Shown: one piece after another, positions 1-54,818 of the stretch | Numbering within the stretch: the stretch's first letter is position 1 | Layout: the number at the start of each line of letters is the position of its first letter | Source: Gemmatimonadota bacterium | GTDB taxonomy: Bacteria > Gemmatimonadota > Gemmatimonadetes > Gemmatimonadales > GWC2-71-9 | Length of the DNA: 54,818 nucleotides | Assembly: GCA_029262155.1 (NCBI GenBank) | Contig: JAJCZW010000004.1 | Location: forward strand, 1 to 54,818 | Reading direction: 5' to 3' | Position numbers and translations under genes: made by a program | The notes under the pieces: model-generated | Told to the model about the DNA's origin: nothing | The model's database searches: none | What the model saw: the letters and a program-made list of their open reading frames with translations, nothing else

Positions 1-1
1 T

Positions 2-467
2 CTCGTCTGCCTCGCCTTCGAAGGTGCCTTCACCGTACTCGGCGGGACGCTCGGGTTCATCGGCGGCGGTGGCGTTGGTTTACTCGAGATCGCGGGTACA
101 GGGGGGCTGGCGACGCCCGCAGCGGTTGCAACGACGGCCACCGGAACGGCAGTGGGCGCTGCTGCGGGAAAGGCGCTGGGACAGCTACTGAGCAACGTTG
201 TCTTCTCAAAGCGAGGGGGCCGACGTGGTGGAAATGACGGGCCCATCAGTATTGATGGGAGTAGTTCTATCCGAGAGGCAGCTCCGGGGAACTGGCCAAC
301 TTCGCGACTTGAGGAGAAATCAGAATTTTCGAGGGGTCGATGTAGATGATCTTCTTGCCCGCACTCCAGATGAGTTAAGACGGCTGAGGTCTACTGGGGA
401 GATAACGAAGAAGGTGTTTCGAACAATCATGAAGGCATTCGGGGGGCGCAACCTCGGAGGACGATAG
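2..467 (+). pseudogene. 3' end of a gene entering from upstream; Gly/Ala-rich hydrophobic segment then a C-terminal tail; reading frame appears to switch (frame 2 to frame 3) around 320-340
   Basis: Frame 2 is open from the window edge to TGA 347-349 (LVCLAFEGAFTVLGGTLGFIGGGGVG...). The frame-3 ORF 198..467 has a protein-like tail (RGVDVDDLLARTPDELRRLRSTGEITKKVFRTIMKAF) and stops 3 nt before the next ATG at 471. T4 (326-329) and G4 (333-336) runs are plausible slip sites. Confidence 0.3.
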
Positions 468-470
468 ACT

Positions 471-929
471 ATGGTCATCACAATCAGGTATTTGCGAAAT
501 GGTCAATCAGACTGGGAGCAGTGCGAGCTGCATCCGGATGACTACTTTGACCTTGAACCAGGAGAGCATCCGAGCCAGGAAAGCGTGGAACGACATAGCC
601 ATGCAGTCGACTACCTGGGCCTCAACCCCGAGGAGGTAGCGGTTACGGAGCTCACGGTAACCACCTCAGATCACTCCACAAGAGTAATCACTGAGCGTCT
701 ATGGAACCAAGGCTTGAACAGTCTGACGGAGATAACCGATACTTTCAGCGATTCCCCTGGCTGGTGGCTGATTTATACGTTCGACAACCCTCTTACCCCG
801 GGAGCCTATGAGGTTCAACGGTTCGGCCGCAACAAGGATGGTATTCTCATCCTTCTTTCGCACATGATTTATGAACCACGAGCAGATGGAGAGGAGCACA
901 AACACCGAATACACGCTGGCCATATGTGA
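471..929 (+). CDS. hypothetical protein (152 aa), tightly coupled to the preceding gene; position typical of an immunity/partner protein
   Basis: ATG 3 nt after the upstream stop. Visibly lower GC than its surroundings. Acidic, soluble-looking sequence with no motif I recognise. Confidence 0.5.
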   Translation: MVITIRYLRNGQSDWEQCELHPDDYFDLEPGEHPSQESVERHSHAVDYLGLNPEEVAVTELTVTTSDHSTRVITERLWNQGLNSLTEITDTFSDSPGWWLIYTFDNPLTPGAYEVQRFGRNKDGILILLSHMIYEPRADGEEHKHRIHAGHM

Positions 930-1069
930 CATCCCGGGGAACCGGGGGGACGCAGCCTTCTTCGAGGCCGACAGCTTCGTCACACCCTCACCCCCTCGGC
1001 CCAGGAGGATCGGAACCCGTATTATGGCCGCGTGATCTACACCCCGGGGCTCATCATCAGGAGCACTTC

Positions 1070-2182
1070 ATGAGTTTGCCAATTACGTTTCTGGCGGCCC
1101 TTTCCCTCGTGGCTGGCCAGGTCGACTGGAAGCTGTCGGATCAACCCATTCAGGTGACGGGTACGCCGAACGGAGCCGACGCCGGCATACTCGGTCGAGT
1201 CGTTGGGGTGACTCGTTTTAAGAATGGCTCCCTCGTCGTCGCCGACCGGCAGTCGCTAAGTCTGCATCGTTTCGACACCTCGGGGCGATCCGTCGGCATG
1301 ATTGGAAGAGCGGGTGCAGGACCGGGAGAATTCCGGACCATTCAGTCCATGAGGCGGTGTGCCGGCGACTCCCTCTTCGTCTATGATCCCTCCCTACTTC
1401 GGATTTCAGTGTTCTCCCCTGAGGGAAACTTCTCCCGCACCATTCCCCTCGCTGACGCGGCCGGTGGCGGGCCACCACCATATGAATTCTACTGCAACGA
1501 GAACGGCGTATTGGCACTTCTCCACCGGTCGCTCGCACCACCCGCGGGGGTAGGCCCCAGGCGGCCGAACGTCGCGGTGACGATCATCCAGCCGAACGAT
1601 CGCCTCGTGAGTGTGGGGACATTTCCGGCCTCCGAGAGATATTTTAATGGATCCGAAGATTTTGCCCGCCCCTTGGGAAAACAAACCTCGCTTGCCGTTG
1701 GCTCCACCACTCTCTATATCGGAACCGGTGACCACGTTGACGCTCGGGACTCTGTCCGAATCGTCGGCTACTCCTTTCAGGGAAATGAGAGGATCGTGAT
1801 CCGTGATCGCTTCGCGACTGTGCCACTCAGCGCGAGGCGACTATCGGCCTATATCGAGCAACAGGCATCTCGTCGGGCTGGCCGAGAAGAGGAGACGAGG
1901 GGCTTCTATCGTTCGCTTGAGTACCCGCCGACATTCCCAGCATACCGGAACGTTCTCGTTGACCCGACGGAGCACATCTGGGTCGAAGAATCACCCGTAC
2001 CAGGTGATGCCATCAGCCGCTGGAGAGTGTATTCGCCAAAGGGCCTGCTCCATGCCGCGGTGCGGATGCCAAGGAGTTTCCAGCTGATGGAGATCGGGAG
2101 CGACTATGCCGTTGGGGTCTGGCGGGATGAGATGGACATAGAAACAGTTCGGGTATACCGGTTGATCAAGACCGATTCTTGA
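1070..2182 (+). CDS. secreted 6-bladed beta-propeller family protein (paralog 1 of 3 in the window)
   Basis: ORF 926..2182 trimmed to ATG 1070, where a signal peptide starts (MSLPITFLAALSLVAGQ). Carries the blade motif GAGPGEF, shared with the ORFs at 47120..48235 (GSGPGEF) and 48619..49791 (GHGGNEF). Confidence 0.75.
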   Translation: MSLPITFLAALSLVAGQVDWKLSDQPIQVTGTPNGADAGILGRVVGVTRFKNGSLVVADRQSLSLHRFDTSGRSVGMIGRAGAGPGEFRTIQSMRRCAGDSLFVYDPSLLRISVFSPEGNFSRTIPLADAAGGGPPPYEFYCNENGVLALLHRSLAPPAGVGPRRPNVAVTIIQPNDRLVSVGTFPASERYFNGSEDFARPLGKQTSLAVGSTTLYIGTGDHVDARDSVRIVGYSFQGNERIVIRDRFATVPLSARRLSAYIEQQASRRAGREEETRGFYRSLEYPPTFPAYRNVLVDPTEHIWVEESPVPGDAISRWRVYSPKGLLHAAVRMPRSFQLMEIGSDYAVGVWRDEMDIETVRVYRLIKTDS

Positions 2183-2278
2183 GGTCGCGTTCCGACACCG
2201 CATCGGTGCCGGCCTCGGCGTCCACCCAGGTTACCCCATTGCCCGGCCGGCGTCTTGCTTAAGGAATCGAATTGCTTC

Positions 2279-2571
2279 CTGCCCTTCAGGGCAGTTCACG
2301 CGATAGCGTGCCGAGCCCGGCTTTCAAGCCGGGAACACCGATGCCAGGCCGTCCTGTTTTTCGCGGGCTGAAGCCCGCGCTCGGCGTCTTCGGCGACGCG
2401 TCTTGAAAGACGCCTCTCCACAATGATGTGTCTGCCCTTCAGGGCAGTCCACGCGATAGCGTGCCGAGCCCGGCTTTCAAGCCGGGAACAATCCGGAGCG
2501 ATGTCCTATCTCTGGTATTCGCGGGCTCAAGCCCGCGCTCGGCGCCTCTGGCGACGCGCCTTGAAAGGCGC
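2279..2571 (+). repeat. two tandem composite REP units (2279-2413 and 2432-2571)
   Basis: Each unit is a chain of tetraloop hairpins: CTGCCC-TTCA-GGGCAG, CACGC-GATA-GCGTG, CCCGGCT-TTCA-AGCCGGG, GCGGGC-TGAA-GCCCGC, GCGTCT-TGAA-AGACGC. Confidence 0.85.
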
Positions 2572-2653
2572 TCTTTCAATCGAAGGCCGTCTCTGCGCTG
2601 TTTCAGCCAGGAGCGGACCGAATCGATCCGGATGATGACGGAAATACCGGTAA

Positions 2654-3043
2654 ATGTCGTGCATGCCCGCGGCACTATTCCTCATGCTTACCTGGACGAC
2701 CTATGAACGCCTTCCGATGATCAGGTCTGCGGAAAGAGCGCTCTTGAGCCGATTCATTCCGACGGTCTGTGATCGATACCAGATGAGCGTCATCGCCTTG
2801 GGATATGTTGCAGATCATCTCCACTTGGTTCTGCGCGCGCCACCGGTCATGGACATTCCGAGGCTCGTTCAGCATTTGAAAGGGGCGAGCGCGCGGATCA
2901 TCAATCGGACTCTCGACGGACCCGGTCTTCGGTGGGCACCTGGCTACACCGTGCAGTCGATTAGTCCGGACAGGCTCAAAAACTCGATCGCATATGTGCG
3001 AAACCAGCATCTGCGACATCCGGATCGTGCGATTCCCCTGTAA
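2654..3043 (+). CDS. REP-associated tyrosine transposase (RAYT; IS200/IS605-type Y1 HUH transposase)
   Basis: HUH motif in VADHLHLVLRAP. Catalytic Tyr region SIAYVRNQHLRH. N-terminal strand ALFLMLTWTTYERLPMI is typical of the family. About 129 aa, flanked by REPs. Confidence 0.85.
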   Translation: MSCMPAALFLMLTWTTYERLPMIRSAERALLSRFIPTVCDRYQMSVIALGYVADHLHLVLRAPPVMDIPRLVQHLKGASARIINRTLDGPGLRWAPGYTVQSISPDRLKNSIAYVRNQHLRHPDRAIPL

Positions 3044-3065
3044 GCCAAGAATCCGAACGGAAGAC

Positions 3066-3324
3066 CTGCCCTTCAGGGCAACTCGCGCGAGAGCGCGCCG
3101 AGCCCGGCTTTCAAGCCGGGAACACCCGGAGCAACGTCCTACTGCTCTCCATTCTCGCGGGCTGAAGCCCGCGCTCGGCGCCTTCGGCGACGCGTCTTGA
3201 AAGACGCTTCAAGTCAATAAGAGATGATGTACCTGCCCTTCAGGGCAGTCCGCGCGATAGCGCGCCGAGCCCGGCTTTCAAGCCGGGAACACCGGTCGCT
3301 TGCCGAGCCCGGCCTTTAAGCCGG
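3066..3324 (+). repeat. one full (3066-3207) and one partial (3233-3324) composite REP unit, same orientation as the left pair
   Basis: Same hairpin series as 2279-2571. The last unit ends with a degenerate CCGGCC-TTTA-AGCCGG hairpin. Confidence 0.85.
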
Positions 3325-3361
3325 AATAAATATTGAAGTGAGCAGAGTTCAGGAGGTCAAC

Positions 3362-4306
3362 TCACGCCGATCGGATTCCCCGCGCCAGCTCCTCCGCCGC
3401 CTGGAACTCCTCCGGGTGGGCCCTCAGGGCATACTCGATCCCCCTTTCCTGCACCAGCGCCTCCGCCATCCGGTACCCCAGGTAGTAGCCACATCGTTCG
3501 GGTACCACGCGACCAAGGACCGTGCGGGTGGAACGACTGGTGCCTCCGGAGAGGTAGCGCAACCGTAGGCCGAGTCCCGCGGTATCGAGGTCCGGTTCCA
3601 CCGCTTGGCGGAGGAACGACTCCATCTCACGCATCCGATGGTACTGCCTGCGAGGATACCCGAAATAGTTGGCCCTGGGGAATCCAGGTGCTACCGCTTC
3701 GGACGCATGGACCGCGAGCCCCTCGTTCAGTAACAATTCGCGGAGGGTGGCCCGGCTTCCGGTCATCCAGTAGTCGTAGCTGTCCCCGTTCTCCCGCACC
3801 AACCGTCGAAGGTCGCTCCGGCTGGTCGACGAGGTGTACCGTATCGTATGGGCGACTTCATGACCGACCCAGAGGGGGAGCAGGTCGGGGGAGAGGCCCA
3901 TCCCGTAGGTCTCGGGGTTCACCCGTCCGGTAAAATGTTCCAAGCAGACGAAGATGACGCTTCGGCCACCGATCACGAGTTCACCGGCGTTGGCGCCACC
4001 CATACCGACCATCAGGTAGCAATCGAGGGGTCGGTCGCCACGGAGGACATCCTGCGACTGTCGTAGTGCATCCTCCACCAGTGCGACCACATCCACCGTG
4101 GTGAGCAGCGTGCGGAGGTCGGCCCGGTCGGCACGGACGGCGTTGGCGACGACCTCTCGCGCCGGGGGGCTTTCGGGGTCGAGAAGATAGTTATGCCAGT
4201 AGGCATTGAGGATGGCACGGTGGGCCGCGTAATATCGATCATACGCGGCGATCGGATCTGGGTCGGCGAGGATCGCCAAGAATTCGGGAACCAGATTGAC
4301 GAGCAC
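3362..4306 (-). CDS. putative Zn-dependent protease, DUF2268-like
   Basis: 314-aa ORF with an HExxH motif (WVGHEVAHTIRY). The overall layout resembles predicted DUF2268 metalloproteases. Confidence 0.6.
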   Translation of the reverse strand: MLVNLVPEFLAILADPDPIAAYDRYYAAHRAILNAYWHNYLLDPESPPAREVVANAVRADRADLRTLLTTVDVVALVEDALRQSQDVLRGDRPLDCYLMVGMGGANAGELVIGGRSVIFVCLEHFTGRVNPETYGMGLSPDLLPLWVGHEVAHTIRYTSSTSRSDLRRLVRENGDSYDYWMTGSRATLRELLLNEGLAVHASEAVAPGFPRANYFGYPRRQYHRMREMESFLRQAVEPDLDTAGLGLRLRYLSGGTSRSTRTVLGRVVPERCGYYLGYRMAEALVQERGIEYALRAHPEEFQAAEELARGIRSA

Positions 4307-4378
4307 GGGGCAGAATAACGGGCGCGTCGGTAGCGTCGCAAGTCGTCTACGGGAAACGGCAGGAACTGGGGACGGGGG

Positions 4379-5266
4379 TCAGGCGGGATCGGTGCCGGAG
4401 TCGAGGCGCTTCTTCTTCGAGATATCTTCCAGGAACTGCTGCTCTTCATCCGTTAGGCTCTGCCAGCCTTCGGCACCAATCTTGTCGAGGACACGGTTCA
4501 CTTCCTCTTCGGGTGTCACCGTTGCCGTAGGCGATGCTTCTAGTTGTTCTTGCGGAAGGTGCCCACCGTGTCCTGTCACCGCGGCCGGTCGATCAGTGCT
4601 AGGTTCGACACGCAGGCGAATCGGCGTCAGGATCACCGATGGCGTCGTCGATCTCGTCTCGGTGGAAGAACCAGGCACGATTCCTCGGAGACGAAGGAAC
4701 ATCATGCCAGCAAGCACGCCACCGACGTCGGCCAGGTGGAAGATGCCGGTGGACGCCCCAACGATGGCCCCGACCACGCTGATCCCTATCATCATCCATA
4801 CCAGCGTCTTGACCCGTATGGTCAAGGGCAGCGCGAGGACAGGCACGGTGCGATCCGCATGCACCGAAGCGTAGCCGACGGCGAAACCGAGAACCACGCC
4901 CCACGGACCGACGACGGGAGCAACTGTGCCGAATCGAGCAAGAATCAGTGCGAGCAGTGCGACGCCAAATCCGGTCGCGAGGATGTAACCGATGAAGACA
5001 CCCGACCCGAGTTTTCGCTCGACGGGCGGACCAAAGAGCGCCAACGCCAACCCACTAAACGCTAACTGTGGTAGACCGCCGGAGAGAAAGAGGAAGGTAA
5101 ACAGGCTCCACGGGCGAGCGGCGACCTGCGATGGTGCGAGCTGAAGCGATTCAAAAAAGATTGGGGCGGTGAACACCGTCGCCAACACGAGAAAAACCAA
5201 CGCATTCGCAAGAATGAGCCGGGTGACCACCGGGGTGACGGTGCTGGGGGTCGGTTGTGGTTCCAT
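4379..5266 (-). CDS. rhomboid-fold membrane protein with an acidic C-terminal tail; catalytic residues appear degenerate
   Basis: ARPW loop motif. TM2-like FLFLSGGLPQLAFSGLALALFG. TM6-like FHLADVGGVLAG. The TM4 position reads VVGPWGVVLG instead of GxSG. C-terminal EEEVNRVLDKIGAEGWQSLTDEEQQFLEDISKKK. Confidence 0.6.
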   Translation of the reverse strand: MEPQPTPSTVTPVVTRLILANALVFLVLATVFTAPIFFESLQLAPSQVAARPWSLFTFLFLSGGLPQLAFSGLALALFGPPVERKLGSGVFIGYILATGFGVALLALILARFGTVAPVVGPWGVVLGFAVGYASVHADRTVPVLALPLTIRVKTLVWMMIGISVVGAIVGASTGIFHLADVGGVLAGMMFLRLRGIVPGSSTETRSTTPSVILTPIRLRVEPSTDRPAAVTGHGGHLPQEQLEASPTATVTPEEEVNRVLDKIGAEGWQSLTDEEQQFLEDISKKKRLDSGTDPA

Positions 5267-5384
5267 CGTGTCCCACTTCTTCTATCCGAGTGCCCGGAAC
5301 CGACGGTTCTCGGCTCACCCGGGGTGCGTATTCTCCTGACGTCCCAGACCAGCAATTGGTTCCAAGCAAGGACTGGGCCGGTAC

Positions 5385-6398
5385 CTACCGTTCGCGACCA
5401 ACCGGAACCAGGCAGATCCGCTCGCACAACTCCGCGAAAGGGATCCCGACCGCCGCCGCCGACTGCGGGAGGAGGCTGGTCGCCGTAAGTCCCGGCAGGG
5501 TGTTCACTTCCAAACAGAGCAATTCACCCTTCGGTGTCAAGCGGAAATCGACTCTGGAGTACCCGCCGAGCTTGAGGGCCCGGTGGACAAGGACCCCGAG
5601 TCGCTGGCAATTAGCGGCAACGTCGGGGGGGAGGTCGGCGGGAAAGATCTCCTGGCTCATGCCGGGGGTGTACTTGCACTCATAGTCGAAGATGTCGTGG
5701 TTCGGGATGATCTCGCCGACCGCAAGTGCCTTATCCTCAAGGATTCCGACCGTCAGTTCCCGTCCAGGAACAAAGGTCTCCACCACTGTTTCGTCGTCAT
5801 ATTGGGCTGCAAGGGCGAAGGCTGCCGCTAGGTCCAGAGGGCCAGATACAACACTCAAGCCCACCGTACTTCCCTGTTTTGACGGTTTGATCACCACCGG
5901 CCACCCGAGACGATCATCTATTTGTTGGGCTGTCATCGGCGGTGGCGCCATGAGCCACGGAGCGGTCGCCACTCCAGCGAGTTGAAAGAGACGCTTGGAG
6001 ATGTCCTTGTCCATGGCGACAGCGCTCCCCAAGGCCCCGCTCCCGGTGTAGGGAACGCCGAGCACGTCGAGAACCGCCTGCACGGTACCGTCTTCACCCT
6101 GGCCGCCGTGCAAGGCGAGGAAGGCAACGTCGGCATTTTGGATCGCGGGCATCGAGCCTAAGCCCGAAAGGAGAATCTGTCGCTCGCGCGCGACAAGCCC
6201 TGCATGCTCTCTGGGAGCGCGTTCAACCGTTCCCGAAAGCTGGGCTTCCTCCTGGTCTCGCGGAACGACGCCATACACGGTGTCGACAACCGTCACCTCA
6301 TGCCCCCGACTCCGTAGCGCGGTGACGGCCTGGGCGCCTGAGGCAAGCGCGACGTCGCGTTCGGTCGAGGATCCCCCCGTCAATACCGCAACACGCAT
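5385..6398 (-). CDS. ddl: D-alanine--D-alanine ligase
   Basis: MRVAVLTGGSSTERDVALASG N-terminus, FLALHGGQGEDGTVQ, and an ATP-grasp C-terminal region ending NTLPGLT. Confidence 0.9.
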   Translation of the reverse strand: MRVAVLTGGSSTERDVALASGAQAVTALRSRGHEVTVVDTVYGVVPRDQEEAQLSGTVERAPREHAGLVARERQILLSGLGSMPAIQNADVAFLALHGGQGEDGTVQAVLDVLGVPYTGSGALGSAVAMDKDISKRLFQLAGVATAPWLMAPPPMTAQQIDDRLGWPVVIKPSKQGSTVGLSVVSGPLDLAAAFALAAQYDDETVVETFVPGRELTVGILEDKALAVGEIIPNHDIFDYECKYTPGMSQEIFPADLPPDVAANCQRLGVLVHRALKLGGYSRVDFRLTPKGELLCLEVNTLPGLTATSLLPQSAAAVGIPFAELCERICLVPVGRER

Positions 6399-6401
6399 CG
6401 A

Positions 6402-7793
6402 CTACCGGCCGATCATCTGTTGCAGGAGATCGTACCGGCTGAGGATGCCGACGAGGGCACCGTCGTGCTCGACCAAGGCGGCGGGACTCTCCCGACTCAG
6501 CATCGACGCGAGCCGGTCTGCCGGTACCGCACCGTCGACAACGGGGAAGGGTGCCTCCATCACCTCCCGCACCGGACGGTCAAGGCTCTGCGGTTGGGAG
6601 AGCGCGAGGGTCATAAGGGAGGACTCGATCAACCCACCCACACACTGGTCATCATCGATAACGGGAATTTGGCTAACGCCCCACGTGCTCATCAGGTTCA
6701 GAGCCTGACGCACAGCTGAGACGGAAGTCACACTCACCAGCTCCGGCGACTCCTTCTGTTTCTGCTGAAGGAGGTCGAGCACGGTGCGGCGGGGGATCTC
6801 GAGCATCTGGTTTTCGGCCATCCACTCATCGTTGAAGAGCTTGGAGAGATAGCGTTCACCGGTGTCACAGAGGATGGTGACGATACACGCCGAAGGATCG
6901 TCGACTTCGGCGGCCACCTGAAGCGAGAGCGCAACGTTGAGACCCGCCGACCCACCGACCAGGATCCCTTCCTCCCGGGCGAGCCGTCGAGCCATCGCAA
7001 AGGCTTCCCGATCAGAGAGCTGCCGGAATTCGTCGATAATGTCCCACCACACGGTGGTAGGAGCCTTGTCCCCCCCAATCCCTTCAACCTTATAGGGCGC
7101 ACCGGACGCACCATCGATCGTACGGGAGCGGAAGTACTCAGAATAGAGCGACCCGACCGGATCGCCGGCAATGATCTTGATGGCGGGATTCTGCTCTTTG
7201 AGGAACTTCCCCGTACCACTCACCGTTCCGCCGGTTCCCGCTCCCGCGACCAAGTGGGTGACCTTGCCGTCGGTCTGTTTCCAAATCTCGGGTCCGGTCG
7301 TCCGATAGTGTGCTTCGGGGTTCACGGCGTTGTAGAACTGGTTGGCCAGGACGGCCCCCGGTGTATCCTGGACAATCTGTTTGGCCTTCATCACATAATT
7401 ATTGGGATGATCGGGCGGCACCGCGGTGGGGGTGATGACGACCTCCGCTCCGTACGCCTTCAGGAGTCGCACCTTCTCCTGACTCATCTTGTCGGGCATC
7501 GTGAAGATGCACCGATACCCTTTCAGGGCCGCTGCCATGGCGAGACCCACACCGGTATTCCCCGACGTCCCTTCCACGATCGTCCCGCCGGGTTTCAAGA
7601 GCCCTTGTTCCTCCGCGTCCTCAATGATGGCCAAGCCAATACGGTCCTTGACCGACGCGCCAGGGTTGGTGTATTCCGCCTTACCGTATATCGGTGTGCG
7701 AACACCGGCGGCCACCCGGTGGAGACGAATCAGCGGAGTCCATCCAACCGTTTCGAGGACCGAATCATATGGGGTCTGATGTGGGGCCGTCAT
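6402..7793 (-). CDS. cystathionine beta-synthase-type PLP enzyme (cysteine synthase fold plus C-terminal CBS pair)
   Basis: PLP-lysine motif GASVKDRIG and Gly loop GAGTGGTVSG. About 130-aa C-terminal tandem CBS domains. Confidence 0.85.
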   Translation of the reverse strand: MTAPHQTPYDSVLETVGWTPLIRLHRVAAGVRTPIYGKAEYTNPGASVKDRIGLAIIEDAEEQGLLKPGGTIVEGTSGNTGVGLAMAAALKGYRCIFTMPDKMSQEKVRLLKAYGAEVVITPTAVPPDHPNNYVMKAKQIVQDTPGAVLANQFYNAVNPEAHYRTTGPEIWKQTDGKVTHLVAGAGTGGTVSGTGKFLKEQNPAIKIIAGDPVGSLYSEYFRSRTIDGASGAPYKVEGIGGDKAPTTVWWDIIDEFRQLSDREAFAMARRLAREEGILVGGSAGLNVALSLQVAAEVDDPSACIVTILCDTGERYLSKLFNDEWMAENQMLEIPRRTVLDLLQQKQKESPELVSVTSVSAVRQALNLMSTWGVSQIPVIDDDQCVGGLIESSLMTLALSQPQSLDRPVREVMEAPFPVVDGAVPADRLASMLSRESPAALVEHDGALVGILSRYDLLQQMIGR

Positions 7794-8212
7794 GGTAAGG
7801 GGCCTCCAAGTGGGGCCGGTGTAAAGGTGATTGGTTGCTGGAACGTCGTTGCCACCGCAACGCCTCCGCGGAGGGCTGGAGAGTAACGCAACCCGGGAGC
7901 GGCGGCGATGGCGGCCGAATCGAGGGCCGGAAACCCACTGGATTCTTGGATCGCCACGCTATCAGGGTCGACCAGGCCATCGGCGGTAATGAAGAGTCGG
8001 AGGATCACGGTTCCTCCTATGCGCTGGTCGTACAGTGCGGCTGGGTACTCGACGGGAGAGTTCCCGTTGATGGGGGTCGGAGGTTCGTCGCCGCGGGAGA
8101 TGGCCGCCGAAGCATCGGGTAACGCGATGGTGGAGTCGTCGTTTCCGCTGCAGGCGCCTTGAACGAGGAGGACGCTGCCCAACACGACTCCATACCATCG
8201 GGTCGCTCTCAA
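7790..8212 (-). CDS. TonB C-terminal domain protein
   Basis: Signal/anchor at the N-terminus. PVEYPAALYDQRIGGTVILRLFITADG...ALRGG is typical of the TonB_C fold. 4-nt overlaps with both neighbours. Confidence 0.7.
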   Translation of the reverse strand: MRATRWYGVVLGSVLLVQGACSGNDDSTIALPDASAAISRGDEPPTPINGNSPVEYPAALYDQRIGGTVILRLFITADGLVDPDSVAIQESSGFPALDSAAIAAAPGLRYSPALRGGVAVATTFQQPITFTPAPLGGPLP

Positions 8213-10800
8213 TCGGACGGTCCCACGCGGCGCTGAAGATCGGCGAGACGATTGAGCGCCTGCAGCGGGGTGAGAGACTCAAGATCGAGTGCCCGTATCT
8301 CCTGCACCACTGGGTCAGGGGCCACGCTCCCTTCGAAGAGCGCCAGTTGGCCGGGGTCGGTCGTCACGGGCGCACCGGGAACCATCCGATGTTCGCCTTC
8401 GAGCTGACGCAGGATCGCCTTGGCACACTCCACGACCTTGGAGGGCAGGCCCGCGAGTTCAGCGACGTGGATCCCGTACGACCGGTCGGTCCCGCCGGGT
8501 TCCAGTCGATGGAGGAACACAACCGAGTCGCCGCTCTCGCGTACCGCCACATTCAGGTTGCGTGCGTGCGCCAGCTGTTCGGGAAGTTGCATCAGTTCGT
8601 GATAGTGGGTGGCAAACATGGTCTTGCATCCGATGCGATCGTGCACATGTTCCGTCACCGCCCAGGCGATTGCGACGCCATCGTAGGTGGACGTGCCCCG
8701 TCCGATTTCGTCCAGAAGGACCAAGCTTTGGGCGGTCGCGTTGTGGAGAATGGCACTCGTCTCGCTCATTTCGACCATGAAGGTCGATTGCCCCCGGGCG
8801 AGGTTATCGCTCGCACCCACGCGGGTAAAGAGACGATCCACCACCCCGATCCGCCCCGACTTGGCCGGAATGTAGCTTCCGATCTGAGCCAGGATCACCG
8901 CCAGCCCTATCTGGCGCAACACGGTGGATTTCCCGGCCATATTAGGACCGGTAACGAGGAGCACTCTCGCGGCGGCGTCAAACCGGACATCGTTCGGGAT
9001 GAACGATTCGCGAGACATCATCTGTTCGACCACCGCATGGCGGCAACCGACGAGCTCGAGGTCGAAGTCCGAGGTCACGTCCGGTCGGACATATTGATTC
9101 CGAATGGCGGTTTCAGCCAGGGCGGCCAGAACATCGAGTTGGGCCAACACCCGGGCCGTTCCCTGGAGACGTTCGACCGCTTGCCCAGCCCGATCACGGA
9201 GCACGGCGAAGAGTTCAGCCTCTCGGGTTGCCAGTCGTTCCTCCGCCCCGAGGACCTTGGCCTCATACTCTTTCAATTCCGCGGTGACGTAACGCTCAGC
9301 GGAGGTGAGCGTCTGGCGCCGCTCGTAATCGGTTGGGACCCGGTTGGTGTGGGTGTGGGTGACCTCGAGATAATACCCGAACACCTTGTTATACCCCACC
9401 TTGAGCGATGGAATTCCGGTTCGCTCCCGCTCCCGTTGCTGCAAGCCGGCGATGTATTCCTTCCCGCCGTCACGTAGAACGCGTGTGTCGTCGAGTTCGG
9501 TGTCATAGCCTAACCGGATAACCCCTCCATCTCCAAGGGAGATTGGGAGTCTGTCCTCCAGACCGGCCCCGAGGACGGCGGCCAGGTCTTGGAGCAAGTC
9601 GAGGGAACTCCGAAGGGTCTGTAACAGGCTCGGGGTGTCGTCGGTGTTGAGTTGGTCCAGGGCTGCGAGGGTGTCGGGCAGACGGTGAAGCGAGTCGCGG
9701 AGGGCTCCCATCTCTCGTGGGGTTGCGCGGCCCGCCGCGGCCCGGCCCGCCACGCGTTCAAGATCGCGAACCCCGTCCAAGGCTTCCCGCAAGAGAGTGC
9801 GACCCGGCGTCTGCTGCACCATCGTCTCGACGGCGTCGAGCCGGGCGTTGATCGTGTCCGGGTTGCAGAGAGGAGAGAGCAACCACTGGCGGAGGGCGCG
9901 GGCACCCATCGGCGTGACGGTGGCATCGATGACTTCGAGGAGCGTGACACCTTTGACGCCGGCACGGAGGGGCTCGACTAACTCGAGGTTCCGGCGGGTC
10001 ATGTCGTCGATCCAGAGATGCTCGTTCGATCGGCGCATCGTGGGGCGCGTCAGATGGGGGACCCCGGACGGCTGAAGATCGGCGAGATACCGCAGAAGGG
10101 CTCCCGCAGCACCGACCGCCGGGAGATCCGTCTCACCGATGCCCAAGCCATCGAGAGAAGCAAGATTGAACCGACGGGCCAACTCCTCTCCGCCTAGCGA
10201 GGGGTCAAACTCCCACGGTTCTCGGGTTGTCTGCAAAGAGTCCCGGAGGGTTGGCCAGGTGGTGCCGGTTGGGACGACGAGTTCACGGGGACGGAGACGC
10301 CCCAGGGCATCGGAGAGACCGGCCATCTCCGTTGTCTCCAAAAGAAACTCACCGGTGGTGAGGTCTGTTGCGGCGAGGCCAACGATCGTTTCGCCGGCGT
10401 TCGGGTACAGGGCAACGAGAAAGTTGTTCTCACCACCAGGCACCCAGCCATCCTCGAACTGGGCTCCTGGAGTGACCGTCTCCACAACGGCGCGCCGCAC
10501 AATGCCCTTCGCCTGTTTGGGATTCTCAACCTGTTCGCAGATGGCAACCCGGTGGCCCGCTCGAACGAGTTGCTTCAGGTATTCTGATGCGGCTTTGACT
10601 GGTACGCCCGCCAGGGGGACCCCGTCACCACGTGAGGTGAGCGTGATGTTGAGGACCTTCGCGCCAAGTCGAGCGTCTTCGAAGAACATCTCGTAGAAGT
10701 CGCCCATCCTGAAGAACAAGATCGCATCGGTATGCTGCGCTTTGATTTCGCGGTATTGCGCGAGTAGTGGGGTCGTGGCGCCAACAGTAGAGCGACTCAT
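8209..10800 (-). CDS. mutS: DNA mismatch repair protein MutS
   Basis: 863 aa. N-terminal TPLLAQYREIKAQHTDAILFFRMGDFYEMF, Walker A GPNMAGKST, and STFMVEM. Confidence 0.97.
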   Translation of the reverse strand: MSRSTVGATTPLLAQYREIKAQHTDAILFFRMGDFYEMFFEDARLGAKVLNITLTSRGDGVPLAGVPVKAASEYLKQLVRAGHRVAICEQVENPKQAKGIVRRAVVETVTPGAQFEDGWVPGGENNFLVALYPNAGETIVGLAATDLTTGEFLLETTEMAGLSDALGRLRPRELVVPTGTTWPTLRDSLQTTREPWEFDPSLGGEELARRFNLASLDGLGIGETDLPAVGAAGALLRYLADLQPSGVPHLTRPTMRRSNEHLWIDDMTRRNLELVEPLRAGVKGVTLLEVIDATVTPMGARALRQWLLSPLCNPDTINARLDAVETMVQQTPGRTLLREALDGVRDLERVAGRAAAGRATPREMGALRDSLHRLPDTLAALDQLNTDDTPSLLQTLRSSLDLLQDLAAVLGAGLEDRLPISLGDGGVIRLGYDTELDDTRVLRDGGKEYIAGLQQRERERTGIPSLKVGYNKVFGYYLEVTHTHTNRVPTDYERRQTLTSAERYVTAELKEYEAKVLGAEERLATREAELFAVLRDRAGQAVERLQGTARVLAQLDVLAALAETAIRNQYVRPDVTSDFDLELVGCRHAVVEQMMSRESFIPNDVRFDAAARVLLVTGPNMAGKSTVLRQIGLAVILAQIGSYIPAKSGRIGVVDRLFTRVGASDNLARGQSTFMVEMSETSAILHNATAQSLVLLDEIGRGTSTYDGVAIAWAVTEHVHDRIGCKTMFATHYHELMQLPEQLAHARNLNVAVRESGDSVVFLHRLEPGGTDRSYGIHVAELAGLPSKVVECAKAILRQLEGEHRMVPGAPVTTDPGQLALFEGSVAPDPVVQEIRALDLESLTPLQALNRLADLQRRVGPSD

Positions 10801-11630
10801 CGGGTCACTACGATGAACGGCCCCTGACCAAAGCGGTCTTGGATGCGCCGCAACGCCACACCAGCATCATCGCGTGACCGGAAGGGACCGGCCTGTACTT
10901 TGAAGAATCCACCCTGCTCCACCGTGATCGCCTCATACCCCAACTCCTTGAGTCTGCCAATGACCTGGTCCGCAGCAGCTTGGGTCCTGAGGGCAGCGGT
11001 CTGCACCCGAAAGATTGGTCCAGTTGGCGGCGGAGGCGGAGGTGGTGTCACAACCGGTTGGCGGCTTGAATCGCGGCTGACAGCGGCCTGGCAGCGTTGG
11101 AGTTGGAACCGAAGTTGGTTCCGGAGTTCGAGATCGTCGCCGACTGCTTCGAGCCCTCGGGTGGCCATCCGACATGCCTGGGCTGCCTGGCGACTTTCGT
11201 AGGCCGCGCGGGCTCCCCAAAACCCTGCGGTGGCCCGGAGCGGGCTCAAGGGATAGTCGTCAAGGAGTCGGGCGAAGTATTGAATGGCCCCACTCGGGCT
11301 GTCGGTGGCATACTCCAACTGACCAAGCAACAGGAGTGCGTTGTCGGCCCAATCGGAGAGCGAGTACTCAATGGTGACTCGCTGGAGAGACCGTCGCCGA
11401 TCTTCAAGTGTTCCGGCAACCAGACCTTGGGTGAAGAGTACCTCGGCGAAGAGGGCGTCGGTCCGAAGGGTGTTGGCCAGGAGTCGCGCGGTAACGGCTC
11501 GAGCAGAATCGCCGAGTCCTGCCTGGGCCAATCGAACAGCTTCCTTCAACCGAGGGTCCACCTGTGCGTCTAACGACAGGGAGCCGCCCAATACGCACAG
11601 CAAGACACCGAGTGCAGCGATGCGTTTCAT
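10797..11630 (-). CDS. SPOR domain protein with helical-repeat N-terminal region
   Basis: ORF trimmed to MKRIAALGVLLCVLGG (signal peptide; ATGA overlap with holA). Pro-rich linker PPPPPPP, then SPOR-like FRVQTAAL...FFKVQAGPFRSRDDA. Confidence 0.7.
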   Translation of the reverse strand: MKRIAALGVLLCVLGGSLSLDAQVDPRLKEAVRLAQAGLGDSARAVTARLLANTLRTDALFAEVLFTQGLVAGTLEDRRRSLQRVTIEYSLSDWADNALLLLGQLEYATDSPSGAIQYFARLLDDYPLSPLRATAGFWGARAAYESRQAAQACRMATRGLEAVGDDLELRNQLRFQLQRCQAAVSRDSSRQPVVTPPPPPPPTGPIFRVQTAALRTQAAADQVIGRLKELGYEAITVEQGGFFKVQAGPFRSRDDAGVALRRIQDRFGQGPFIVVTR

Positions 11631-12676
11631 GCGGCGACTTTCTCGCGGTGGTGCAGCCGAAGGACAAGGTCGGTGAGGATACCCAGTTCGGTCGAGATCG
11701 TGGTCGACTTGAGGGCTTCGTCGGCCCACCGGGTGTGACGAAGGGCTTCCCGAATGCGCGGGGCAGGCCAGCGGTCAGCCCACTGACTCCACAGGCGGGC
11801 CGTCTCTTTGTAGTCAATTCCCCAGAGACGCGCTTTTCTGATCGCGTTGAACAAGGCCGATTCGAGGGCGCGGCCGCGTTTTCGTTGATCGTACAGGGTG
11901 CGGCCCAACCCGACACCCACCAAGGTGGAGCCGAGGAGGGCGACAAGGCGAACGCCCGAAACGCCGGATTGGCTGAGCACGGGGGCGAGGAGTGCCGTTG
12001 CCCGTGGGAGGTCGCCGTCCAAAACGGCGTCTCGCCAATCGAACTGGGTTTCGCCATGCCGGACGCCGAGCAGACTCCCTACGCGATCGACGTCGAGCGG
12101 GCCAGTGTCTGCCAGCCCTGACAGCTTCCCCAACTCAGCCGCAATCGCACCGAGATTTGCTTCAAGGACCGATACCAGATGAGTGACCGCGTCGTCGGTC
12201 AACTGGAGATCTAGCGACTTGGCTCGGTGTTGCACCCAACGGGCCGCTCGATCGGGTGGGAGGGTTGCCAGTTCGACGGAGTAGCTCCGCTTGGCCAACT
12301 CGGCGTCCGGCGGACCATCCCCGGTTTGAACGAGAATGAGGATCGTATCCGGCGCGGGATGGTCGAGATACGCAAGTGCCGCCGTTTTCGCCTTGCTCTT
12401 CCGATTCCATGCTTCGCTGTCTCGAATCACAATCGCTCGATGCTCGGCCATCATGGGGAGAGTGCTACACAGAGTCGAAAGCTCGTTGGGTGAGAATGTC
12501 GATCCGCTACGGAGGTCGAGATTGAAGTCCCGGAGGGATGGATCGAGTGTCCGGTCGAGGATGGCTTCGATCGCCTCGTCTTTCAATTGGTGTTCCGCCC
12601 CGTGCAAATAGTAGCAAGGCGTAAGCTTACCCCCCTTGAGGCTGCGAAAGAGCGCGTCGAAGTCGTGATGAGCCAT
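11627..12676 (-). CDS. holA: DNA polymerase III subunit delta
   Basis: 349 aa. N-terminal L..CYYLHGAEHQLKDEAIEAIL pattern and length are typical of HolA. Confidence 0.85.
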   Translation of the reverse strand: MAHHDFDALFRSLKGGKLTPCYYLHGAEHQLKDEAIEAILDRTLDPSLRDFNLDLRSGSTFSPNELSTLCSTLPMMAEHRAIVIRDSEAWNRKSKAKTAALAYLDHPAPDTILILVQTGDGPPDAELAKRSYSVELATLPPDRAARWVQHRAKSLDLQLTDDAVTHLVSVLEANLGAIAAELGKLSGLADTGPLDVDRVGSLLGVRHGETQFDWRDAVLDGDLPRATALLAPVLSQSGVSGVRLVALLGSTLVGVGLGRTLYDQRKRGRALESALFNAIRKARLWGIDYKETARLWSQWADRWPAPRIREALRHTRWADEALKSTTISTELGILTDLVLRLHHREKVAA

Positions 12677-12792
12677 AGAGGAAATGTAATGGGACCGGAC
12701 CCGAACCTCCGAGCGATGACGGGGTACGTTGTCACCGCTCGGAAGGCTCAGCCCAAATCATCCTGAAAGAGGTGTCATGCCGCTTCGCCTAG

Positions 12793-13416
12793 TTACCGTT
12801 CGGGGTCGGTCGGTACCATGATATGGGCGTACGGTGACCCCTTCCACATCAAGTAGGGCCCCCCCGTCGTATAGTCCACGGTGATGGCATCGATTCGGGC
12901 GGGATCGGCTGGGAACAGCATAGTATGGGGTCCACTGACGATCCAGTCGTTGTCCGCCGTGGCGTCGCTCGCGTAGGGGTCGATGTTGCTGGCCCCCATG
13001 TCGCCGTGGAGCATGTACCCCAGACCAAGCACTTCGTTCCCCGGTTCGGTGTGGTTCATGAAGCCTTCGGCCCACGCCATCGTCATGGCATCGCCACACA
13101 TCGGAGCCGCTTCCGTTGCCGATCCGTACCCCCCTGCAGGCGGCGGCGTGAGCGGGAAGCAGGTCCATCCGTTGGTCCCCGCTCGCAGCTCCTTGGTCGG
13201 CGCCGTGAGAGAATCGTTCCAGTCAAGAACGGTCGCGCCGCTGGCGATGCTCGCCGGAGCGGCGCTTGAGTATGCCTGAATCTTCCATTCCACCGAGCCG
13301 ACCTCGAGGGCAGCAAGCGGATCTTGTGCCCCAGCCGGTGCTTCCTGATCGGTGGTAGAACTTGGCTGGCAGCCGCTAACCGCGATGACGACCGCCAAAG
13401 TGGAGAACCGCAACAT
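12793..13416 (-). CDS. hypothetical lipoprotein
   Basis: Trimmed to MLRFSTLAVVIAVSGCQ (lipobox), with AGGAGG 7 nt upstream of the ATG on the minus strand. Confidence 0.6.
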   Translation of the reverse strand: MLRFSTLAVVIAVSGCQPSSTTDQEAPAGAQDPLAALEVGSVEWKIQAYSSAAPASIASGATVLDWNDSLTAPTKELRAGTNGWTCFPLTPPPAGGYGSATEAAPMCGDAMTMAWAEGFMNHTEPGNEVLGLGYMLHGDMGASNIDPYASDATADNDWIVSGPHTMLFPADPARIDAITVDYTTGGPYLMWKGSPYAHIMVPTDPER

Positions 13417-13707
13417 GGGAGACCTCCTGTGGTGTGTCCCGGGTGGGTGAAGAGAGAGGACACAGGTTACGACTCCGGACGCCGTCTGGCTAGTTCCTAC
13501 GTGATCCGGTCTCGACGGAGCTGTCCGCACGACTCACGCCCCAGTCGTCAAAGGGGTTCAGGCTTTACGACAGGCCTCGGGAGGGGTAGAGTAGTGAGAA
13601 CCCATGGACAGGTTACACCAACGCTGTATTAATTGGTTAGGTTCGTGTCGTTTGGCCAATCGATGTGATTGGCCAGTGATGCACACCATCTTCGGGAGGC
13701 AGACCGG

Positions 13708-14205
13708 ATGCCTTTGAATCGAACGACCCGTGAAGGGCTCATTGTTGGTCTGATCGCCTACGTATCGGTCGCAGCCTTCTACAGCGGCTTCGATCTCCTC
13801 GCCGCGCGAGGGACACTGTACACTGTTGATCTCCTGGGCAAGGTCGTTTTTCGAGGGCTCCGCGACCCAGGCATTCTCCTACTACCATTCAGCCCCGATC
13901 TGACGTCCATCTTCTGGTACAACGCGTTGCATCTCTTTCTTTCACTCGTGATCGGCCTCATCGTGACTGGGCTGGTGTGGCGGGCCGATCGATCGCCGGC
14001 CCAGGCACCGCTCGCGGGGCTCATCATCGTCCTTGGTTTTCTGGTGACGATACTCGGAGTCGGGTGGCTGACGACGCCGTGGCGACCAGTCCTCCCATGG
14101 TGGTCGATCGTGGTCGCCAACACCCTTGCCTCGTTCCTGGCGGGGGTCTATCTCCTGCGGAAACACCGGGGTCTCTGGCGCCGTCTGATGCCTTTGGCCA
14201 GCTAA
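13708..14205 (+). CDS. hypothetical multi-pass membrane protein
   Basis: About 4 hydrophobic helices. Start ambiguous (13669 or ATG 13708). Confidence 0.5.
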   Translation: MPLNRTTREGLIVGLIAYVSVAAFYSGFDLLAARGTLYTVDLLGKVVFRGLRDPGILLLPFSPDLTSIFWYNALHLFLSLVIGLIVTGLVWRADRSPAQAPLAGLIIVLGFLVTILGVGWLTTPWRPVLPWWSIVVANTLASFLAGVYLLRKHRGLWRRLMPLAS

Positions 14206-14209
14206 ACCA

Positions 14210-14755
14210 TCAGAACGAACCCCGGTGGAAGCACTGGACGTGCATGAGCGCCACCAAGGTTTTCCCATCCACGATCATGCCGGTTCGGATCATCCGTCCG
14301 ACCTCCGACCATCGAACGGTATGAACCTCAAGAAACTCATCCTCGTCCCGTTGGGCCTGTCCCGGCGTGAGGTCGGTGGCCAGAAAGAGGTGAATGCGCT
14401 CGTCGGTGAACCCTGGTGTGGTCAGAATGGTTGTGAGGGGGGTGAGGTTTCCTGCGGAGACGCCGGCCTCCTCTTTGAGTTCCCGGGCAGCGCACCCCTC
14501 GGGCGATTCACCCTCCACAAGTGTCCCTGCAGGGATCTCCCAGATGGTGCCACCGGCGGCGTGACGAAACTGATGAATCAGAAGGATACGAGGATCCTCA
14601 CCGACAGGGTCGTCGAGAAACGGGACAATAGCAGACGCCCCCGGGTGTCGGATCATCTCGAGTGTGCCCGAGGTGCCCGTGGGGAATCGGACCGTGTCAT
14701 GGTCGACATGAAAGACGCGACCACTATACGCGCGGATGGAGGAGATGAGTGTCAT
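14210..14755 (-). CDS. NUDIX hydrolase (ADP-ribose pyrophosphatase-like)
   Basis: Nudix box GTLVEGESPEGCAARELKEEAGV. Confidence 0.85.
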   Translation of the reverse strand: MTLISSIRAYSGRVFHVDHDTVRFPTGTSGTLEMIRHPGASAIVPFLDDPVGEDPRILLIHQFRHAAGGTIWEIPAGTLVEGESPEGCAARELKEEAGVSAGNLTPLTTILTTPGFTDERIHLFLATDLTPGQAQRDEDEFLEVHTVRWSEVGRMIRTGMIVDGKTLVALMHVQCFHRGSF

Positions 14756-14858
14756 CCCCTAATGTACCGATATCAACGGCCGAGGGTGGCCTGACGACAA
14801 CCGTGCCCAAGAACCCATTGGGCGTCCTTGAGCACGGTCGAAAGAGGGTTGGCCTAGC

Positions 14859-16280
14859 CTACGGTTCTGTCAGTTGGACCGGTCCCCAATCCAGGTTTTC
14901 GATCCCAGGGCGGATCGATGCGACATCCCCCACGACGACGACGGTCAGCCTATCAGGACGAAGGTGGGCTTGGGCCACCCGCTGGACATCGTCCACCGTC
15001 ACCGCCATGACGCGTTGGACAAAGGTCTCGAAGAAATCCGGCTCTTGGTGGAACGTGAGTAATTGGGCGAGTTGCCCTCCCATTTGGCTCGTGGTTTCGA
15101 AATCTCCCAGGAGGCCAAGGGCGAGATAGGCTTTTGCTCGGTCGAGTTCCTTCGGGTCGACCGGTTCGCTCCGGATCGCGTTCAACTCCTTCATGAACTC
15201 CACGAGCGAGCTATCGGTGACGTCGGTCCGAACCTGGGACGAACCCAGAAACGCTCCTGGGATCGGTCGGTACTGAAACCGCGACCCAGCGCCGTAGGTA
15301 TATCCTTTTGTTTCCCGCAGGTTGGTCATGAGCCGCGACGAGAACGACCCGCCCAGGATGGTATTCATCACCTGGACTGCATGGTAATCAGGATCACTCA
15401 GATCGAGACCACGATGGCCGAGTAGAACGACCGATTGCGCAGCCCCGGGCTTGTCGGCTAGGAAGATGGTGGTGGCCCGGTCGACCGGGTCGGGCACCGT
15501 GGCCTGCCGGTGGGCCGGAGCGCCGCGCGCCCAGCCTCCGAACCGTGTCTCGATCTCCCGTTGCGCTTCGTCCAGGGTGATGTCTCCGGTGATGACCAGC
15601 GTGGTGCGATTGGGAACCATCGACTCGACGTAGAACCGACGTACCGTTGCCGAATCCAATGCCGCGGTTGAGATCGAATCGCCGCCGGGACTCCGGTGAT
15701 AGGGGTGGCCTTCCGGAAAGAGTTCCCGGTTGAAGATGAGCCCCGCCACGGCGTTCGGCTGATCCCGTTGCTGGAGGAGACCTGCCAGGCGAAGGTCACG
15801 TTGGCGGGAGACTTCGGTGGTCGCGAATGTCGGACGGAGCACAACATCCGCCATCAGGTCTAGTCCTCGACCCATCTGCCGTTTTGGGACCCGAAGGGTG
15901 ACGGTGCTGAAATCCCAATTGGCGGTTGTGGAGAGAGATGCACCCAAGAACTCTGCCTCAGCGGCGATCATGAGTGCATCCCGACCCCCAGCACCTTCGT
16001 CCAGCATGCCAGCGGTGAAGCTGGCCAGTCCGGGCGACGTACCATCTTCTCGTGATCCACCGGTGATAAGCAGCTGGAACTGCACCAACGGAACCTCGTG
16101 CATCTCGACCAGACGAATCTCCAAGCCGTTGGCCAGCGTGGCCGAATGGATGGTGGGTAACGCGAGGCTTGGGGGCGACGCCAGAGTGGGAGGCGTCGAA
16201 CGATCCAGCCCCTGGGCCATCGCCACTGCAGGAAGAAGTATCAACATCAAACTGGTATGGAAGGCTCTCGGGGCCGTCAT
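14859..16280 (-). CDS. M16 family peptidase-like protein, non-catalytic partner
   Basis: M16 fold but no HxxEH (the equivalent site reads GLASFTAGMLDEGAG). Trimmed to MTAPRAF..., giving an ATGA overlap with the upstream M16 gene. Confidence 0.85.
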   Translation of the reverse strand: MTAPRAFHTSLMLILLPAVAMAQGLDRSTPPTLASPPSLALPTIHSATLANGLEIRLVEMHEVPLVQFQLLITGGSREDGTSPGLASFTAGMLDEGAGGRDALMIAAEAEFLGASLSTTANWDFSTVTLRVPKRQMGRGLDLMADVVLRPTFATTEVSRQRDLRLAGLLQQRDQPNAVAGLIFNRELFPEGHPYHRSPGGDSISTAALDSATVRRFYVESMVPNRTTLVITGDITLDEAQREIETRFGGWARGAPAHRQATVPDPVDRATTIFLADKPGAAQSVVLLGHRGLDLSDPDYHAVQVMNTILGGSFSSRLMTNLRETKGYTYGAGSRFQYRPIPGAFLGSSQVRTDVTDSSLVEFMKELNAIRSEPVDPKELDRAKAYLALGLLGDFETTSQMGGQLAQLLTFHQEPDFFETFVQRVMAVTVDDVQRVAQAHLRPDRLTVVVVGDVASIRPGIENLDWGPVQLTEP

Positions 16281-17662
16281 GGGATTACCCTCATCGGAGA
16301 AGCGGCGAGGTCGGTTTTTCCTTGGGGGACAATGCTGAGCATGACCTTGGGCGCCAGCAACCACGCGCGAACCGCGCGTTGCAGATCGGCCGGGGTCACC
16401 GCGCGATAGCGATCGAGGTCAGATTGGAATCCGTCGGGGTTCCCGGTCCGATAGTAGTACGAATTGAGCAGGTCAGCCTTGCGGCCGATCCGTTCCAAAC
16501 CATTGAGGAACCCCGACTCGAAGGCGTTTTTGGCCTGTTCCAGCTCGTGCTCGGTCGGGCCTTCCTCCGCGAGATGACGAATCTCGGCATCCAGAACCGA
16601 TTGCAACTCGGGGAGGCTCTTTCCCGGACGGGCGGTGGTGTAGACGGTGAAATCTCCGTCGAGTCGTTTCCCGTCCTGGAATGCGATGACATTGGTGGCG
16701 AGTTGGAGGTCGTACACTAACCGTTGCGTCAACCGACTGTTCTTGGCTCCTGCAAGAACATAGGCGGCGAGGTCAAGTGCCGCATCGCCATCGGCGTTGC
16801 CCTTGACGGTATGCCACTGATAGTACAGGCGAGGGAGTTGGACCCTGTCTTCCAAGACCGACGCAGTGTCGCGCGGCAGATGAAAAACCGGCGTATTGGG
16901 CCGGTTGATCGCCGGACCCCGCGGAATGTCTGCGAAATACTTCCGCACTTCGGCAAACACCTGCTCCGGGTCGACGTCCCCTGCGATGGCGAGTACCGCA
17001 TTGTTCGGGGCATAGTATCGACGGAAGAAAGCGCGGGTATCCTCCAGCGTTGCCGCTGACAGGTCGGCCATGGACCCGATCACCGGCCACGAGTAGGGAT
17101 GGCCGGCGGGGTACATCATATGAGTCATCGTCTCCCATGCCAGCCCGTACGGACGGTTTTCGTAGCTCTGGCGGCGCTCGTTCTTCACCACATCGCGCTG
17201 CAGATCCACCTTCGGTCCGTCCATCGTGGGGAGCATCCACCCCATCCGATCCGCCTCGAGCCAAAGCATGAGCGGGAGCGCCGTGGCGGGTCCTTCTTCG
17301 TAGTAGTTCGTTCGATCTTCGGTGGTGGACCCGTTGTTGTTCGCACCGGCGGCTTCGAGAAGACGGTCAAACGCCGGATAGACAGCATTTGCCGACCCCA
17401 TGAACATGAGGTGTTCAAAGAGATGCGCGAAGCCAGTACGGCCGGGTTGTTCATCACCCGATCCGACGTGATACCACACGTTGGTGACGACGGTTGGGAC
17501 CGAGTGGTCCTCGTGGACGATGACGCGAAGTCCATTGGGGAGGGTGTCCATCACAAAAGGAACCCGCAGGGGTCCGTCCTGGGCTCCGGCTCGGGACATC
17601 GCAACCAGAAACAGAAGGGCGCCGCCCAACAATCGACGGGTACTACGGTGAGCATCGACCAT
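16277..17662 (-). CDS. M16 family zinc peptidase (pitrilysin/insulinase-like), catalytic
   Basis: Inverted zinc motif HLFEHLMFMGS, signal peptide, 461 aa. Confidence 0.9.
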   Translation of the reverse strand: MVDAHRSTRRLLGGALLFLVAMSRAGAQDGPLRVPFVMDTLPNGLRVIVHEDHSVPTVVTNVWYHVGSGDEQPGRTGFAHLFEHLMFMGSANAVYPAFDRLLEAAGANNNGSTTEDRTNYYEEGPATALPLMLWLEADRMGWMLPTMDGPKVDLQRDVVKNERRQSYENRPYGLAWETMTHMMYPAGHPYSWPVIGSMADLSAATLEDTRAFFRRYYAPNNAVLAIAGDVDPEQVFAEVRKYFADIPRGPAINRPNTPVFHLPRDTASVLEDRVQLPRLYYQWHTVKGNADGDAALDLAAYVLAGAKNSRLTQRLVYDLQLATNVIAFQDGKRLDGDFTVYTTARPGKSLPELQSVLDAEIRHLAEEGPTEHELEQAKNAFESGFLNGLERIGRKADLLNSYYYRTGNPDGFQSDLDRYRAVTPADLQRAVRAWLLAPKVMLSIVPQGKTDLAASPMRVIP

Positions 17663-17664
17663 GG

Positions 17665-18279
17665 TTACCTCGGGGGAGGGTCACTGTGTACGAGAGAACG
17701 AAACCACACGACAGGAATCTTGAGCGCTTCCGCTGACACATAGCGGAGTTCCTGCTGGAGGTGGACCGAAATGGGACTCGTTGCCGTCGGGGAGGTGTAG
17801 GCTTTGAGGTGTACCCGACGCGCTTCGAGCCGAAGCCGCAGTAAGTGAAAAGGATCGCTGACCAGCAAGATCGACGAGACGTTCTGATCCGAAGCCCACT
17901 CCGAAACCGACGTCATCGAGGTCATGGTTGTCCGTCCTTCGGGTCGGACCACCACGGCCATGTTTGGCACCTCCTGCGACACAAGGTACCGCTGCCCGAC
18001 CGTGGCTTCGCTCTGGGTGTCACCTGTTCCGATCCCTCCCGTGACGACGATAATGGGAGCCAACCCAGCCCGGTAGAGCGTGAGGGCGTGGTCCAACCGT
18101 GCCTTGAGGACTGCCGAGGGTCGCCCGTTGTATTGAGCTGCACCGAGCACGACGATTGCATCGACCCGTCGACGCTGATCCTGCCGGCTGACGAGAAGGA
18201 CGGAGACAAAGAGCGCCCCGTAGATCAGGGCGCCGATGCCAACCGCCAGGAGACCCCAGCGACGGAGGTGTCGGATCAC
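17665..18279 (-). CDS. YdcF/DUF218 family protein
   Basis: N-terminal TM helix, then IVVLGAAQYNGRPS...IIVVTGG... is typical of DUF218. Confidence 0.7.
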   Translation of the reverse strand: MIRHLRRWGLLAVGIGALIYGALFVSVLLVSRQDQRRRVDAIVVLGAAQYNGRPSAVLKARLDHALTLYRAGLAPIIVVTGGIGTGDTQSEATVGQRYLVSQEVPNMAVVVRPEGRTTMTSMTSVSEWASDQNVSSILLVSDPFHLLRLRLEARRVHLKAYTSPTATSPISVHLQQELRYVSAEALKIPVVWFRSLVHSDPPPR

Positions 18280-19664
18280 AGCTCGAAGGACTCCCCATGC
18301 TTTGGAATGTCAACGGTGCCTACACCCTCGTCTCGGAGTATCTGGGCCATCCCTTCGAGCGCCTCAGGTTCGCCGTGCACCGCGAAGGCGCGCCGGATCG
18401 GTCCGCCGAGACGCCGGACCCATGCCCGGAGTTCATCGCGTCCGGCATGGGCCGAGTAGCCACCCAGGGTTTCGACCTGCGCTCGGCTCTCGAACCTCTC
18501 TCCAAAGATCCGTACGGTGCGGTCCCCCTCTTGGATTCGGCGACCCAGCGTGTGTTCCGCCTGGAACCCAACAAACAGGACCAGATTGCGGTGGTTGCCG
18601 ATATGGTTGGCGAGGTGATGGAGGATGCGCCCCGCCTCGCACATCCCCGACGCGGCGATGATGATCGCGGGCCCGTTTCGACTGTTGAGCGCCTTGGACT
18701 CCTCAACCGAGTTGACATAGTGTACCAGGCGGAAATCGAAGATCGCGTCGGTGCGCGAGAGGAGCGGTTCCCGTCGGTCAAAGACTTCGGGGTGGAGTCG
18801 GAAGACGGCGGTGGCATCGACCGCCAACGGACTGTCGATGAAGATCGGGACCGAGGGGATCTCTCCATTCCGGTACAACTGGTGGAGACTGTACACCAAC
18901 TCCTGGGTGCGTCCGACGGCAAACGATGGGATCAGTACCTTTCCTCCTCGCCCGGCCACTTCCCGGATTACCTCTCCGAGGCGGCTCTGGGAGTCGGCGA
19001 TCGATGGGTGGTTCCGGGTGCCGTAGGTGGATTCGACGATCAAGGTATCGATCGGTCCAGAGGGAGGATCGGGATCGCGAATGATCGGAAGATGGGGCCG
19101 CCCGATATCACCACTGAACACAAGTCGATGTCCTTCGCCCTCCGTCAGACGCATGTCGACCGACGCCGACCCGAGAATGTGTCCCGCTTCAGTGAACTCA
19201 AAGGAGAGATGCTTTCGGAGGTGGTATATCCGACGGTAGGGGATACCCATCATGAGGTCCTGTACTGCCACGGTGTCTGCCATCGTGTACAGCGGCTCGC
19301 TCTCCGGCGAGACCCGCCCATGTCGCTGGAGGTACTCGAAATCTTTTTCCTGGATATGAGCTGAATCAGGGAGCAACACGGCGGAGAGGTCTCGCGATGC
19401 CGGTGTGGCATAGATGGGACCATGGAACCCGTGGCGCACCAGGAGTGGCAGGCGGCCCGAATGGTCGATATGGGCATGGCTCAGCACCACCGCGTCGAGG
19501 CGGCGCGCGTCGAACGGCAACTCCGCATTGAGCGCGCGACTCTGTTTTCGTCGTCCTTGGAAGAGGCCAGCGTCGAGCGCGATGCGCGCCCCAGCGGCCT
19601 CCAAGAGATGCATCGATCCAGTGACTTGGCCAGCGGCGCCCCAGAATGTGATTCGTGGTCCCAT
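18276..19664 (-). CDS. MBL-fold metallo-hydrolase with beta-CASP/RNA-specificity domain
   Basis: HAHIDHSG motif. Trimmed to MGPRITFWGAAGQVTGSMHLLE so that it no longer overlaps upp. Confidence 0.85.
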   Translation of the reverse strand: MGPRITFWGAAGQVTGSMHLLEAAGARIALDAGLFQGRRKQSRALNAELPFDARRLDAVVLSHAHIDHSGRLPLLVRHGFHGPIYATPASRDLSAVLLPDSAHIQEKDFEYLQRHGRVSPESEPLYTMADTVAVQDLMMGIPYRRIYHLRKHLSFEFTEAGHILGSASVDMRLTEGEGHRLVFSGDIGRPHLPIIRDPDPPSGPIDTLIVESTYGTRNHPSIADSQSRLGEVIREVAGRGGKVLIPSFAVGRTQELVYSLHQLYRNGEIPSVPIFIDSPLAVDATAVFRLHPEVFDRREPLLSRTDAIFDFRLVHYVNSVEESKALNSRNGPAIIIAASGMCEAGRILHHLANHIGNHRNLVLFVGFQAEHTLGRRIQEGDRTVRIFGERFESRAQVETLGGYSAHAGRDELRAWVRRLGGPIRRAFAVHGEPEALEGMAQILRDEGVGTVDIPKHGESFEL

Positions 19665-19674
19665 AATCCCCCTC

Positions 19675-20316
19675 CTATCGCGTACCGAAGAGACGGTCCC
19701 CGGCATCGCCCAGGCCGGGGAGTATGTACCCCTTCTCGTTGAGCTGTCGATCGAGTGCCGCGGTGAAGATCGGTACGTCGGGATGGGCATCCAGTAAGGC
19801 CTGCACCCCTTCAGGGGCCGCGACGAGACAGAGGAACCTAATCCGACCAGCGCCGGCATCCTTCAATGTCTGGATCGCAGCCACTGCCGACCCCCCAGTG
19901 GCGAGCATCGGATCGAGGAGAAAGAAGTCACGGTCCGATTCAGCTGCCGGCACCTTGAAGTAGTAGCTCACCGGGCGGAGTGTCTCATGGTCGCGGTAAA
20001 GCCCGATATGCCCGACCCGTGCCGAAGGAATGAGCTGGGCGATCCCCTCAACCATGCCGAGGCCTGCCCGAAGGATCGGTACAAGCGCGAGCTTCTTCCC
20101 CGCGACCCTTCGGCCCATCGTCTGTTCCAAGGGGGTGTCGACTTCGACGGTTTCGGTCGGAAGGTCACGGGTGACCTCGTAGGTCATCAGCATCGCAATC
20201 TCGTTGACCAGCTGCTTGAAATCCTTCGTGGAGGTCGACCGCTGACGAAGAATGGTAAGCTTGTGCTGAATCAGAGGATGTGCGACGATGGTCAGATTGG
20301 CAAAGGATCCTGGCAT
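19675..20316 (-). CDS. upp: uracil phosphoribosyltransferase
   Basis: [20 protein letters not shown], and PRPP loop [11 protein letters not shown]. Confidence 0.9.
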
Positions 20317-20428
20317 TCTCGCAATATGGGCCGTGGTTCTCGGCACCGGAAGCACCTTGTTCCGGGTGGCATCGTCTCCGGGACCCGAGCGTAGCGAGAC
20401 GATCGGCCCCTGGAGGTGTGATGCCTCG

Positions 20429-21016
20429 TTAGAAACGATACCCGAACCCTGCTCCGATCACGAGTGGATTGATATCCAGGTTAAATGCCGTTGTACCGCC
20501 TTGGTCGACATCGGTTGAGATGCTGATGTACTTGGCATCGAGATTGAAAACCGCCCGGGATGTGAGTATGAAATCGAAGCCAACCTGGCCAGCCAGCCCG
20601 AGACTCGTCGACAGATCAAAGTCGACCAACGGCCCCGACTTGTTGTAGAAAAAGGTGGCGTTCCCACCCCCACCGATATAGGGTCGGACCGTACCCCGGG
20701 TCACCGGGTGAAACTGAAAGAGAAGCGTCGGAGGAAGATGGTTTACCGCGCCAAGGCTGCCGTTTGGACCCAGGACCTCCTGAGCGGCAGAGGCGAGGAC
20801 CAACTCGAAAGCAAACTGGCGGTGTATGAAGTAACTGATGTCGATCTCAATTGTCGCATCGGACTCGACGTCAAGGCCAGCCGGTGTACTGGATGCGTCG
20901 GGGATGATGGCGATTCCGCGACCGCGAATGAGCCAGGGATGTTCGGGTTGCTGGGCGGTGGCGGCAGCCGGTAGGAGTAGGAGAACCGCAAGGCAACCGA
21001 GAATACACTTTCTCAT
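20429..21016 (-). CDS. OmpW family outer membrane protein
   Basis: Signal peptide, alternating beta-strand pattern, C-terminal ...GAGFGYRF. Confidence 0.8.
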
Positions 21017-21139
21017 GTGAAACTCCGATTATGAGTTGTCACATGCCAATTTGGAATAGGAATCATGAACGGATAGTGAAACCGTAGATAAGGGATAGAT
21101 AGGGAGGTTGATCAAGCGACGTGTGGACGGGGAAGGTGC

Positions 21140-21167
21140 TTGGCCATGCTGGGGGGATATCTATATA
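21140..21167 (+). promoter_or_regulatory. possible sigma70-type promoter for tRNA-Phe
   Basis: TTGGCC (21140-21145), 16-nt spacer, TATATA (21162-21167), 13 nt before the tRNA 5' end, in an AT-rich intergenic patch. Confidence 0.3.
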
Positions 21168-21180
21168 TTGCCGACCCTTA

Positions 21181-21253
<73 letters not shown>

Positions 21254-21505
21254 CTGCCCTGCCGTGAACCACCGGGCCCGGGCCGCATCAAGCACGGGAC
21301 TGTCGTAGAACGCCGCGAGGGTGACGAGATGAAGACTCCACCGGTCAGGCGGCCAGTCCGTCTGTTCCTGCCGAGTCTGGAGAAAGATTCCGAACACGGG
21401 ATCATCGAAGCGGCGAGCTTCAAACGAGTCCAGCGAGGTCTCTACCGTGATCGGGGCTGGATGGTATCGGGCACAACCAGCACCCAAAAGACAAGTGAGG
21501 CCCAT
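21254..21505 (-). pseudogene. N-terminal fragment (~84 aa) of a TolC/CzcC-type outer-membrane efflux lipoprotein, cut off exactly at the tRNA-Phe 3' end
   Basis: MGLTCLLGAGC (lipobox), then ARYHPAPI...FDDPVFGIFLQ...WPPDRWSLHLVTLAAFYDSPVLDAARARWFTAG matches the usual N-terminus of heavy-metal efflux OMFs. The rest of ORF 21161..21619 is read-through into the tRNA. Confidence 0.5.
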
Positions 21506-21894
21506 GACCAAACGCGAGACACGGTACCGTATCGCTGGTGGGACAATGCGCACGATATCGAGTCGGAACATGCCCGAAGCTAATCCGCCGAGCGAGGGCT
21601 TTCCATTCCTTTGGATCACTTCGCCTGGGAATCGAAGGGGCTACCCGACAAGATGTGGCAGAAAACCAGGCCACATCGCGCTCCGAACACCACAGAAATC
21701 ACCGTGCGCCCAGAGGGGAAGGGTCGGTCCCTTGAAGGTTTAGGACCTCCACGTGGGTAATGTTTTGTATTGCAACGTAAGGGGTCTGGCCCCAGATAGG
21801 TTCCGGAACCGGCTGCCCAAGCCTAGATTGTAGGTGTGGCGGCCACGGGAGGGTTGTAGGGTGGCCTGTTCCCAGACCAAAGGAAGCGACCTAG

Positions 21895-23010
21895 GTGTCA
21901 ACCGCTTGTCCGTCCTTTCCGTCCAGAAGCGGAGGGGCGTTTCTGCAGGAGGTCCGCGCCGCCGTCGGTAAGCACTTTGCCGACTCAGGCCGTCGTTCCA
22001 CCGGGGACTGGTGGATGGTCGGAAAGACCATCTGCGTGCTAATGCTGACGTTCACCCCGTACTTCCTCATCATGAGCGGCGGGTTTTCCGGGCCCATCTC
22101 CCTTGGGCTTGCGGCTATCGTTGGCCTCGGCGTGGCGGGTATAGGATTTGGTGTCGCCCACGACGCCCTCCACGGATCCTACTCGGCCAATCCACGACTC
22201 AACCAGGTTGTCGGATGGAGCATGGATCTGGCCGGCGGCAGCAGCTATCTGTGGAAACTCACCCACAACATTATCCACCACACCTATACCAACATTCACG
22301 GCGCCGACGAAGATCTCGCCGTGTCACCACTGCTTCGGCTCTCCCCCCACGCACCCCGCAGATGGTATCACCGGTTTCAACACTGGTATGCGATCGCTCT
22401 TTACAGCATGACCACTCTATTCTGGGCGTTCGTGAAGGATTACCGCTATCTCCTCCAGAAGGATCTCGGTCCCTACCCTGATAAGAAGCACGCCCCGCGA
22501 GATATTGCCGGCCTCTTCCTAGGCAGGGTGATCTACTACACGTGGACCATCGTCCTCCCGATCGCGCTTCTTCCTTTCGCGTGGTGGCAGACGGCTCTCG
22601 GTATTGCCCTGGCGCACGCCGTGGCGGGCACTACGCTGGGGATCGTGTTCCAAATGGCTCACGTGGTCGAACAGACATCCCACCCGGAGCCCGACGCTGG
22701 TGGCGCGATGCCCGATGGCTGGGCGGCGCACGAGATGTTTACTACGGCCAATTTCGCCCCCGACAACCGATTGCTCACGTGGTATGTCGGTGGCCTCAAC
22801 TATCAGGTTGAGCACCATCTCTTTCCCAAGATCTGCAGTGTGCACTATCCCGAGATCAGTTCGATCGTTCAACGCGTCGCGGCCGAACACGGATTGCCAT
22901 ACCACAGTAACCCAACCTTCCTCGGCGCGATCGCGTCGCACCTGAGGACGCTCCGACGGCAAGGCGTGGAAGACCTCGTCCCGACATTGGCGGCGGCAAC
23001 CCGCGCTTAG
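21895..23010 (+). CDS. membrane fatty acid desaturase family protein
   Basis: Three His boxes: HDALH, HNIIHH, QVEHHLF. Multiple TM helices. Confidence 0.85.
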   Translation: MSTACPSFPSRSGGAFLQEVRAAVGKHFADSGRRSTGDWWMVGKTICVLMLTFTPYFLIMSGGFSGPISLGLAAIVGLGVAGIGFGVAHDALHGSYSANPRLNQVVGWSMDLAGGSSYLWKLTHNIIHHTYTNIHGADEDLAVSPLLRLSPHAPRRWYHRFQHWYAIALYSMTTLFWAFVKDYRYLLQKDLGPYPDKKHAPRDIAGLFLGRVIYYTWTIVLPIALLPFAWWQTALGIALAHAVAGTTLGIVFQMAHVVEQTSHPEPDAGGAMPDGWAAHEMFTTANFAPDNRLLTWYVGGLNYQVEHHLFPKICSVHYPEISSIVQRVAAEHGLPYHSNPTFLGAIASHLRTLRRQGVEDLVPTLAAATRA

Positions 23011-23291
23011 CAGGAAGCCGTTGTGTCCCAGCGCGTTAACGACCAACAGCAACGAAGCGACTGTACGTCGGCCAAGGAGGACTCGCTGAGAGCGCTCCCT
23101 TAAGCTCTGTAGTGGTTGAGCAGGCACGGTACTTCACCTATCCGACCTCTTTGGTACCATCGCAATCCATCGCAGGTCTCAGTGTAGCTCTAAAACCCAA
23201 ATCGATACCAAACCGACTAGGTTACATGTGAGAACGAGTTGCACCGGCGCGTGCGGTGCGGCCGTCACACTCCCATTGCGACGAGCGAGTC

Positions 23292-23588
23292 ATGTCCACC
23301 TACAAGACCGCGCAACGATGGCTCAGCCATCGGGGCCGAGATTTTCACTTTGTTTCCTATGAGGGAATGCCTGCCAACCCGCGGCGAGACCAGGAGGCCA
23401 CCGAGCCGACTTGGTTTCTGATGAATGAAGGTAAACGGTTTGCCGTAGCCCCTCATTTCGTGGAACAGGATGTCGAAGAACTCGAAGTGCTGTTCATCGC
23501 CTGGCTGGAAGAGAATGTCTTCCTGCCCGAGCCCGTGGCCGCAGACCCACCTCCCAAGAAGAAGAGGGCCCGGCGCGTAAGGAAATAG
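23292..23588 (+). CDS. hypothetical protein
   Basis: ORF 23256..23588 trimmed to MSTYKTAQRW. Lys/Arg-rich C-terminus. No recognisable motif. Confidence 0.4.
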   Translation: MSTYKTAQRWLSHRGRDFHFVSYEGMPANPRRDQEATEPTWFLMNEGKRFAVAPHFVEQDVEELEVLFIAWLEENVFLPEPVAADPPPKKKRARRVRK

Positions 23589-24032
23589 AACACCGTGTTA
23601 GGGTAGACCAGAGAAGGCTACCGGCGCTGGATACAACGAGAGGTCCAATTCGGTGTCGCGCCCCCCAAATGCCACGCAAAACTTGAATCGATTATCGCAT
23701 GGAAGGGTTTGTGTTCCCCCACTTTCTATTTATTAGGGGTGTGGTGGTGGAGGCCGCGGCGCCGTACGCGTCTTCTGCGTGAGTTTTGTTCCGGTGCGGG
23801 TTGTTTCACGCAGAGGCCGCAGAGGATCGCAGAGGGTTGGGAGTGTCCCCCCCCCCGGATCGGCGACCAATACTGATCCTGGATCCCCATCCCGTTGAGA
23901 AAGTACTTCGCATTCCACATCGCGTTAAGTCTTCCCTCAACAGTATCCGGACAGTCGGTGCTCGGGGAGAACCGGTTACGGATCGGATCGGTGAATGGTA
24001 GTATCCCATGACACTCCCTTCCCGGAGCGCCA

Positions 24033-24449
24033 ATGGCCAAACTCAGGACCACTCCGACCAAGCGTAGTGTGACCGCATTCCTGAAAGGGGTCACCGACGA
24101 GAGACGAAAAGACGATTCTCTTCAACTCCTGGAGATCATCACCAAGATCACGAAACTGGAACCGCAGATGTGGGGCAGCAGTATCGTCGGCTTTGGGCGT
24201 TACCACTACGTCTATGACAGTGGCCGGGAGGGAGAGTGTTTTCTGGTGGGGTTTTCGCCGCGGAAACAGAACCTAACGGTGTACATCATGTCGGGGTTTA
24301 GTAAGTACCAGGAACTTTTGGGGCGACTCGGAAAGCACACGACCGGCAAATCGTGTCTCTATATCAAGTCGTTGGACGACGTCCACCTCCCAACGCTCAA
24401 ACAGTTGATCCGAGAATCGGTGCGACAGATGCGCGCGAAGAAGACATGA
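24033..24449 (+). CDS. DUF1801 (YdhG-like) domain protein
   Basis: KRSVTAFLKGV...QMWGSSIVGFGRYHY...CLYIKSLDDV pattern. Confidence 0.8.
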   Translation: MAKLRTTPTKRSVTAFLKGVTDERRKDDSLQLLEIITKITKLEPQMWGSSIVGFGRYHYVYDSGREGECFLVGFSPRKQNLTVYIMSGFSKYQELLGRLGKHTTGKSCLYIKSLDDVHLPTLKQLIRESVRQMRAKKT

Positions 24450-25177
24450 TCGCCCCTCGAGCACCGGAGAAGCGTCGTAACACCATCGGAACGTGGCGTT
24501 GGCGGTCGGGCGCGCTCGCGATGGCCACCATCCTTTGGACCAACATCGCCTCGGCTCAACGTGAGGTTTCTTTCCCCACCGATGACGGCGGTATCGTCTG
24601 GGCCGATCTGTATGGTCAGGGTGAGCGCGGTGTGGTGCTGGCGCATGGGGGACGGTTTACCAAGGAGAGCTGGGCTGCTCAGGCGCCCCTGCTGGTGGAG
24701 GTAGGGTATCGCGTTGTCGCGATCGACTTCCGTGGAAGGGGCCGGTCCAAAGGTGGTCCCCAGGCTCGTCCGGATGAAAGCGATGTGTATTACGACGTAC
24801 TGGCCGCAGTGCGCTACCTGCGACAGACCGGAGCCACCACCGTTGCCGTTGTTGGGGGGAGTTTTGGTGGGGGTGCCGCCGCCCAAGCAGCGGTTGAGGC
24901 CAAGCCGGGTGAGATCGACCGGATCGTGCTGCTGGCACATTCCCCCATTGAACACCCCGAGCTCATGCAAGGCCGGAAGCTTTTCATCTTGACTGCTGGC
25001 GATACCACCGGCAACGGACGTCTCCGTCTCCCGGCGATTCGGGACCAGTTCGTCCGTGCGACCGAACCGAAGGAGATGGTTGTTCTCCCCGGTGCCGCGC
25101 ACGCCCAATTCATCTTCCAAACCGACGAGGGCGAACGGCTCCTGGCGGAGATACTCCGCTTTCTCGCCGCCCCGTGA
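24446..25177 (+). CDS. secreted alpha/beta hydrolase
   Basis: ATGA overlap with the DUF1801 gene. Signal peptide. VVLAHGG...GGSFGGGAA nucleophile-elbow-like motif. Confidence 0.8.
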   Translation: MIAPRAPEKRRNTIGTWRWRSGALAMATILWTNIASAQREVSFPTDDGGIVWADLYGQGERGVVLAHGGRFTKESWAAQAPLLVEVGYRVVAIDFRGRGRSKGGPQARPDESDVYYDVLAAVRYLRQTGATTVAVVGGSFGGGAAAQAAVEAKPGEIDRIVLLAHSPIEHPELMQGRKLFILTAGDTTGNGRLRLPAIRDQFVRATEPKEMVVLPGAAHAQFIFQTDEGERLLAEILRFLAAP

Positions 25178-25217
25178 GCCGCATACCGATTCCGAGTGTT
25201 GCGGGAATGTTTTTGCG

Positions 25218-25241
25218 AACATACAAATAATTTTGTATGTT
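25218..25241. promoter_or_regulatory. 10-4-10 perfect inverted repeat AACATACAAA-TAAT-TTTGTATGTT, candidate operator of the downstream ArsR-like regulator
   Basis: AT-rich palindrome 19 nt upstream of ATG 25260 in an otherwise GC-rich genome. Confidence 0.4.
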
Positions 25242-25259
25242 GTTCAAGAGGTGATTCCT

Positions 25260-25859
25260 ATGGCATCGTCCAATGTCCTGCTCATCGAATCGGTCCAACA
25301 AGCGGCCAGCGTCCTCAAGCCGCTGCGAATACAGATGTTACGGCAGATGACCGAACCCCGAACCTGTACCGAACTGGCCCGGGAGTTCGGGGTTTCCCCT
25401 CAAAAGGCCTATTACCACGTCAAATCGATGGAACGTGCCGGCGTCGTTGAACGCTCTGCCGAACGTATCGTCAATGGACTGAAAGAGGGGTTCTATCGGG
25501 CCCGGGCCCGCTCTTTTTGGCTCTCTCCCCGTTTGGTCAAAAGCCTCGGCGGCACTCGCGCGGCCCGCGATCAAACCAGCCTGGGAATGCTCGCCCGAAC
25601 CGCAGAACAGGTGCTGGAGGATGTGGGGCATCTCGCCGAGCGATCGACGGCTGGTGAGGAGGTGTCATCGCTCTCCCTCGATGTGTCAATCGACCTTCCC
25701 GATCCCGAACGCCGTCAGGCATTCATGCAAGACCTGACCGACACCTTCCAAGCGCTGGCGAGTCGCTACACCGACTCGACCTGCTCCACGCCCGCCTCCG
25801 GCCAACGCTATCGCTTTACTTTGCTTTGTTACCCCAAGTCCGACCAGGAGATATCGTGA
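25260..25859 (+). CDS. ArsR-family winged-helix transcriptional regulator
   Basis: LKPLRIQMLRQMTEPRTCTELAREFGVSPQKAYYHVKSMERAGVV. GTGA overlap with the next gene. Confidence 0.8.
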   Translation: MASSNVLLIESVQQAASVLKPLRIQMLRQMTEPRTCTELAREFGVSPQKAYYHVKSMERAGVVERSAERIVNGLKEGFYRARARSFWLSPRLVKSLGGTRAARDQTSLGMLARTAEQVLEDVGHLAERSTAGEEVSSLSLDVSIDLPDPERRQAFMQDLTDTFQALASRYTDSTCSTPASGQRYRFTLLCYPKSDQEIS

Positions 25860-26806
25860 CACCGCGCGATCTACACTTCCAACACGCACTCGCGGCGAGC
25901 CCGAAAGAGGTGTTTGCTGCCCTAACGCACAATGAACACCTCACTCGATGGTTCTGTGAATTCGCCGATGTCGACCTCGCAAACGGGGAATACCATTTTT
26001 GGGGACGGTTTACGCCAGGGAATCCGAATCGCGAGAGTGCGATACAGTCTGTCGTTGCGCTCGAACAGGATCGACTCTTGCGCATAACATGGCCTCTTCG
26101 AGGAGTCGAGAGCACCGTCACCTTTCGGCTCGCCGCTGTACCCAACGGGACTCGGCTCGGGGTGTGGCATGCCGGACTTCAGGGAGCCGAACGCGGATCA
26201 TCCCTCGATTTTTCGATGAGCGATGTGTGGTTTCTCATGTTAGAAAACCTCCGGCGGTATCTGGATGGAAGGAGTGCGATGCGATGCGATTTTTCCACCT
26301 TCGACGATATCAAACCGATTGATTTGCAGACGGAGATTGCCGGTCCGTCCGCCCAAGCGTGGGAAGCCCTGCTTCGTCCCAATCAACTGAATACGTGGAT
26401 CGCGAGTGCGGCCAGCGTCGATGCCCGAGTAGGTGGAGAGTGGAACATGGGGTGGGGCGACGAGGGGGCATTCAAGATCTTGGAGCTGGAACCGGGGAAA
26501 CGCTTGTCGCTCGAATGGCTCGCCGGCGACGCCCCGACGATCGTGACTTGGACCTTGGAAGAGGTCGAGGGTGGTGCCCGAACCCGACTCACGCTTACGC
26601 ACAGCGGCTTTGCTTCGGACTACATCCCGCGCGGCGAACGCGCCGGTTGGAGTGCCTTCATCTGTTGGATCACTTCGTTTGTTGAATACGGTTCGGCGTG
26701 GCTACCTCCGACTCGGGCGCTCGCGCCACAAGACGCGATGATGTATCCCCATGGGGTGATGGCGCAGCAGGAGTCGATCGTGACGGAGGAGGAGTGGGAT
26801 CGATAG
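25856..26806 (+). CDS. SRPBCC superfamily protein (two AHSA1/START-like halves)
   Basis: Repeated ...L..W... modules (EHLTRWFCEF; PNQLNTWIASAA). The ArsR+SRPBCC pairing is common. Confidence 0.8.
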   Translation: MTPRDLHFQHALAASPKEVFAALTHNEHLTRWFCEFADVDLANGEYHFWGRFTPGNPNRESAIQSVVALEQDRLLRITWPLRGVESTVTFRLAAVPNGTRLGVWHAGLQGAERGSSLDFSMSDVWFLMLENLRRYLDGRSAMRCDFSTFDDIKPIDLQTEIAGPSAQAWEALLRPNQLNTWIASAASVDARVGGEWNMGWGDEGAFKILELEPGKRLSLEWLAGDAPTIVTWTLEEVEGGARTRLTLTHSGFASDYIPRGERAGWSAFICWITSFVEYGSAWLPPTRALAPQDAMMYPHGVMAQQESIVTEEEWDR

Positions 26807-26809
26807 GTT

Positions 26810-26836
26810 GGGGCGACGCAGCGGGGGCGACGCCCC
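26810..26836. repeat. GGGGCGAC-family element (half-type: GGGGCGACGCAGCGGGGGCGACGCCCC)
   Basis: Lies between convergent stops at 26806 and 26845. Shares the GGGGCGACGC core with five other sites. Confidence 0.75.
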
Positions 26837-26844
26837 GACCTAGC

Positions 26845-27171
26845 CTATTCGGGACCTGTGGTCTTCATTGAGTCGCGGATCTCCCGAAGGAACTCGACGC
26901 CCCGAAAGACCACCATCAACACCTCCATCATGACCCGGAAATACATCGCCAGGAAGATGAAGGCGATGCCGGCAGCCGGCAGTCCGACGATCAACGCGCC
27001 GGCTTTCCCGAAGAAGCCACTGGCCATGCCGAGCGCGGTGAAGAGAACACCGAGTCCGGCAAGGCCGCTCAGGCCGAGGAGGATAGCGTAGAGGAACCGC
27101 TGGATCTTGGGGGTGATGAAATGCGTAAACGAGAGATCGAAGAGGGATGACACCAAGCTACGGTTATCCAT
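26845..27171 (-). CDS. DUF4282-like small membrane protein
   Basis: Trimmed to MDNRSLVSSLFDLSFTHFITPKIQRFLY, with two TM helices. Confidence 0.7.
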   Translation of the reverse strand: MDNRSLVSSLFDLSFTHFITPKIQRFLYAILLGLSGLAGLGVLFTALGMASGFFGKAGALIVGLPAAGIAFIFLAMYFRVMMEVLMVVFRGVEFLREIRDSMKTTGPE

Positions 27172-27268
27172 AGTATGCTCCTGGGAGGAGAGGTGGCGAC
27201 TCAAGCGCGACCATAGCGTCGCTCCACGCATTGCGCAAGATTGAGGCTCCAGCCGTCATGATGCTGCC

Positions 27269-27314
27269 GGGCGACGGTGGGGCGACGCATGCGTCGCCCC
27301 CGCAGCGTCGCCCC
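27269..27314. repeat. GGGGCGAC-family element with perfect 22-bp palindrome core (27279-27300)
   Basis: GGGCGACGGT-GGGGCGACGCATGCGTCGCCCC-CGCAGCGTCGCCCC. Confidence 0.85.
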
Positions 27315-27372
27315 AACAGCGTTTTGTAATCTGGTGGGAGAATCGTCATTGGCCCGAGCCGTCCTTACAAAC

Positions 27373-28075
27373 CTAGGGCTCTCGGCGTTCGAAGGTTATC
27401 CCGGACATCGTGAGTGCATGTGCCGGAGTGCCCTTTTCGAAATCGAAGCGCACCACAGACCCACCGCCGAGCAACTCCACTCTCAGGAAATCGTTCCGAG
27501 GAGGATCGAACGCCTCGACCCGCGACCACTGTGGCCCCATCGTGGCCAGCAAATCCCCTCGGATCGCAAAGACGATCGTTCCGTAGTGGGGATTGACATA
27601 GGTGCCAGCAAAATCGGTGAGGGGACGTGCGGGAAAGCGGGGTCGGGCGGCTCGCGTCGCCCGATCGGCGGCGATCCGCTGACGGCCGTTTCGTGCGTTG
27701 GCCGCGTATTCTTCTAGGTCGGCTTCGTACTTCTGGTCGACATCAGGTTGGCCCCGCAGCAGGTCATAGGCGTACCGAGCGACGAGCTCGGCTAGAAACC
27801 CACCGAACCCGATTTCATTGGCAAGCGCCACCACCCCGATCTTCCGCTCCGGCATGAAAGAGACATGGGCATGAAAGCCGCTGAACCCTCCGAAGTGGTG
27901 GAGGAGGACGTCCCCATCGTAATGCCCGACATACCAACCCAAGCCGTATCCCTCACGAGTGAACTGCATATAGCGGGCATCGGTCGTTGCCTGGAGGCGC
28001 TGAGCCTCTTCGAAGGCTGCTCGGGGGAGGAGTTGACGCCCATCGATCTGCCCGCCAAGAGGTCCGCCAACTCCC
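27373..28075 (-). pseudogene. C-terminal ~230 aa of a serine hydrolase (beta-lactamase/PBP4* family); N-terminal SxxK half missing
   Basis: YGLGWYVGHYDGDVLLHHFGGFSGFHAHVSFMPERKIGVVALAN. The frame is open upstream only to TGA at ~28076-28078, with no plausible start or SxxK motif. Confidence 0.55.
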
Positions 28076-28078
28076 CCT

Positions 28079-28440
28079 CAAAGTTGGTGGGATCGCGTCT
28101 TGTTGCGCCCACGAAGCGGAGGAATGTCCGGGCGTGCTGTCGCGAGTGACACCACCCCCAGCGGTTGCTTGCCGCGTCCCCCTGAAGTTCCGGCGGAACG
28201 ACCACAAGTATCGTCCGAGTCCCCTCGTCGCCGAACCGGTTGGCATGGACGACACCAGCGGGTTTGACCACAACCACTGAGAGGGCCGGCATGTTCGACA
28301 GTGGATCCGGCTCGCTCCTCCAGGGTGCCAGCGAGGATGAGTGTGAGCGTGGTGAAACCGTGTGTGTGTGGTGGCTGGATCTCCCCCGCGCCGTAGGCAA
28401 CGGAGTGGAGGGGTATCGACGGCCGGGGGTGATTGGCGTG
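28079..28440 (-). pseudogene. frameshifted N-terminal (cupin-like) fragment of an AraC-type regulator; HTH half absent
   Basis: Two frames together read ...LHSVAYGAGEIQPPHTHGFTTLTLILAGTLEE...AGPLS / SVVVVKPAGVVHANRFGDEGTRTILVVVPPE..., a pattern I associate with AraC N-terminal domains. Confidence 0.35.
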
Positions 28441-28464
28441 AGCAGACTCTGCTGTTGGGACGCT

Positions 28465-28486
28465 GGGGCGACGCATGCGTCGCCCC
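28465..28486. repeat. perfect 22-bp palindrome GGGGCGACGCATGCGTCGCCCC
   Basis: Exact copy of the core at 27279-27300. 14 nt before the M28 peptidase stop. Confidence 0.85.
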
Positions 28487-28500
28487 ACTGATCTGCGCCT

Positions 28501-30798
28501 TCAGAACGTGACCTTTCGAGAGATGACGGTTCCGTCACCCGTCGCGACCGGGACTGCGGTGTTTGGTCGGGCCCCTCGCAGTGCGTCCCCTCCGTCCGGC
28601 AAGTCATAGGATCGATCGGCAAGCCAGACGTTTCGTGGTTCCGCATCGTCGAACACGAGCTCGAACTCCACCCCCGCCGTCGGCATCGTCCAGATCGTGA
28701 CCACCTCGTATCCTGGTTGAAACAGCGGACGGGAGGCCTGATCGGGTGGAACGTTCACTCCGTCAATGCGCCACTCGGTTGGAGCTGTTGCGGTTTCAAA
28801 CACGATCTGCAGGACGGGCGCCCCGCGAGGGGATATCGCGTGGGCGCGGATGTGCCGCCGCCCCTGCTCGTCGATTCGCTCGTCGCGTAGCTCCAGCTCC
28901 GGTGCAGGGAGTGTTGGTGGTGAGGTCGGCAAGAATGAGCCGAACTCGGTGGTTAACCAAGCCAACGGTCGAGCGGTTTCGTTTCCGAAACCGATTGCCT
29001 CTAGGGATGTGGGCACCGGCGACCCCGTGTAGATCCAGCCGGCGGTCTCTTCGTCGGCGTTGGCTGTGTACACGAGACTTCCCCACTGCGGGTGAGTGGT
29101 CGAAAACGCCGGCGACCGGGCGCCGATTCCAAGGGACACCGTCGCCACCACTAGAAGGACCGCGGGCCAGAGCCATGGATTGCGGGAGGTGAGCAACATC
29201 GGTACCGCAGGTGTCAGCGCAAGCGCGAACAGCGTCGCCAGGGGTGGCATGGCCCCCAGACCGATCAGATCCAGGAGCAGGCCCAAGTGTGGGAGCCAGA
29301 CCATGATCGTAACGGCGGCCGGAAGACCCCACGCAACGGCAACACCGGCACCCGAAGCTCGATCGGTCGATCGCCTGGTTGCTACCAGGATGGCGGCACC
29401 TAGCACGGCCGCCCCCACCGGCACGGAGAACAGGTACCCGAACCCGGGTGCGAGGAAGCCAACCGCAACGGCGAGCACGCACCACCAACATCCGGTTGCG
29501 GCCCAGAATCCGATGGCGCCTGCACGGCGCCTGAACAGCAGCGCACCGACGAAGAGCCACACCGCCGCAACCGCTCCAAAGCCGAGGACCGTTGGCCCGG
29601 GTTGGCTCACCCAGACCAGTGGCAGCGGCGTGACACCTTTCCGGAGGGCGTTCACGATAGCGCTGCCAAGGAACGTCACGACTAACGTAAGTGGAAAGCC
29701 AGCTGCGCCCCACAGCGTCTCTCGGATGGTGACCGCTCCCTGGCGCAAGAGGTTACCCAACAGGAGGACGAAGCTGGTGGCCAGCACAAGCGCGACAACG
29801 CCACTGACACGCTCCGGCCAGCGCAACACCAACGGCCCGATCGACACAAACGTCAGTCGGCCATCTTTCGCCGCGTCGCTGCCGGATGCGAGGGCCCGTG
29901 CCACCGCGAGGGCCTGACTACCTTGTTGTTGCAGGCTCCCCAGGTTCAGGTGCGCGAGATCGTCACGCGGTGTATGGTAGTGTCGAATATGGCGGGCAAA
30001 GCCAAACATGACGCCGGGCACGTCAAGACGATCGAACACTGCCAAGTCGTTCGTATTGGGCAAAAGCGCACTGATCGCCCGAAGTGCCGATCCACCAGGC
30101 ACACGCCCTCCGGCGGCGGCAAACGGTCCAAGCACCGCGCGGTCGTTGCCGACGGTGTACGCGGGGAAACTCGGGCCGCCCGAGCCTCGGGCATCGAGGT
30201 TCACAACCGCCCGCACATCAGCAGCCCAGGGATGGTGCTCGACGAACGCGGTTGCACCGAGCAGCCCTGCTTCTTCACCATCGTTGAACAGGAAGACCAA
30301 GGAGCGTTCGGGGGGCGGCGCCTGGGCAAACATGCGTGCGATCTCGATGAGGACCGCAACTCCGGTCATCGGATCCGCGGCGCCCGGTGTAGCAGGCTGC
30401 GAGTCGTAATGGGAGTTCAGCAAGAGCGCTTCACGGTTCTTCCCTTCGATGCGCACAACCACGTTGGAGACGGTTCCGCAATAGCGACGGAACGTGCCAC
30501 ACACGAACCGCGACTGAATCTGAGGCGACAAGCCGATGTCCTCCAGCGCGTCGACGATGCGGGCGCGCACCTCCTCGTTTGCGAGGCTCCCGATCGGGTG
30601 TGGCAGGCCGGGGCCCATCAACCTGGCGAGGGTTTCCTGGGCGCGGAGGCCAGGGAACGACCCCAAAGGCCCGCTATCCGACTGCGGAGAGGGGGTTTGC
30701 AGCATCCAGGCCGAGACGCCTATCGCCAGGGAGAGTGTTGCCGCCAGAACCCACCCACCGGGAGTTGGGTGGGGTAACCTCTTGATTGGACCGGTCAT
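28501..30798 (-). CDS. membrane-anchored M28 family metallopeptidase with multi-TM central region and C-terminal domain
   Basis: LLNSHYDSQPATPGAADPMTG...FLFNDGEEAGLLGA (M28 zinc ligands), then ~8 TM helices. Trimmed to MTGPIKRL to avoid overlapping tetR. Confidence 0.8.
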   Translation of the reverse strand: MTGPIKRLPHPTPGGWVLAATLSLAIGVSAWMLQTPSPQSDSGPLGSFPGLRAQETLARLMGPGLPHPIGSLANEEVRARIVDALEDIGLSPQIQSRFVCGTFRRYCGTVSNVVVRIEGKNREALLLNSHYDSQPATPGAADPMTGVAVLIEIARMFAQAPPPERSLVFLFNDGEEAGLLGATAFVEHHPWAADVRAVVNLDARGSGGPSFPAYTVGNDRAVLGPFAAAGGRVPGGSALRAISALLPNTNDLAVFDRLDVPGVMFGFARHIRHYHTPRDDLAHLNLGSLQQQGSQALAVARALASGSDAAKDGRLTFVSIGPLVLRWPERVSGVVALVLATSFVLLLGNLLRQGAVTIRETLWGAAGFPLTLVVTFLGSAIVNALRKGVTPLPLVWVSQPGPTVLGFGAVAAVWLFVGALLFRRRAGAIGFWAATGCWWCVLAVAVGFLAPGFGYLFSVPVGAAVLGAAILVATRRSTDRASGAGVAVAWGLPAAVTIMVWLPHLGLLLDLIGLGAMPPLATLFALALTPAVPMLLTSRNPWLWPAVLLVVATVSLGIGARSPAFSTTHPQWGSLVYTANADEETAGWIYTGSPVPTSLEAIGFGNETARPLAWLTTEFGSFLPTSPPTLPAPELELRDERIDEQGRRHIRAHAISPRGAPVLQIVFETATAPTEWRIDGVNVPPDQASRPLFQPGYEVVTIWTMPTAGVEFELVFDDAEPRNVWLADRSYDLPDGGDALRGARPNTAVPVATGDGTVISRKVTF

Positions 30799-30824
30799 CT
30801 CCAGCCCTCCTTCCTTAGTGGGGG

Positions 30825-31427
30825 TCAGGGACACAATCCACCGAAGAGATGGCTCATCGCATGGTCCCACATTCGACAGAAGACGGCCTCATCATGGCCG
30901 AACCGGCCCTGCAGGTGCAGCGCGATTAGCCCGTGAGCTTGGGCCCAGATCGTGATCGCGACCTGCAACGGGTCGAGATCGTGCCGCATCGCGCCGGTAT
31001 CAATGCATTCGCGGAGTCGGTCAATCCAGAACAACAGATTCGGTGACCGCATTTCCATGGGTAGGTGCCCAGGGTCTGTGCGGCCCTGGGCAAAGAACAG
31101 GATTTCGTAGGCCGACGTCTCGCGGAGGGCGAACTGCCGGAGCGCGTCGAGGGTTCGTTGGAAGCGGGCCCAGGGATCCGGCGCATCCAACCCACGCTGC
31201 AGGTAACGAGCAAAGTCGCGATTGGCATCGTCGATCACCGCCTGGACCAGAGCCGCCTTGTTGGGGTAGTGGCGGTAGATGGCGGTCGCAGAGATCCCGA
31301 CGGCATCGGCGACTCGGCGCATCGTCATGGCGCCCAGCCCCTCCTCAAGGCAGATGCCTTGGGCGACATGGAGGATCTTCTCACTGCGCGGTTGGTTTCC
31401 AGGGTGACCGTCTCGCCTGATCTTCAT
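30825..31427 (-). CDS. TetR/AcrR family transcriptional regulator
   Basis: N-terminal HTH: GLGAMTMRRVADAVGISATAIYRHYPNKAAL. Confidence 0.9.
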   Translation of the reverse strand: MKIRRDGHPGNQPRSEKILHVAQGICLEEGLGAMTMRRVADAVGISATAIYRHYPNKAALVQAVIDDANRDFARYLQRGLDAPDPWARFQRTLDALRQFALRETSAYEILFFAQGRTDPGHLPMEMRSPNLLFWIDRLRECIDTGAMRHDLDPLQVAITIWAQAHGLIALHLQGRFGHDEAVFCRMWDHAMSHLFGGLCP

Positions 31428-31442
31428 GTTAACAACGTTAAC
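31428..31442. promoter_or_regulatory. GTTAAC-AAC-GTTAAC motif abutting the tetR start codon; possible operator
   Basis: Two copies of the 6-bp palindrome GTTAAC, 3 nt apart, immediately 5' of the tetR ATG on the minus strand. Confidence 0.3.
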
Positions 31443-31628
31443 CTACTGGTTCGGCTGACGCTACGGTCGGAGCTGATCATGGCCATGCCAACGGTTCGAC
31501 CGCTGACGAGTTCGCCGACGCTGTCTCCCTTGGCACTCGCAGCGGTGTACGCCTTGAAGTGACAAAATCGTCCGTTGGTTGTTGTTTCAATATGTTCGCG
31601 GAGCGAGCCGTGAATGGTTGGTACCGTC

Positions 31629-31650
31629 GGGGCGACGGATGCATCGCCCC
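31629..31650. repeat. GGGGCGAC-family element, variant core GGGGCGACGGATGCATCGCCCC
   Basis: Same outer arms GGGGCGA/TCGCCCC. Lies in the divergent tetR/lipoprotein intergenic region. Confidence 0.75.
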
Positions 31651-31715
31651 GACACTCGTCCCCACGGTGTCACCGGGCGAGGACTTGTGAGCAACCGTCA
31701 GTCTGGAGGCACTCG

Positions 31716-32384
31716 GTGAGAAGATCGGTCGGCGGATGGATGGTCATGCTTGGGTTGGCCCTCATCGGGTGTGGGCAGAGTTCGGACCAGCCACCGAGTG
31801 ACTCGAGTTCCGTGTCCGCTCAACTGAATCCGGTTTCGACCGACTCACCGGCCGACGGTGGGGGGCTGCGGAAACAGTTCCCCCCAATCACCTACGTATC
31901 CGAACATGTGGGACCCGGTGAGTGTTTGTCCTACGGTGACTGGACCGCCGTCGACTCGATTCCGTTGTACGAAGCTGCCGGCGATACCACCCTTCGAGTG
32001 ACCTGGATTCCCCCCGGAGCAGTATTCAGCGCCCAGGATGGTGCGATATATGTTGCCCAAACGGGAGCGGTTGTGGTCGAACGACCCCTAACACTCAACT
32101 TCCCCAGCGGCCGTGTCGTCGTCCCCATTGGCGACACCGTCATTATCCTTCACGATGGTGAAGAAGGGTTCACCAACGTGTGGTACGATGGGGTAACCGG
32201 GTATGTGGACGGTAGGGCCTGGCACGACGCATCGGCCCCATCACTAGATCGATATCGGGGGCTCGTCGTTCGCCGGCCGGTTGCGGTTTATTGGGTCCAG
32301 GCCACGTACGAGGGTCAGGACGGGTGGTTCATAGGCGATTCGCCAAGTTACCGATACGACACCCCAACGTCATGCGGCGATTGA
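31716..32384 (+). CDS. hypothetical lipoprotein
   Basis: GTG 31716 preceded by GGAGG. MRRSVGGWMVMLGLALIGCGQSS lipobox. Confidence 0.6.
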   Translation: MRRSVGGWMVMLGLALIGCGQSSDQPPSDSSSVSAQLNPVSTDSPADGGGLRKQFPPITYVSEHVGPGECLSYGDWTAVDSIPLYEAAGDTTLRVTWIPPGAVFSAQDGAIYVAQTGAVVVERPLTLNFPSGRVVVPIGDTVIILHDGEEGFTNVWYDGVTGYVDGRAWHDASAPSLDRYRGLVVRRPVAVYWVQATYEGQDGWFIGDSPSYRYDTPTSCGD

Positions 32385-32386
32385 TA

Positions 32387-32441
32387 GGGGCGACTGTGGG
32401 GGCGACGCATGCGTCGCCCCCATCAATCGCCCCCACAGTCG
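32387..32441. repeat. GGGGCGAC-family element, nested palindromes around core 32398-32421 (GGGGGCGACGCATGCGTCGCCCCC)
   Basis: The outer arm CGACTGTGGGGG (32391-32402) pairs with CCCCCACAGTCG (32430-32441). Confidence 0.85.
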
Positions 32442-32535
32442 TTCCAACGGTCGCCCGCCCCCGTCGGGTAGGGCTGCCGTCGATCTCTTTCGCAGGAATC
32501 GACGGACGGCGGGTCACCGTTCGTCGGGGTCCCTA

Positions 32536-32557
32536 GGGGCGACGGGTGCGACGCCCC
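32536..32557. repeat. GGGGCGAC-family element, variant GGGGCGACGGGTGCGACGCCCC
   Basis: Lies at or just before the permease start region. Confidence 0.7.
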
Positions 32558-32569
32558 AGCGGTGGTTCG

Positions 32570-33874
32570 ATGGAGGGGCCTGAACCCCTAGCCCGCGAGA
32601 TCACTGCCCTCGGCATCTGGCTGCTGGTGGTCAACGGGATGATCGGTGCCGGTATCTTCGGCGTTCCAGCGGGTGCCGCCCGACTCACCGGCGTCTTCAG
32701 TCCCTGGATGTTCGTGCTCTGCGGCCTGTTGATTGCCCCGGTCATTCTCTCCTTTGGCGAGGTGTCGAGCTACTTTCGCGGCACCGGTGGTCCGGTGCGA
32801 TATACCCAAACCGCGTTTGGACCATTCGTCGGATTTCAAACCGGGTGGGCGCTCTACGTCGCCCGGGTGACGGCGTTCGCCGCGAACATCAATCTGTTGG
32901 TAAGCTCGGTCGCCTACTTCTGGAGTGGTGCCGATCAGGGAGTGCTGCGTTTGGTGCTCCTCTTCGCGATCAGCGGCGGCCTTACCCTCGTCAACGTCAC
33001 CGGTACCAAAGACGCGATGCGCTCACTTGGTGTGCTCACCGTCCTCAAGTTCATTCCTCTTGTCCTCCTGGTCGTCGTCGGCCTCCCCCGCACCGATCTC
33101 TCGGTCTTTGTGACCACCGGTGCCACCCTTCCGAGCTATACCAACGTTGGTGCGGCCGCCCTGTTCATCATCTACGCCTATGTCGGCTGGGAATCGGCAT
33201 TGATTCCGGCCGGCGAGGCTCGCGCGCCCGCCCGCGATATGCCACGCGCCCTTCTCTGGGGGCTCGGTGTGGTCGCCGTCCTCTATCTGTTGATTCAAGC
33301 CGTGAGCGTGGCCGTTCTTCCCGAGCTGGCCGCTTCGGAACGCCCTCTCGTCGACGTCGCACATGTGTTGCTCGGTCCGGTCGGAGCGTTGATTCTGACG
33401 GTGGGTGTGGTCGTGTCGGTGGGTGGGAACATCGCTTCCGCTATGTTCACCGCCCCACGCATGACCTACATGCTGGCGCGTGAGGGGAGCCTCCCGGCGT
33501 GGCTGGGGTCGGTACATCCGCGATTCCAAACACCGATGGCTTCGATCGTGCTCTATGGCACCCTGACTTTTCTCTTGGCATCGGTCGGGACGTTCGCTTG
33601 GCTGGCATTGATCAGTTCCGTCACTCGGCTGCTCACTTTCGTGCTCTGTATCGGTGCCATCCCAAGGCTCAGGAGCCAGTTTGGAGATGCCCCCGACCGG
33701 TTCCACCTGCCCGGCGGATATGCCATTCCTCTGCTTGGCATGGCGGTCTGTCTCTGGTTGCTGGCCCAAGTCAATCAAAGCGCGGTTGGCGCTACGGCTG
33801 TGTTCCTGGTTGTTGGAACGGTTCTGTACGGTATCGCTCGATGGCGTCTCGCGACGCCGCCCCACTCCAGCTAG
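32570..33874 (+). CDS. APC superfamily amino acid permease
   Basis: About 12 TM helices. N-terminal ALGIWLLVVNGMIGAGIFG is typical of APC transporters. Start ambiguous (32546 or 32570). Confidence 0.85.
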   Translation: MEGPEPLAREITALGIWLLVVNGMIGAGIFGVPAGAARLTGVFSPWMFVLCGLLIAPVILSFGEVSSYFRGTGGPVRYTQTAFGPFVGFQTGWALYVARVTAFAANINLLVSSVAYFWSGADQGVLRLVLLFAISGGLTLVNVTGTKDAMRSLGVLTVLKFIPLVLLVVVGLPRTDLSVFVTTGATLPSYTNVGAAALFIIYAYVGWESALIPAGEARAPARDMPRALLWGLGVVAVLYLLIQAVSVAVLPELAASERPLVDVAHVLLGPVGALILTVGVVVSVGGNIASAMFTAPRMTYMLAREGSLPAWLGSVHPRFQTPMASIVLYGTLTFLLASVGTFAWLALISSVTRLLTFVLCIGAIPRLRSQFGDAPDRFHLPGGYAIPLLGMAVCLWLLAQVNQSAVGATAVFLVVGTVLYGIARWRLATPPHSS

Positions 33875-35196
33875 CGATTGACCGGGAGGTCGAGCTTCCC
33901 ACGATCGATGGTCACCCCTCCCTTGATCACGAGTTCGATCTTCTGTGCGTTGCGAATATCGAGGACCGGATCCGCCCCCAGCAACACGAGGTCGGCCAGT
34001 TTGCCTTCCTCAATCGAACCCAAATCGTGTTCCTTGCCAAGAAAGATGGCGGCGTTGAGTGTCCCGATCCGAATGGCCTTCAAAGCGGGGATCCCACCGG
34101 CCACCATAAGTTCCAACTCACGATGCGAGGCGGGCCCACTGGATTGATCTGAGCCGAGCGCGATGACCCCACCGGTTGCGTCGATGCGGCGCAAATTCTC
34201 CTGAGCCACAGGGGTCATCACCTTCATCCAGGTGGTCCAGGGCCGAGCGGCATACTGATCGCGCACGGTGGTGCGAAGGCGATGGATGGTCGCGGAATCG
34301 TAGACCGCCTGGTAAAGCGGCTGGTCGAGGAATTCGGGATGTTCCACTAACCTACTATACCCCTCACCGATCGTTAAGGTGGAGGCCATTGGGGTCCGGG
34401 TGGCTGCCATCTGGGCGACGAACGCGTCGCTCACCGGCCCCTGGATGATCGGGTGGGCAAGCGTATTGAGCCCCGCGGCAATCGCCTGCCGCGCCCGATA
34501 TTCGTGAGAGGTGTGGACCGTGGTCCGGATGCCGTGTTCATTGAAGTATCGTGCCGCGTGAGCCATGACGGTGGCGTCGAGCAGCGGAATCAGGGGACGG
34601 GTGCCCCACCCATGCTCATCGAAGGTGAATTTCACCAGGTCCGGTTGGCGGGCGATATGCTGGTCGAGAAGCGGGATCGCCTCGGGCCAAGCGTCTATCA
34701 GCGTGGCGCCGGGCCCCGCACCATGCCCACCCGGAGCCGTCACCACCCCACCGGTGGCGAAGATACGCGGGCTCAGAATCGTACCGGCTCGTTCCTTGGC
34801 CCGAAGATCGAAGATGAAGTCGGGGTTATTGCCGGCATCGTAGATCGTGGTGAATCCGCTGTAGAGGTAGCCATGGAGGGCACGCTGCGCCGCCTGCGGA
34901 TTCCCCGACCCACGTCCGCCGGTGAGATGGACGTGCACATCCAGGAGTCCGGGAATCAAGAACTTCCCCCGCGCATCGATGACCGTGGTCCCCGGTGGTG
35001 CTTCGAGAGTCGACCGACTCACCCGAACGATCCGACCACCAACCACCAGCACCGACGCGCTCGCCAGAGCCGGGCGGCCCGTGCCATCAATAATGGTTGC
35101 CCCGCTGATGAGGAGTGCCGGGGCGTCTTGTGCCGCTGCCACCGCCGAAACCCCGAGACCGACGATCGCAAAGAGGAGTGGTGTCATTCGGTTCAT
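33871..35196 (-). CDS. secreted amidohydrolase family protein (metal-dependent hydrolase)
   Basis: Signal peptide. PGLLDVHVHL metal-binding motif. Ends ...ADLVLLGADPVLDI. 4-nt overlap with the permease stop. Confidence 0.85.
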   Translation of the reverse strand: MNRMTPLLFAIVGLGVSAVAAAQDAPALLISGATIIDGTGRPALASASVLVVGGRIVRVSRSTLEAPPGTTVIDARGKFLIPGLLDVHVHLTGGRGSGNPQAAQRALHGYLYSGFTTIYDAGNNPDFIFDLRAKERAGTILSPRIFATGGVVTAPGGHGAGPGATLIDAWPEAIPLLDQHIARQPDLVKFTFDEHGWGTRPLIPLLDATVMAHAARYFNEHGIRTTVHTSHEYRARQAIAAGLNTLAHPIIQGPVSDAFVAQMAATRTPMASTLTIGEGYSRLVEHPEFLDQPLYQAVYDSATIHRLRTTVRDQYAARPWTTWMKVMTPVAQENLRRIDATGGVIALGSDQSSGPASHRELELMVAGGIPALKAIRIGTLNAAIFLGKEHDLGSIEEGKLADLVLLGADPVLDIRNAQKIELVIKGGVTIDRGKLDLPVNR

Positions 35197-35359
35197 CCAG
35201 TGCCCCACGGGAGAGGTGTGTTCGTACCAGTGCAAGTTACGGTGGGGTGCACGAATCGGATATGTATACCTCTCCGATGTGCTGTCGGGTGGTGTCGCTC
35301 GCGCGGTTTCAAACGTCTCTGTTGACGATATGTAAAGCCTGGCTCAACCAACCTGGAGA

Positions 35360-35896
35360 TTGCGGATGCACTATCGAATCCAACCCTATCTGCGACCGAT
35401 GGTGTTGATGTGTCTTTTCGTCGTTGGAGTGGTCCCTCCCTTGACTGCGCAGCGAGGGCGCGGGTCGGCAGCACCGTCCTCCATGCATCCGTCGATTGGT
35501 GTCCGCGGAGGACGTTACTTTACCTTTGACGCCTGGACGCTCGGCGGCCAGCTTGAGCTTCCGGTCAGTCGGGAGCTGGTCTTCGCTCCCAGCGCCGATT
35601 GGCTGTACATGAACGGGACCCGGAATTGGCAGGTGAATATCGACGCCCTCCTTCGTACCCCGAACGCCTCGCCGCTGAGTATCGGTGTGGGGCTTGCCAT
35701 CCTCCGCCGCGAGTTCGTCAGCGTCGACGATATCACCTCTCAGATCGACGCCGGTCTTAACGTCTTCCTCCGCCTGAGTCCTGTTGAACCTACCCTCGGC
35801 ATCGTCCGGCCGTTCATCGAAACCAGGTTTACCCGAGTCACCCGCCAAAATCCGATTCAACTCACCGTGGGGGTCACTTTCTCTCCAGGGGGATGA
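35360..35896 (+). CDS. hypothetical outer-membrane beta-barrel-like protein
   Basis: Signal peptide (VLMCLFVVGVVPPLTAQ) and alternating hydrophobic pattern to the C-terminus. Confidence 0.5.
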   Translation: MRMHYRIQPYLRPMVLMCLFVVGVVPPLTAQRGRGSAAPSSMHPSIGVRGGRYFTFDAWTLGGQLELPVSRELVFAPSADWLYMNGTRNWQVNIDALLRTPNASPLSIGVGLAILRREFVSVDDITSQIDAGLNVFLRLSPVEPTLGIVRPFIETRFTRVTRQNPIQLTVGVTFSPGG

Positions 35897-36061
35897 ACAC
35901 AGGCCCTCCGTAGGCAAGAATTAAAAACTTGCGCACGGTGCGCCACCTATGTCATGAGATGATTGGCCCTGGTAGAGAAGAACGAGGCCACAAATCGACA
36001 GGATGTATATTGCGAGTCCTCCCAGGTGCCTTCACCCTCCGCGACGGAGGTGGCCGAGATC

Positions 36062-37447
36062 ATGTCCACAAAGAAATCGCTTGTTGTCGTCGCCAACCGG
36101 CTCCCGGTGCATCGCGTCTCCTCCCGTGGACAGCGAGCTCGCTGGGAAACGAGTCCTGGCGGATTGGTGGCCGCCCTGACCCCGATTCTCAAAGGCCGAT
36201 CAGGGTCATGGGTTGGGTGGGCTGGCACGGCCGGCGGTGCTCCGCGCCGTTTCACCCATCAGGGGATTGCACTCCACCCGATCGGGCTCTCCCGGCAGCT
36301 GGTCGAAGGATTCTACGAGCGATTCAGCAACCGAACGCTCTGGCCGCTCTACCACGATGTCGTCCGACGGCCGGAGTTCCACCGCGGCTGGTGGAAGGAT
36401 TATCGAGAGGCCAACACGCGGTTTGCGGAGATGACCGCAAAGGTGGCACCGCGTCGAGCGACGGTGTGGGTGCATGACTATCAGCTGCAGTTGGTGCCCC
36501 AGCTCCTGCGCACACTCCGCCCTGATCTGCGGATCGGGTACTTCCTGCATATTCCCTTTCCGCCCCTCGAACTCCTCGCCCAGTTGCCGTGGCGCCGGGA
36601 GTTGATGGAGGGGTTGTTGGGGGCCGACCTCATTGGCCTTCAGACCAAGGATGACGCCCGGAATATGCGTCGGGCAGCGGTACGCTTGGGCGGAGCCCAC
36701 GGTCGGGGCGAGGACTTGGCGGTTGGCGAGCGGCGCGTGCGGGTGGCGGCATATCCGATCTCGATCGACGTCGCCTCCTTTGAGACGTTGGCCGATACGC
36801 CGGTGGTACTCGCAAAGTCCTTCGCCTTTCGTCGTCGGCTCGGGCTTGACCGGCAGGTGATTCTCGGTATCGACCGTCTCGACTACACCAAGGGAATCGA
36901 CACCCGACTCCGGGCGTATGAAGAGCTGCTCGCGAGCGGACGGGTCGATCCGGCTCGAGCGGTGTTCGTGCAGGTGGCGGTACCCAGCCGCGAACGGGTG
37001 GAGGAGTACGCCGAAATCCGCGAGGAGGTGGAAGGATGGGTTGGGCGGATCAACGGCCGGTTCTCGACGGTGGGTCTGACAACGGTACACTACTTGCGAA
37101 GATCCCTAAACCCTGAAGACCTCGTCGCGCTCTATCGCGCGGCCGACGTCATGGTCGTCACCCCATATCGAGATGGGATGAACTTGGTTGCCAAAGAATA
37201 TGTGGCCTCACGGACGGACAATACCGGTGCCCTCGTGCTCAGTGAGTTTGCCGGAGCGGCGCGATCGCTTACGGCCGCCCTGCAAGTGAACCCGCACGAT
37301 ATCGATGGGATGGAAGATACCATCCATCGTGCGATGCATCTGACCGTGGAGGAACAGCGCCAGCGGATGCGATCGCTCCGACGGGTGGTTCGCCGACACA
37401 ACGTACATGACTGGGCCAATCGTTTCCTCGGAGACCTCACCGGGTGA
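36062..37447 (+). CDS. otsA: alpha,alpha-trehalose-phosphate synthase (UDP-forming)
   Basis: LVVVANRLPV N-terminus. GT20 pattern: VWVHDYQLQLVP, GIDRLDYTKGI, TPYRDGMNLVAKEY. Confidence 0.9.
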   Translation: MSTKKSLVVVANRLPVHRVSSRGQRARWETSPGGLVAALTPILKGRSGSWVGWAGTAGGAPRRFTHQGIALHPIGLSRQLVEGFYERFSNRTLWPLYHDVVRRPEFHRGWWKDYREANTRFAEMTAKVAPRRATVWVHDYQLQLVPQLLRTLRPDLRIGYFLHIPFPPLELLAQLPWRRELMEGLLGADLIGLQTKDDARNMRRAAVRLGGAHGRGEDLAVGERRVRVAAYPISIDVASFETLADTPVVLAKSFAFRRRLGLDRQVILGIDRLDYTKGIDTRLRAYEELLASGRVDPARAVFVQVAVPSRERVEEYAEIREEVEGWVGRINGRFSTVGLTTVHYLRRSLNPEDLVALYRAADVMVVTPYRDGMNLVAKEYVASRTDNTGALVLSEFAGAARSLTAALQVNPHDIDGMEDTIHRAMHLTVEEQRQRMRSLRRVVRRHNVHDWANRFLGDLTG

Positions 37448-40041
37448 GCACCCTTCACGATCAACTCGGTCGATTGGCCACGGCTCCGGTCCTCCTCGTC
37501 GCGTCCGATTATGACGGGACCCTGGCGCCTATCGTCTCCGATCCGGCGGCCGCGCATCCTCACCCTGAAGCGATGGTGGCCCTCCGCCTCCTGGCCGAAC
37601 TCCCCCACACCCATGTGACGGTCATCAGCGGGAGGGCATTACGCGACCTTCGGCGTCTCGCGGCGTTTCCCGATGAGGTCCACCTGGTGGGGAGCCATGG
37701 CTCGGAGTTCGATCTCGACTTTGGGAAGACGCTGACGGCAGAGAGCACCCGGCGTCACGAACAGATCACCCAGTTGCTCCGAGAGGTAGTGAAGGATCAC
37801 CCCGGCCTCTCGCTCGAAGTCAAGCCCGCAAGTGTGGCACTGCACTATCGTAATGTGCCAGCAGAAGCCGCCAAGGGTGTACTGGAGGCCATCACGGAGC
37901 GCACCGCGACGATTCCCGGTGTCCACACCCGACATGGTAAGTGTGTGGTCGAGCTCTCCATCTCCCAAACCAACAAAGGCGATGCCCTCGATATCATCCG
38001 CCATCGGGTGGGAGCTTCTGCGGTCATCTTTATTGGAGACGATATCACCGATGAAGATGCCTTTCGGACCCTGACCGGTCCTGATATCGGGATCAAGGTG
38101 GGTGAGGGATCCACGGCGGCACCCCATCGGGTGGACGATACCGCCGCGGTGGCCCACCTCTTGGCCCAACTGGCGGAGGCGCGAGCGACCTGGCTCGCAG
38201 GTTCCGGGGTGGTGCCGATCGAATCCCACGTCCTGCTTTCGGATCAACGTGCCCTCGCACTCCTCACTCCGGATGCCCGGCTGGTTTGGTATTGTGCTCC
38301 CCGACTCGATTCACCGGCGTTGTTTGCGGAGCTGCTCGGTGGTCCACCTGGAGGACGTTTCGCGATCGCGCCGGCCGAGGGGGAAGAACCACCGGTGCAG
38401 CAACGATATCGAGACGCAACGATGGTCGTGGAGACGACCTGGCCGACCTGTCGGGTAGTCGATTTCCTCGATACCAGTGACGGTCGAACCACACAACGGG
38501 CCGGGCGGAGCGACCTGGTTCGGATTGTCCATGGCACCGGGCAAGTCGCGATCGAGTTCGCGCCGCGGCTGGATTTTGGGCGCGCGTTGACCCACCTGGC
38601 CGTGAAAGAGGACGGCTTGCAGGTATTGGGGACGCAAGATCCGGTGGTACTGCGTGCACCCGGTGTGGTGTGGACCATCGCCGACGAGGCCGGCCACCAC
38701 GTAGCCCGCGCGGTGGTCGACCTCGACCCTGCAGAGCCGTTGGTGATGGAACTCCGAGTGGGTACCTCCCAACTCACCGAAGATCGCACCCCAGCCGCAG
38801 AGCGTCAGGCGGCGACCGAGATGTTCTGGCAGCGGTGGGCGGAGCCGCTCGCTCTTCCGGCGCTTGCCACCGAGTCTGTGCGCCGGAGTGCGCTGGTGCT
38901 CAAGGCCCTTTGCTACGGGCCAACCGGAGCCGTCGCTGCCGCAGCCACAACCAGTCTTCCGGAACATCTCGGTGGGGTCCGGAACTGGGACTATCGGTAC
39001 TGTTGGCTCCGCGATGCCGCGATGGCGGTTGGGGCCCTCACCGATCTGGGCAGCCATCATGAGGCGATCGACTATCTGAATTGGGTCCTGGAACTCCTCG
39101 ACGAACTCGACCAGGCCCCCGAACGGCTGCGTCCACTCTATTCGGTGTTGGGCCGGGAGCTGGGGGCCGAGGGGGAGATTGCCGAGTTGGCGGGATATGG
39201 TGGGAGTCGTCCGGTGCGGGTGGGGAACGCCGCTTCGGGGCAGGTCCAGCTCGATGTCTTTGGGCCAATCGTTGAAGTCGTCGCGAAACTGGTGCAGCAG
39301 CAAGCCCCCCTCACCCACGAACATTGGCGCCTGGTGCGCGCGATGGTGCAAGCGGTGACGAGGCGTTGGCGCGAGCCCGACCACGGCATCTGGGAGATCC
39401 GGAAATCGGTACGCCATCACGTCCATACCAAGGTCATGTGTTGGGTGACGGTGGATCGTGCGATCAAGGTCGGCGACCAGCTCCACAATGAGGTCCCCCC
39501 GGAGTGGCTGGTGCTTCGAGACGCCATCGCGGAGGACATCCTCGCCCACGGCTGGAATGAAAGGGTCGGTGCGTTCACAGCAGCCTATGGAGCGGCAGAT
39601 CTGGACGCCGCCGCGTTGGTGGTCGGGCTCTCGGGGCTCGTCTCCCCTGAGGATGTACGGTTTCGGTCGACGGTGCAGGCGGTCGAGCGCGAGTTACGAG
39701 AAGGTCCAACCGTATACCGGTACCACGAGGACGACGGCCTGCCTGGCATCGAAGGGGGATTTCATCTCTGTGCGTCGTGGTTGGTGGAGAGCTATCTCTT
39801 AACAGGCCATGGCGAGAAGGCACGAGAACTCTTCGAGGCAATGCTTGCTTGCGGAGGTGCACAAGGCCTTTTCTCGGAACAATTCGATCCCCGTTCCAAC
39901 CGGAGCTTGGGGAATCACCCACAGGCCTATTCTCACATCGGGATCATCGCGAACGCTCTACGGCTTCACAACAGAAGCACCGCCGACACACCACCCGTGA
40001 GCACGAGTGCTGTTGCTACCCCGATCGTACGACGGAGCTGA
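37444..40041 (+). CDS. otsB: fusion protein: trehalose-phosphatase (HAD) N-terminal domain plus glycoside hydrolase family 15 C-terminal domain
   Basis: HAD motif I DYDGTLAP and IGDDITDED in the first ~250 aa. GH15-type WDYRYCWLRDAAMAV and HPQAYSHIGIIANALRL in the C-terminal ~600 aa. 4-nt overlap with otsA. Confidence 0.85.
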   Translation: MSTLHDQLGRLATAPVLLVASDYDGTLAPIVSDPAAAHPHPEAMVALRLLAELPHTHVTVISGRALRDLRRLAAFPDEVHLVGSHGSEFDLDFGKTLTAESTRRHEQITQLLREVVKDHPGLSLEVKPASVALHYRNVPAEAAKGVLEAITERTATIPGVHTRHGKCVVELSISQTNKGDALDIIRHRVGASAVIFIGDDITDEDAFRTLTGPDIGIKVGEGSTAAPHRVDDTAAVAHLLAQLAEARATWLAGSGVVPIESHVLLSDQRALALLTPDARLVWYCAPRLDSPALFAELLGGPPGGRFAIAPAEGEEPPVQQRYRDATMVVETTWPTCRVVDFLDTSDGRTTQRAGRSDLVRIVHGTGQVAIEFAPRLDFGRALTHLAVKEDGLQVLGTQDPVVLRAPGVVWTIADEAGHHVARAVVDLDPAEPLVMELRVGTSQLTEDRTPAAERQAATEMFWQRWAEPLALPALATESVRRSALVLKALCYGPTGAVAAAATTSLPEHLGGVRNWDYRYCWLRDAAMAVGALTDLGSHHEAIDYLNWVLELLDELDQAPERLRPLYSVLGRELGAEGEIAELAGYGGSRPVRVGNAASGQVQLDVFGPIVEVVAKLVQQQAPLTHEHWRLVRAMVQAVTRRWREPDHGIWEIRKSVRHHVHTKVMCWVTVDRAIKVGDQLHNEVPPEWLVLRDAIAEDILAHGWNERVGAFTAAYGAADLDAAALVVGLSGLVSPEDVRFRSTVQAVERELREGPTVYRYHEDDGLPGIEGGFHLCASWLVESYLLTGHGEKARELFEAMLACGGAQGLFSEQFDPRSNRSLGNHPQAYSHIGIIANALRLHNRSTADTPPVSTSAVATPIVRRS

Positions 40042-41240
40042 GGTGTCCCCAGGAAGCTGACCAATCCCGCCTTGACGACGGTATTGGAGATAGTGGCAAC
40101 GACAAGGGCTTTGACCGACAGCGTGATGGCGGCTCCATTCTGAACCCGCTGCGCCAGAGACAACGCGATCGCGTCCGTATCCGTCAGCCCCGCGATAGCC
40201 GCCACTAGATACATCCCCCCACTCGGCAGGTAGCGCGCCACCAGCTCGACGACCATCAAGACCGCAGCGAAAAAGACGGCCACCTTGATTGCCGCGGTGA
40301 GACTGAAGGGGTTTCGAAGGTGCATGGGGTTGGTCGTCGACGGGCTCCGCCCCCGGTGACGCAGTGAGAAGAGTGCGGCACCGAGACAGAGAACACCCAA
40401 GAGAACGAGAGGTCCGGAGAGCGAAGGCGCCATCGCGGGGGCGACGATCATGGTCAAGATCAGCACGCGGATGAACATGACCGCCCAGGCCAGCAGAATC
40501 CCAGCGGCGAGTGCGTTACCCAAGTCTGGCGCGTCGGATTCCCCAACATTCTCTCGACTTCGTTTGGCGAACGAGAGCGTCACCGCCGTGGAAGAGACCA
40601 GGCCTCCCACCGCACCAGTGATTGCCGTCCCTCGCCCGGTCCCGAGCATTCGCACCGCGATATAGCCGACGAGAGACAGCCCCGATATCAGAATGACCAG
40701 TAGCCAGAGGGTGTAGGGGTTGAGGACGCCGAGTGGATCAAGGGCTCGGTCGGGAAGAAGTGGGAGGACGATGAACGAGGCGATCAGCAGCTTAAGACCG
40801 GCGAAGAGGTCGTCTTCGCCTACCCGAGCAACCAACTGATGCAAGGGACGCTTGAAGGCCAGGACGGCAGAGACGAGAATCCCTAACGCGACGGCCACAC
40901 CGGGTTGGCCGTAGACCGACACTCCGCCCAGGAGGGTTACCACGATGGCCGCCACTTCGGTGGTAAGCCCGGCGGACACGCGATGGGTGTGAATCAGAAC
41001 GACATATCCCGCGAGCACCAAGCCGGACACGGCCAGGATCGCGCCGAGGAAGATCCAAGGGGTGCCGGCCAGAATACCGAGCCAGGCGGACAGCGCCCCG
41101 GTCATGGCGAAGAGGGTGAAGGTCCTGATCCCACCGATCCGATGCATCGGATCGACCGCGTCACGCTTTTCTCGTTCGAGCCCCACCAGGGCACCGATGA
41201 AGATCGCGATGGCAAAGTTGCGCAACAGGATCGGGTCCAT
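39966..41240 (-). CDS. MgtC/SapB family membrane protein with DUF4010 extension
   Basis: FAIAIFIGALVGLEREKR N-terminus and ~10 TM helices. Confidence 0.8.
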   Translation of the reverse strand: MDPILLRNFAIAIFIGALVGLEREKRDAVDPMHRIGGIRTFTLFAMTGALSAWLGILAGTPWIFLGAILAVSGLVLAGYVVLIHTHRVSAGLTTEVAAIVVTLLGGVSVYGQPGVAVALGILVSAVLAFKRPLHQLVARVGEDDLFAGLKLLIASFIVLPLLPDRALDPLGVLNPYTLWLLVILISGLSLVGYIAVRMLGTGRGTAITGAVGGLVSSTAVTLSFAKRSRENVGESDAPDLGNALAAGILLAWAVMFIRVLILTMIVAPAMAPSLSGPLVLLGVLCLGAALFSLRHRGRSPSTTNPMHLRNPFSLTAAIKVAVFFAAVLMVVELVARYLPSGGMYLVAAIAGLTDTDAIALSLAQRVQNGAAITLSVKALVVATISNTVVKAGLVSFLGTPQLRRTIGVATALVLTGGVSAVLLL

Positions 41241-41327
41241 CGAAGGAGAATAGGAGGATATGGCGGCGGATGGAACAGGGGTTGGCCCGGACCGGAAGTT
41301 TGAGGTCCGTTCGCAGCATAGTTCAAT

Positions 41328-41345
41328 ATTCTATTGTAATAGAAT
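41328..41345. promoter_or_regulatory. 8-2-8 perfect inverted repeat ATTCTATT-GT-AATAGAAT in the divergent mgtC-like/gntR promoter region; candidate GntR operator
   Basis: Sits in a ~130-nt AT-rich island (41300-41440), ~95 nt upstream of the gntR-family ATG. Confidence 0.4.
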
Positions 41346-41441
41346 TAATGTTCGAGGAAATGGGGGTGTCCTAGGCTTGTGGGCTTGTAAATACCGCTCT
41401 CATGGTATAGGCTTTGGATGATATTCTAGAAAGCTATAAAA

Positions 41442-42443
41442 ATGACTTCTTTCGACAATATGCGCTCCCGAATCGACCACGACAGCCCGGTCCCGCTCTA
41501 TCACCAGATCGTCCGGGCCCTGGAATACCGGATTGCGACCGGTGATTTACGCCCTGGGGATCACCTCCCCACTCTTCGGACGGCAGGAGAGGAGTGGGGG
41601 GTCAACCTCCATACGGTCAGGCGAGCCTACCAGGTGCTCACTGAACAGAGGACCTTGGTGACGAAACCGGGGGTCGGCAGTGTGGTGGCACAGGGTGTGG
41701 AGTGGGTGCCGGAGGGGATCGAGTGTTGGCGCCCACCCGATGAGCCATGGTCCGATACTCCGGCGGCCACCCTCGACGGTTTTCTCGGGGCGATGCTCCG
41801 GACGGCGCACGATCGTTGGGGGGCATCACCCGACGAGGTCGTGCGTCGGTTACACCATCTTCGGCCCAACACAGTCTGGGTGGTCGAGTGCAGCGAGATT
41901 CAGTCGGCGGATCTCGCCGATCAGGTGCGTGCCGTCTGCGATGCCCGGGTACAGCCCCGGAGTCTCGAACGATCGGAGGAATTACCTCCCGGACTGGTCA
42001 TCGCCACACACTTCCATTTTGCCGATATCCGACGTCGGTGGCCCCATCGCCTTGGGGAGATCCATTTCATCGCTATCCGACCCGACCCTCGTATTCGCGA
42101 CCGTGTATTGGCTCGGGTAGCGGGGTTGAAGAACCCACGCGTGGCGATCTGTGAGCGGGAGCCGGCGATGGCCGCCAATGTCGCAGCCGATCTGCGACCG
42201 ATGCTCCAGGGTGTCGCCGAGGTGGAAATCGCCGTTGAACGCGTTGCGGCGCATTTCCTATCCAACTGTTCCCCCGACACCACGCTGTTGTTCGCGCCGC
42301 GCGTCTGGGCCGAACTCTCGGCAGAGGAGCGGGCCGACCCCCGCGCCGTCGAAGTGCGTTATCTGATAGGCTCCACCGACCTCGAAGGCATTCGCGTCGC
42401 GGTCGGCGAAACATCCACCTGCACCGCGGAGCCCTCCGTATGA
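41442..42443 (+). CDS. GntR family transcriptional regulator with large C-terminal domain
   Basis: PLYHQIVRALEYRIATGDLRPGDHLPTLRTAGEEWGVNLHTVRRAYQVL. Confidence 0.8.
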   Translation: MTSFDNMRSRIDHDSPVPLYHQIVRALEYRIATGDLRPGDHLPTLRTAGEEWGVNLHTVRRAYQVLTEQRTLVTKPGVGSVVAQGVEWVPEGIECWRPPDEPWSDTPAATLDGFLGAMLRTAHDRWGASPDEVVRRLHHLRPNTVWVVECSEIQSADLADQVRAVCDARVQPRSLERSEELPPGLVIATHFHFADIRRRWPHRLGEIHFIAIRPDPRIRDRVLARVAGLKNPRVAICEREPAMAANVAADLRPMLQGVAEVEIAVERVAAHFLSNCSPDTTLLFAPRVWAELSAEERADPRAVEVRYLIGSTDLEGIRVAVGETSTCTAEPSV

Positions 42444-44374
42444 GATTACGCTTCGATTTCGCCCGCCGTGTTGTCTTTCGGCCGGTTCTCCCGGCAACGT
42501 TTCTCCTCACCATGGGGTGTGTGGTTGCCGGGGCTCAGCAACCAGGTGACGACGCGGCTCTGTTTGGGCGGGGACAACAGTTGTTCATCCAGCACGACCT
42601 CGCCGGGGCTGGCCGGGCTCTCGCCGCGATCAGCGATACCGCCCCCCTACGGATTCGCGCCGGTGCCCTTCGTATGCGCGCGCTGCTCGCGTGGCGATTT
42701 CGGCACCAGTGGGACGAGGCGGACCAGCTGCTCCGTCTGGCGACCACGGTCGACTTCGATCGGGCGGCGTCGTTTGCTGCGTTGGCCCGAATGGAGCAGG
42801 AGCGAGGTCATTTTGACAACGCGATCAGAGCGTTGTACCGGGGGGAGCGGTTTACGGAGACCGCTGCCGACAGGCTCGAGCTGGCCACTCGTTTCGGGCA
42901 GGTGGCGGTGGCTCGGGCGCGAGCGAGCCTGGACCAGACTCCGGTGGTCCCACTTGATGAACCGACGAAGCGAACCTTGTGCGAGGCCCGCGAACGCCTT
43001 CACCCGGTGGTGAGTGCCAACCGCGGTGCGCTCGGTCCGGCGCGTGTCCTGATACAAGTTGCGCTTTTTCTTGGTGACGGACCGACGGTCCTCGACGCAT
43101 GGCGCTCCTACTACCTCACCATCGTCGGACGGAAGGATGCAGGCGTCCTCGATACGCCACGCGCCGATCTCGTCCGACTCCTTCCTGCCTGGGCCGAGCG
43201 CGTGCCAACCGGCAAGGATGTTGGGGCTGTGGTGGAGGCGCTGGCCCGATCGGGATTGCTTCTGGAAGCGAGCATCGCTGCTACGAACCCCACCTGGACT
43301 CGGGGGGTGGCTCCGGCAGGAGATGGGGTAGAGGAGACTATCGCCTACGCTCAATTCGGGTTGGCCGCCGAAGCCCACACCAACGAGTACTACCGTCTCA
43401 TGGCCCTCAATAGCCCGGACACCGCCGGGGCACGCGGACGACTCCTCGATGCGGCGGGCCCCCTCTGGCAGAAGCTGTCGTGGCCGGGCACACCTCCGCC
43501 GCTTACTGTTGGTTCATTGAAGAAGGAAGTAGAAGCCCGGTTCAACGCGGAGTTTGGCGTCGGTCGGACGGCCGGGTATCCCGATCTCCATTTTGGGCAC
43601 CGCGTCATTGACGACCGGATGACGGTGGAGCAGTACGGGACGTCGGCGAGCCTCCGGTTCATTGCCCTCGATGGTATGGTGTCGAACGGGTTCCAGAGCT
43701 GGGCCTGGGACTATCGCCAGCAGCACGGTGGGTGGGCCCGAACCGACGAGATCATTCAGGTGCGCTCGGCCTATGCCGGCCAAGGATTGAGGATATGGCG
43801 GATGCTCTCCGATTCGCTTGCCCTTCGCCGGATGATGGAAGACCTCGATCGATGGACAGCCGAGGATTGGGAGCGTGCCGCGCAGGACTCTACCGCCTAC
43901 CTCCAGGGACTCGCCGAGCGGCTCTATATGCAGGGGGTCGCCGAGGTGCGGGAGGACGTCCAACGCAAAGATGTTCCCCCTGAAACCGTGGCCGACAGCT
44001 TTCTCGTCGCGATGGAGAGAGCCGTCTTCTCGAGCAGTATCGTGGCCCATGAGGGTCGGCATGCGATCGATCGACGGCTCGGACTCGACCTTCCTATCGC
44101 GGACCGGGAATTCCGCGCCAAACTTTCCGAGGTGGCGTTCGCCTTGCAGCCGCGGCTCGCCTTTGGTGGGATCATCAGTTCGTCTATCGGTGGCTCAACG
44201 CCGCACGGTATCGCCAATCGGCGCATCATGGAGGGACTCCTTCGGTGGATGCGGGCACATGTCGAAGAGATTCAGGGACTCGACGTCACCCGACCGCTGC
44301 TCCCGCAACTGGACCGCCTCACCAACGATCAACTCCGGGCGGCGATGCGGTCGATGGATCCGCTGGCCCGCTAG
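42440..44374 (+). CDS. hypothetical secreted protein (644 aa) with a single HExxH motif near the C-terminus
   Basis: ATGA overlap with the gntR-family gene. N-terminal hydrophobic signal. SSIVAHEGRHAIDRR. Confidence 0.6.
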   Translation: MRLRFDFARRVVFRPVLPATFLLTMGCVVAGAQQPGDDAALFGRGQQLFIQHDLAGAGRALAAISDTAPLRIRAGALRMRALLAWRFRHQWDEADQLLRLATTVDFDRAASFAALARMEQERGHFDNAIRALYRGERFTETAADRLELATRFGQVAVARARASLDQTPVVPLDEPTKRTLCEARERLHPVVSANRGALGPARVLIQVALFLGDGPTVLDAWRSYYLTIVGRKDAGVLDTPRADLVRLLPAWAERVPTGKDVGAVVEALARSGLLLEASIAATNPTWTRGVAPAGDGVEETIAYAQFGLAAEAHTNEYYRLMALNSPDTAGARGRLLDAAGPLWQKLSWPGTPPPLTVGSLKKEVEARFNAEFGVGRTAGYPDLHFGHRVIDDRMTVEQYGTSASLRFIALDGMVSNGFQSWAWDYRQQHGGWARTDEIIQVRSAYAGQGLRIWRMLSDSLALRRMMEDLDRWTAEDWERAAQDSTAYLQGLAERLYMQGVAEVREDVQRKDVPPETVADSFLVAMERAVFSSSIVAHEGRHAIDRRLGLDLPIADREFRAKLSEVAFALQPRLAFGGIISSSIGGSTPHGIANRRIMEGLLRWMRAHVEEIQGLDVTRPLLPQLDRLTNDQLRAAMRSMDPLAR

Positions 44375-44812
44375 AGCACGGTCCCGCACCCGGGTAGACC
44401 GGCGTGCCTCGTGGGAGACGTCAATCGCGGTTAGCGGTTGCGGCTGCGAACAGTTGTCTTGGTCGTCGTCTGCACGGTTGGGTCTGCGGTTCAGGCCCAG
44501 GCATCGGATTTCCGGGTAGAGGAATACCTGAAGGCGACCCCGCCCGGATTGCTGTCCCCAAGAGGGTGACGCTCAGGTACCGCCTGATCGATGGGACGTT
44601 GGTTGCTCGGGGGAGTTGAGGGGGGGAGCGGCAATCGCGTGCCACCAGGCCAGTGACGGCCTGACGGGTGCGCCGCATAAGGCAGAGTCCGTCCGGTGGG
44701 ATGCACGATGCAGAATGGTTGCGGACTCTCCGGATCGGTGGTAGTCTCGGGAAGAGCCGAATGTGGCTCCTGGTGATGGAGGGGGGCGACCGACCAATCC
44801 CACACCGAGGAG

Positions 44813-45061
44813 GTGGCGACCTTGCCCAAGTTCATCGATTCCCATCCCATGAAGCCGGTGACGTCAGACACCTTGCGGCAGCTGCAGGATGCGCCTCCGG
44901 ACGAGTTCGGAGTCACGCACCACGATATCCTGTTCAACGAGCAGGAGAACAAGATTTACTGCGTGCTGAACGCTCCGAACCTCGACGCAGTGCACAAGCA
45001 TCACGCGAAGGCCGGTATCAGCTGCGATTGGGTGCAGGAGGTGAAGTCGACCCGAGCGTGA
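44813..45061 (+). CDS. DUF4242 / SCO4226-like small protein
   Basis: PKFIDSHPM...THHDILFNEQENKIYCVLNAPNLDAVHKHHAKAGISCDWV. Confidence 0.75.
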   Translation: MATLPKFIDSHPMKPVTSDTLRQLQDAPPDEFGVTHHDILFNEQENKIYCVLNAPNLDAVHKHHAKAGISCDWVQEVKSTRA

Positions 45062-45143
45062 CGGCGGTCTCGCAAGCACCTGGTGAGACCAACGTTGGCT
45101 AACGGATCTTACTCTCGTGACGCATCGATAGAGCGGTTGCCGG

Positions 45144-45365
45144 TTATCCGGAATCGGTAACCGCGCCAGCTATTTCGCCCCCACCCTGCGCCTTGCGTAG
45201 TGCGATCCACGCGATCAGTCCCTGTCCCAGGTCGACGAGTGCGTGTATCACCATGGCCGGAATGAGGGATCCGAAGATCAACGCGACCAACGTGAGCAGG
45301 CTGCCAACGAAGCCGATCTCCAGAGTGCTACGCGGACCCTGGTAGGCATGCCCGCCCACGTCGAA
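45144..45365 (-). pseudogene. C-terminal fragment of a CPBP (CAAX-type) intramembrane protease
   Basis: FDVGGHAYQGP...SLIPAMVIHALVD matches the last two conserved CPBP motifs. The EExxxR N-terminal motifs are absent upstream. Confidence 0.4.
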
Positions 45366-45723
45366 GGCCGGGCCACGACGTGGTCCACCCCCCGCACGAT
45401 CGCTATCAGAGCGAGATAGAGTATGTCGGGCGTTGCCAGGGGAGTTCTCCCCTGAACGGTTCACTGTCGTTTCCTTCGATGATCGCTTCTTTCACCTATC
45501 ACCGACCGATATCGCCTCCTCCCACTGCCGAGCTGTTGGGGGAGTTCGGATGAATCCCTCAGCCTGGTGAAGAATCTCTCCGGCTGTTTGGCGAACGAAA
45601 AGTGGGGGGAAGGGTGCTTTCGCCATCCCCTGGAGCAGGTACTTTGCATTGCAAAGCACCTCCTTCGAGCGGGGTGTGCCGACAGCCTCGGCGGTGGAAC
45701 TCGAGGACCATGGGAGGCTGAAG

Positions 45724-46164
45724 ATGAAAGACTGGCTGAGACGGATCCGGGGGGCCATTGGGATGGGCCTGACCTGGGCGGTGGCCTGGTTCGGCGCCGG
45801 GCTCGTCCTTTTGCTCATCGTCGGTCCCGACGCTGCCGACGTCCCGTTTCCACTCGGCTTCGGCATGTTTGGTTTTCTGGCCGGGGTCACCTTCTCCGGA
45901 GTCCTCGGTGCCATTGAGAGCCGCCGGAGGTTCGATCAGATGTCGCTGCCGCGGTTCGCGGCGTGGGGGGCTCTGGGAGGCCTGCTGCTGTCCGGGCTCT
46001 TTGTCGGGGTCGCGGCGCTCGCAGGGGAGACCGTGGAGATCATGGTGCTGGGACCGGTGTTCGCTCTGGCGGGTGCGGGCTCCGCCGCCGGGTCGCTGGC
46101 GTTGGCCCGACAGACAGAGGAGGGAGCTCTGCCGGGCAACGGTGGGAGGACCACCCGGGAGTAG
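45724..46164 (+). CDS. hypothetical 4-TM membrane protein
   Basis: Trimmed to MKDWLRRIRGAIGMGLTWAVAWFGAG. Gly/Ala-rich TM helices. Confidence 0.55.
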   Translation: MKDWLRRIRGAIGMGLTWAVAWFGAGLVLLLIVGPDAADVPFPLGFGMFGFLAGVTFSGVLGAIESRRRFDQMSLPRFAAWGALGGLLLSGLFVGVAALAGETVEIMVLGPVFALAGAGSAAGSLALARQTEEGALPGNGGRTTRE

Positions 46165-46579
46165 CCGGAGGTGAAGCGGAGTGATTGCTCGGAGGCAGGG
46201 ATGGATCGGGGCGGAGTAGATCCAACCGTGAGCCCTCCGGGGTCGGAGTGGCTCCGTCATTGCGCCCTTCCCGATCATCTCGGAAAGACCAACGGGGCGC
46301 GCTTGGGTGCCGGAGTCGCAATGTTTCTGAGCGTCAACTAGATCCTGATTCAGAACCGGTTCTCTCCCGGATACGACGGCACCTTACTGATAGCCCAGTT
46401 TCTTCTTCTGGCCGGTGCGTCGGGTCGGATGCTCGGCGTTGACCGTTATCTTCCCCGCCGCTGGCGATCGGTTCCGATTGGGTAGCGTGTCACTACTAGA
46501 AGCCTGCGGCATTCCGTCCGCCGTGCGGCCACGTGCGGAGGAGACTTAGGTTACGACGGTCCCCCTACAAGGGGTAACC

Positions 46580-46955
46580 GTGAAGAACTGGTAGCGATCA
46601 AGGCCAGAGGCCACGTTCCTCGTGCTGGCTCTGCTTGGATGTTCCGCTCCCGAGCCCGAGAGTTTCACGGAGGCCGATGCCCTTGCCGTTCGCGACAGGC
46701 GTCATCGCATTGGAGAACGCGTTGAACCTCGCGGTCGACGGCCTCGATTGTGAGGCTGGGTTGGTGATGATACAGGGCCAGGAGCCGGTGTTCGTGTCCA
46801 ACGGGCATGTGGTGCGCACCGACGGCGCTCTCCGGGATCAGTGTGAGAGGATAGTGGCTCAGCGCACCGGCGCGACGTTTTGGTTGGAAGGAGGAGTCGG
46901 TGGCTTGAGGGTGACAGAACGGAGAAAAAGCTTTTTTGGGTGGATATGGTGTTAG
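46580..46955 (+). pseudogene. lipoprotein-like gene interrupted by an in-frame TAG (46592-46594) and a frameshift
   Basis: GTG-AAG-AAC-TGG-TAG-CGA... then RPEATFLVLALLGCSAPE (lipobox) in the same frame, ending at TGA 46751. The protein-like continuation (ALENALNLAVDGLDCEAGLVMIQGQEPVFVSNG...) is in another frame, to 46955. Confidence 0.3.
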
Positions 46956-47119
46956 GGCCGGCACGATCGCCGGGCCTCGACCGTTCCCGCCCCGCGGGGG
47001 AAGGGCCGGGGTGAAGGCTTCCGTCGCGGCAGGCACCGAAGCCCGGCGCTTCAGCCTGAGAACATGCATGGCGTTGGCCCTCCGCTGCCAAGAGGATGAT
47101 TCTGATGAGACGCTCGGCA

Positions 47120-48235
47120 TCACCGTCGGAGGACGGCGTGGATCAGCGTTTCGACATCATCCTCGTCGCGGCTCACGCCAAGGATCCTGGTGCCATTGAC
47201 TTCGAGCAGAGTGAATCGCTCCGGCAGCGTCACGGTCTCCGGTGGCGAACGGTCGGGCCGCAGGACAACCCACCGCGGGGGGTCCCCCGGTTCCACGATC
47301 ACTTCGACCCAGACATCCCCCTCTGCGGTGGAGAGTAGGCGGCCAAAGAGCGGCATATGTTCCGGGGCTTCGGCCAGTGAGGACGGATCCAGATGGAGTC
47401 GGGCCCTTCTCTCCTCGACCACGGCATTCTCCGCTGGCGTCGCTTTCCGCGGTTCAAGCGGCACGGGTATGCTGTCCAGGACGACTCCGGCAGCCGAGAA
47501 CAGGCGGATCTCCGGGGTGTCGGAGAACCCGACCCAGACGCCGTGCCCCCTTCGGTCGACTGTGGCCTGGAGACGAGGGCCGTGGGGGTGCACGCTCGTC
47601 GTTGGTCCCCGGGAGTTTCTCCCCACAGTCATGTCGAATAGCGGGAACCTCCCGATCACTTCTGTCATGCTGTCACCTGGGACATAGGCTACTACCAAGG
47701 TCGAGTCGCGATACGTGGAAGTCGTCCTTTGTCCGTCGGGTACAGGGACCGTCTTCCCGACAATGACGAGAGCCCCCGATTCGAACTCCCCGACTACATC
47801 GGCACTCCACGAAGCGGCCGCGGTTTCCACCTGGGCCGAGCGAACCATTTGTCCATCCTCACCGACCCAGGTCACCCGGCGCAGGCTCCGGTCATAGGCC
47901 CATGCCGTTCCGTTCAGTGCAATACCGAACGCGGTGAGTTCGCGGAATTCCCCTGGTCCCGACCCAATGGTTCCAGACCAAGTCAGCGATGCCCCGGTCG
48001 AGGAGAAGAAATGCACCCGCGCCGCCTTGTGATCAGCCACCCCGATAACCCCGCTCGGAAAGGTGACGGCGCCAAGGATCTGCTCGAACCCCTGTCCGTC
48101 GGCGCCGCGTTCATGAGCCCACAGGATCTCGATTGTGGACTCCCTCCCCGGATCTGTTGGCGCGGGCAACTCCTGCCTGCACCCGGCGATCATGTATCCG
48201 AGTAGTGTGGCTACGGCGACCTTGATCATCCACAT
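47120..48235 (-). CDS. 6-bladed beta-propeller family lipoprotein (paralog 2)
   Basis: MWMIKVAVATLLGYMIAGC lipobox. GSGPGEF motif. Repeated blade-like segments. Confidence 0.8.
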   Translation of the reverse strand: MWMIKVAVATLLGYMIAGCRQELPAPTDPGRESTIEILWAHERGADGQGFEQILGAVTFPSGVIGVADHKAARVHFFSSTGASLTWSGTIGSGPGEFRELTAFGIALNGTAWAYDRSLRRVTWVGEDGQMVRSAQVETAAASWSADVVGEFESGALVIVGKTVPVPDGQRTTSTYRDSTLVVAYVPGDSMTEVIGRFPLFDMTVGRNSRGPTTSVHPHGPRLQATVDRRGHGVWVGFSDTPEIRLFSAAGVVLDSIPVPLEPRKATPAENAVVEERRARLHLDPSSLAEAPEHMPLFGRLLSTAEGDVWVEVIVEPGDPPRWVVLRPDRSPPETVTLPERFTLLEVNGTRILGVSRDEDDVETLIHAVLRR

Positions 48236-48304
48236 CCCTCCAACTGCTGACGTAACGCGTGGGTCGTGTGCTTCATGAGGTGTAGCAACTTCCCTACTTG
48301 TCCC

Positions 48305-48532
48305 TCAGGGGCACGACGTGAAGAAGGTGCAACCACAGCCCTCAAGCGAATCCTTCGGGCAGCACCACCGCTCAAAGGCTCCAGCGCACTCCGATCCAGA
48401 ACAGTTGCAGGTGTTGTGGTTTGCCAAGGCCGTCGAGGTGGGCAGCAGCATGAATCCAGCCGAGAGAACAAGGCCAGTAACAATCATGGCCCGGGTCTTC
48501 CTAGCAATTCCCTGTAAGAGATGATTCACCAT
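48305..48532 (-). CDS. small secreted cysteine-rich peptide precursor (75 aa; predicted 38-aa mature part with 8 Cys)
   Basis: ATG 48532 with GGAGGA 7 nt upstream. Signal peptide MVNHLLQGIARKTRAMIVTGLVLSAGFMLLPTSTALA. Mature part NHNTCNCSGSECAGAFERWCCPKDSLEGCGCTFFTSCP. Sits in the 383-nt gap between the two propeller genes on the same strand. Confidence 0.55.
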   Translation of the reverse strand: MVNHLLQGIARKTRAMIVTGLVLSAGFMLLPTSTALANHNTCNCSGSECAGAFERWCCPKDSLEGCGCTFFTSCP

Positions 48533-48618
48533 GATGACGTTCCTCCATGAAACAGGTTTATCACGAATCACACAACCCACGTTTCGATTACGAGACACAC
48601 TTGGCCGCAGCAGATTCT

Positions 48619-49791
48619 TTAGATCTCGGAGACACCCTCCAGCGACAGCCACACTAGCACTCGCCTGGTCCTACTACCACCTGCGGTAGCAAGGAGCAAT
48701 CGTCCCTTATCACTTGTGACAATCCTATCGGTTGCTGGCAGATAGAAACGACCGATTAGCGTTCCCGACAGTGCCATGGCAACCCACCGAACCGAATCGG
48801 ATTCCGCCTCGATGGACTCACGAATGAGTACGACATCGGTGTCAGTGCAATGGAGGTCGGTGATTGCTGGGTGGTTCGCTGGGGCAGAAGCCGCCGCCTT
48901 CTCTAGCTCCCTTTGGGCCGCCTCTTGTAGTGGTGGAAGTGCCTTGCCCCGGCCCATCTGTTGCGTCCGCCCACTTCTTCGCTCCATCTCCCGGCTGACA
49001 TCCCTGCTCGTAACCGCCCGTCCTGCCCAAGGCCCCCGTATGACGCGCTTCGTCCCAGGTGCATTAGCTGGAAAGACGATGAGGGTGAATTGCGCCTCCG
49101 GCGCCAGTATGACCGTACCATCACGGCATGCCGTCCACGTTGGTCGCGCCTGGAAGAACCTGGGAATCGGGCGATAGCGGGCGTTTGTCGTTGCTGCGGG
49201 AACCGTCCACGAAGCAAGAGTGTCTGGCAAGGTGTCTGAACCACGCAGACGAAGTGCCGCAGTCAAGACAGGGCTACCGAGCTGGGAGCTCGGTGCGTGC
49301 GTGAAAGCAAGCAGGCCGGGTTCGATTGACATTATCCCGACAATGTCAGGTGGCACCTCGAGTGCCCACATGCCAGTGGCTCTTCCGGTGCTGTCAAATA
49401 CCAGCACCTTGGACCCTACGAGATCAACAAGGAACACCGCTCCATCAGGGAAGGCCCCCAAAGTCAGAGCCGATTCAAACTCGTTGCCTCCATGCCCTAC
49501 TACCCCGAAGCTCATGGCGCCGGAGCCGTTCGGCTTGCTACGACGCAATCCGTCGTATACCGAGGCAAGGACAAGCTTCCCATCCGTGGCCATTGCGGCC
49601 ACCGTGTTCGGACTTACCTCGCATCCGGACGACTCGGGTGGACGAAGACACAAAGTGTCACGGCGAACGGCAAGTAGCCGTACGTTCAAGTACTCCGCTC
49701 GGTTGATTCTCGTGGGCTGGATGTCGCTGTTAGTATCAGTTGATCTTCCGGAACAACTGAGGACGGCACACAGAACCAGCACGCCGATCAT
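48619..49791 (-). CDS. 6-bladed beta-propeller family lipoprotein (paralog 3)
   Basis: MIGVLVLCAVLSCSG lipobox (ORF start 49830 also possible). GHGGNEF motif. Confidence 0.8.
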   Translation of the reverse strand: MIGVLVLCAVLSCSGRSTDTNSDIQPTRINRAEYLNVRLLAVRRDTLCLRPPESSGCEVSPNTVAAMATDGKLVLASVYDGLRRSKPNGSGAMSFGVVGHGGNEFESALTLGAFPDGAVFLVDLVGSKVLVFDSTGRATGMWALEVPPDIVGIMSIEPGLLAFTHAPSSQLGSPVLTAALRLRGSDTLPDTLASWTVPAATTNARYRPIPRFFQARPTWTACRDGTVILAPEAQFTLIVFPANAPGTKRVIRGPWAGRAVTSRDVSREMERRSGRTQQMGRGKALPPLQEAAQRELEKAAASAPANHPAITDLHCTDTDVVLIRESIEAESDSVRWVAMALSGTLIGRFYLPATDRIVTSDKGRLLLATAGGSRTRRVLVWLSLEGVSEI

Positions 49792-49974
49792 ACGGTTTGC
49801 AGTCCGAGAGGAGCAGCAGGGACTGATCATCGACTGTTCAACAGTCCAGTTGGCGAGCTGCCGGCAGTCGCGAGATCAATGGCAGTGTAGACCTTCAGGG
49901 GGTCTACCAAGCCATACATGCTCATTAGCTTTGCAACATTTCGAACACCAAGGGCAGATACCACCACACGGCCA

Positions 49975-50272
49975 TCGGGCCAGACACGCACAACCGTGGG
50001 GACGCCAGCGACAACGGGTTCAAGCGTACCACAAGACCGTCACCGCCAACACTGGGCTGGACGTCTACTTCGCGGACCCACGCAGTCCCTGGCAGCGGGG
50101 CACGAACGAGAACACCAATCGGCTTCTGCGTCAGTATTTCCCGAAGGGCACGAGCATGGGATCGCTGACCCAAGATGATCTCGATGCGATTGCGGCCAAG
50201 CTGAACAGCCGACCGCGTAAGACGCTGGATTTCGATACCCCGGCCGAACGATTGGAAAGACTGTTGCATTGA
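49975..50272 (+). mobile_element. IS30-family transposase C-terminal remnant (frameshifted, N-terminus missing)
   Basis: ...AYHKTVTANTGLDVYFADPRSPWQRGTNENTNRLLRQYFPKGTSM...LNSRPRKTLDFDTPAE is the conserved IS30 DDE C-terminus. Only this tail of ORF 49220..50272 is meaningful. Confidence 0.7.
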
Positions 50273-50283
50273 CCGGTTGAGTC

Positions 50284-50550
50284 TACCGCCGCTTTTCCCA
50301 GGAACTCATGCTCTTGCCGCAGCACCGCCAGCTCCCGACGGAGGCGCCGCACCTCCTCCTCGGCGGTCTCCACCCGGACCGGGGCCGCCACCTCACCCCG
50401 CGCCACCAGCTGGTTCTTCCAGCCCCGCAGCTGCTCGGGGCGGAGCGACAACTCGCGGGCCACCTGGCTCACCGGCCGACCCAGCTCCGTGACCTGCCGG
50501 ACCGCTTCCTGCTTGAACTCGGGCGTGAAGGCCCGACGGATCTTTCCCAT
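50284..50550 (-). mobile_element. IS3-family OrfA (HTH) remnant; orfB absent
   Basis: MGKIRRAFTPEFKQEAVRQVTELGRPVSQVARELSLRPEQLRGWKNQL...LRRELAVLRQEHEFLGKAAV. Homology stops ~11 nt from the IS30 remnant. Confidence 0.75.
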
Positions 50551-50684
50551 GACACACCTCCGTGCCTCTAATATCGAGGCAATGGCGGTGTCCATCAAAT
50601 CGAGGCCACTTCACTCTGGAATGCCGCTAGTGATCGCAAAACCGTATGTTGGGACATGTCCCTGCCTGATAGGTCTCCCGGACA

Positions 50685-50713
50685 TTGACAGTTACACTAG
50701 AATCTCACATATT
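50685..50713 (+). promoter_or_regulatory. possible promoter of the antitoxin-Doc operon
   Basis: TTGACA (50685-50690), 17-nt spacer, CATATT (50708-50713), in an AT-richer stretch ~55 nt upstream of ATG 50770. Confidence 0.3.
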
Positions 50714-50769
50714 TGGCAGTGTTACTTGAATGGTATTTCATAGAAGGCATTGCATTTAATGAGGTTGCC

Positions 50770-50997
50770 ATGATTACGAGTCGTACTCGAATCCAAGGAG
50801 CTTCGGTAGTCACAACCCTGCCGGCCGAAGTGGCCCGACGCCTGGCGATCAGCCCTGGGCAGGAGCTGGAGTGGATCGAGGACGGAATGGGAGGTTTCCG
50901 GGTTATACCGCATGCCACGGAGACGGCCGAAGCCTTGGACGCCCACAGCCGCATCATGGCGGAATATGACGGCGTCTTCCGTGTATTGGCCAGGTGA
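50770..50997 (+). CDS. AbrB/MazE/SpoVT-type antitoxin
   Basis: MITSRTRIQGASVVTTLPAEVARRLAISPGQELEWIEDG (swapped-hairpin barrel pattern). GAGG upstream. 4-nt overlap with doc. Confidence 0.8.
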   Translation: MITSRTRIQGASVVTTLPAEVARRLAISPGQELEWIEDGMGGFRVIPHATETAEALDAHSRIMAEYDGVFRVLAR

Positions 50998-51395
50998 GCG
51001 AACGGGCGGAGCCACGGTGGCTCACCGAACCCATTCTCTTGAACCTCCACGCCCAGCAGATAGAGCGATACGGCGGAGCGCATGGCATTCTGGATTCGAA
51101 TGTGGTCCTCTCTGCCTTGGCTCGCCCCATCAACCGGTGGGTCGATGATGCTGATGCGGACCTTGCCGATTTGGCGGCGGCTTACCTGGTGGGTTTCGCT
51201 CGAGCTCAAGGATTCGCCGATGGGAACAAGCGCACGGGCTTGGCATGCGCGCTCGTGTTTCTTTCGATTAACAGTGCTTCGCTTCATGTGCCAGGAAAGG
51301 AACTTTACGACTTGACAATGGCTGTGGCGAACAACCAAGCCGATGACGCCACCGTGGCGGACTACTTTCGTACGCGGCGATCGCAATCGACGTAA
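50994..51395 (+). CDS. doc: death-on-curing (Doc) family Fic-fold toxin, with Gln at the motif His position
   Basis: Aligns by eye to P1 Doc: LHAQQIERYGG, then AAYLVGFARAQGFADGNKRTGLACALVFL versus ATYLVATARGHIFNDANKRTALNSALLFL. Confidence 0.85.
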   Translation: MSERAEPRWLTEPILLNLHAQQIERYGGAHGILDSNVVLSALARPINRWVDDADADLADLAAAYLVGFARAQGFADGNKRTGLACALVFLSINSASLHVPGKELYDLTMAVANNQADDATVADYFRTRRSQST

Positions 51396-51424
51396 GAAGC
51401 CCGCCGGTCGGGGGCAGCCGCTTG

Positions 51425-51640
51425 TTAGCCCGGGGACGACGGTCCCCTCCCGGAATTAGCGCCCCGCACACGATTCACGAGCGTCGCAACTCCGTAGCTG
51501 AGTAGGAGTAGCACAGCCCACCAGTACTGCCAAAGAACTTCAGCGAGGCTGCGGTTGCCCTCGCGGGCCCATGAAACAACGTCGTAGAGGAACCCGAGCG
51601 TCGAAATCCCGAGAATGATGACAAGCAGTTTCTTCCGCAT
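51425..51640 (-). CDS. hypothetical small 2-TM membrane protein
   Basis: MRKKLLVIILGISTLGFLY...WWAVLLLLSYGVATLV. No homology call possible. Confidence 0.4.
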   Translation of the reverse strand: MRKKLLVIILGISTLGFLYDVVSWAREGNRSLAEVLWQYWWAVLLLLSYGVATLVNRVRGANSGRGPSSPG

Positions 51641-51759
51641 ATCTGTTGTCCTCCCATGTCGATATCTCTCTCAGGCTAACGCCCACGATCAGCGGCGGCG
51701 CGCAGCGCCGTACGCTGCATGCTGTTGTTAGCCCGCGGCCCGTTTTGCTTGGTCGCTCA

Positions 51760-53067
51760 TCACAGGCTGGTCCAACGCCGTCGTAGTACCGCGCCTCGCT
51801 GGCTGTCCAGCATAGCCAGTGCCGCACGGTTCACGTCCAAGGAGTCCGTGAAGTCTCGGTTCGCGCCGAACACGCCATTCGATCCCAGGGTGCCTAGCAA
51901 GTCCTCGGCGTCGTTGAGCGTCTGCTCGTGTACCTGCCGCGCCTCGTCATAGCTCGCCGCATGCAGCGCTTGTGCCTGGCCGCGAAGAGCGTGCAGGTAG
52001 TGGCGGAAGGCGGCCTGCTCAGAGAACCGCACGGACGACGGCTGCACTCCGCTGAACAACTGGTCAGCGTAGCCCCCATCGAATTCGGACGGGGGCTTCA
52101 TGAGATCGAGCACGCCTTGTTCGTAGGCCACGTCGAGGAATGGGATCTTGTACTCCGAGAGAGCCTGCGGGCAGTAGTACCAAGTCGCTCTGCGCCTGAT
52201 CTCCTCTTCGTACTCCTTGTTAAACTTGTCGGGCGGAAACGACCGTACGTTCATCCACGTCCCGGAGCAGATGGCATTCGCTCTGGCGACATGCGCGGCG
52301 AGCATCTGATGGTTGCAATAGCCGAGGATTACCTGCGCGCCCGCCAGGCGCAGTCCAGCCGTCAGGTCGAGAACGTGCGCGAGCCAGATGGCATCCTGGA
52401 CAAGGTACTCGCCATTCGGATGCTCGCAGACGATGTAGTACCCATCGGCTCCCCACCGGGTGACCGCTTCGAGCAAGGTGGTGACCTGCTCGCGGCTTCG
52501 GGCGGTGTCCGCTCCAAGGGCGAGCGTAGCGAACACCTTGGTGCCGCCAGCCAGGTCGCGTGCAGTTGTCAAGAACGACTCATGATGCGCGAGCCAGAGA
52601 TCATCAACGGGATTGGCAAGGATCCCGGGGAGAATGATGGCCTCAGTGCCAAGGTCCTTGTTCAGCTCGACGATCTGCCTAACAAGGACCACCATCTCCG
52701 GGCCTTGGAAGAACGACCCGGAGGCGAAGTCGGCTGGCCAGAAACCGTGAGAGCAGAGTCGGTCGTGGTCGGCATGCGGGACGTAGAACTGCGGGTCAAG
52801 CAGGGTCTTCCCGCCTTCGATTCCAGCTACGTCGGCCGCCAAGCTACGCAGTTGTTTGTCGTTCAGGTCGCGGGGGCTCAGTACGACGGTGCCCCCGCCC
52901 CACTCCGTGAGTAGGTGGCGGCAGTGCTCCATCATCCCGAACCCGAACTGGAGGTGAACCTCCATCATCGTTCTCCCGCCGTGAAGGCGCAGGGGCATTG
53001 GCCAGCGCCGCAGGAACATGCCGCCAGGAACATGCAGCTCCATGTCATTGGACTCCCTCCAGGTCAC
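51760..53067 (-). CDS. hypothetical protein (~427-435 aa), third gene of the kinase cassette; alternating strand/helix pattern suggests an alpha/beta (possibly TIM-barrel-like) fold plus a helical C-terminal domain
   Basis: Long clean ORF. The alternative start ATG 53043 lies 1 nt after the kinase stop. Strand-like segments: VHLQFGFG, TVVLSPRDL, KTLLDPQFY, EAIILPGIL, KVFATLAL, YYIVCEHP, AQVILGYCNHQ, ANAICSGTWMN. No catalytic motif recognised. Confidence 0.7.
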   Translation of the reverse strand: MTWRESNDMELHVPGGMFLRRWPMPLRLHGGRTMMEVHLQFGFGMMEHCRHLLTEWGGGTVVLSPRDLNDKQLRSLAADVAGIEGGKTLLDPQFYVPHADHDRLCSHGFWPADFASGSFFQGPEMVVLVRQIVELNKDLGTEAIILPGILANPVDDLWLAHHESFLTTARDLAGGTKVFATLALGADTARSREQVTTLLEAVTRWGADGYYIVCEHPNGEYLVQDAIWLAHVLDLTAGLRLAGAQVILGYCNHQMLAAHVARANAICSGTWMNVRSFPPDKFNKEYEEEIRRRATWYYCPQALSEYKIPFLDVAYEQGVLDLMKPPSEFDGGYADQLFSGVQPSSVRFSEQAAFRHYLHALRGQAQALHAASYDEARQVHEQTLNDAEDLLGTLGSNGVFGANRDFTDSLDVNRAALAMLDSQRGAVLRRRWTSL

Positions 53068-53938
53068 ATAGTTCTTTGATCCATTCGTGGGCCTCTCGCG
53101 CAGTCTGGCACCGATGGACGGGATTCGGCTGTGCCAGCGTAGCCACTAGGTCAGCGAAGCCGTCCGGCAGAGGGCGCCCGAGGCGCGGAAGCTGCTGCGT
53201 CGATGCTCTCCTAATGATCTCGAAGCGATCTCGCGCGCCTTCGACGTGAGGATTGCCGCCAGTGGCAGCTTCGTAGAGGGTCACGCCAAGCGCGAAGAGG
53301 TCGGCGCGGGCGTCGATGTCGGGCTTGTCGTTCCGGCACTGCTCGGCGGGAGCGTAGCCGATGGTGCCGCAGCCTCCAGGTGCCACGGTCGCGGTCAGGG
53401 ACTCGAGATCGAGGTGTCTGGCAACACCAAAGTCGATGAGCCAGAACTCGCTCTGCGGGTCCACGATGATATTCGCTGGCTTCACGTCGCGGTGAACGAT
53501 GCTCACGGCTTCCGCGGCGACCAACGTCTCGGAGACGTGCAGTGCAAGTCGCAGGAGTTCGTGGTGTGCGAGCGTGCCAGCTCGGATTCGAGCGCTCAGG
53601 ACTTCCCCGGGAATCCGCTGCTCACGAAACCAGACGATCGTCCCAGTGTCGCCGGTGAGCTGACCGTGCTCGAAAATGCGCGGCATCCGGGGAGCCTGGA
53701 CCTTGGTCGCTGCCTCCAGCTCCCTCTCCGTTCGCGCCGGATCCGTCCCTGGGTGCATGAGCTTGATCACCACCTCACCGTCATTCGCATGCGTCGCGGT
53801 GAACACTTGCTTTTGACCGCCTGCGGCAAGCGCCTGGAGATCGGTGAGGTTCGGGAACTGGTGTACGAGCCAGCCGGGGTCTACCTGGGAGTGGTTGGGC
53901 ATGATCCTCGGTCGCTGCGGTTTCTGGAGACGCGCCAT
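53045..53938 (-). CDS. Hanks-type Ser/Thr protein kinase, kinase domain only
   Basis: Gly loop LAAGGQKQVF, VVIKLM (Lys), HRDVKPANII, DFGVAR, GTIGYAPAEQ, DLFALGVTLYE. Alternative start ATG 53902. Confidence 0.85.
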   Translation of the reverse strand: MARLQKPQRPRIMPNHSQVDPGWLVHQFPNLTDLQALAAGGQKQVFTATHANDGEVVIKLMHPGTDPARTERELEAATKVQAPRMPRIFEHGQLTGDTGTIVWFREQRIPGEVLSARIRAGTLAHHELLRLALHVSETLVAAEAVSIVHRDVKPANIIVDPQSEFWLIDFGVARHLDLESLTATVAPGGCGTIGYAPAEQCRNDKPDIDARADLFALGVTLYEAATGGNPHVEGARDRFEIIRRASTQQLPRLGRPLPDGFADLVATLAQPNPVHRCQTAREAHEWIKELCDLEGVQ

Positions 53939-54654
53939 GCAAGGTCATTCACGACCCACGACGCATAGGAGCGCGGCAGGGGCGCGGTGGAAGCTCCCCA
54001 CTCCCGAATTCCATCTTGCTCCGGGGAGAGCACGCCGATGCCGAATCGTTGCGCATCTCGCATCTGATCCTCGGACACCCGAGGCACAAGCACGTACGAT
54101 TTCGATGCGAACCAGGTGTTCAGCCGCGCTTGATTGAGCACGTCTGTCCACTTTCCGATCTTCGCCTCGACAGCGATGATCTTGGTAGCTGCGAAGGCGC
54201 GCTCTAAAGCACACGGGAACCAAGCCCGGCCGGCCGGCCGAACGAGCCCGGCGCCGTGCAGCCGCTCGGTCGACGACCGCGCGAAGCGGGAGCCGAAATG
54301 ATCCTCAAGTTCGGCGTGGGCGGCTCTACGACGCTGGAACACGTAGTGCATGAGCCGGAGGTCGTCCGGTACGAGTGCTAGGCGCGGTTCACCCCAGTCG
54401 GCGGTGCGGGCGGCGCGCCACACCACAATGACGAGGTCGGGGAACCCGGACTCGAGGCCGAGCTCGCGGAGCACCGTCACGCGGCTGTCCGGAGCATGGA
54501 CGAGCGGCATGGCGGGGATGAAGCGCTCCACGAGTTCCTGCTCGGGCCCCGGCAGAGTCCTTCGAAAGACTACACCCTCCGGCGCAGAGTCCCGGTCCAC
54601 GATCGTCGGGGTCACGGTGGAAGTCACGTTGGTCAGTGCCTTCTGTTCAGTCAC
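53881..54654 (-). CDS. hypothetical protein with PD-(D/E)xK nuclease-like motifs and a winged-helix-like insert; first gene of the kinase cassette
   Basis: GTG start 54654. ...LRELGLESGFPDLVIVVW... and ...KIIAVEAKIGKW... fit E / PD / ExK spacing. The intervening LRLMHYVFQRRRAAHAELEDHFGSRFARSSTERLHGAGLV looks like a wHTH. Confidence 0.6.
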   Translation of the reverse strand: MTEQKALTNVTSTVTPTIVDRDSAPEGVVFRRTLPGPEQELVERFIPAMPLVHAPDSRVTVLRELGLESGFPDLVIVVWRAARTADWGEPRLALVPDDLRLMHYVFQRRRAAHAELEDHFGSRFARSSTERLHGAGLVRPAGRAWFPCALERAFAATKIIAVEAKIGKWTDVLNQARLNTWFASKSYVLVPRVSEDQMRDAQRFGIGVLSPEQDGIREWGASTAPLPRSYASWVVNDLAWRVSRNRSDRGSCPTTPR

Positions 54655-54818
54655 GCGTCCTCGGTTCCTTGGTCCGGCTAACGATTCTGCGCTTGACCCG
54701 CGGGCGCGCTGTGCGCCAGCGGGGCGGCGCCATCAATAGAGAAGAAAGATGAAGCGCGCCAGCCCGCCGCGCAAATAGCGCGCGCCCGTCGGCGTCCATG
54801 CGCCTGTTAGACCGCGCG

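Follow-up and report, generated by a model that had tools for sequence, protein, structure and literature searches.

What does a gene for a small cysteine-rich exported peptide do between two genes for β-propeller lipoproteins? The question is posed by a stretch of Gemmatimonadota DNA of 54,818 nucleotides (54.8 kb), which was analysed as a whole and is referred to here as the window. ORF calling over the window yields three intact minus-strand genes: the B-type propeller prop2 (47120..48235, 371 aa, or 369 aa if the second ATG is used), a 75-aa peptide precursor ORF lying within a longer GTG ORF (48305..48532), and the A-type propeller prop3 (48619..49830, 403 aa, from the ORF and the family alignment). 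The genes are separated by gaps of 69 nt (48236-48304) and 86 nt (48533-48618), and the calls reproduce the same-strand arrangement and the spacing reported in an earlier note on this DNA. The single departure concerns prop3, which had been placed at 48619..49791. Its end stands, but its start lies more probably at 49830, because the ATG at this position overlaps the stop codon of an upstream gene remnant (ATGA), an overlap that is repeated in the syntenic metagenome contig L001.

The peptide gene and its family

The peptide gene is preceded by a Shine-Dalgarno sequence, GGAGGA, located 8 nt 5' of its ATG. The minus-strand intergenic region that holds this ribosome-binding site (48533..48618) shares an identical 29-nt block with L001, and the block of the ribosome-binding site is conserved. 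Its RNA fold prediction is no better than that of shuffled sequence, and it has no match in Rfam. In the precursor, family alignments and inspection assign residues 1-37 (48422..48532) to the signal peptide, with a basic n-region, a hydrophobic stretch of at least 13 residues and invariant Pro31 and Ala35. By inspection, ALA, AMA or AFA precedes the conserved core in the family, ALA being the form in the window, and the precursor appears to be Sec-exported and cleaved after residue 37. The predicted mature peptide, NHNTCNCSGSECAGAFERWCCPKDSLEGCGCTFFTSCP, comprises 38 aa with 8 Cys (48305..48421, stop codon included). All three genes carry export signals, in agreement with the earlier expectation that all three products leave the cytoplasm.

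Searching the whole window, in every frame and from every start codon, for small ORFs that combine a signal-peptide-like N-terminus with 4 or more Cys gives two matches: the peptide ORF and a likely spurious overlapping ORF. Contig L001 contains the same cassette (404/74/369 aa) at 79% nucleotide identity. Its peptide copy differs by an in-frame 3-nt indel, retains 70% identity and 8 of 8 Cys, and gives a dN/dS of 0.32. The 75-aa ORF is a real gene under purifying selection. No RNA runs containing the locus were found.

An exhaustive HMMER and profile search identifies 11 small proteins of 72-79 aa, among 5.8 billion, as the peptide family. This tiny family has no match in Pfam, NCBIfam or PDB; the relatives are Gemmatimonadales MAGs, and most of the contexts are short metagenome contigs. 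Gene callers did record these genes of 60-80 aa, yet none is usefully annotated, which is a general annotation problem. The mature part spans 38-42 aa, with 8 Cys on a conserved scaffold in which C42, C44, C49, C57, G67, C68, F71 and C74 are invariant, while identity between diverged loci falls to 30-40%. The loop from C58 to C66 is hypervariable in the family alignment. P0019 is the sole member with 6 Cys, having lost both C58 and C66, and this joint loss argues for disulfides rather than free thiols. The C-termini (...SCP, ...SCGES, ...SCGET, ...NCQ, ...TNC, ...VMC, ...NGC and ...VVC) never end in Gly. The single Trp beside the CC pair is Leu in P0002 and Tyr in P0020, and the His just before the first Cys is present in a close subfamily. 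The AF2 model of the peptide is of low confidence (pLDDT 65), so neither its fold nor its disulfide map is established.

The propellers and the truncated partner X

Both propellers possess a lipoprotein signal, as previously proposed, with the lipobox IAGC (Cys19) in prop2 and VLSC (Cys26) in prop3; a pattern search ([LVI][ASTVI][GAS]C following a hydrophobic N-terminus) detects a lipobox in 4 of 5 A-type proteins and in 6 of 7 of the B type. The G-x-GPGEF blade motif ascribed to both is clean in prop2 (GSGPGEF) but degenerate in prop3 (GHGGNEF). The AF2 model of prop2 (pLDDT 82.6, pTM 0.82) is all-β with four-strand blades, and its top Foldseek matches are the NHL domains of Thin, Brat and TRIM2 (E 1e-10 to 1e-8, target-normalised TM 0.62-0.72), together with BF0058 of B. 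fragilis. At the profile level, the prop2 family matches the Thin NHL structure at 1e-33 and the prop3 family the TRIM2 NHL structures at 1.6e-17. A pairwise BLASTP between prop2 and prop3 aligns 38 aa only (E 4e-4), whereas hhalign aligns the two families over 357 columns at 16% identity (probability 99.1%, E 7.5e-19). Judged from these alignments, the two are very distant paralogs, homologous only at the profile level, and prop3 would likewise be a six-bladed propeller. The dN/dS against the L001 orthologs is 0.26 for prop3 (76% identity) and 0.19 for prop2, which shows purifying selection on these two genes as well. Orthologs of prop2 at 75-78% identity occur in Gemmatimonadales MAGs. Mature prop2 lacks Cys, in contrast to the family-invariant pair C61/C70 of the A-type propellers, a difference that counts for the module reading set out below; C234 and C328 of prop3 are kept in 4 of 5 A-type members.

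The third paralog announced for 1070..2182 (plus strand) is real, with 28% identity to prop2 (E 2e-23). It scores 26.2 bits against DUF5128 (PF17170), above the gathering threshold of 22.9 bits; prop2 scores 14 bits, below the threshold, and prop3 has no match to this Pfam family. It shows no lipobox by pattern match, has no linked peptide or Trx gene, and is not part of the module. The two upstream ORFs, earlier suspected of being a toxin/immunity pair, have no Pfam match.

Upstream of prop3 lies the remnant of a further gene, X. Its last 66 codons (49830..50027, minus strand) were found by tblastn with residues 147-212 of the L001 protein (82% identity, E 7.6e-31), and in both loci its stop codon overlaps the prop3 ATG. 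Nucleotide homology to L001 ends at 50027, and an independent Logan contig reads through the junction with 0 differences. In the window, X is truncated by an IS-related rearrangement that has removed its N-terminal membrane anchor and its CPAC active site. Insertion-sequence debris (50028..50598) stands in place of the 5' part of X and of the native upstream sequence. It comprises a transposase C-terminal fragment seen in translation (about 50028-50272, plus strand; IS30-like by eye, no Pfam match) and an IS3-type OrfA ORF (50131-50598, minus strand; Pfam HTH_Tnp_1, 9.9e-17). With only these 66 codons left, the most informative partner of the peptide is invisible in the window, and the lesson for annotation is that an IS-mediated truncation can hide a key gene.

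Where it is complete, X is a membrane-anchored, ResA/TlpA-like thioredoxin-fold protein of about 212 aa with an invariant CPAC or CAPC. The alignment shows YF[YH]RxDC(P/A)(A/P)C and a cis-Pro 'VP' to be invariant: DCPAC and VP are found in L001, L013, L016 and L017, and the active site reads CAPC in L025 and CPAC in L026. ResA structures match the X profile across the entire domain (E 5.5e-5), and Pfam Redoxin scores 1.8e-5, under the Pfam threshold. The CPAC dipeptide is not diagnostic of a reductant or an oxidant role. Since most proteins of the ResA/TlpA type act as reductants, X may hold cysteines in the reduced state instead of oxidising them. No CcdA/DsbD or DsbB/VKOR genes are seen in the short contigs of these loci.

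A putative envelope module and its alternatives

The small ORF is conserved in the syntenic contig and in distant loci, contrary to the outcome that the earlier note would have taken as refutation, and its linkage to propellers recurs: at every locus where a family member can be placed, the peptide gene lies beside propeller lipoproteins. X accompanies it in six of seven other loci (L001, L013, L016, L017, L025 and L026). The same six loci encode an A-type propeller, of which only a remnant is left in L010/L012. In L013 (3731-5464), X and A are fused in a single membrane-anchored protein of 577 aa, with residues 24-202 resembling X and 250-573 resembling prop3; elsewhere they are separate genes, overlapping or adjacent. 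A B-type propeller follows the peptide gene directly in the window, L001, L010/L012, L013 and L016. L017 and L025 do without it, so the core does not depend on it; the L026 contig does not extend far enough to decide. By this comparison the conserved core is X, a prop3-type propeller and the peptide, with conserved linkage. The propeller-peptide-propeller order, put forward earlier as the unit, gives way to this core, prop2-type genes being confined to one subclade. Other genes adjoin the cassette in single loci: a DsbA-like protein (CPFC) is encoded in the L026 cluster, a DtxR/FeoA-type regulator in L013 and a Mutator-family transposase in L016. In the window, the cassette is surrounded by IS fragments and a toxin-antitoxin pair.

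Cassettes of the same logic recur with unrelated peptides, which counts for the module reading below. In L005 (7849-10133), a Trx-like protein (CGAC) and a propeller are followed by an unrelated 80-aa peptide with 4 Cys, and in both L008 and L005 a 62-aa 4-Cys peptide and a propeller lie upstream of the prop2 ortholog, with a possible CGSC Trx-like ORF upstream of the 62-aa peptide in L008. At least three unrelated peptide families occur in such Trx/propeller cassettes, and in different genomes prop2 orthologs are preceded by entirely different ones. Propellers also occur alone, as four tandem copies without a peptide in L021 and a similar array in L023.

With the peptide always beside propellers and, elsewhere, beside its own X, a dedicated envelope system for a knotted mini-protein is suggested. 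The interpretation we favour, with the chances of its being right about even, is that of a conserved envelope module from Gemmatimonadales-like bacteria, present here as a decayed copy: X and A would fold the peptide and B would bind it. An intact module would consist of three or four genes: X, A, the peptide precursor and, in one subclade, B. X would be anchored in the membrane facing the periplasm, with A translationally coupled or fused to it. The precursor would be exported and its signal peptide removed; X would then form or reshuffle the four disulfides of the peptide, with propeller A as a client-binding platform. The knotted peptide would display the hypervariable loop, closed by a C58-C66 disulfide, and lipoprotein B would hold or recognise it as receptor, carrier or immunity partner. 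We infer the export route, the redox direction, the binding partners and the final role of the peptide from sequence. With X truncated and the native upstream region lost, the copy in the window may no longer work, or may depend on general Dsb enzymes. Cell-cell recognition or competition may be what the polymorphic cassettes and the variable loop reflect. A further, doubtful extension would see swappable Gemmatimonadales cassettes, each combining a Trx-like oxidoreductase, an NHL lipoprotein client-binding domain and a strain-specific knotted ligand such as a pheromone, bacteriocin or tag.

Two alternatives assign the peptide another function. It is unlikely, if still worth serious consideration, that the peptide acts as a disulfide-rich, Sec-dependent bacteriocin or a toxin of that kind, with X as its folding helper and one propeller as immunity protein or target-side receptor. 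That reading shares its maturation steps with the favoured one but commits the peptide to an antagonistic role. The differing cassettes ahead of prop2 orthologs, the hypervariable loop, the mobile elements and toxin-antitoxin pair around the window cassette, the transposase in L016 and the precedent of PedC (PMC4919988) would all fit. However, no locus contains an outer-membrane exporter, an ABC transporter or a double-glycine leader; in a diderm cell, a Sec signal by itself would take the peptide no further than the periplasm, and the dN/dS of the one close pair indicates purifying, not diversifying, selection. The peptide is improbable as a periplasmic metal-binding (for example copper) mini-protein whose thiols are reduced by X while the propellers dock. 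Its CxC, CC and CxC clusters resemble metallothionein motifs, the subfamily His precedes the first Cys, the best structural relatives of X are the reductant-type ResA proteins, and the regulator beside the L013 cassette is of the DtxR/FeoA type; TlpA, for its part, keeps the thiols of Sco and CoxB reduced. Against this, C58 and C66 are lost together in P0019, as would be expected of a disulfide pair more than of ligands acting independently; conservation of the His does not extend to the divergent half of the family; L026 co-encodes a DsbA-like oxidase; and the loci share no recurring gene for a metal transporter or chaperone.

The remaining alternatives turn on the propellers. A small disulfide-rich subunit of a periplasmic enzyme, with a propeller as the large subunit by analogy with methylamine dehydrogenase, would follow the same gene logic of a propeller, a membrane-anchored Trx-like helper and a small Cys-rich exported protein. 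It is nevertheless very improbable: the propellers have no invariant catalytic-type residue (His, or Cys beyond the A-type pair), MauE, MauG and cytochrome genes are absent, X has no match to NCBIfam MauD at E<=1, the mature peptide has only 38 aa, and the Trp beside CC is not invariant, which makes a Trp-derived quinone cofactor unlikely. The analogy with peptidyl-α-hydroxyglycine lyase (PAL), raised earlier, would cast the propellers as PAL-like or as other enzymes that modify peptides, with the peptide as a RiPP precursor. PAL has a conserved Zn-binding His triad and catalytic residues, and its substrate peptides carry a C-terminal glycine extension. The prop2-family profile does match the PAL domain of PAM (3fvz; E 1.5e-6), over blades 1-2 only, and this match of about 105 residues reflects the shared NHL repeat. 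With no invariant His in either propeller family, the His3-Zn site is not conserved, and the last residue of the peptides is Pro, Cys, Gln, Ser or Thr, never Gly; the analogy fails on these defining features. The N-terminal region is also Sec-signal-like rather than RiPP-leader-like, and Pfam calls on all neighbouring genes and further scans find no natural-product maturase or known RiPP enzyme family (radical SAM, YcaO, LanM-type lanthionine synthetase) in any locus, so that we regard a PAL or RiPP function as highly improbable. Equally hard to credit is a meaningless adjacency, in which an expanded lipoprotein family flanks a small gene by chance. The propeller family is large and often tandem without peptides, as in L021 and L023, but all placeable members of a very rare peptide family adjoin A- and/or B-type propellers, six of seven adjoin X despite the divergence of the peptides and a rearranged gene order, and an X::A gene fusion exists. 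Chance adjacency is already disfavoured.

Comparison with known systems

If the favoured module reading is true, the locus defines a compact genetic pair of a Trx-like/NHL-propeller oxidoreductase and its client peptide, and adds an unannotated four-disulfide mini-protein family from a phylum with hardly any cultured members; scaffolds of this kind attract interest as stable peptide frameworks and as antimicrobials. NHLRC2 is linked to FINCA disease, and the clients of this eukaryotic architecture, in NHLRC2 as in SOQ1, are not known to be well defined. A bacterial operon encoding its own substrate would thus offer a handy system for studying how the NHL propeller presents a client to the Trx domain. 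If the swappable-cassette reading is also true, this would be the first enzyme of NHLRC2/SOQ1 architecture with its natural client encoded alongside, and disulfide-knotted peptides of diderm bacteria would gain a new class.

The individual components have familiar relatives. The propellers share the fold of, and a detectable sequence relationship with, the DUF5128/Bacteroides propellers (BF0058, PDB 4raa), which are likewise exported or lipoproteins, but only the paralog at 1070..2182 passes the Pfam threshold; the Bacteroides six-bladed propellers may themselves have some tie to peptides. X resembles the extracytoplasmic thiol-disulfide oxidoreductases ResA, TlpA and CcmG in its N-terminal membrane anchor, Trx fold, CxxC and cis-Pro. 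Unlike them, it falls below Pfam thresholds and forms its own small family at peptide loci, not beside cytochrome maturation genes.

Dedicated helpers for disulfide formation are also known. MauB of methylamine dehydrogenase is a soluble, 7-bladed propeller subunit, and its partner MauA a small subunit with two cofactor Trp residues. Like the present loci, the mau system thus brings together a propeller, a Cys-rich exported small protein and a Trx-fold CxxC helper associated with the membrane. That dedicated helper, MauD, is needed for the disulfides of the small subunit (bioRxiv 10.64898/2026.03.05.709764). The present loci differ in having no tryptophylquinone signature, MauE, MauG or NCBIfam MauD match, a far smaller peptide, and 6-bladed NHL-type lipoproteins in place of MauB. 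PedC, a Trx-like helper, improves the correct disulfide pairing of pediocin (PMC4919988), and in PedC/PapC systems, as here, a dedicated Trx-like protein is encoded beside a small Cys-containing exported peptide. Those systems are Gram-positive and lack propeller lipoproteins; they rely on double-glycine leaders, ABC transporters and small immunity proteins. The present peptides have no GG leader and the loci no ABC transporter gene. Sec-dependent bacteriocins would escape this test.

Architectural precedents are NHLRC2 (PMC6107167) and plant SOQ1 (bioRxiv 10.1101/2021.03.16.435614), in which a Trx-like domain is fused to a six-bladed NHL propeller; SOQ1, too, is anchored in a membrane and exposes its domains on the non-cytoplasmic face. 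The two share with the present loci a Trx-like CxxC domain and an NHL propeller, here joined in one polypeptide in L013 and encoded by overlapping genes elsewhere. Profiles of X and A retrieve no NHLRC2 or SOQ1 structure from the PDB at E<=1, and the resemblance may accordingly be architectural only. What sets the present loci apart is that the propellers are DUF5128-like bacterial lipoproteins and that the operon itself supplies a candidate client.

The three-gene locus and its peptide

The locus consists of three minus-strand ORFs separated by gaps of 86 and 69 nt: the propeller prop3 (48619..49830, 403 aa), the peptide (48305..48532, 75 aa) and the propeller prop2 (47120..48235, 371 aa). 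The trio described in the earlier note is confirmed in place, together with the lipoprotein signals claimed for both propellers (lipobox IAGC in prop2, VLSC in prop3) and the Cys-rich secreted precursor between them. The precursor reads MVNHLLQGIARKTRAMIVTGLVLSAGFMLLPTSTALA / NHNTCNCSGSECAGAFERWCCPKDSLEGCGCTFFTSCP, with a signal-peptide-like N-terminus ahead of a 38-residue part that contains 8 Cys, and its ATG is preceded at 8 nt by a GGAGGA Shine-Dalgarno. Across all frames and all start codons, two small ORFs in the whole window combine a signal-peptide-like N-terminus with at least 4 Cys; one is the peptide gene, and the other (20288..20518), overlapped by larger ORFs of the minus strand, is probably spurious. 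A promoter and terminator scan gives no signal exceeding shuffled controls, the intergenic RNA fold is not significant, and an Rfam search finds no family apart from one tRNA. Among RNA-seq runs, none contains the locus. About 2 kb downstream of the cassette lies the gene of an 82-aa SCO4226-like nickel-responsive protein (44813-45061; PF14026, 5.9e-11), and the interval between it and prop2 (46170-47110) holds no convincing gene.

Judged by sequence, the small ORF is a gene. Its sole close homolog is P0002, a 74-aa protein encoded on metagenome contigs, of which the longest, L001, has the same cassette (404/74/369 aa). Nucleotide homology between the window and L001 is 79% and is bounded exactly by window positions 50027 and 47115. 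Against L001, the peptide has a dN/dS (Nei-Gojobori) of 0.32, compared with 0.26 in prop3 and 0.19 in prop2. The peptide retains 8/8 Cys with a single in-frame 3-nt indel, intergenic conservation equals that of the genes (79% and 76%), and a 29-nt identical block takes in the ribosome-binding site. The small Cys-rich ORF, for which the earlier note had raised the prospect of non-conservation, is therefore conserved at a syntenic locus, as the 70%-identical copy in the L001 cassette.

The peptide family comprises 11 small proteins of 72-79 aa, obtained from 1.84 billion cluster representatives, searched exhaustively with HMMER, together with a profile search of 5.8 billion proteins; two long repetitive proteins that also matched are spurious. 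The common scaffold is C-x-C-x(3-5)-C-x(6-10)-[YFW]-[EQ]-[RK]-[WLY]-C-C-x(4-9)-C-G-C-[TS]-[FY]-F-x(2,3)-C, in which the stretch from C58 to C66 varies both in length (4-9 residues) and in sequence. Because P0019, the only six-Cys member, has lost exactly C58 and C66 together (CC to CW, CGC to GGC), a disulfide between these two may close the variable loop, the double loss being the pattern expected of such a bond. The AF2 model of the peptide, at pLDDT 65, is not reliable enough to search for folds or to assign disulfides. Searches of Pfam, NCBIfam and the PDB with the peptide or its profile return no credible relative, and matches to an eL40 zinc ribbon (E 0.03) and to HxsA3 (0.02) are dismissed. 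A scan of the contigs of 185,579 species-representative genomes for the motif CGCTFFTS yields 23 pattern matches and 0 relatives, so the family is absent from these genomes; the same motif in metagenome contigs recovers the L016 locus again and nothing else, and tblastn of the peptide against plasmids gives no match.

Propellers, protein X and gene order across loci

AF2 models prop2 (pLDDT 82.6, pTM 0.82) as a six-bladed propeller that includes a single helical insert, best matched structurally by the NHL domains of Thin, Brat and TRIM2 and by the Bacteroides fragilis exported protein BF0058. In profile searches of PDB sequences, the prop2 family hits the Thin NHL domain (1e-33) and the prop3 family that of TRIM2 (1.6e-17). 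The paralogy claimed for prop2 and prop3 is correct but distant, since their pairwise likeness is almost unrecognisable, yet the two family profiles can be aligned (357 columns, E 7.5e-19). The prop2-type proteins (B) have zero Cys beyond the lipobox; in the prop3-type proteins (A) the Cys pair C61/C70 is invariant, and 4/5 members have two more. The third paralog reported in the window (1070..2182, plus strand) holds up as such, with 28% identity to prop2 and a score passing the DUF5128 threshold; it has no lipobox and no peptide or thioredoxin-like (Trx-like) neighbour. The possible toxin/immunity pair suggested beside it, two ORFs lying upstream (198-929), finds no Pfam support, and an IS200-like Y1 transposase lies just downstream of the paralog (2654-3043). 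No papers were found on DUF5128 or NVEALA.

Clustering of all genes surrounding the peptide homologs reveals a further protein, X, of about 212 aa, with a hydrophobic N-terminal anchor, an invariant YF[YH]RxDCPAC motif (CAPC in L025) and a cis-Pro ‘VP’. The X profile matches ResA thiol-disulfide oxidoreductase structures across the whole Trx domain (E 5.5e-5), and its matches to Pfam Redoxin and AhpC-TSA are below threshold. The order X - A - peptide - B is found in L001 and in L016, where a Mutator transposase follows. In L013, an X::A fusion of 577 aa precedes the peptide and B. In L017, a sigma factor and a GerE gene are followed by peptide, A and X; in L025, the order is A, peptide, X and a glycosyltransferase; and in L026, it is peptide, X, a DsbA-like gene (CPFC) and A, which is cut by the contig end. 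L010/L012 carry an A remnant, the peptide and B, with no X. X and A thus accompany the peptide in 6/7 distinct loci, at peptide identities down to about 30% and with the gene order rearranged. The peptide sits with propellers throughout, but the propeller-peptide-propeller arrangement of the earlier note is not what is conserved: B is restricted to the branch nearest the window, and the widespread partners are X and A.

Propeller loci that lack the peptide (L021 and L023) also lack X. In L021, four tandem propeller paralogs occupy 1547-6786 with no peptide or Trx gene; the third, nearest to prop2 (59% identity), is spread across three reading frames and is either a frameshifted pseudogene or a product of assembly errors. 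Just upstream of the L013 cassette (1249-2967), a 394-aa propeller paralog is followed after 4 nt by a 176-aa secreted Cys-rich protein (CIGCDMCGGG...) with no family match. Regulators recur beside peptide cassettes, namely an ECF-type sigma factor with a GerE/LuxR HTH protein (L017, 714-1509), a GerE HTH protein (L013, 486-884) and a response regulator (L010, 3572-4162), and may hint at cassette control.

Two Gemmatimonadales MAGs encode prop2 orthologs of 75-78% identity, the one gene that they have in common with the window at the nucleotide level; a search for related loci with a closer propeller alignment returns only these two known MAGs. Upstream of the ortholog, both carry an alternative cassette (L008 5824-7886; L005 155-1686) with an unrelated secreted peptide of 62 aa and 4 Cys and a further propeller (GSGPGEY), which is cut short at 268 aa in the gene calls and is probably about 372 aa long. 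An uncalled 161-aa ORF with CGSC, possibly Trx-like, lies upstream of the 62-aa peptide in L008. A third cassette (L005 7849-10133) opens with the gene of a membrane-anchored Trx-like protein with CGAC (Thioredoxin_2 at 6e-4, below threshold); its stop overlaps the start of the next gene, for a 456-aa propeller lipoprotein with GSGPGEFR, and an unrelated 80-aa secreted 4-Cys peptide comes last. A Trx-like protein, an NHL propeller lipoprotein and a small exported Cys-rich peptide thus form a recurring set in which the peptides are unrelated.

Truncation of X in the window

The window copy of the module is damaged: it retains intact genes for A, the peptide and B, and the oxidoreductase X and the native upstream region are lost. 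What is left of X is its last 66 codons (50027..49830), 82% identical to L001 X. They end in a stop codon that overlaps the start codon of prop3 (ATGA), in the window as in L001, and this places the prop3 start at 49830. X is truncated by IS debris at 50028-50598, comprising a plus-strand transposase C-terminal fragment, IS30-like by eye and without a Pfam match, and a minus-strand IS3-type OrfA (HTH_Tnp_1, E 1e-16). An independently assembled Logan contig from the source run, a biofilm metagenome, covers 47993-51500 with 0 differences; as it spans the truncation unchanged, the loss is real and not an artefact of the window assembly. Directly past the debris, a MazE-type antitoxin gene (PF04014, 1.2e-7) and a Fic/Doc toxin gene (PF02661, 8.6e-14) overlap by 4 nt in what looks like a Phd/Doc-like toxin-antitoxin pair (50713-51395). 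Three minus-strand genes with overlapping ends at 51760-54654, a Ser/Thr protein kinase (53045-53938) and ORFs of 435 and 257 aa without a Pfam match, may form a defence-island-type operon.

Proposed roles and known systems

The module is rare and well supported, and it includes a candidate enzyme-client pair. Beyond gene linkage, fold assignment and export signals, we infer the following mechanism. Sec would export the precursor, with cleavage after the A-x-A motif; X would act on the peptide cysteines, with propeller A as the client-binding partner; and the folded peptide would be bound by the cysteine-free B. The hypervariable loop, the cassette swapping and the IS and toxin-antitoxin surroundings point to a peptide role in recognition or competition, against which stands that the loci encode no exporter across the outer membrane. 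That the peptide is a Sec-dependent bacteriocin, paired with an immunity lipoprotein, is a minority prospect. A role in metal binding, with a TlpA-like reductase maintaining the peptide in reduced form, is improbable, given that Cys are lost as a pair, that His is not conserved and that L026 carries a DsbA-like gene. It is quite improbable that the peptide belongs to a propeller enzyme as its small subunit, in the manner of methylamine dehydrogenase, and very little weight falls on adjacency without meaning. Just as little falls on the PAL-like or peptide-maturase (RiPP) role floated in the earlier note: both propeller families are without an invariant His, the peptides lack a C-terminal Gly and a known maturase is absent.

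The peptide and X families are unannotated, and no published description of the four-gene module was found. Both of its elements have precedents: Trx-like helpers that serve a particular exported, Cys-rich product are known elsewhere, and so is the combination of Trx-like and NHL domains. The 8 Cys of the 38-residue part can be joined into four disulfides in 105 ways, which makes a dedicated isomerase-type helper for the peptide plausible; MauD is such a helper for the six-disulfide small subunit of methylamine dehydrogenase (bioRxiv 10.64898/2026.03.05.709764), and PedC for pediocin (PMC4919988). That X and A are fused in one locus and translationally coupled in others speaks for their working as one unit, like the paired Trx-like and NHL domains of NHLRC2 (PMC6107167) and SOQ1 (bioRxiv 10.1101/2021.03.16.435614).

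Follow-up and report, generated by a model that had tools for sequence, protein, structure and literature searches.

The DNA analysed here, which we call the window, is the whole stretch JAJCZW010000004.1 1..54,818. It belongs to a metagenome-assembled genome (MAG) of 259 contigs, 3.2 Mb and 61% GC that is 90% complete. The organism is a member of the Gemmatimonadales; its MutS shares 65-70% identity with that of Gemmatimonadales MAGs. Its minus strand carries part of a cassette which in its full form encodes, in this order, a membrane-anchored ResA-like thioredoxin with a DCPAC motif, a propeller lipoprotein (A), a cysteine-rich mini-protein and a second propeller lipoprotein (B). In the window the first of these genes is a remnant next to fragments of insertion sequences (IS). 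The features are listed below with the evidence for each in brackets.

47120..48235, minus strand: propeller lipoprotein B, NHL-type and six-bladed, 371 aa, lipobox IAGC (homologues, profile, AF2 model)
48305..48532, minus strand: coding sequence of the cysteine-rich mini-protein, 75 aa (ORF and translation, orthologue, family, dN/dS)
48532..48530 and 48305..48307, minus strand: start codon ATG and stop codon of the mini-protein gene
48308..48421, minus strand: predicted mature peptide, 38 aa (alignment A5, dN/dS 0.15, AF2 model)
48422..48532, minus strand: predicted Sec signal peptide, residues 1-37 (n-region RKTR, hydrophobic core AMIVTGLVLSAGFMLL, c-region PTSTALA)
48541..48546, minus strand: Shine-Dalgarno sequence GGAGGA, 8 nt from the mini-protein ATG (read from the sequence)
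48619..49830, minus strand: propeller lipoprotein A, NHL-type, 403 aa, lipobox VLSC (homology to genes of loci L005, L010 and L011)
49827..50027, minus strand: remnant of the thioredoxin gene, last 66 codons and stop (tblastn, alignment A6, HMM match)
50030..50598, strand not assigned: nested IS fragments in place of the 5' part of the thioredoxin gene
about 50030..50272, plus strand: integrase-core fragment (weak rve_3 match, E 0.008)
50131..50598, minus strand: IS3-type OrfA, HTH_Tnp_1 (Pfam, E 1e-16)

The mini-protein gene is separated by 86 nt from the gene of propeller A and by 69 nt from that of propeller B, all on the same strand. The product reads MVNHLLQGIARKTRAMIVTGLVLSAGFMLLPTSTALA and then NHNTCNCSGSECAGAFERWCCPKDSLEGCGCTFFTSCP, and its 38-residue tail contains eight cysteines, just as described in an earlier note on this DNA. 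That note did not take in the operon context, from which most can be learned. The GGAGGA that it had placed at good spacing before the ATG is there (48546..48541, with an 8-nt spacer). Its remark that automated callers would miss an ORF of this kind is wrong here, since at least one gene caller had already predicted it, and the mini-protein itself is present in a collection of predicted proteins as P0001. A scan for sigma-70 promoters and terminators gave nothing above shuffled background.

A competing ORF of 68 aa with a GTG start (48318..48524, plus strand) runs antisense to the mini-protein gene. The comparison of codon usage and GC3 that had been proposed for the two frames did not decide between them. 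The GC3 of the mini-protein frame (0.67) is coding-like. A codon model derived from 556 long ORFs of the same genome gave a negative log-likelihood in every frame, slightly better for the antisense ORF (−7.7) than for the mini-protein (−10.9). The GC1 of 0.46 is not coding-like, which can be attributed to the Cys, Thr and Asn codons. Such statistics, GC3 included, are uninformative in this case because cysteine-rich peptides score badly in any frame. At least eight cysteines in a 38-aa window were found in 20 out of 30,716 open frames of at least 60 aa across the genome. Neither cysteine density nor codon statistics on their own prove that the frame is coding; the comparative data do.

Searching 5.8 billion protein clusters through a word index led to P0002, a protein of 74 aa that is 69% identical to the mini-protein and retains all eight cysteines. 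It occurs on four metagenome contigs with unchanged gene order (404 aa, 74 aa and 369 aa). In the DNA alignment with this orthologue a 3-nt indel is in frame and the ribosome-binding region is nearly identical. The Nei-Gojobori dN/dS ratio of the mini-protein frame (0.32 over the whole ORF, 0.15 over the mature part) is lower than that of any other of the six frames; it is about 0.5 and 3.1 for the antisense frames. All ten homologous loci examined have a GGAG/AGGAG-type site 5-9 nt ahead of the start, and in nearly all of them GC3 is the highest of the codon positions in the sense frame. The antisense frames are broken in the homologues L009 and L011. The preference of the earlier note for the minus-strand ORF thus holds in view of the existence of a family, the Shine-Dalgarno sites, the in-frame indel, the dN/dS values and the interrupted antisense frames. 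That the minus-strand ORF 48305..48532 genuinely encodes an exported cysteine-rich protein is nearly certain. The notion of a frame kept open fortuitously by the high GC content, or of the plus-strand ORF as the real gene, could draw on the codon log-likelihoods and on the 20 other open frames with the same cysteine density, but it is refuted by 11 diverged homologues that retain cysteines, signal peptide and Shine-Dalgarno site, by the broken antisense frames and by the dN/dS values, and its probability is negligible.

The N-terminal part of the protein has the layout expected of a Sec type I signal peptide, for which the marks are a positive n-region, a hydrophobic core of 10-16 residues and AxA at positions −3 to −1. 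This part of the earlier description could be extended to the whole family: all 11 members have a hydrophobic core (Kyte-Doolittle 2.0-3.0) and an n-region with a net charge of +1 to +5, and the P-x-x-x-A-x-A motif directly precedes the cysteine-rich part (P31 in 8, A35 in 11 and A37 in 10 of the 11 members). Cleavage would be expected after A-L-A and would leave a mature peptide with C42, C44, C49, C57, C58, C66, C68 and C74, the motifs ERWCC and CGCTFFTSC, and a net charge of −2. In the family the mature parts are 34-48 aa long and neutral to anionic (net charge 0 to −4).

To collect the family, 1.84 billion representatives were scanned exhaustively with HMMER and a profile search was then run. 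Out of about 15 billion predicted proteins no more than 11 clusters, with lengths of 72-82 aa, belong to it, and these share the homologous cysteine pattern that the earlier note had suggested to look for in related genomes, in the form CxC..C..(E/Q)(R/K)xCC..CxC(T/S)(F/Y)(F/W)..C. In the alignment of the 11 members (A5), C42, C44, C49, C57, C68 and C74 do not vary. Ten of the 11 members have C58 and ten have C66; both are absent from P0007, which has CW.. and ..GGC at these sites and was seen on 7 contigs. The histidine just before the first cysteine is conserved, not invariant, and the tryptophan of ERWCC (W56) is replaced by Leu, Tyr or Phe in some members. Two members have extra residues after the last cysteine (CGES and CGET).

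The distribution of the family is very restricted. Among approximately 400 sampled Gemmatimonadota genomes there was one other clear carrier, G255, which belongs to the same taxonomic order, and four further marginal partial matches in this set were judged not to be real. No member was found in 166 genomes of the same taxonomic family or in two of the same genus, and the source genome has no paralogue of the mini-protein elsewhere. A scan of GTDB representative genomes with the pattern CGCTFFTS gave no match, and a scan of metagenome DNA returned only L010, which was already in the set. The protein was called unannotatable in the earlier note, and in curated databases that is the case: save for one chance match, none of the 11 members matched a Pfam family at E values up to 10, and the family matched nothing in NCBIfam or PADLOC. 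Knottin, defensin, bacteriocin and metallothionein profiles of Pfam and NCBIfam gave no significant match to the mini-protein, and a sequence search of the PDB gave one chance match only (E 0.2). The mini-protein represents a new, very rare and unnamed family of Gemmatimonadales-type bacteria.

Structure prediction with AF2 on the 11-sequence alignment gave a best model with an overall pLDDT of 72, and the other four of the five models scored 47-52. In the best model most of the mature part is predicted with a pLDDT of about 81-83, dropping to 67 at the last residues, and there are three short strands (residues 42-45, 55-59 and 67-69). A Foldseek search of the PDB with this model revealed no known fold (best E 4.7).

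The two flanking propellers carry lipoprotein signal peptides; they are paralogues of one another, and their paralogues flank the peptide gene in other loci. Propeller A is 76% identical to L005:677-1891, and in L010 and L011 its homologue precedes the peptide gene. Wherever the flanking sequence is long enough, the peptide gene is followed by a B-type propeller gene (the window, L005, L009, L010, L011, L014, L015, L016, L017 and L020), immediately so except in L010, where the distance is 334 nt. Searching the PDB with a profile of B gave matches to the NHL domains of Thin, TRIM71 and TRIM2 (E 1.5e-30 to 1e-22, in 2-5 stretches), and weaker ones to Brat (5e-7), the amidating lyase PAL (4e-6) and BF0058 (4raa, 0.001). 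The AF2 model of propeller B (pLDDT 80, pTM 0.79) is a six-bladed NHL propeller according to Foldseek (E 1e-11), with Thin, Brat, TRIM71 and, at rank 21, BF0058 (4raa) among its matches. The invariant columns in seven aligned B propellers are the lipobox cysteine and G, P and W residues only, and there is no invariant His, Asp or Glu column; these proteins therefore fit a binding scaffold better than an enzyme. The source genome encodes 17 propeller paralogues, two more of which have a candidate cysteine-rich ORF with a signal peptide upstream.

The first gene of the complete cassette encodes a thioredoxin of approximately 212 aa. Alignment of five orthologues (A6) showed that the N terminus holds a membrane anchor, that the CxxC motif reads DCPAC or DCAAC and that a cis-Pro loop of the form (V/I)P is conserved; the corresponding profile matched ResA structures with an E value of 2e-6, whereas the matches to the Pfam families Redoxin and AhpC-TSA stayed below cut-off. 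The protein thus combines the thioredoxin fold, CxxC motif, cis-proline and anchor of ResA/TlpA-like proteins. The gene is present in L005, L010, L017 and L020 and in a divergent form (CFTC) in L018, and in L011 it is fused to propeller A in one protein of 577 aa. No thioredoxin gene was seen within the contigs of L014-L016. Of the sampled genomes only G255 and G219 had specific orthologues, and in G219 the gene stands by itself.

In the window, what is left of this gene corresponds to residues 147-212 of L005:42-680 (82% identity by tblastn); the transmembrane segment and the DCPAC motif are missing, and the stop codon overlaps the start of propeller A (ATGA). Because of this truncation the cassette may be decaying here. 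Homology to L005 spans exactly 50027 to 47115. In L005 and in two NCBI MAGs (L123 and L126) the locus adjoins genes for an SNF-family transporter and an aminotransferase, and in L126 the other side is bounded by an M28 peptidase gene. L123 and L126 carry orthologues of propeller B that are 75-78% identical and have no member of the mini-protein family; ahead of the B gene they have a different signal-peptide ORF of 62 aa with four cysteines, and a different propeller. The existence of these orthologues shows that propeller B has no strict need for the mini-protein. In the source genome the genes that flank the usual site lie on contig C106 at a distance of only about 225 bp from each other, i.e. 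the site is empty. Relatives share little of the window's own flanks, so that a search for an empty site by means of these flanks showed none, and the local GC content goes down to 58% as compared to 61% for the genome. The cassette appears to have been relocated from its usual site; contigs C4 and C106 of this 259-contig MAG could be derived from different strains. We read the cassette as exchangeable accessory DNA that was moved and damaged by IS activity in this genome.

For the function of the mini-protein we lean towards a chain of export, oxidative folding and joint action with the propellers, parts of which we infer from sequence features and gene context. The Sec system would carry the 75-aa product over the inner membrane, and cleavage after A-L-A would free an anionic peptide of 38 aa into the periplasm of the diderm Gemmatimonadales host. 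Around a small sheet of three strands, the eight cysteines would then pair into four disulfides, among them C58-C66. The membrane-anchored ResA/TlpA-like thioredoxin (DCPAC) of the cassette may form or shuffle these disulfides, and the folded mini-protein would act with both flanking propeller lipoproteins, most likely as a bound ligand or small subunit. The expectation of four disulfides is derived from the joint loss of C58 and C66, the even number of conserved cysteines, the periplasmic location and the co-encoded CxxC protein. A role of the ResA-like protein in folding or isomerisation is suggested by gene linkage, and a common function with the NHL propellers by their invariable adjacency.

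Several points speak against the chain. The joint loss of C58 and C66 was seen in a single member, P0007; the contigs of L014-L016 show no thioredoxin gene; close orthologues of propeller B occur where the mini-protein is absent; the thioredoxin gene is truncated in this genome; and the AF2 model of the mini-protein is of moderate confidence only. Moreover, proteins of the ResA/TlpA type are usually reductants, so that the thioredoxin could keep the thiols reduced instead.

The latter point leads to the first alternative. The earlier note had left it open whether the cysteines form four disulfides or a metal cluster. Disulfides now seem the more likely of the two in view of the joint C58/C66 loss and the linked CxxC gene, and we regard it as rather unlikely that the mini-protein is a periplasmic Cu/Zn-binding peptide, similar to a metallothionein or metal chaperone, with cysteines kept reduced by the TlpA/ResA-like thioredoxin. 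ResA and TlpA serve as reductants; for TlpA, the copper sites of ScoI and CoxB are substrates. The closest solved relatives of the cassette thioredoxin are ResA-type proteins, the CxC, CC and CxC motifs with the conserved histidine ahead of the first cysteine resemble a metal site, and in one locus (L011) a DtxR/FeoA-type metal regulator adjoins the cassette. However, the loci have no metal transporter or regulator in common, and the histidine is not invariant. The joint loss of C58 and C66 in P0007 is what is expected for a disulfide pair rather than for ligands of a cluster, and the many aromatic residues and the predicted beta sheet set the peptide apart from metallothioneins.

Exchange of the cassette between genomes could also point to a secreted, bacteriocin-like competition peptide, with the propellers as immunity proteins or receptors and the thioredoxin as a dedicated folding helper. 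The spread is very patchy, with G255 as the only clear match in the approximately 400 genomes and none in the 166 of the same taxonomic family; the cassette lies in a variable region beside IS fragments; sister genomes have another cysteine-rich peptide and propeller beside the same B gene, while the source genome's own usual site is empty, as would suit competition loci that change rapidly; and genes for LuxR/GerE proteins, ECF sigma factors or response regulators occur near L011, L014, L016 and L017. We give this proposal only a small chance. The neutral to anionic mature peptides are unlike most membrane-active peptides, no locus has an ABC or other exporter for crossing the outer membrane inside the cassette, a small membrane immunity gene is absent, and no bacteriocin family of Pfam or NCBIfam is matched.

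A third possibility is that the mini-protein is a precursor of a RiPP-like modified peptide or a cofactor-bearing small subunit, and that the NHL propellers are the modifying enzymes, in analogy to the peptide-amidating lyase PAL, which is an NHL-like propeller itself. This agrees with the match of the propeller profile to the lyase domain of peptidylglycine alpha-amidating monooxygenase (E 4e-6), with the residues past the last cysteine in two members and with the conserved aromatic residues beside the cysteines. It is nevertheless quite improbable, as the PAL match spans generic NHL blades only, the B propellers have no invariant His, Asp or Glu, and none of the loci has a radical SAM, YcaO, LanM-type or haem enzyme. 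The replacement of the ERWCC tryptophan by Leu, Tyr or Phe in some members makes a Trp-derived quinone unlikely.

Returning to export, disulfide formation and action with the propellers, the closest working analogy is that of methylamine dehydrogenase, with MauA as disulfide-rich light chain, MauB as propeller heavy chain and MauD. MauD is a CXXC protein with a thioredoxin fold that is needed for the six disulfides of the small subunit (bioRxiv 10.64898/2026.03.05.709764). In both cases a small exported cysteine-rich protein, a propeller and a dedicated periplasmic CxxC thioredoxin-fold gene are found together. Unlike the mau system, the cassette has no sequence match to models of MauA, MauB and MauD, and neither a MauE nor a MauG gene was found in any cassette locus. 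The lipoproteins are six-bladed NHL proteins whereas MauB is seven-bladed, the peptide has 38 aa as compared to about 130 for MauA, and the mini-protein lacks an invariant pair of tryptophans for TTQ, with W56 being variable. As a candidate MauA the mini-protein failed for every tested feature (profile, Trp pair and mau neighbours).

Thioredoxin and NHL propeller are also combined in NHLRC2, where a thioredoxin-like domain is fused to a six-bladed NHL propeller (PMC6107167). The two are similarly fused in the 577-aa protein of L011 and encoded by adjacent genes elsewhere. The cassette versions are mostly separate genes and their products are extracytoplasmic and anchored to the membrane or by lipid, whereas NHLRC2 has no counterpart of the cysteine-rich mini-protein, and the likeness is at the level of fold or family only.

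The propellers further resemble the DUF5128 (PF17170) lipoproteins of Bacteroidales, in that propeller paralogues in the source genome and in L011 reach or approach the Pfam cut-off and the model of propeller B matches BF0058 (4raa). Propeller B itself scores 14 bits against a cut-off of 22.9, and propeller A gives no match. DUF5128 propellers are adjoined by small exported proteins of the NVEALA family (PF14055). None of the 11 peptides matched the NVEALA profile, and the source genome gave no PF14055 match, as was also the case for the control genomes. A literature search on DUF5128 and NVEALA yielded no paper.

Another parallel is found in bacteriocin operons with a dedicated thiol-disulfide oxidoreductase, such as PedC for pediocin and BdbB for sublancin. 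These systems share with the cassette a small, disulfide-containing exported peptide and a thioredoxin-fold helper of its own. They are Gram-positive and use double-glycine leaders and ABC exporters, whereas the peptides described here are anionic, have a Sec signal peptide and no exporter, and occur with propeller lipoproteins. Our literature search gave no paper that describes the pairing of such a mini-protein with propellers and a thioredoxin.

A broader interpretation, which we put forward as a speculative one with a rather modest chance of being correct, is that NHL propeller lipoproteins have exchangeable disulfide-knotted peptides as their specific ligands or small subunits, with a private thioredoxin for folding, and that together they constitute a horizontally shuffled extracytoplasmic system not described before. 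Peptide and propeller could be polymorphic partners in recognition or competition, or the light and heavy chains of an enzyme like methylamine dehydrogenase.

Small exported cysteine-rich proteins are poorly catalogued in bacteria, and the mini-protein described here is nameless in Pfam, NCBIfam and the PDB. The swapping of cassettes between close relatives suggests that loci of this type evolve fast. If the mini-protein is a ligand or subunit of the propellers, it would provide a first handle on the large uncharacterised expansions of DUF5128/NHL lipoproteins in Gemmatimonadota and Bacteroidota. As a competition peptide it would represent a new disulfide-knotted scaffold. Should the broader interpretation of exchangeable peptides be true, the cassette would belong to a widespread and as yet unnamed class of bacterial peptide systems.

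In close relatives the cassette is flanked by genes for an M28 peptidase, an SNF transporter and an aminotransferase (L126:971-6912, L005:3929-4269), whereas in the source genome, G000, about 225 bp separate the same genes on contig C106 (5508-5734) and the cassette itself is located on contig C4. The short gap on C106 looks like an empty cassette site, but the difference between C106 and C4 could also stem from a MAG that combines more than one strain. Of the thioredoxin gene in the cassette only the last 66 codons are left, with nested IS fragments standing where its 5' part would be (window 49827..50598):

Window about 50030..50272, plus strand: integrase-core piece, an IS fragment.
Window 50131..50598, minus strand: IS3-type OrfA, an IS fragment of which the 3' part has itself been replaced.

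Close to the cassette, a segment of about 380 bp (window 45724..46109, within the minus-strand ORF 45559..46278) is repeated on contig C212 of G000, and each of the two same-genus genomes has several copies of it (72-77% identity); it is some repeated element or multi-copy gene.

Two NCBI MAGs (GCA_039794085.1 and GCA_041741375.1) harbor a different ORF, unrelated to the mini-protein gene, upstream of their propeller B orthologues (75-78% identity):

L126:3380-3568 and L123:155-343: 62-aa ORF, four Cys and a signal peptide; contains DCFYSCGNNQGHAKCTC.

Downstream of this ORF lies a different propeller lipoprotein; its called start seems to be too far 3'. The arrangement in these two loci looks like a cassette replacement.

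Further Cys-rich ORFs and propeller paralogues are found elsewhere in G000:

L121:2840-3085 (C119:6339-6584): 81-aa ORF, 8 Cys, preceded by a Shine-Dalgarno site and with a signal-like N-terminus; contains SCLASGSDCKCINGGTKHGICSALGTGDSCRRQCECRDDC.
Contig C209: 71-aa ORF, four Cys, likewise with Shine-Dalgarno site and signal-like N-terminus; contains FCREECFLYYTMCEC.
Window 926..2182, plus strand: propeller-family paralogue of 418 aa (DUF5128, E 7e-6, above the Pfam cut-off).

The 81-aa ORF, directly downstream of which lies a truncated propeller consisting of the last blades only (L121:3130-3600), is a candidate for a second Cys-rich peptide of G000, unrelated to the mini-protein. Near the 71-aa ORF there is one more propeller paralogue, a propeller-like minus-strand ORF with its open frame about 760 nt farther downstream. 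No Cys-rich mini-ORF adjoins the paralogue at 926..2182.

In the gap that separates the mini-protein gene from propeller B (window 48236..48304), a stretch TCATGAAGCACACGACCCACGCGTTACGTCAGCAG recurs almost unchanged in the homologous locus L005 while the neighbouring bases differ, and a ACCCACGC-like motif also occurs 5' of the propeller B start in the homologous loci L009 and L011. The stretch may be a regulatory element. A possible alternative reading for the window is an upstream ORF of 16 codons that overlaps the propeller B start; the corresponding ORF in L005 reaches a stop after 9 codons. A hairpin without counterpart in the window is found in L017, another locus with a mini-protein family member:

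L017:1876-1956: strong GC-rich hairpin, GGATCGAGGGCCCGCG…CGCGGGCCCTCGAT, directly 3' of the mini-protein gene.

This hairpin could be an attenuating terminator, which would raise expression of the peptide over that of the propeller.

Follow-up and report, generated by a model that had tools for sequence, protein, structure and literature searches.

A mobile three-gene operon for a PD-(D/E)xK-like protein, a Hanks-type kinase and a TIM-barrel protein on an integron cassette, and its possible role in biological conflict

Background

Close to one end of a contig of 54818 bp, the whole of which was analysed and is called the window here, lie three tightly packed genes on the same strand, referred to below as the trio: gene 1, a protein kinase gene (gene 2) and gene 3. 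The locus raises the question of whether these genes form a unit and, if so, whether that unit is a known system or a new one, possibly acting in phage defence as the original prediction proposed. Several defence systems offer points of comparison. Restriction endonuclease (REase) and kinase modules are paired in PglW and DndF (PMC12839542), PD-T4-6 provides defence through a Ser/Thr kinase encoded by one gene (Vassallo et al. 2022; PMC9519451), and phage-defence systems have been shown on integron cassettes (bioRxiv 10.1101/2024.07.02.601719).

Results

Layout and conservation of the trio

Three intact minus-strand ORFs were found within 51760-54654, as predicted (Table 1). The overlap of gene 1 with the kinase gene is 58 nt long, and shrinks to 22 nt with M13 as the kinase start, in agreement with an expected overlap of at least 22 nt. 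For the junction with gene 3 the original prediction had left two options, a kinase stop 1 nt from gene 3 or 23 nt inside it. The ATG at 53043 lies 1 nt past the kinase stop and is preceded by the Shine-Dalgarno sequence GGGAGGGAG. In 13 loci, some of them only ~60% identical in gene 3, this motif shows no or almost no variation. Because both this motif and the ATG are conserved, we favour the 1-nt spacing and have dropped the 23-nt overlap.

Table 1 Features of the locus in window coordinates
Feature	Coordinates	Strand	Remarks
Probable attC of preceding cassette	54676..54812	-	R'' GTCTAAC 54806-54812; R' GTTAGCC 54676-54682
Gene 1	53881-54654	-	ORF, 257 aa, GTG start
Kinase (gene 2)	53045-53938	-	ORF, 297 aa
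Gene 3, longest ORF	51760-53067	-	435 aa
Gene 3, supported reading	51760-53043	-	ATG at 53043, 427 aa
attC of trio cassette	51668..51740	-	core 51674-51733; R'' GGCTAAC, R' GTTAGCC
Next cassette, 71-aa ORF	51425..51640	-	TAA stop inside R''-like GGCTAAC 51424-51430
Doc/Fic toxin	50994-51395	+	Pfam Fic 8.6e-14; TIGR01550 DOC_P1 1.2e-15
AbrB/MazE-type antitoxin	50713-50997	+	Pfam MazE_antitoxin 1.2e-7

The three genes make up a single self-contained operon that is horizontally mobile and co-inherited across Bacteria and Archaea, its reading frames overlapping or spaced by 1 nt. By tblastn, the order gene 1-kinase-gene 3 on a single strand was seen in all loci with enough upstream flank (~52 of 62 non-redundant loci), which bears out the expected co-occurrence of gene 3 with the kinase and the nuclease-like gene. 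The hosts span more than 12 bacterial phyla, together with Bacillus plasmids and haloarchaea. Among 1074 neighbourhood ORFs of the trio loci the only recurring families were the three themselves; neither a conserved fourth gene nor a linked transporter or pathway partner was found in this set. The haloarchaeal version has an extra, overlapping fourth gene for a metallophosphoesterase. When compared at equal distance, gene 1 shares 33-43% identity, the kinase 42-50% and gene 3 45-55%, so that gene 1 is the fastest-evolving partner and gene 3 the most conserved. This gradient fits a layout of sensor, transducer and effector.

As to the surroundings, the AbrB-Doc toxin-antitoxin (TA) pair described beside the trio was recovered by its MazE_antitoxin, Fic and DOC_P1 matches, and the IS elements mentioned with it were confirmed as an IS3 OrfA remnant and an IS30 C-terminal remnant. 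The TA pair runs in the opposite orientation to the trio and is context, outside the cassette described below. The claim of a typical defence-island context did not hold. Elsewhere the window carries housekeeping genes (trehalose synthesis, MgtC, GntR), and apart from the TA pair no defence-related gene was found in it. Nor did the expected enrichment beside defence genes appear elsewhere: the 268 neighbours of the homologs are mostly housekeeping genes and only ~12 are of TA, Abi or restriction-modification (RM) type. Neighbour types at trio loci include AbiEi/AbiEii, Gp49, RM methylases, nSTAND3, integrases and transposases, and the association of the trio with defence islands is weak.

An integron gene cassette

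In this clade the trio is, judging from its boundaries, a 3.0-kb integron gene cassette, with the G|TT near 54682, in the upstream attC, at one end and the attC at 51674-51733 at the other. Short motifs shared by the two flanks had been noticed in the original prediction; they do exist, and their identity is now that of integron attC sites. The downstream site scored 75.3 bits (E 7e-15) with the covariance model, a value obtained for a site that belonged to the training set of that model. In its centroid fold R'' pairs with R', followed by an inner stem, and the hairpin has internal bulges. Compensatory changes were found at 3 pairs of the stem among 7 attC sites. The site is kept downstream of the trio in four sister loci (L004, L007, L008 and L009), in all of which the covariance model also found further same-strand attCs from outside its training set.

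The upstream site was found by a simple detector of R''/R' plus stem and is predicted to form a long imperfect hairpin; its covariance-model score is weak (18 bits, E 0.65). It is probably the attC of the preceding cassette, with its R' as the upstream boundary of the trio cassette. DNA homology to the sister loci begins at 54682-54691, adjoining this R', and full attCs lie upstream of the start of the gene 1 tblastn match by 22 nt in L004 and 57 nt in L009. The nucleotide identity of 80-86% to loci labelled Planctomycetota, Chromatiales and Thioalkalivibrio is limited to 54691-51671. Mobility as an integron cassette would explain such identity between loci labelled as different phyla. L004 carries an integron integrase, IntI (TIGR02249, 472 bits, cutoff 265), an attC array (8215, 11225, 11861, 12610) and an MqsA-type cassette. 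The association with IntI is thus seen in L004; our contig ends 6 nt past the upstream attC, too near to show IntI. The attC and the ORFs share one orientation, and the first start codon follows R' by ~21 nt, which leaves no space for a promoter.

The trio cassette is followed by another with a 71-aa ORF, whose attC is truncated after ~35 nt by the Doc gene. The product looks like a two-helix membrane protein; it had no family match and is not conserved beside the trio at other loci.

The trio cassette resembles integron cassettes, including the phage-defence cassettes (BRiCs) of mobile and sedentary integrons, in its 3' attC, its R''/R' cores, its bulged hairpin and its boundary at the preceding R'. 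The usual integron cassette, however, is a single-ORF element and far smaller, whereas the trio cassette has three genes and 3.0 kb. Most members of the trio family sit outside integrons.

The three proteins

Gene 1 putatively encodes a PD-(D/E)xK-fold protein with a winged-helix insert at about residues 81-153, which may be a nuclease or a DNA sensor. The predicted E...PD...ExK arrangement and wHTH-like insert are upheld: the motifs GFPDLVIVVW and AVEAKIGKW are present, their D and ExK residues are essentially invariant, and the AF2 model (pLDDT 89.7, pTM 0.85) has the fitting order alpha-beta-beta-[insert]-beta-alpha-beta (H37-48, E57-63, E74-80, insert, E156-164, H169-179, E185-189). When the PD-(D/E)xK core was checked in this model, D73 opened beta2, E163-A-K165 lay in beta3 and E64 was the upstream Glu. 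E64, D73, E163, K165 and Q175 are each kept in 47-50 of 51 sequences, Bacillus and archaeal ones included. The Foldseek matches were weak and non-significant (best E 5e-3), with NucS/EndoMS, VC1899, Can2 and Ecl18kI at 0.03-0.7, along with MarR-type wHTH proteins. No family match was obtained in PADLOC, Pfam, NCBIfam or PHROGs, and all 256 homologs are annotated as hypothetical.

Gene 2 is, by its motifs, a stand-alone and catalytically complete Hanks-type Ser/Thr protein kinase, as the original prediction had it. It matches Pfam Pkinase (1.2e-22, 81 bits, cutoff 31.7), and K59, E73, H149-R-D151, N156, D169-F-G and the A-P-x-E segment are at least 90% conserved in 49 trio kinases. The nearest defence-model profiles are PD-T4-6 (PADLOC, 1.6e-41), mad6 (PADLOC, 7.5e-31) and MkoA.

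Gene 3 is modelled with confidence (AF2 pLDDT 84.8, pTM 0.87) as a (beta/alpha)8 TIM barrel with a C-terminal three-helix bundle, and would represent an undescribed enzyme family. The label 'unassignable' given earlier to this protein is therefore right as far as library families go, the family being absent from Pfam, NCBIfam, PADLOC and PHROGs, but not for the fold. The family is large, with more than 1000 homologs and 887 clusters at 50% identity. No homolog was found in 50,697 phage records, which speaks neither for nor against a conflict role. Family-wide invariants are Q7, D58, P114 and G236, located at beta-strand ends, and a pocket on the C-terminal face of the barrel is strictly conserved (Q7, S31-P32, D58-P59-Q60, G236, R242). 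The barrel core begins at 52968 and the 26-aa basic N-terminal extension at 53043. Many gene callers start the gene at the internal ATG at 52968 (402 aa).

The best Foldseek PDB match of gene 3 was the tRNA-guanine transglycosylase (TGT) structure 9hn7_A (E 5.8e-6, TM 0.46), and 2pwu (TM 0.50), 2ash and 6rkt also ranked high. In BFVD, viral queuine tRNA-ribosyltransferase-like proteins took ranks 2, 9 and 49. Like TGT/DpdA, gene 3 is a (beta/alpha)8 barrel with an extra subdomain at the C-terminus, and the sizes are similar. However, this resemblance is weak (TM 0.46-0.50) and without sequence support, and generic barrels (aldolases, pyruvate kinase, carboxyltransferases) nearly equal the TGT chains, with only 9hn7_A standing clear. 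With 7 diverse members there was no Pfam TGT match at E <=10, a gene 3 profile built from 105 sequences reached a probability of 0.4% when compared with E. coli Tgt by hhalign, and an HMM search of the PDB with gene 3 had no match. The zinc-binding CxCxxC...H motif is missing (the sequence, read directly, has no CxC), and D58 is the sole family-wide invariant acidic residue, compared to the catalytic aspartate pair of TGT. The DpdA crystal structure was not among the top 50 fold matches. On the lack of profile homology, the missing zinc motif and the single invariant acidic residue, we rejected membership in the TGT/DpdA family by sequence.

Comparison with known systems

The original prediction placed the trio in no named system. 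This stands for genes 1 and 3, which have no entry in any library searched, and no paper naming the trio was found by literature search; it does not stand for the kinase taken alone, which matches the PADLOC models PD-T4-6 and mad6. One likeness is to PglW (BREX type 2/Pgl) and a subset of DndF, in which a NERD-type REase is fused to Ser/Thr/Tyr kinase modules and, with wHTH modules, REase and kinase are coupled as in the trio (PMC12839542). In the trio, unlike these proteins, the REase-fold protein and the kinase are encoded by separate overlapping genes, there is no NERD Pfam match and no pseudokinase, and the third partner is a TIM barrel. BREX type 2 itself was rejected (kinase against NCBIfam PglW 50 bits, cutoff 990; no PglX or PglZ in the window or the 62 loci, and no BrxC or Dnd partners). 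MADS was rejected likewise (kinase against NCBIfam MAD6 97 bits, cutoff 460), with mad1-8 partners found neither in the window nor in the 62 loci, and so was TerY-P, whose TerY vWA and PP2C partners were missing from the same set.

Several of the PD-T4-6 models in PADLOC match the trio kinase from end to end, the best at 1.6e-41, and a PADLOC run might label the kinase PD-T4-6. However, PD-T4-6 and Stk2 are single-gene systems, whereas the trio kinase is always linked to genes 1 and 3 (~52 loci). These constant flanks rule against the trio being PD-T4-6, and the HMM match reflects the general kinase domain. In CapK-CapS and KKP, a kinase and a DNA-binding partner switch an adjacent effector upon a DNA signal (PMC13373217; PMC11341870), which resembles the scheme that we propose below. 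They differ from the trio in that CapK belongs to the anti-sigma-factor-type (GHKL) kinases, CapS is a STAS protein and KKP consists of two kinases and a phosphatase; neither system has homology to genes 1 or 3.

Discussion

With moderate confidence, we infer that the trio is a conflict system switched by phosphorylation, that is, one that defends against phages or MGEs in the manner of abortive infection. The gene 1 product would detect DNA that is foreign or damaged, might also cleave it, and would thereby turn on the kinase. The kinase would phosphorylate, and thereby switch on, the TIM-barrel effector encoded by gene 3, which would act on a phosphate-bearing nucleic acid or nucleotide; base exchange on tRNA or DNA is the reaction of the enzymes closest to it in structure. 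The overlapping metallophosphoesterase of haloarchaea would reset or antagonise the switch. The signalling direction and the identity of the kinase substrate are purely conjectural. We favour the conflict reading because of the synteny, the mobility, the intact active sites, the conservation gradient, the affinity of the kinase to defence models, the precedents, some of the neighbours and the archaeal phosphoesterase, although the weak defence-island association, the mostly housekeeping neighbours, the low TM values of the TGT resemblance and the non-significant fold matches of gene 1 count against it. A far-reaching version, in which the trio is a so far unrecognised pan-prokaryotic immune system, spread between phyla by integrons as an unusually large cassette, with a nuclease-fold DNA sensor, a Hanks kinase and a TIM-barrel effector of a new family, remotely similar in shape to base-exchanging transglycosylases, that kills or arrests the infected cell through base removal or exchange on tRNA, DNA or nucleotides, seems to us quite doubtful.

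An alternative is an addiction module, with either the nuclease or the TIM-barrel enzyme as a toxin restrained by phosphorylation or by the wHTH protein. Such a module would persist because its loss kills the cell, like the TA cassettes of chromosomal integrons. The trio is selfish, mobile and patchy in distribution, sits in an integron array beside a Doc TA pair here and with an MqsA-type cassette in L004, and sedentary integrons are known to carry TA cassettes (PMC13108822). However, it has 3 kb and three conserved enzymes without a small labile antitoxin, and outside this clade it is found as a solitary insertion amid housekeeping genes, with no integron. We consider this explanation unlikely; it overlaps with abortive infection and is not fully separable from the conflict reading.

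The fold of gene 3 could also suggest an RM-like modification of nucleic acid, in which a TGT-like barrel swaps or excises a base of DNA or tRNA, the PD-(D/E)xK protein cleaves targets that either lack or carry the modification, and the kinase balances the two. TGT gave the best fold match in two independent libraries (PDB and BFVD), DpdA, a TGT homolog, carries out the modification in Dpd systems (PMC10164549; PMC12839542), and gene 1 combines an intact nuclease site with a DNA-binding insert. The negative profile comparisons, the missing zinc motif and the absence of the DpdA structure from the top 50 fold matches make this rather improbable, as does the fact that neither preQ0/queuosine genes nor DpdB/DpdC were found nearby. 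Least probable in our view is an ordinary accessory signalling or metabolic operon, with a wHTH regulator and a kinase controlling a metabolic TIM-barrel enzyme as a niche trait on an integron. TIM barrels are mainly metabolic enzymes, aldolase, pyruvate kinase and carboxyltransferase have E-values near those of most TGT chains, housekeeping genes are common among the neighbours, and most integron cassettes have unknown, non-defence functions. Yet no transporter or pathway partner is linked to the trio, gene 1 retains a nuclease active site and is not a plain regulator, and the kinase is nearest to defence-associated models. In addition, the trio is fixed across haloarchaea, Bacillus, Planctomycetota and sulfate reducers, which have very different lifestyles.

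Two of the three trio proteins are sizeable families without an entry in any profile library tested. If the trio is a defence system, as we favour, it would bring a new effector enzyme and a clear three-part sensor/kinase/effector design to the few known kinase-based immune systems. It is also a concrete case in which an integron cassette has carried several genes together from one phylum to another, and lends support to the recent idea that integrons act as mobile repositories for conflict systems. The proposed conflict role is directly testable since cultured carriers exist, namely Thioalkalivibrio denitrificans ALJD, Ralstonia sp. A12, Desulfosarcina widdelii PP31, Nannocystis punicea, Citreicoccus inhibens, Bacillus mycoides SIN2.2 (on a plasmid) and Halobacterium jilantaiense.

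Gene layout and starts

ORF calling recovers the three minus-strand genes at the positions of the original prediction (the coordinates of all features are collected in the table below), and the reading frames of gene 1 and the kinase overlap. For gene 3, the ATG at 53043 sits 1 nt past the kinase stop. Because the Shine-Dalgarno sequence in front of it, GGGAGGGAG, varies little or not at all over 13 loci, some of them distant, we consider 53043 the most likely start, with a predicted product of 427 aa. The barrel proper starts at a second ATG, 52968, which is chosen by many gene callers and leads to a 402-aa product; both ATGs carry Shine-Dalgarno-like sequences. The 26 codons from the kinase stop to the barrel start are conserved in length and frame. 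They open with M-E/D-L-Y/F-V/L-H-x-G-M-F, which resembles the N-terminus of the barrel itself (MELHLQFGFGMM), and continue as a variable Arg-rich linker. This stretch might represent a regulatory leader or an alternative start, or have arisen by partial duplication. The window and the contig are coextensive, which leaves no genes to be read farther upstream of gene 1, and L072, another assembly of this locus, is shorter.

Coordinates of the trio genes and associated features. L numbers denote loci carrying trio homologs.
Feature	Position	Strand	Remarks
Gene 1	53881-54654	minus	ORF, 257 aa
Gene 2, kinase	53045-53938	minus	ORF, 297 aa
Gene 3	51760-53067	minus	longest ORF, 435 aa
26-codon stretch	52969-53043	minus	kinase stop to barrel start
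Hairpin 3' of trio	51733-51674		GGCTAAC-N46-GTTAGCC
71-aa ORF	51424-51640		own cassette; TAA stop within R''-like GGCTAAC
371-aa ORF	47120-48235	minus	lipoprotein-like N-terminus
403-aa ORF	48619-49830	minus	lipoprotein-like N-terminus
attCs outside training set	L004 11861, 12610; L009 1668, 7084; L007 277; L008 11971		covariance model
Complete integron	L004:6414-12689		intI oriented as cassettes
Radical-SAM/SPASM protein	L009:1740-3347		cassette directly 5' of trio
Variant hairpin	L012:5598-5671		3' of trio
Haloarchaeal metallophosphoesterase	L069:7132-7821; L073:7239-7925; L074:7210-7896		after gene 3

Distribution and linkage

A word-indexed search gave more than 1000 homologs of gene 3, and an exhaustive one 887 clusters at 50% identity; the full-length homologs are nearly all about 400 aa, and none is named. 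Gene 1 has 256 homologs, every one annotated as hypothetical. A scan using one genome per species returned 61 loci, with hosts among Planctomycetota, Acidobacteriota, Myxococcota, Desulfobacterota, Nitrospira, Gamma- and Betaproteobacteria, Armatimonadota, Zixibacteria, Latescibacterota, Eisenbacteria, Obscuribacterales and others. The order gene 1-kinase-gene 3 on a single strand was seen by tblastn in all loci with sufficient upstream flank (about 52 of 62), and the co-occurrence of the three families that had been proposed as a check is thereby found. All-against-all clustering of 1074 neighbourhood ORFs gave only the three trio families as recurring ones, the next family being present in 5 loci. 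Judged from these sequences, the three genes appear obligately linked, translationally coupled and horizontally mobile.

The trio is also carried on plasmids of Bacillus mycoides and B. bombysepticus, where gene 3 has about 29% identity and hhalign links the local homolog of gene 1 to the gene 1 profile with a probability of 98%. In haloarchaea (Natribaculum, Halobacterium, Halorubrum and further genera) a metallophosphoesterase gene (Metallophos_2, 3.7e-27; 228-229 aa) invariably comes next after gene 3; the two share 4 nt in L073, and in L074 and L069 the metallophosphoesterase gene begins 7-22 nt past gene 3. Bacterial trios lack this gene, which may encode a phosphatase or phosphodiesterase partner built into the archaeal version; a conserved fourth gene was seen in haloarchaea only. 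The small ORFs found upstream, with 177, 179 and 125 aa, had been considered as another fourth gene and are mutually unrelated by clustering. No gene 3 homolog was found in phage records. Some trio copies are decayed (L015, L057, L064 and L070): an insertion of about 1.6 kb separates gene 1 from a truncated kinase in L015, and one of about 1.9 kb separates the kinase from a truncated gene 3 in L057; the gene 3 copy of the B. bombysepticus plasmid is broken into two ORFs.

Integron cassette

The window and its closest relatives, which carry the labels Planctomycetota, Chromatiales, Thioalkalivibrio or unclassified, share 80-86% nucleotide identity that is confined to 54691-51671. The sequence downstream of gene 3 folds as a hairpin with internal bulges, kept with compensatory substitutions in L004, L007, L008 and L009. 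Upstream, homology starts at a GTTAGCC about 21 nt ahead of the gene 1 start, which pairs with a GTCTAAC located 130 nt farther up. The core consensus of integron attC sites is RYYYAAC (R'') and GTTRRRY (R'), and we take the GGCTAAC/GTTAGCC and GTCTAAC/GTTAGCC motifs to be such cores. The short shared motifs on both flanks had originally been read as a sign of a defence island; they are present and are identified here as integron attC sites.

A covariance model trained on seven such sites recovers them and finds extra attCs on the same strand, one cassette apart, in L004, L007, L008 and L009. In L004 an integron integrase (TIGR02249, 8.3e-142, 472 bits vs cutoff 265) lies one cassette 5' of the trio. 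With a crude motif detector the 54.8-kb window yields 5 sites, of which 3 lie at the trio end; over 1.04 Mb of loci it yields 0.04 sites per kb. Since hairpin fold energies compared to shuffles are not significant in this GC-rich DNA (z-scores -0.6 to -2.2), the attC call rests on motifs, position, covariation, arrays and the integrase. The attC of the 71-aa ORF, which apparently encodes a small two-helix membrane protein, extends for about 35 nt before the Doc gene interrupts it; that gene runs the opposite way and ends at 51395. The trio end of the window belongs to a cassette array that has decayed, and by its sequence features the trio is identified as a 3.0-kb integron cassette, one that leaves no space for a promoter of its own. 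Integron capture would explain the spread of the window's clade across phyla. At the distant loci L013-L067 neither the motif detector nor the covariance model found attC-like flanks, which suggests that integron carriage is clade-specific and not family-wide.

The cassettes of the L004 integron encode a 177-aa unknown protein, the trio, a 187-aa 8xMP-domain protein, and a 43-aa ORF with a 96-aa HTH (MqsA-like) protein. The radical-SAM/SPASM protein of L009 has weak likeness to prokaryotic viperins (35.9 bits vs cutoff 180), among many RiPP maturases. The L012 hairpin has GAC/GTC (CCTGAC...GTCAGG) replacing the AAC/GTT cores and might represent an attC in variant or degenerate form (18 bits with the covariance model).

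Gene 1 and the kinase

The AF2 model of gene 1 is confident (pLDDT 89.7, pTM 0.85) and has the predicted alpha-beta-beta-beta-alpha-beta order of PD-(D/E)xK nucleases. D73 opens the second strand, E163-A-K165 lies in the third, and between them is a helical insert of about 70 residues that matches MarR/Lrp-type winged-helix proteins. Matches of the whole fold (NucS/EndoMS, Can2, VC1899, Ecl18kI) point in the right direction and are not significant. E64, D73, E163, K165 and Q175 are conserved in 47-50 of 51 sequences, Bacillus and archaeal ones included, and for this reason the putative nuclease-type site looks catalytically competent. Model topology and conservation thus agree with the nuclease arrangement and winged-helix insert initially proposed.

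Gene 2 is a bare Hanks kinase domain (Pfam Pkinase, 1.2e-22), as the original prediction had it. The kinase Lys K59, alphaC Glu E73, HRD D151, N156, DFG D169 and the APE segment are conserved across 49 trio kinases, whose activation loop bears conserved Thr residues, and the protein is probably an active kinase. Against PADLOC it matches the PD-T4-6 models (1.6e-41) and mad6 (7.5e-31), but scores far under the equivalog cutoffs of both MAD6 and PglW.

Gene 3

Gene 3 had been called unassignable, which no longer holds: the AF2 model is confident (pLDDT 84.8, pTM 0.87), with a predicted eight-stranded beta/alpha barrel that leads into a beta-hairpin and then a three-helix bundle. Foldseek against the PDB ranks tRNA-guanine transglycosylases (TGT) first (QTRT1/2 9hn7_A, E 5.8e-6; 2ash, 6rkt and 2pwu at TM 0.45-0.50), with generic barrels close behind every TGT match except the top one. 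Against viral models, queuine tRNA-ribosyltransferase-like proteins are at ranks 2, 9 and 49. We retain this likeness of fold and reject TGT membership, because a 105-sequence gene 3 profile gives an hhalign probability of 0.4% with E. coli Tgt; the TGT zinc motif is also absent. Seven diverse members have no Pfam match, and an HMM search of the PDB was empty. Q7, D58, P114 and G236 are invariant across bacteria and archaea and S31-P32, P59-Q60, R242 and F244 nearly so; in the model all are at the C-terminal ends of barrel strands, consistent with a conserved enzyme pocket. Going by what is generally known of TIM barrels, the Gly that follows strand 8 and the conserved Arg residues suggest a phosphate-bearing substrate.

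Genomic context

The AbrB/MazE-Doc pair downstream of the trio, and the IS3 OrfA and IS30 C-terminal remnants beyond it, were all identified as expected. The typical defence-island context was not: the majority of the 268 immediate neighbours of homologs are housekeeping genes, e.g. EPSP synthase, CPSase, MutL, HisG and fumarase. The families listed also include DDE and rve transposases, tyrosine integrases, Gp49/HigB-like toxins, Uma2, AbiEi (at least 3) and AbiEii (at least 2), with single RM methylases, DUF4391, nSTAND3, bpMoxR and YhcG; the defence share is a rough count from the 25 commonest families per scan. With transposases and integrases among mainly housekeeping neighbours, the trio is a small mobile insertion, frequently at variable or MGE-rich spots, and the defence-island signal is weak.

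Proposed role

At equal evolutionary distance, identity is 33-43% for gene 1, 42-50% for the kinase and 45-55% for gene 3, so that gene 1 is the fastest-diverging partner and gene 3 the slowest. Usually a sensor diverges fastest and an effector slowest, and the order fits this pattern. The trio may be pictured as a conflict module switched by phosphorylation, in which gene 1 would be the sensor, the kinase the transducer and gene 3 the effector; the archaeal phosphoesterase would fit a switch that can be reversed. A role of the defence or abortive-infection type has in our estimate about an even chance. The same linked and mobile genes could instead constitute an addiction module, which is unlikely. 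The fold of gene 3 would suit a nucleic-acid modification system around a TGT-like enzyme, a reading that, with the profile comparison to Tgt as it is, seems quite improbable. It is very doubtful that the trio is an ordinary accessory operon of signalling or metabolism.

Precedents exist for an REase fold coupled to a kinase, namely PglW and DndF (PMC12839542), and for integron cassettes that carry defence systems (bioRxiv 10.1101/2024.07.02.601719). CapK/CapS had a promising title, but consists of a GHKL kinase and a STAS protein and is unrelated. Genes 1 and 3 match nothing in Pfam, NCBIfam, PADLOC or PHROGs, and their Bacillus, archaeal and divergent members likewise have no profile-library match at E<=10. 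Against PDB sequences, the profiles A1, A2 and the broad A8 gave only noise. The trio is unnamed in these libraries and no description was found in the literature searched, in agreement with the original view that it is not recognisable as any named defence system. Conflict systems with kinases, like defence cassettes borne by integrons, belong to known kinds; what is new are the partner families and the architecture.

Remaining features of the window

Elsewhere the window has genes for trehalose synthesis, for MgtC and for a GntR regulator. The large 371- and 403-aa ORFs, for which no Pfam family was found and which may be mutually paralogous, lie between this housekeeping part and the IS remnants.
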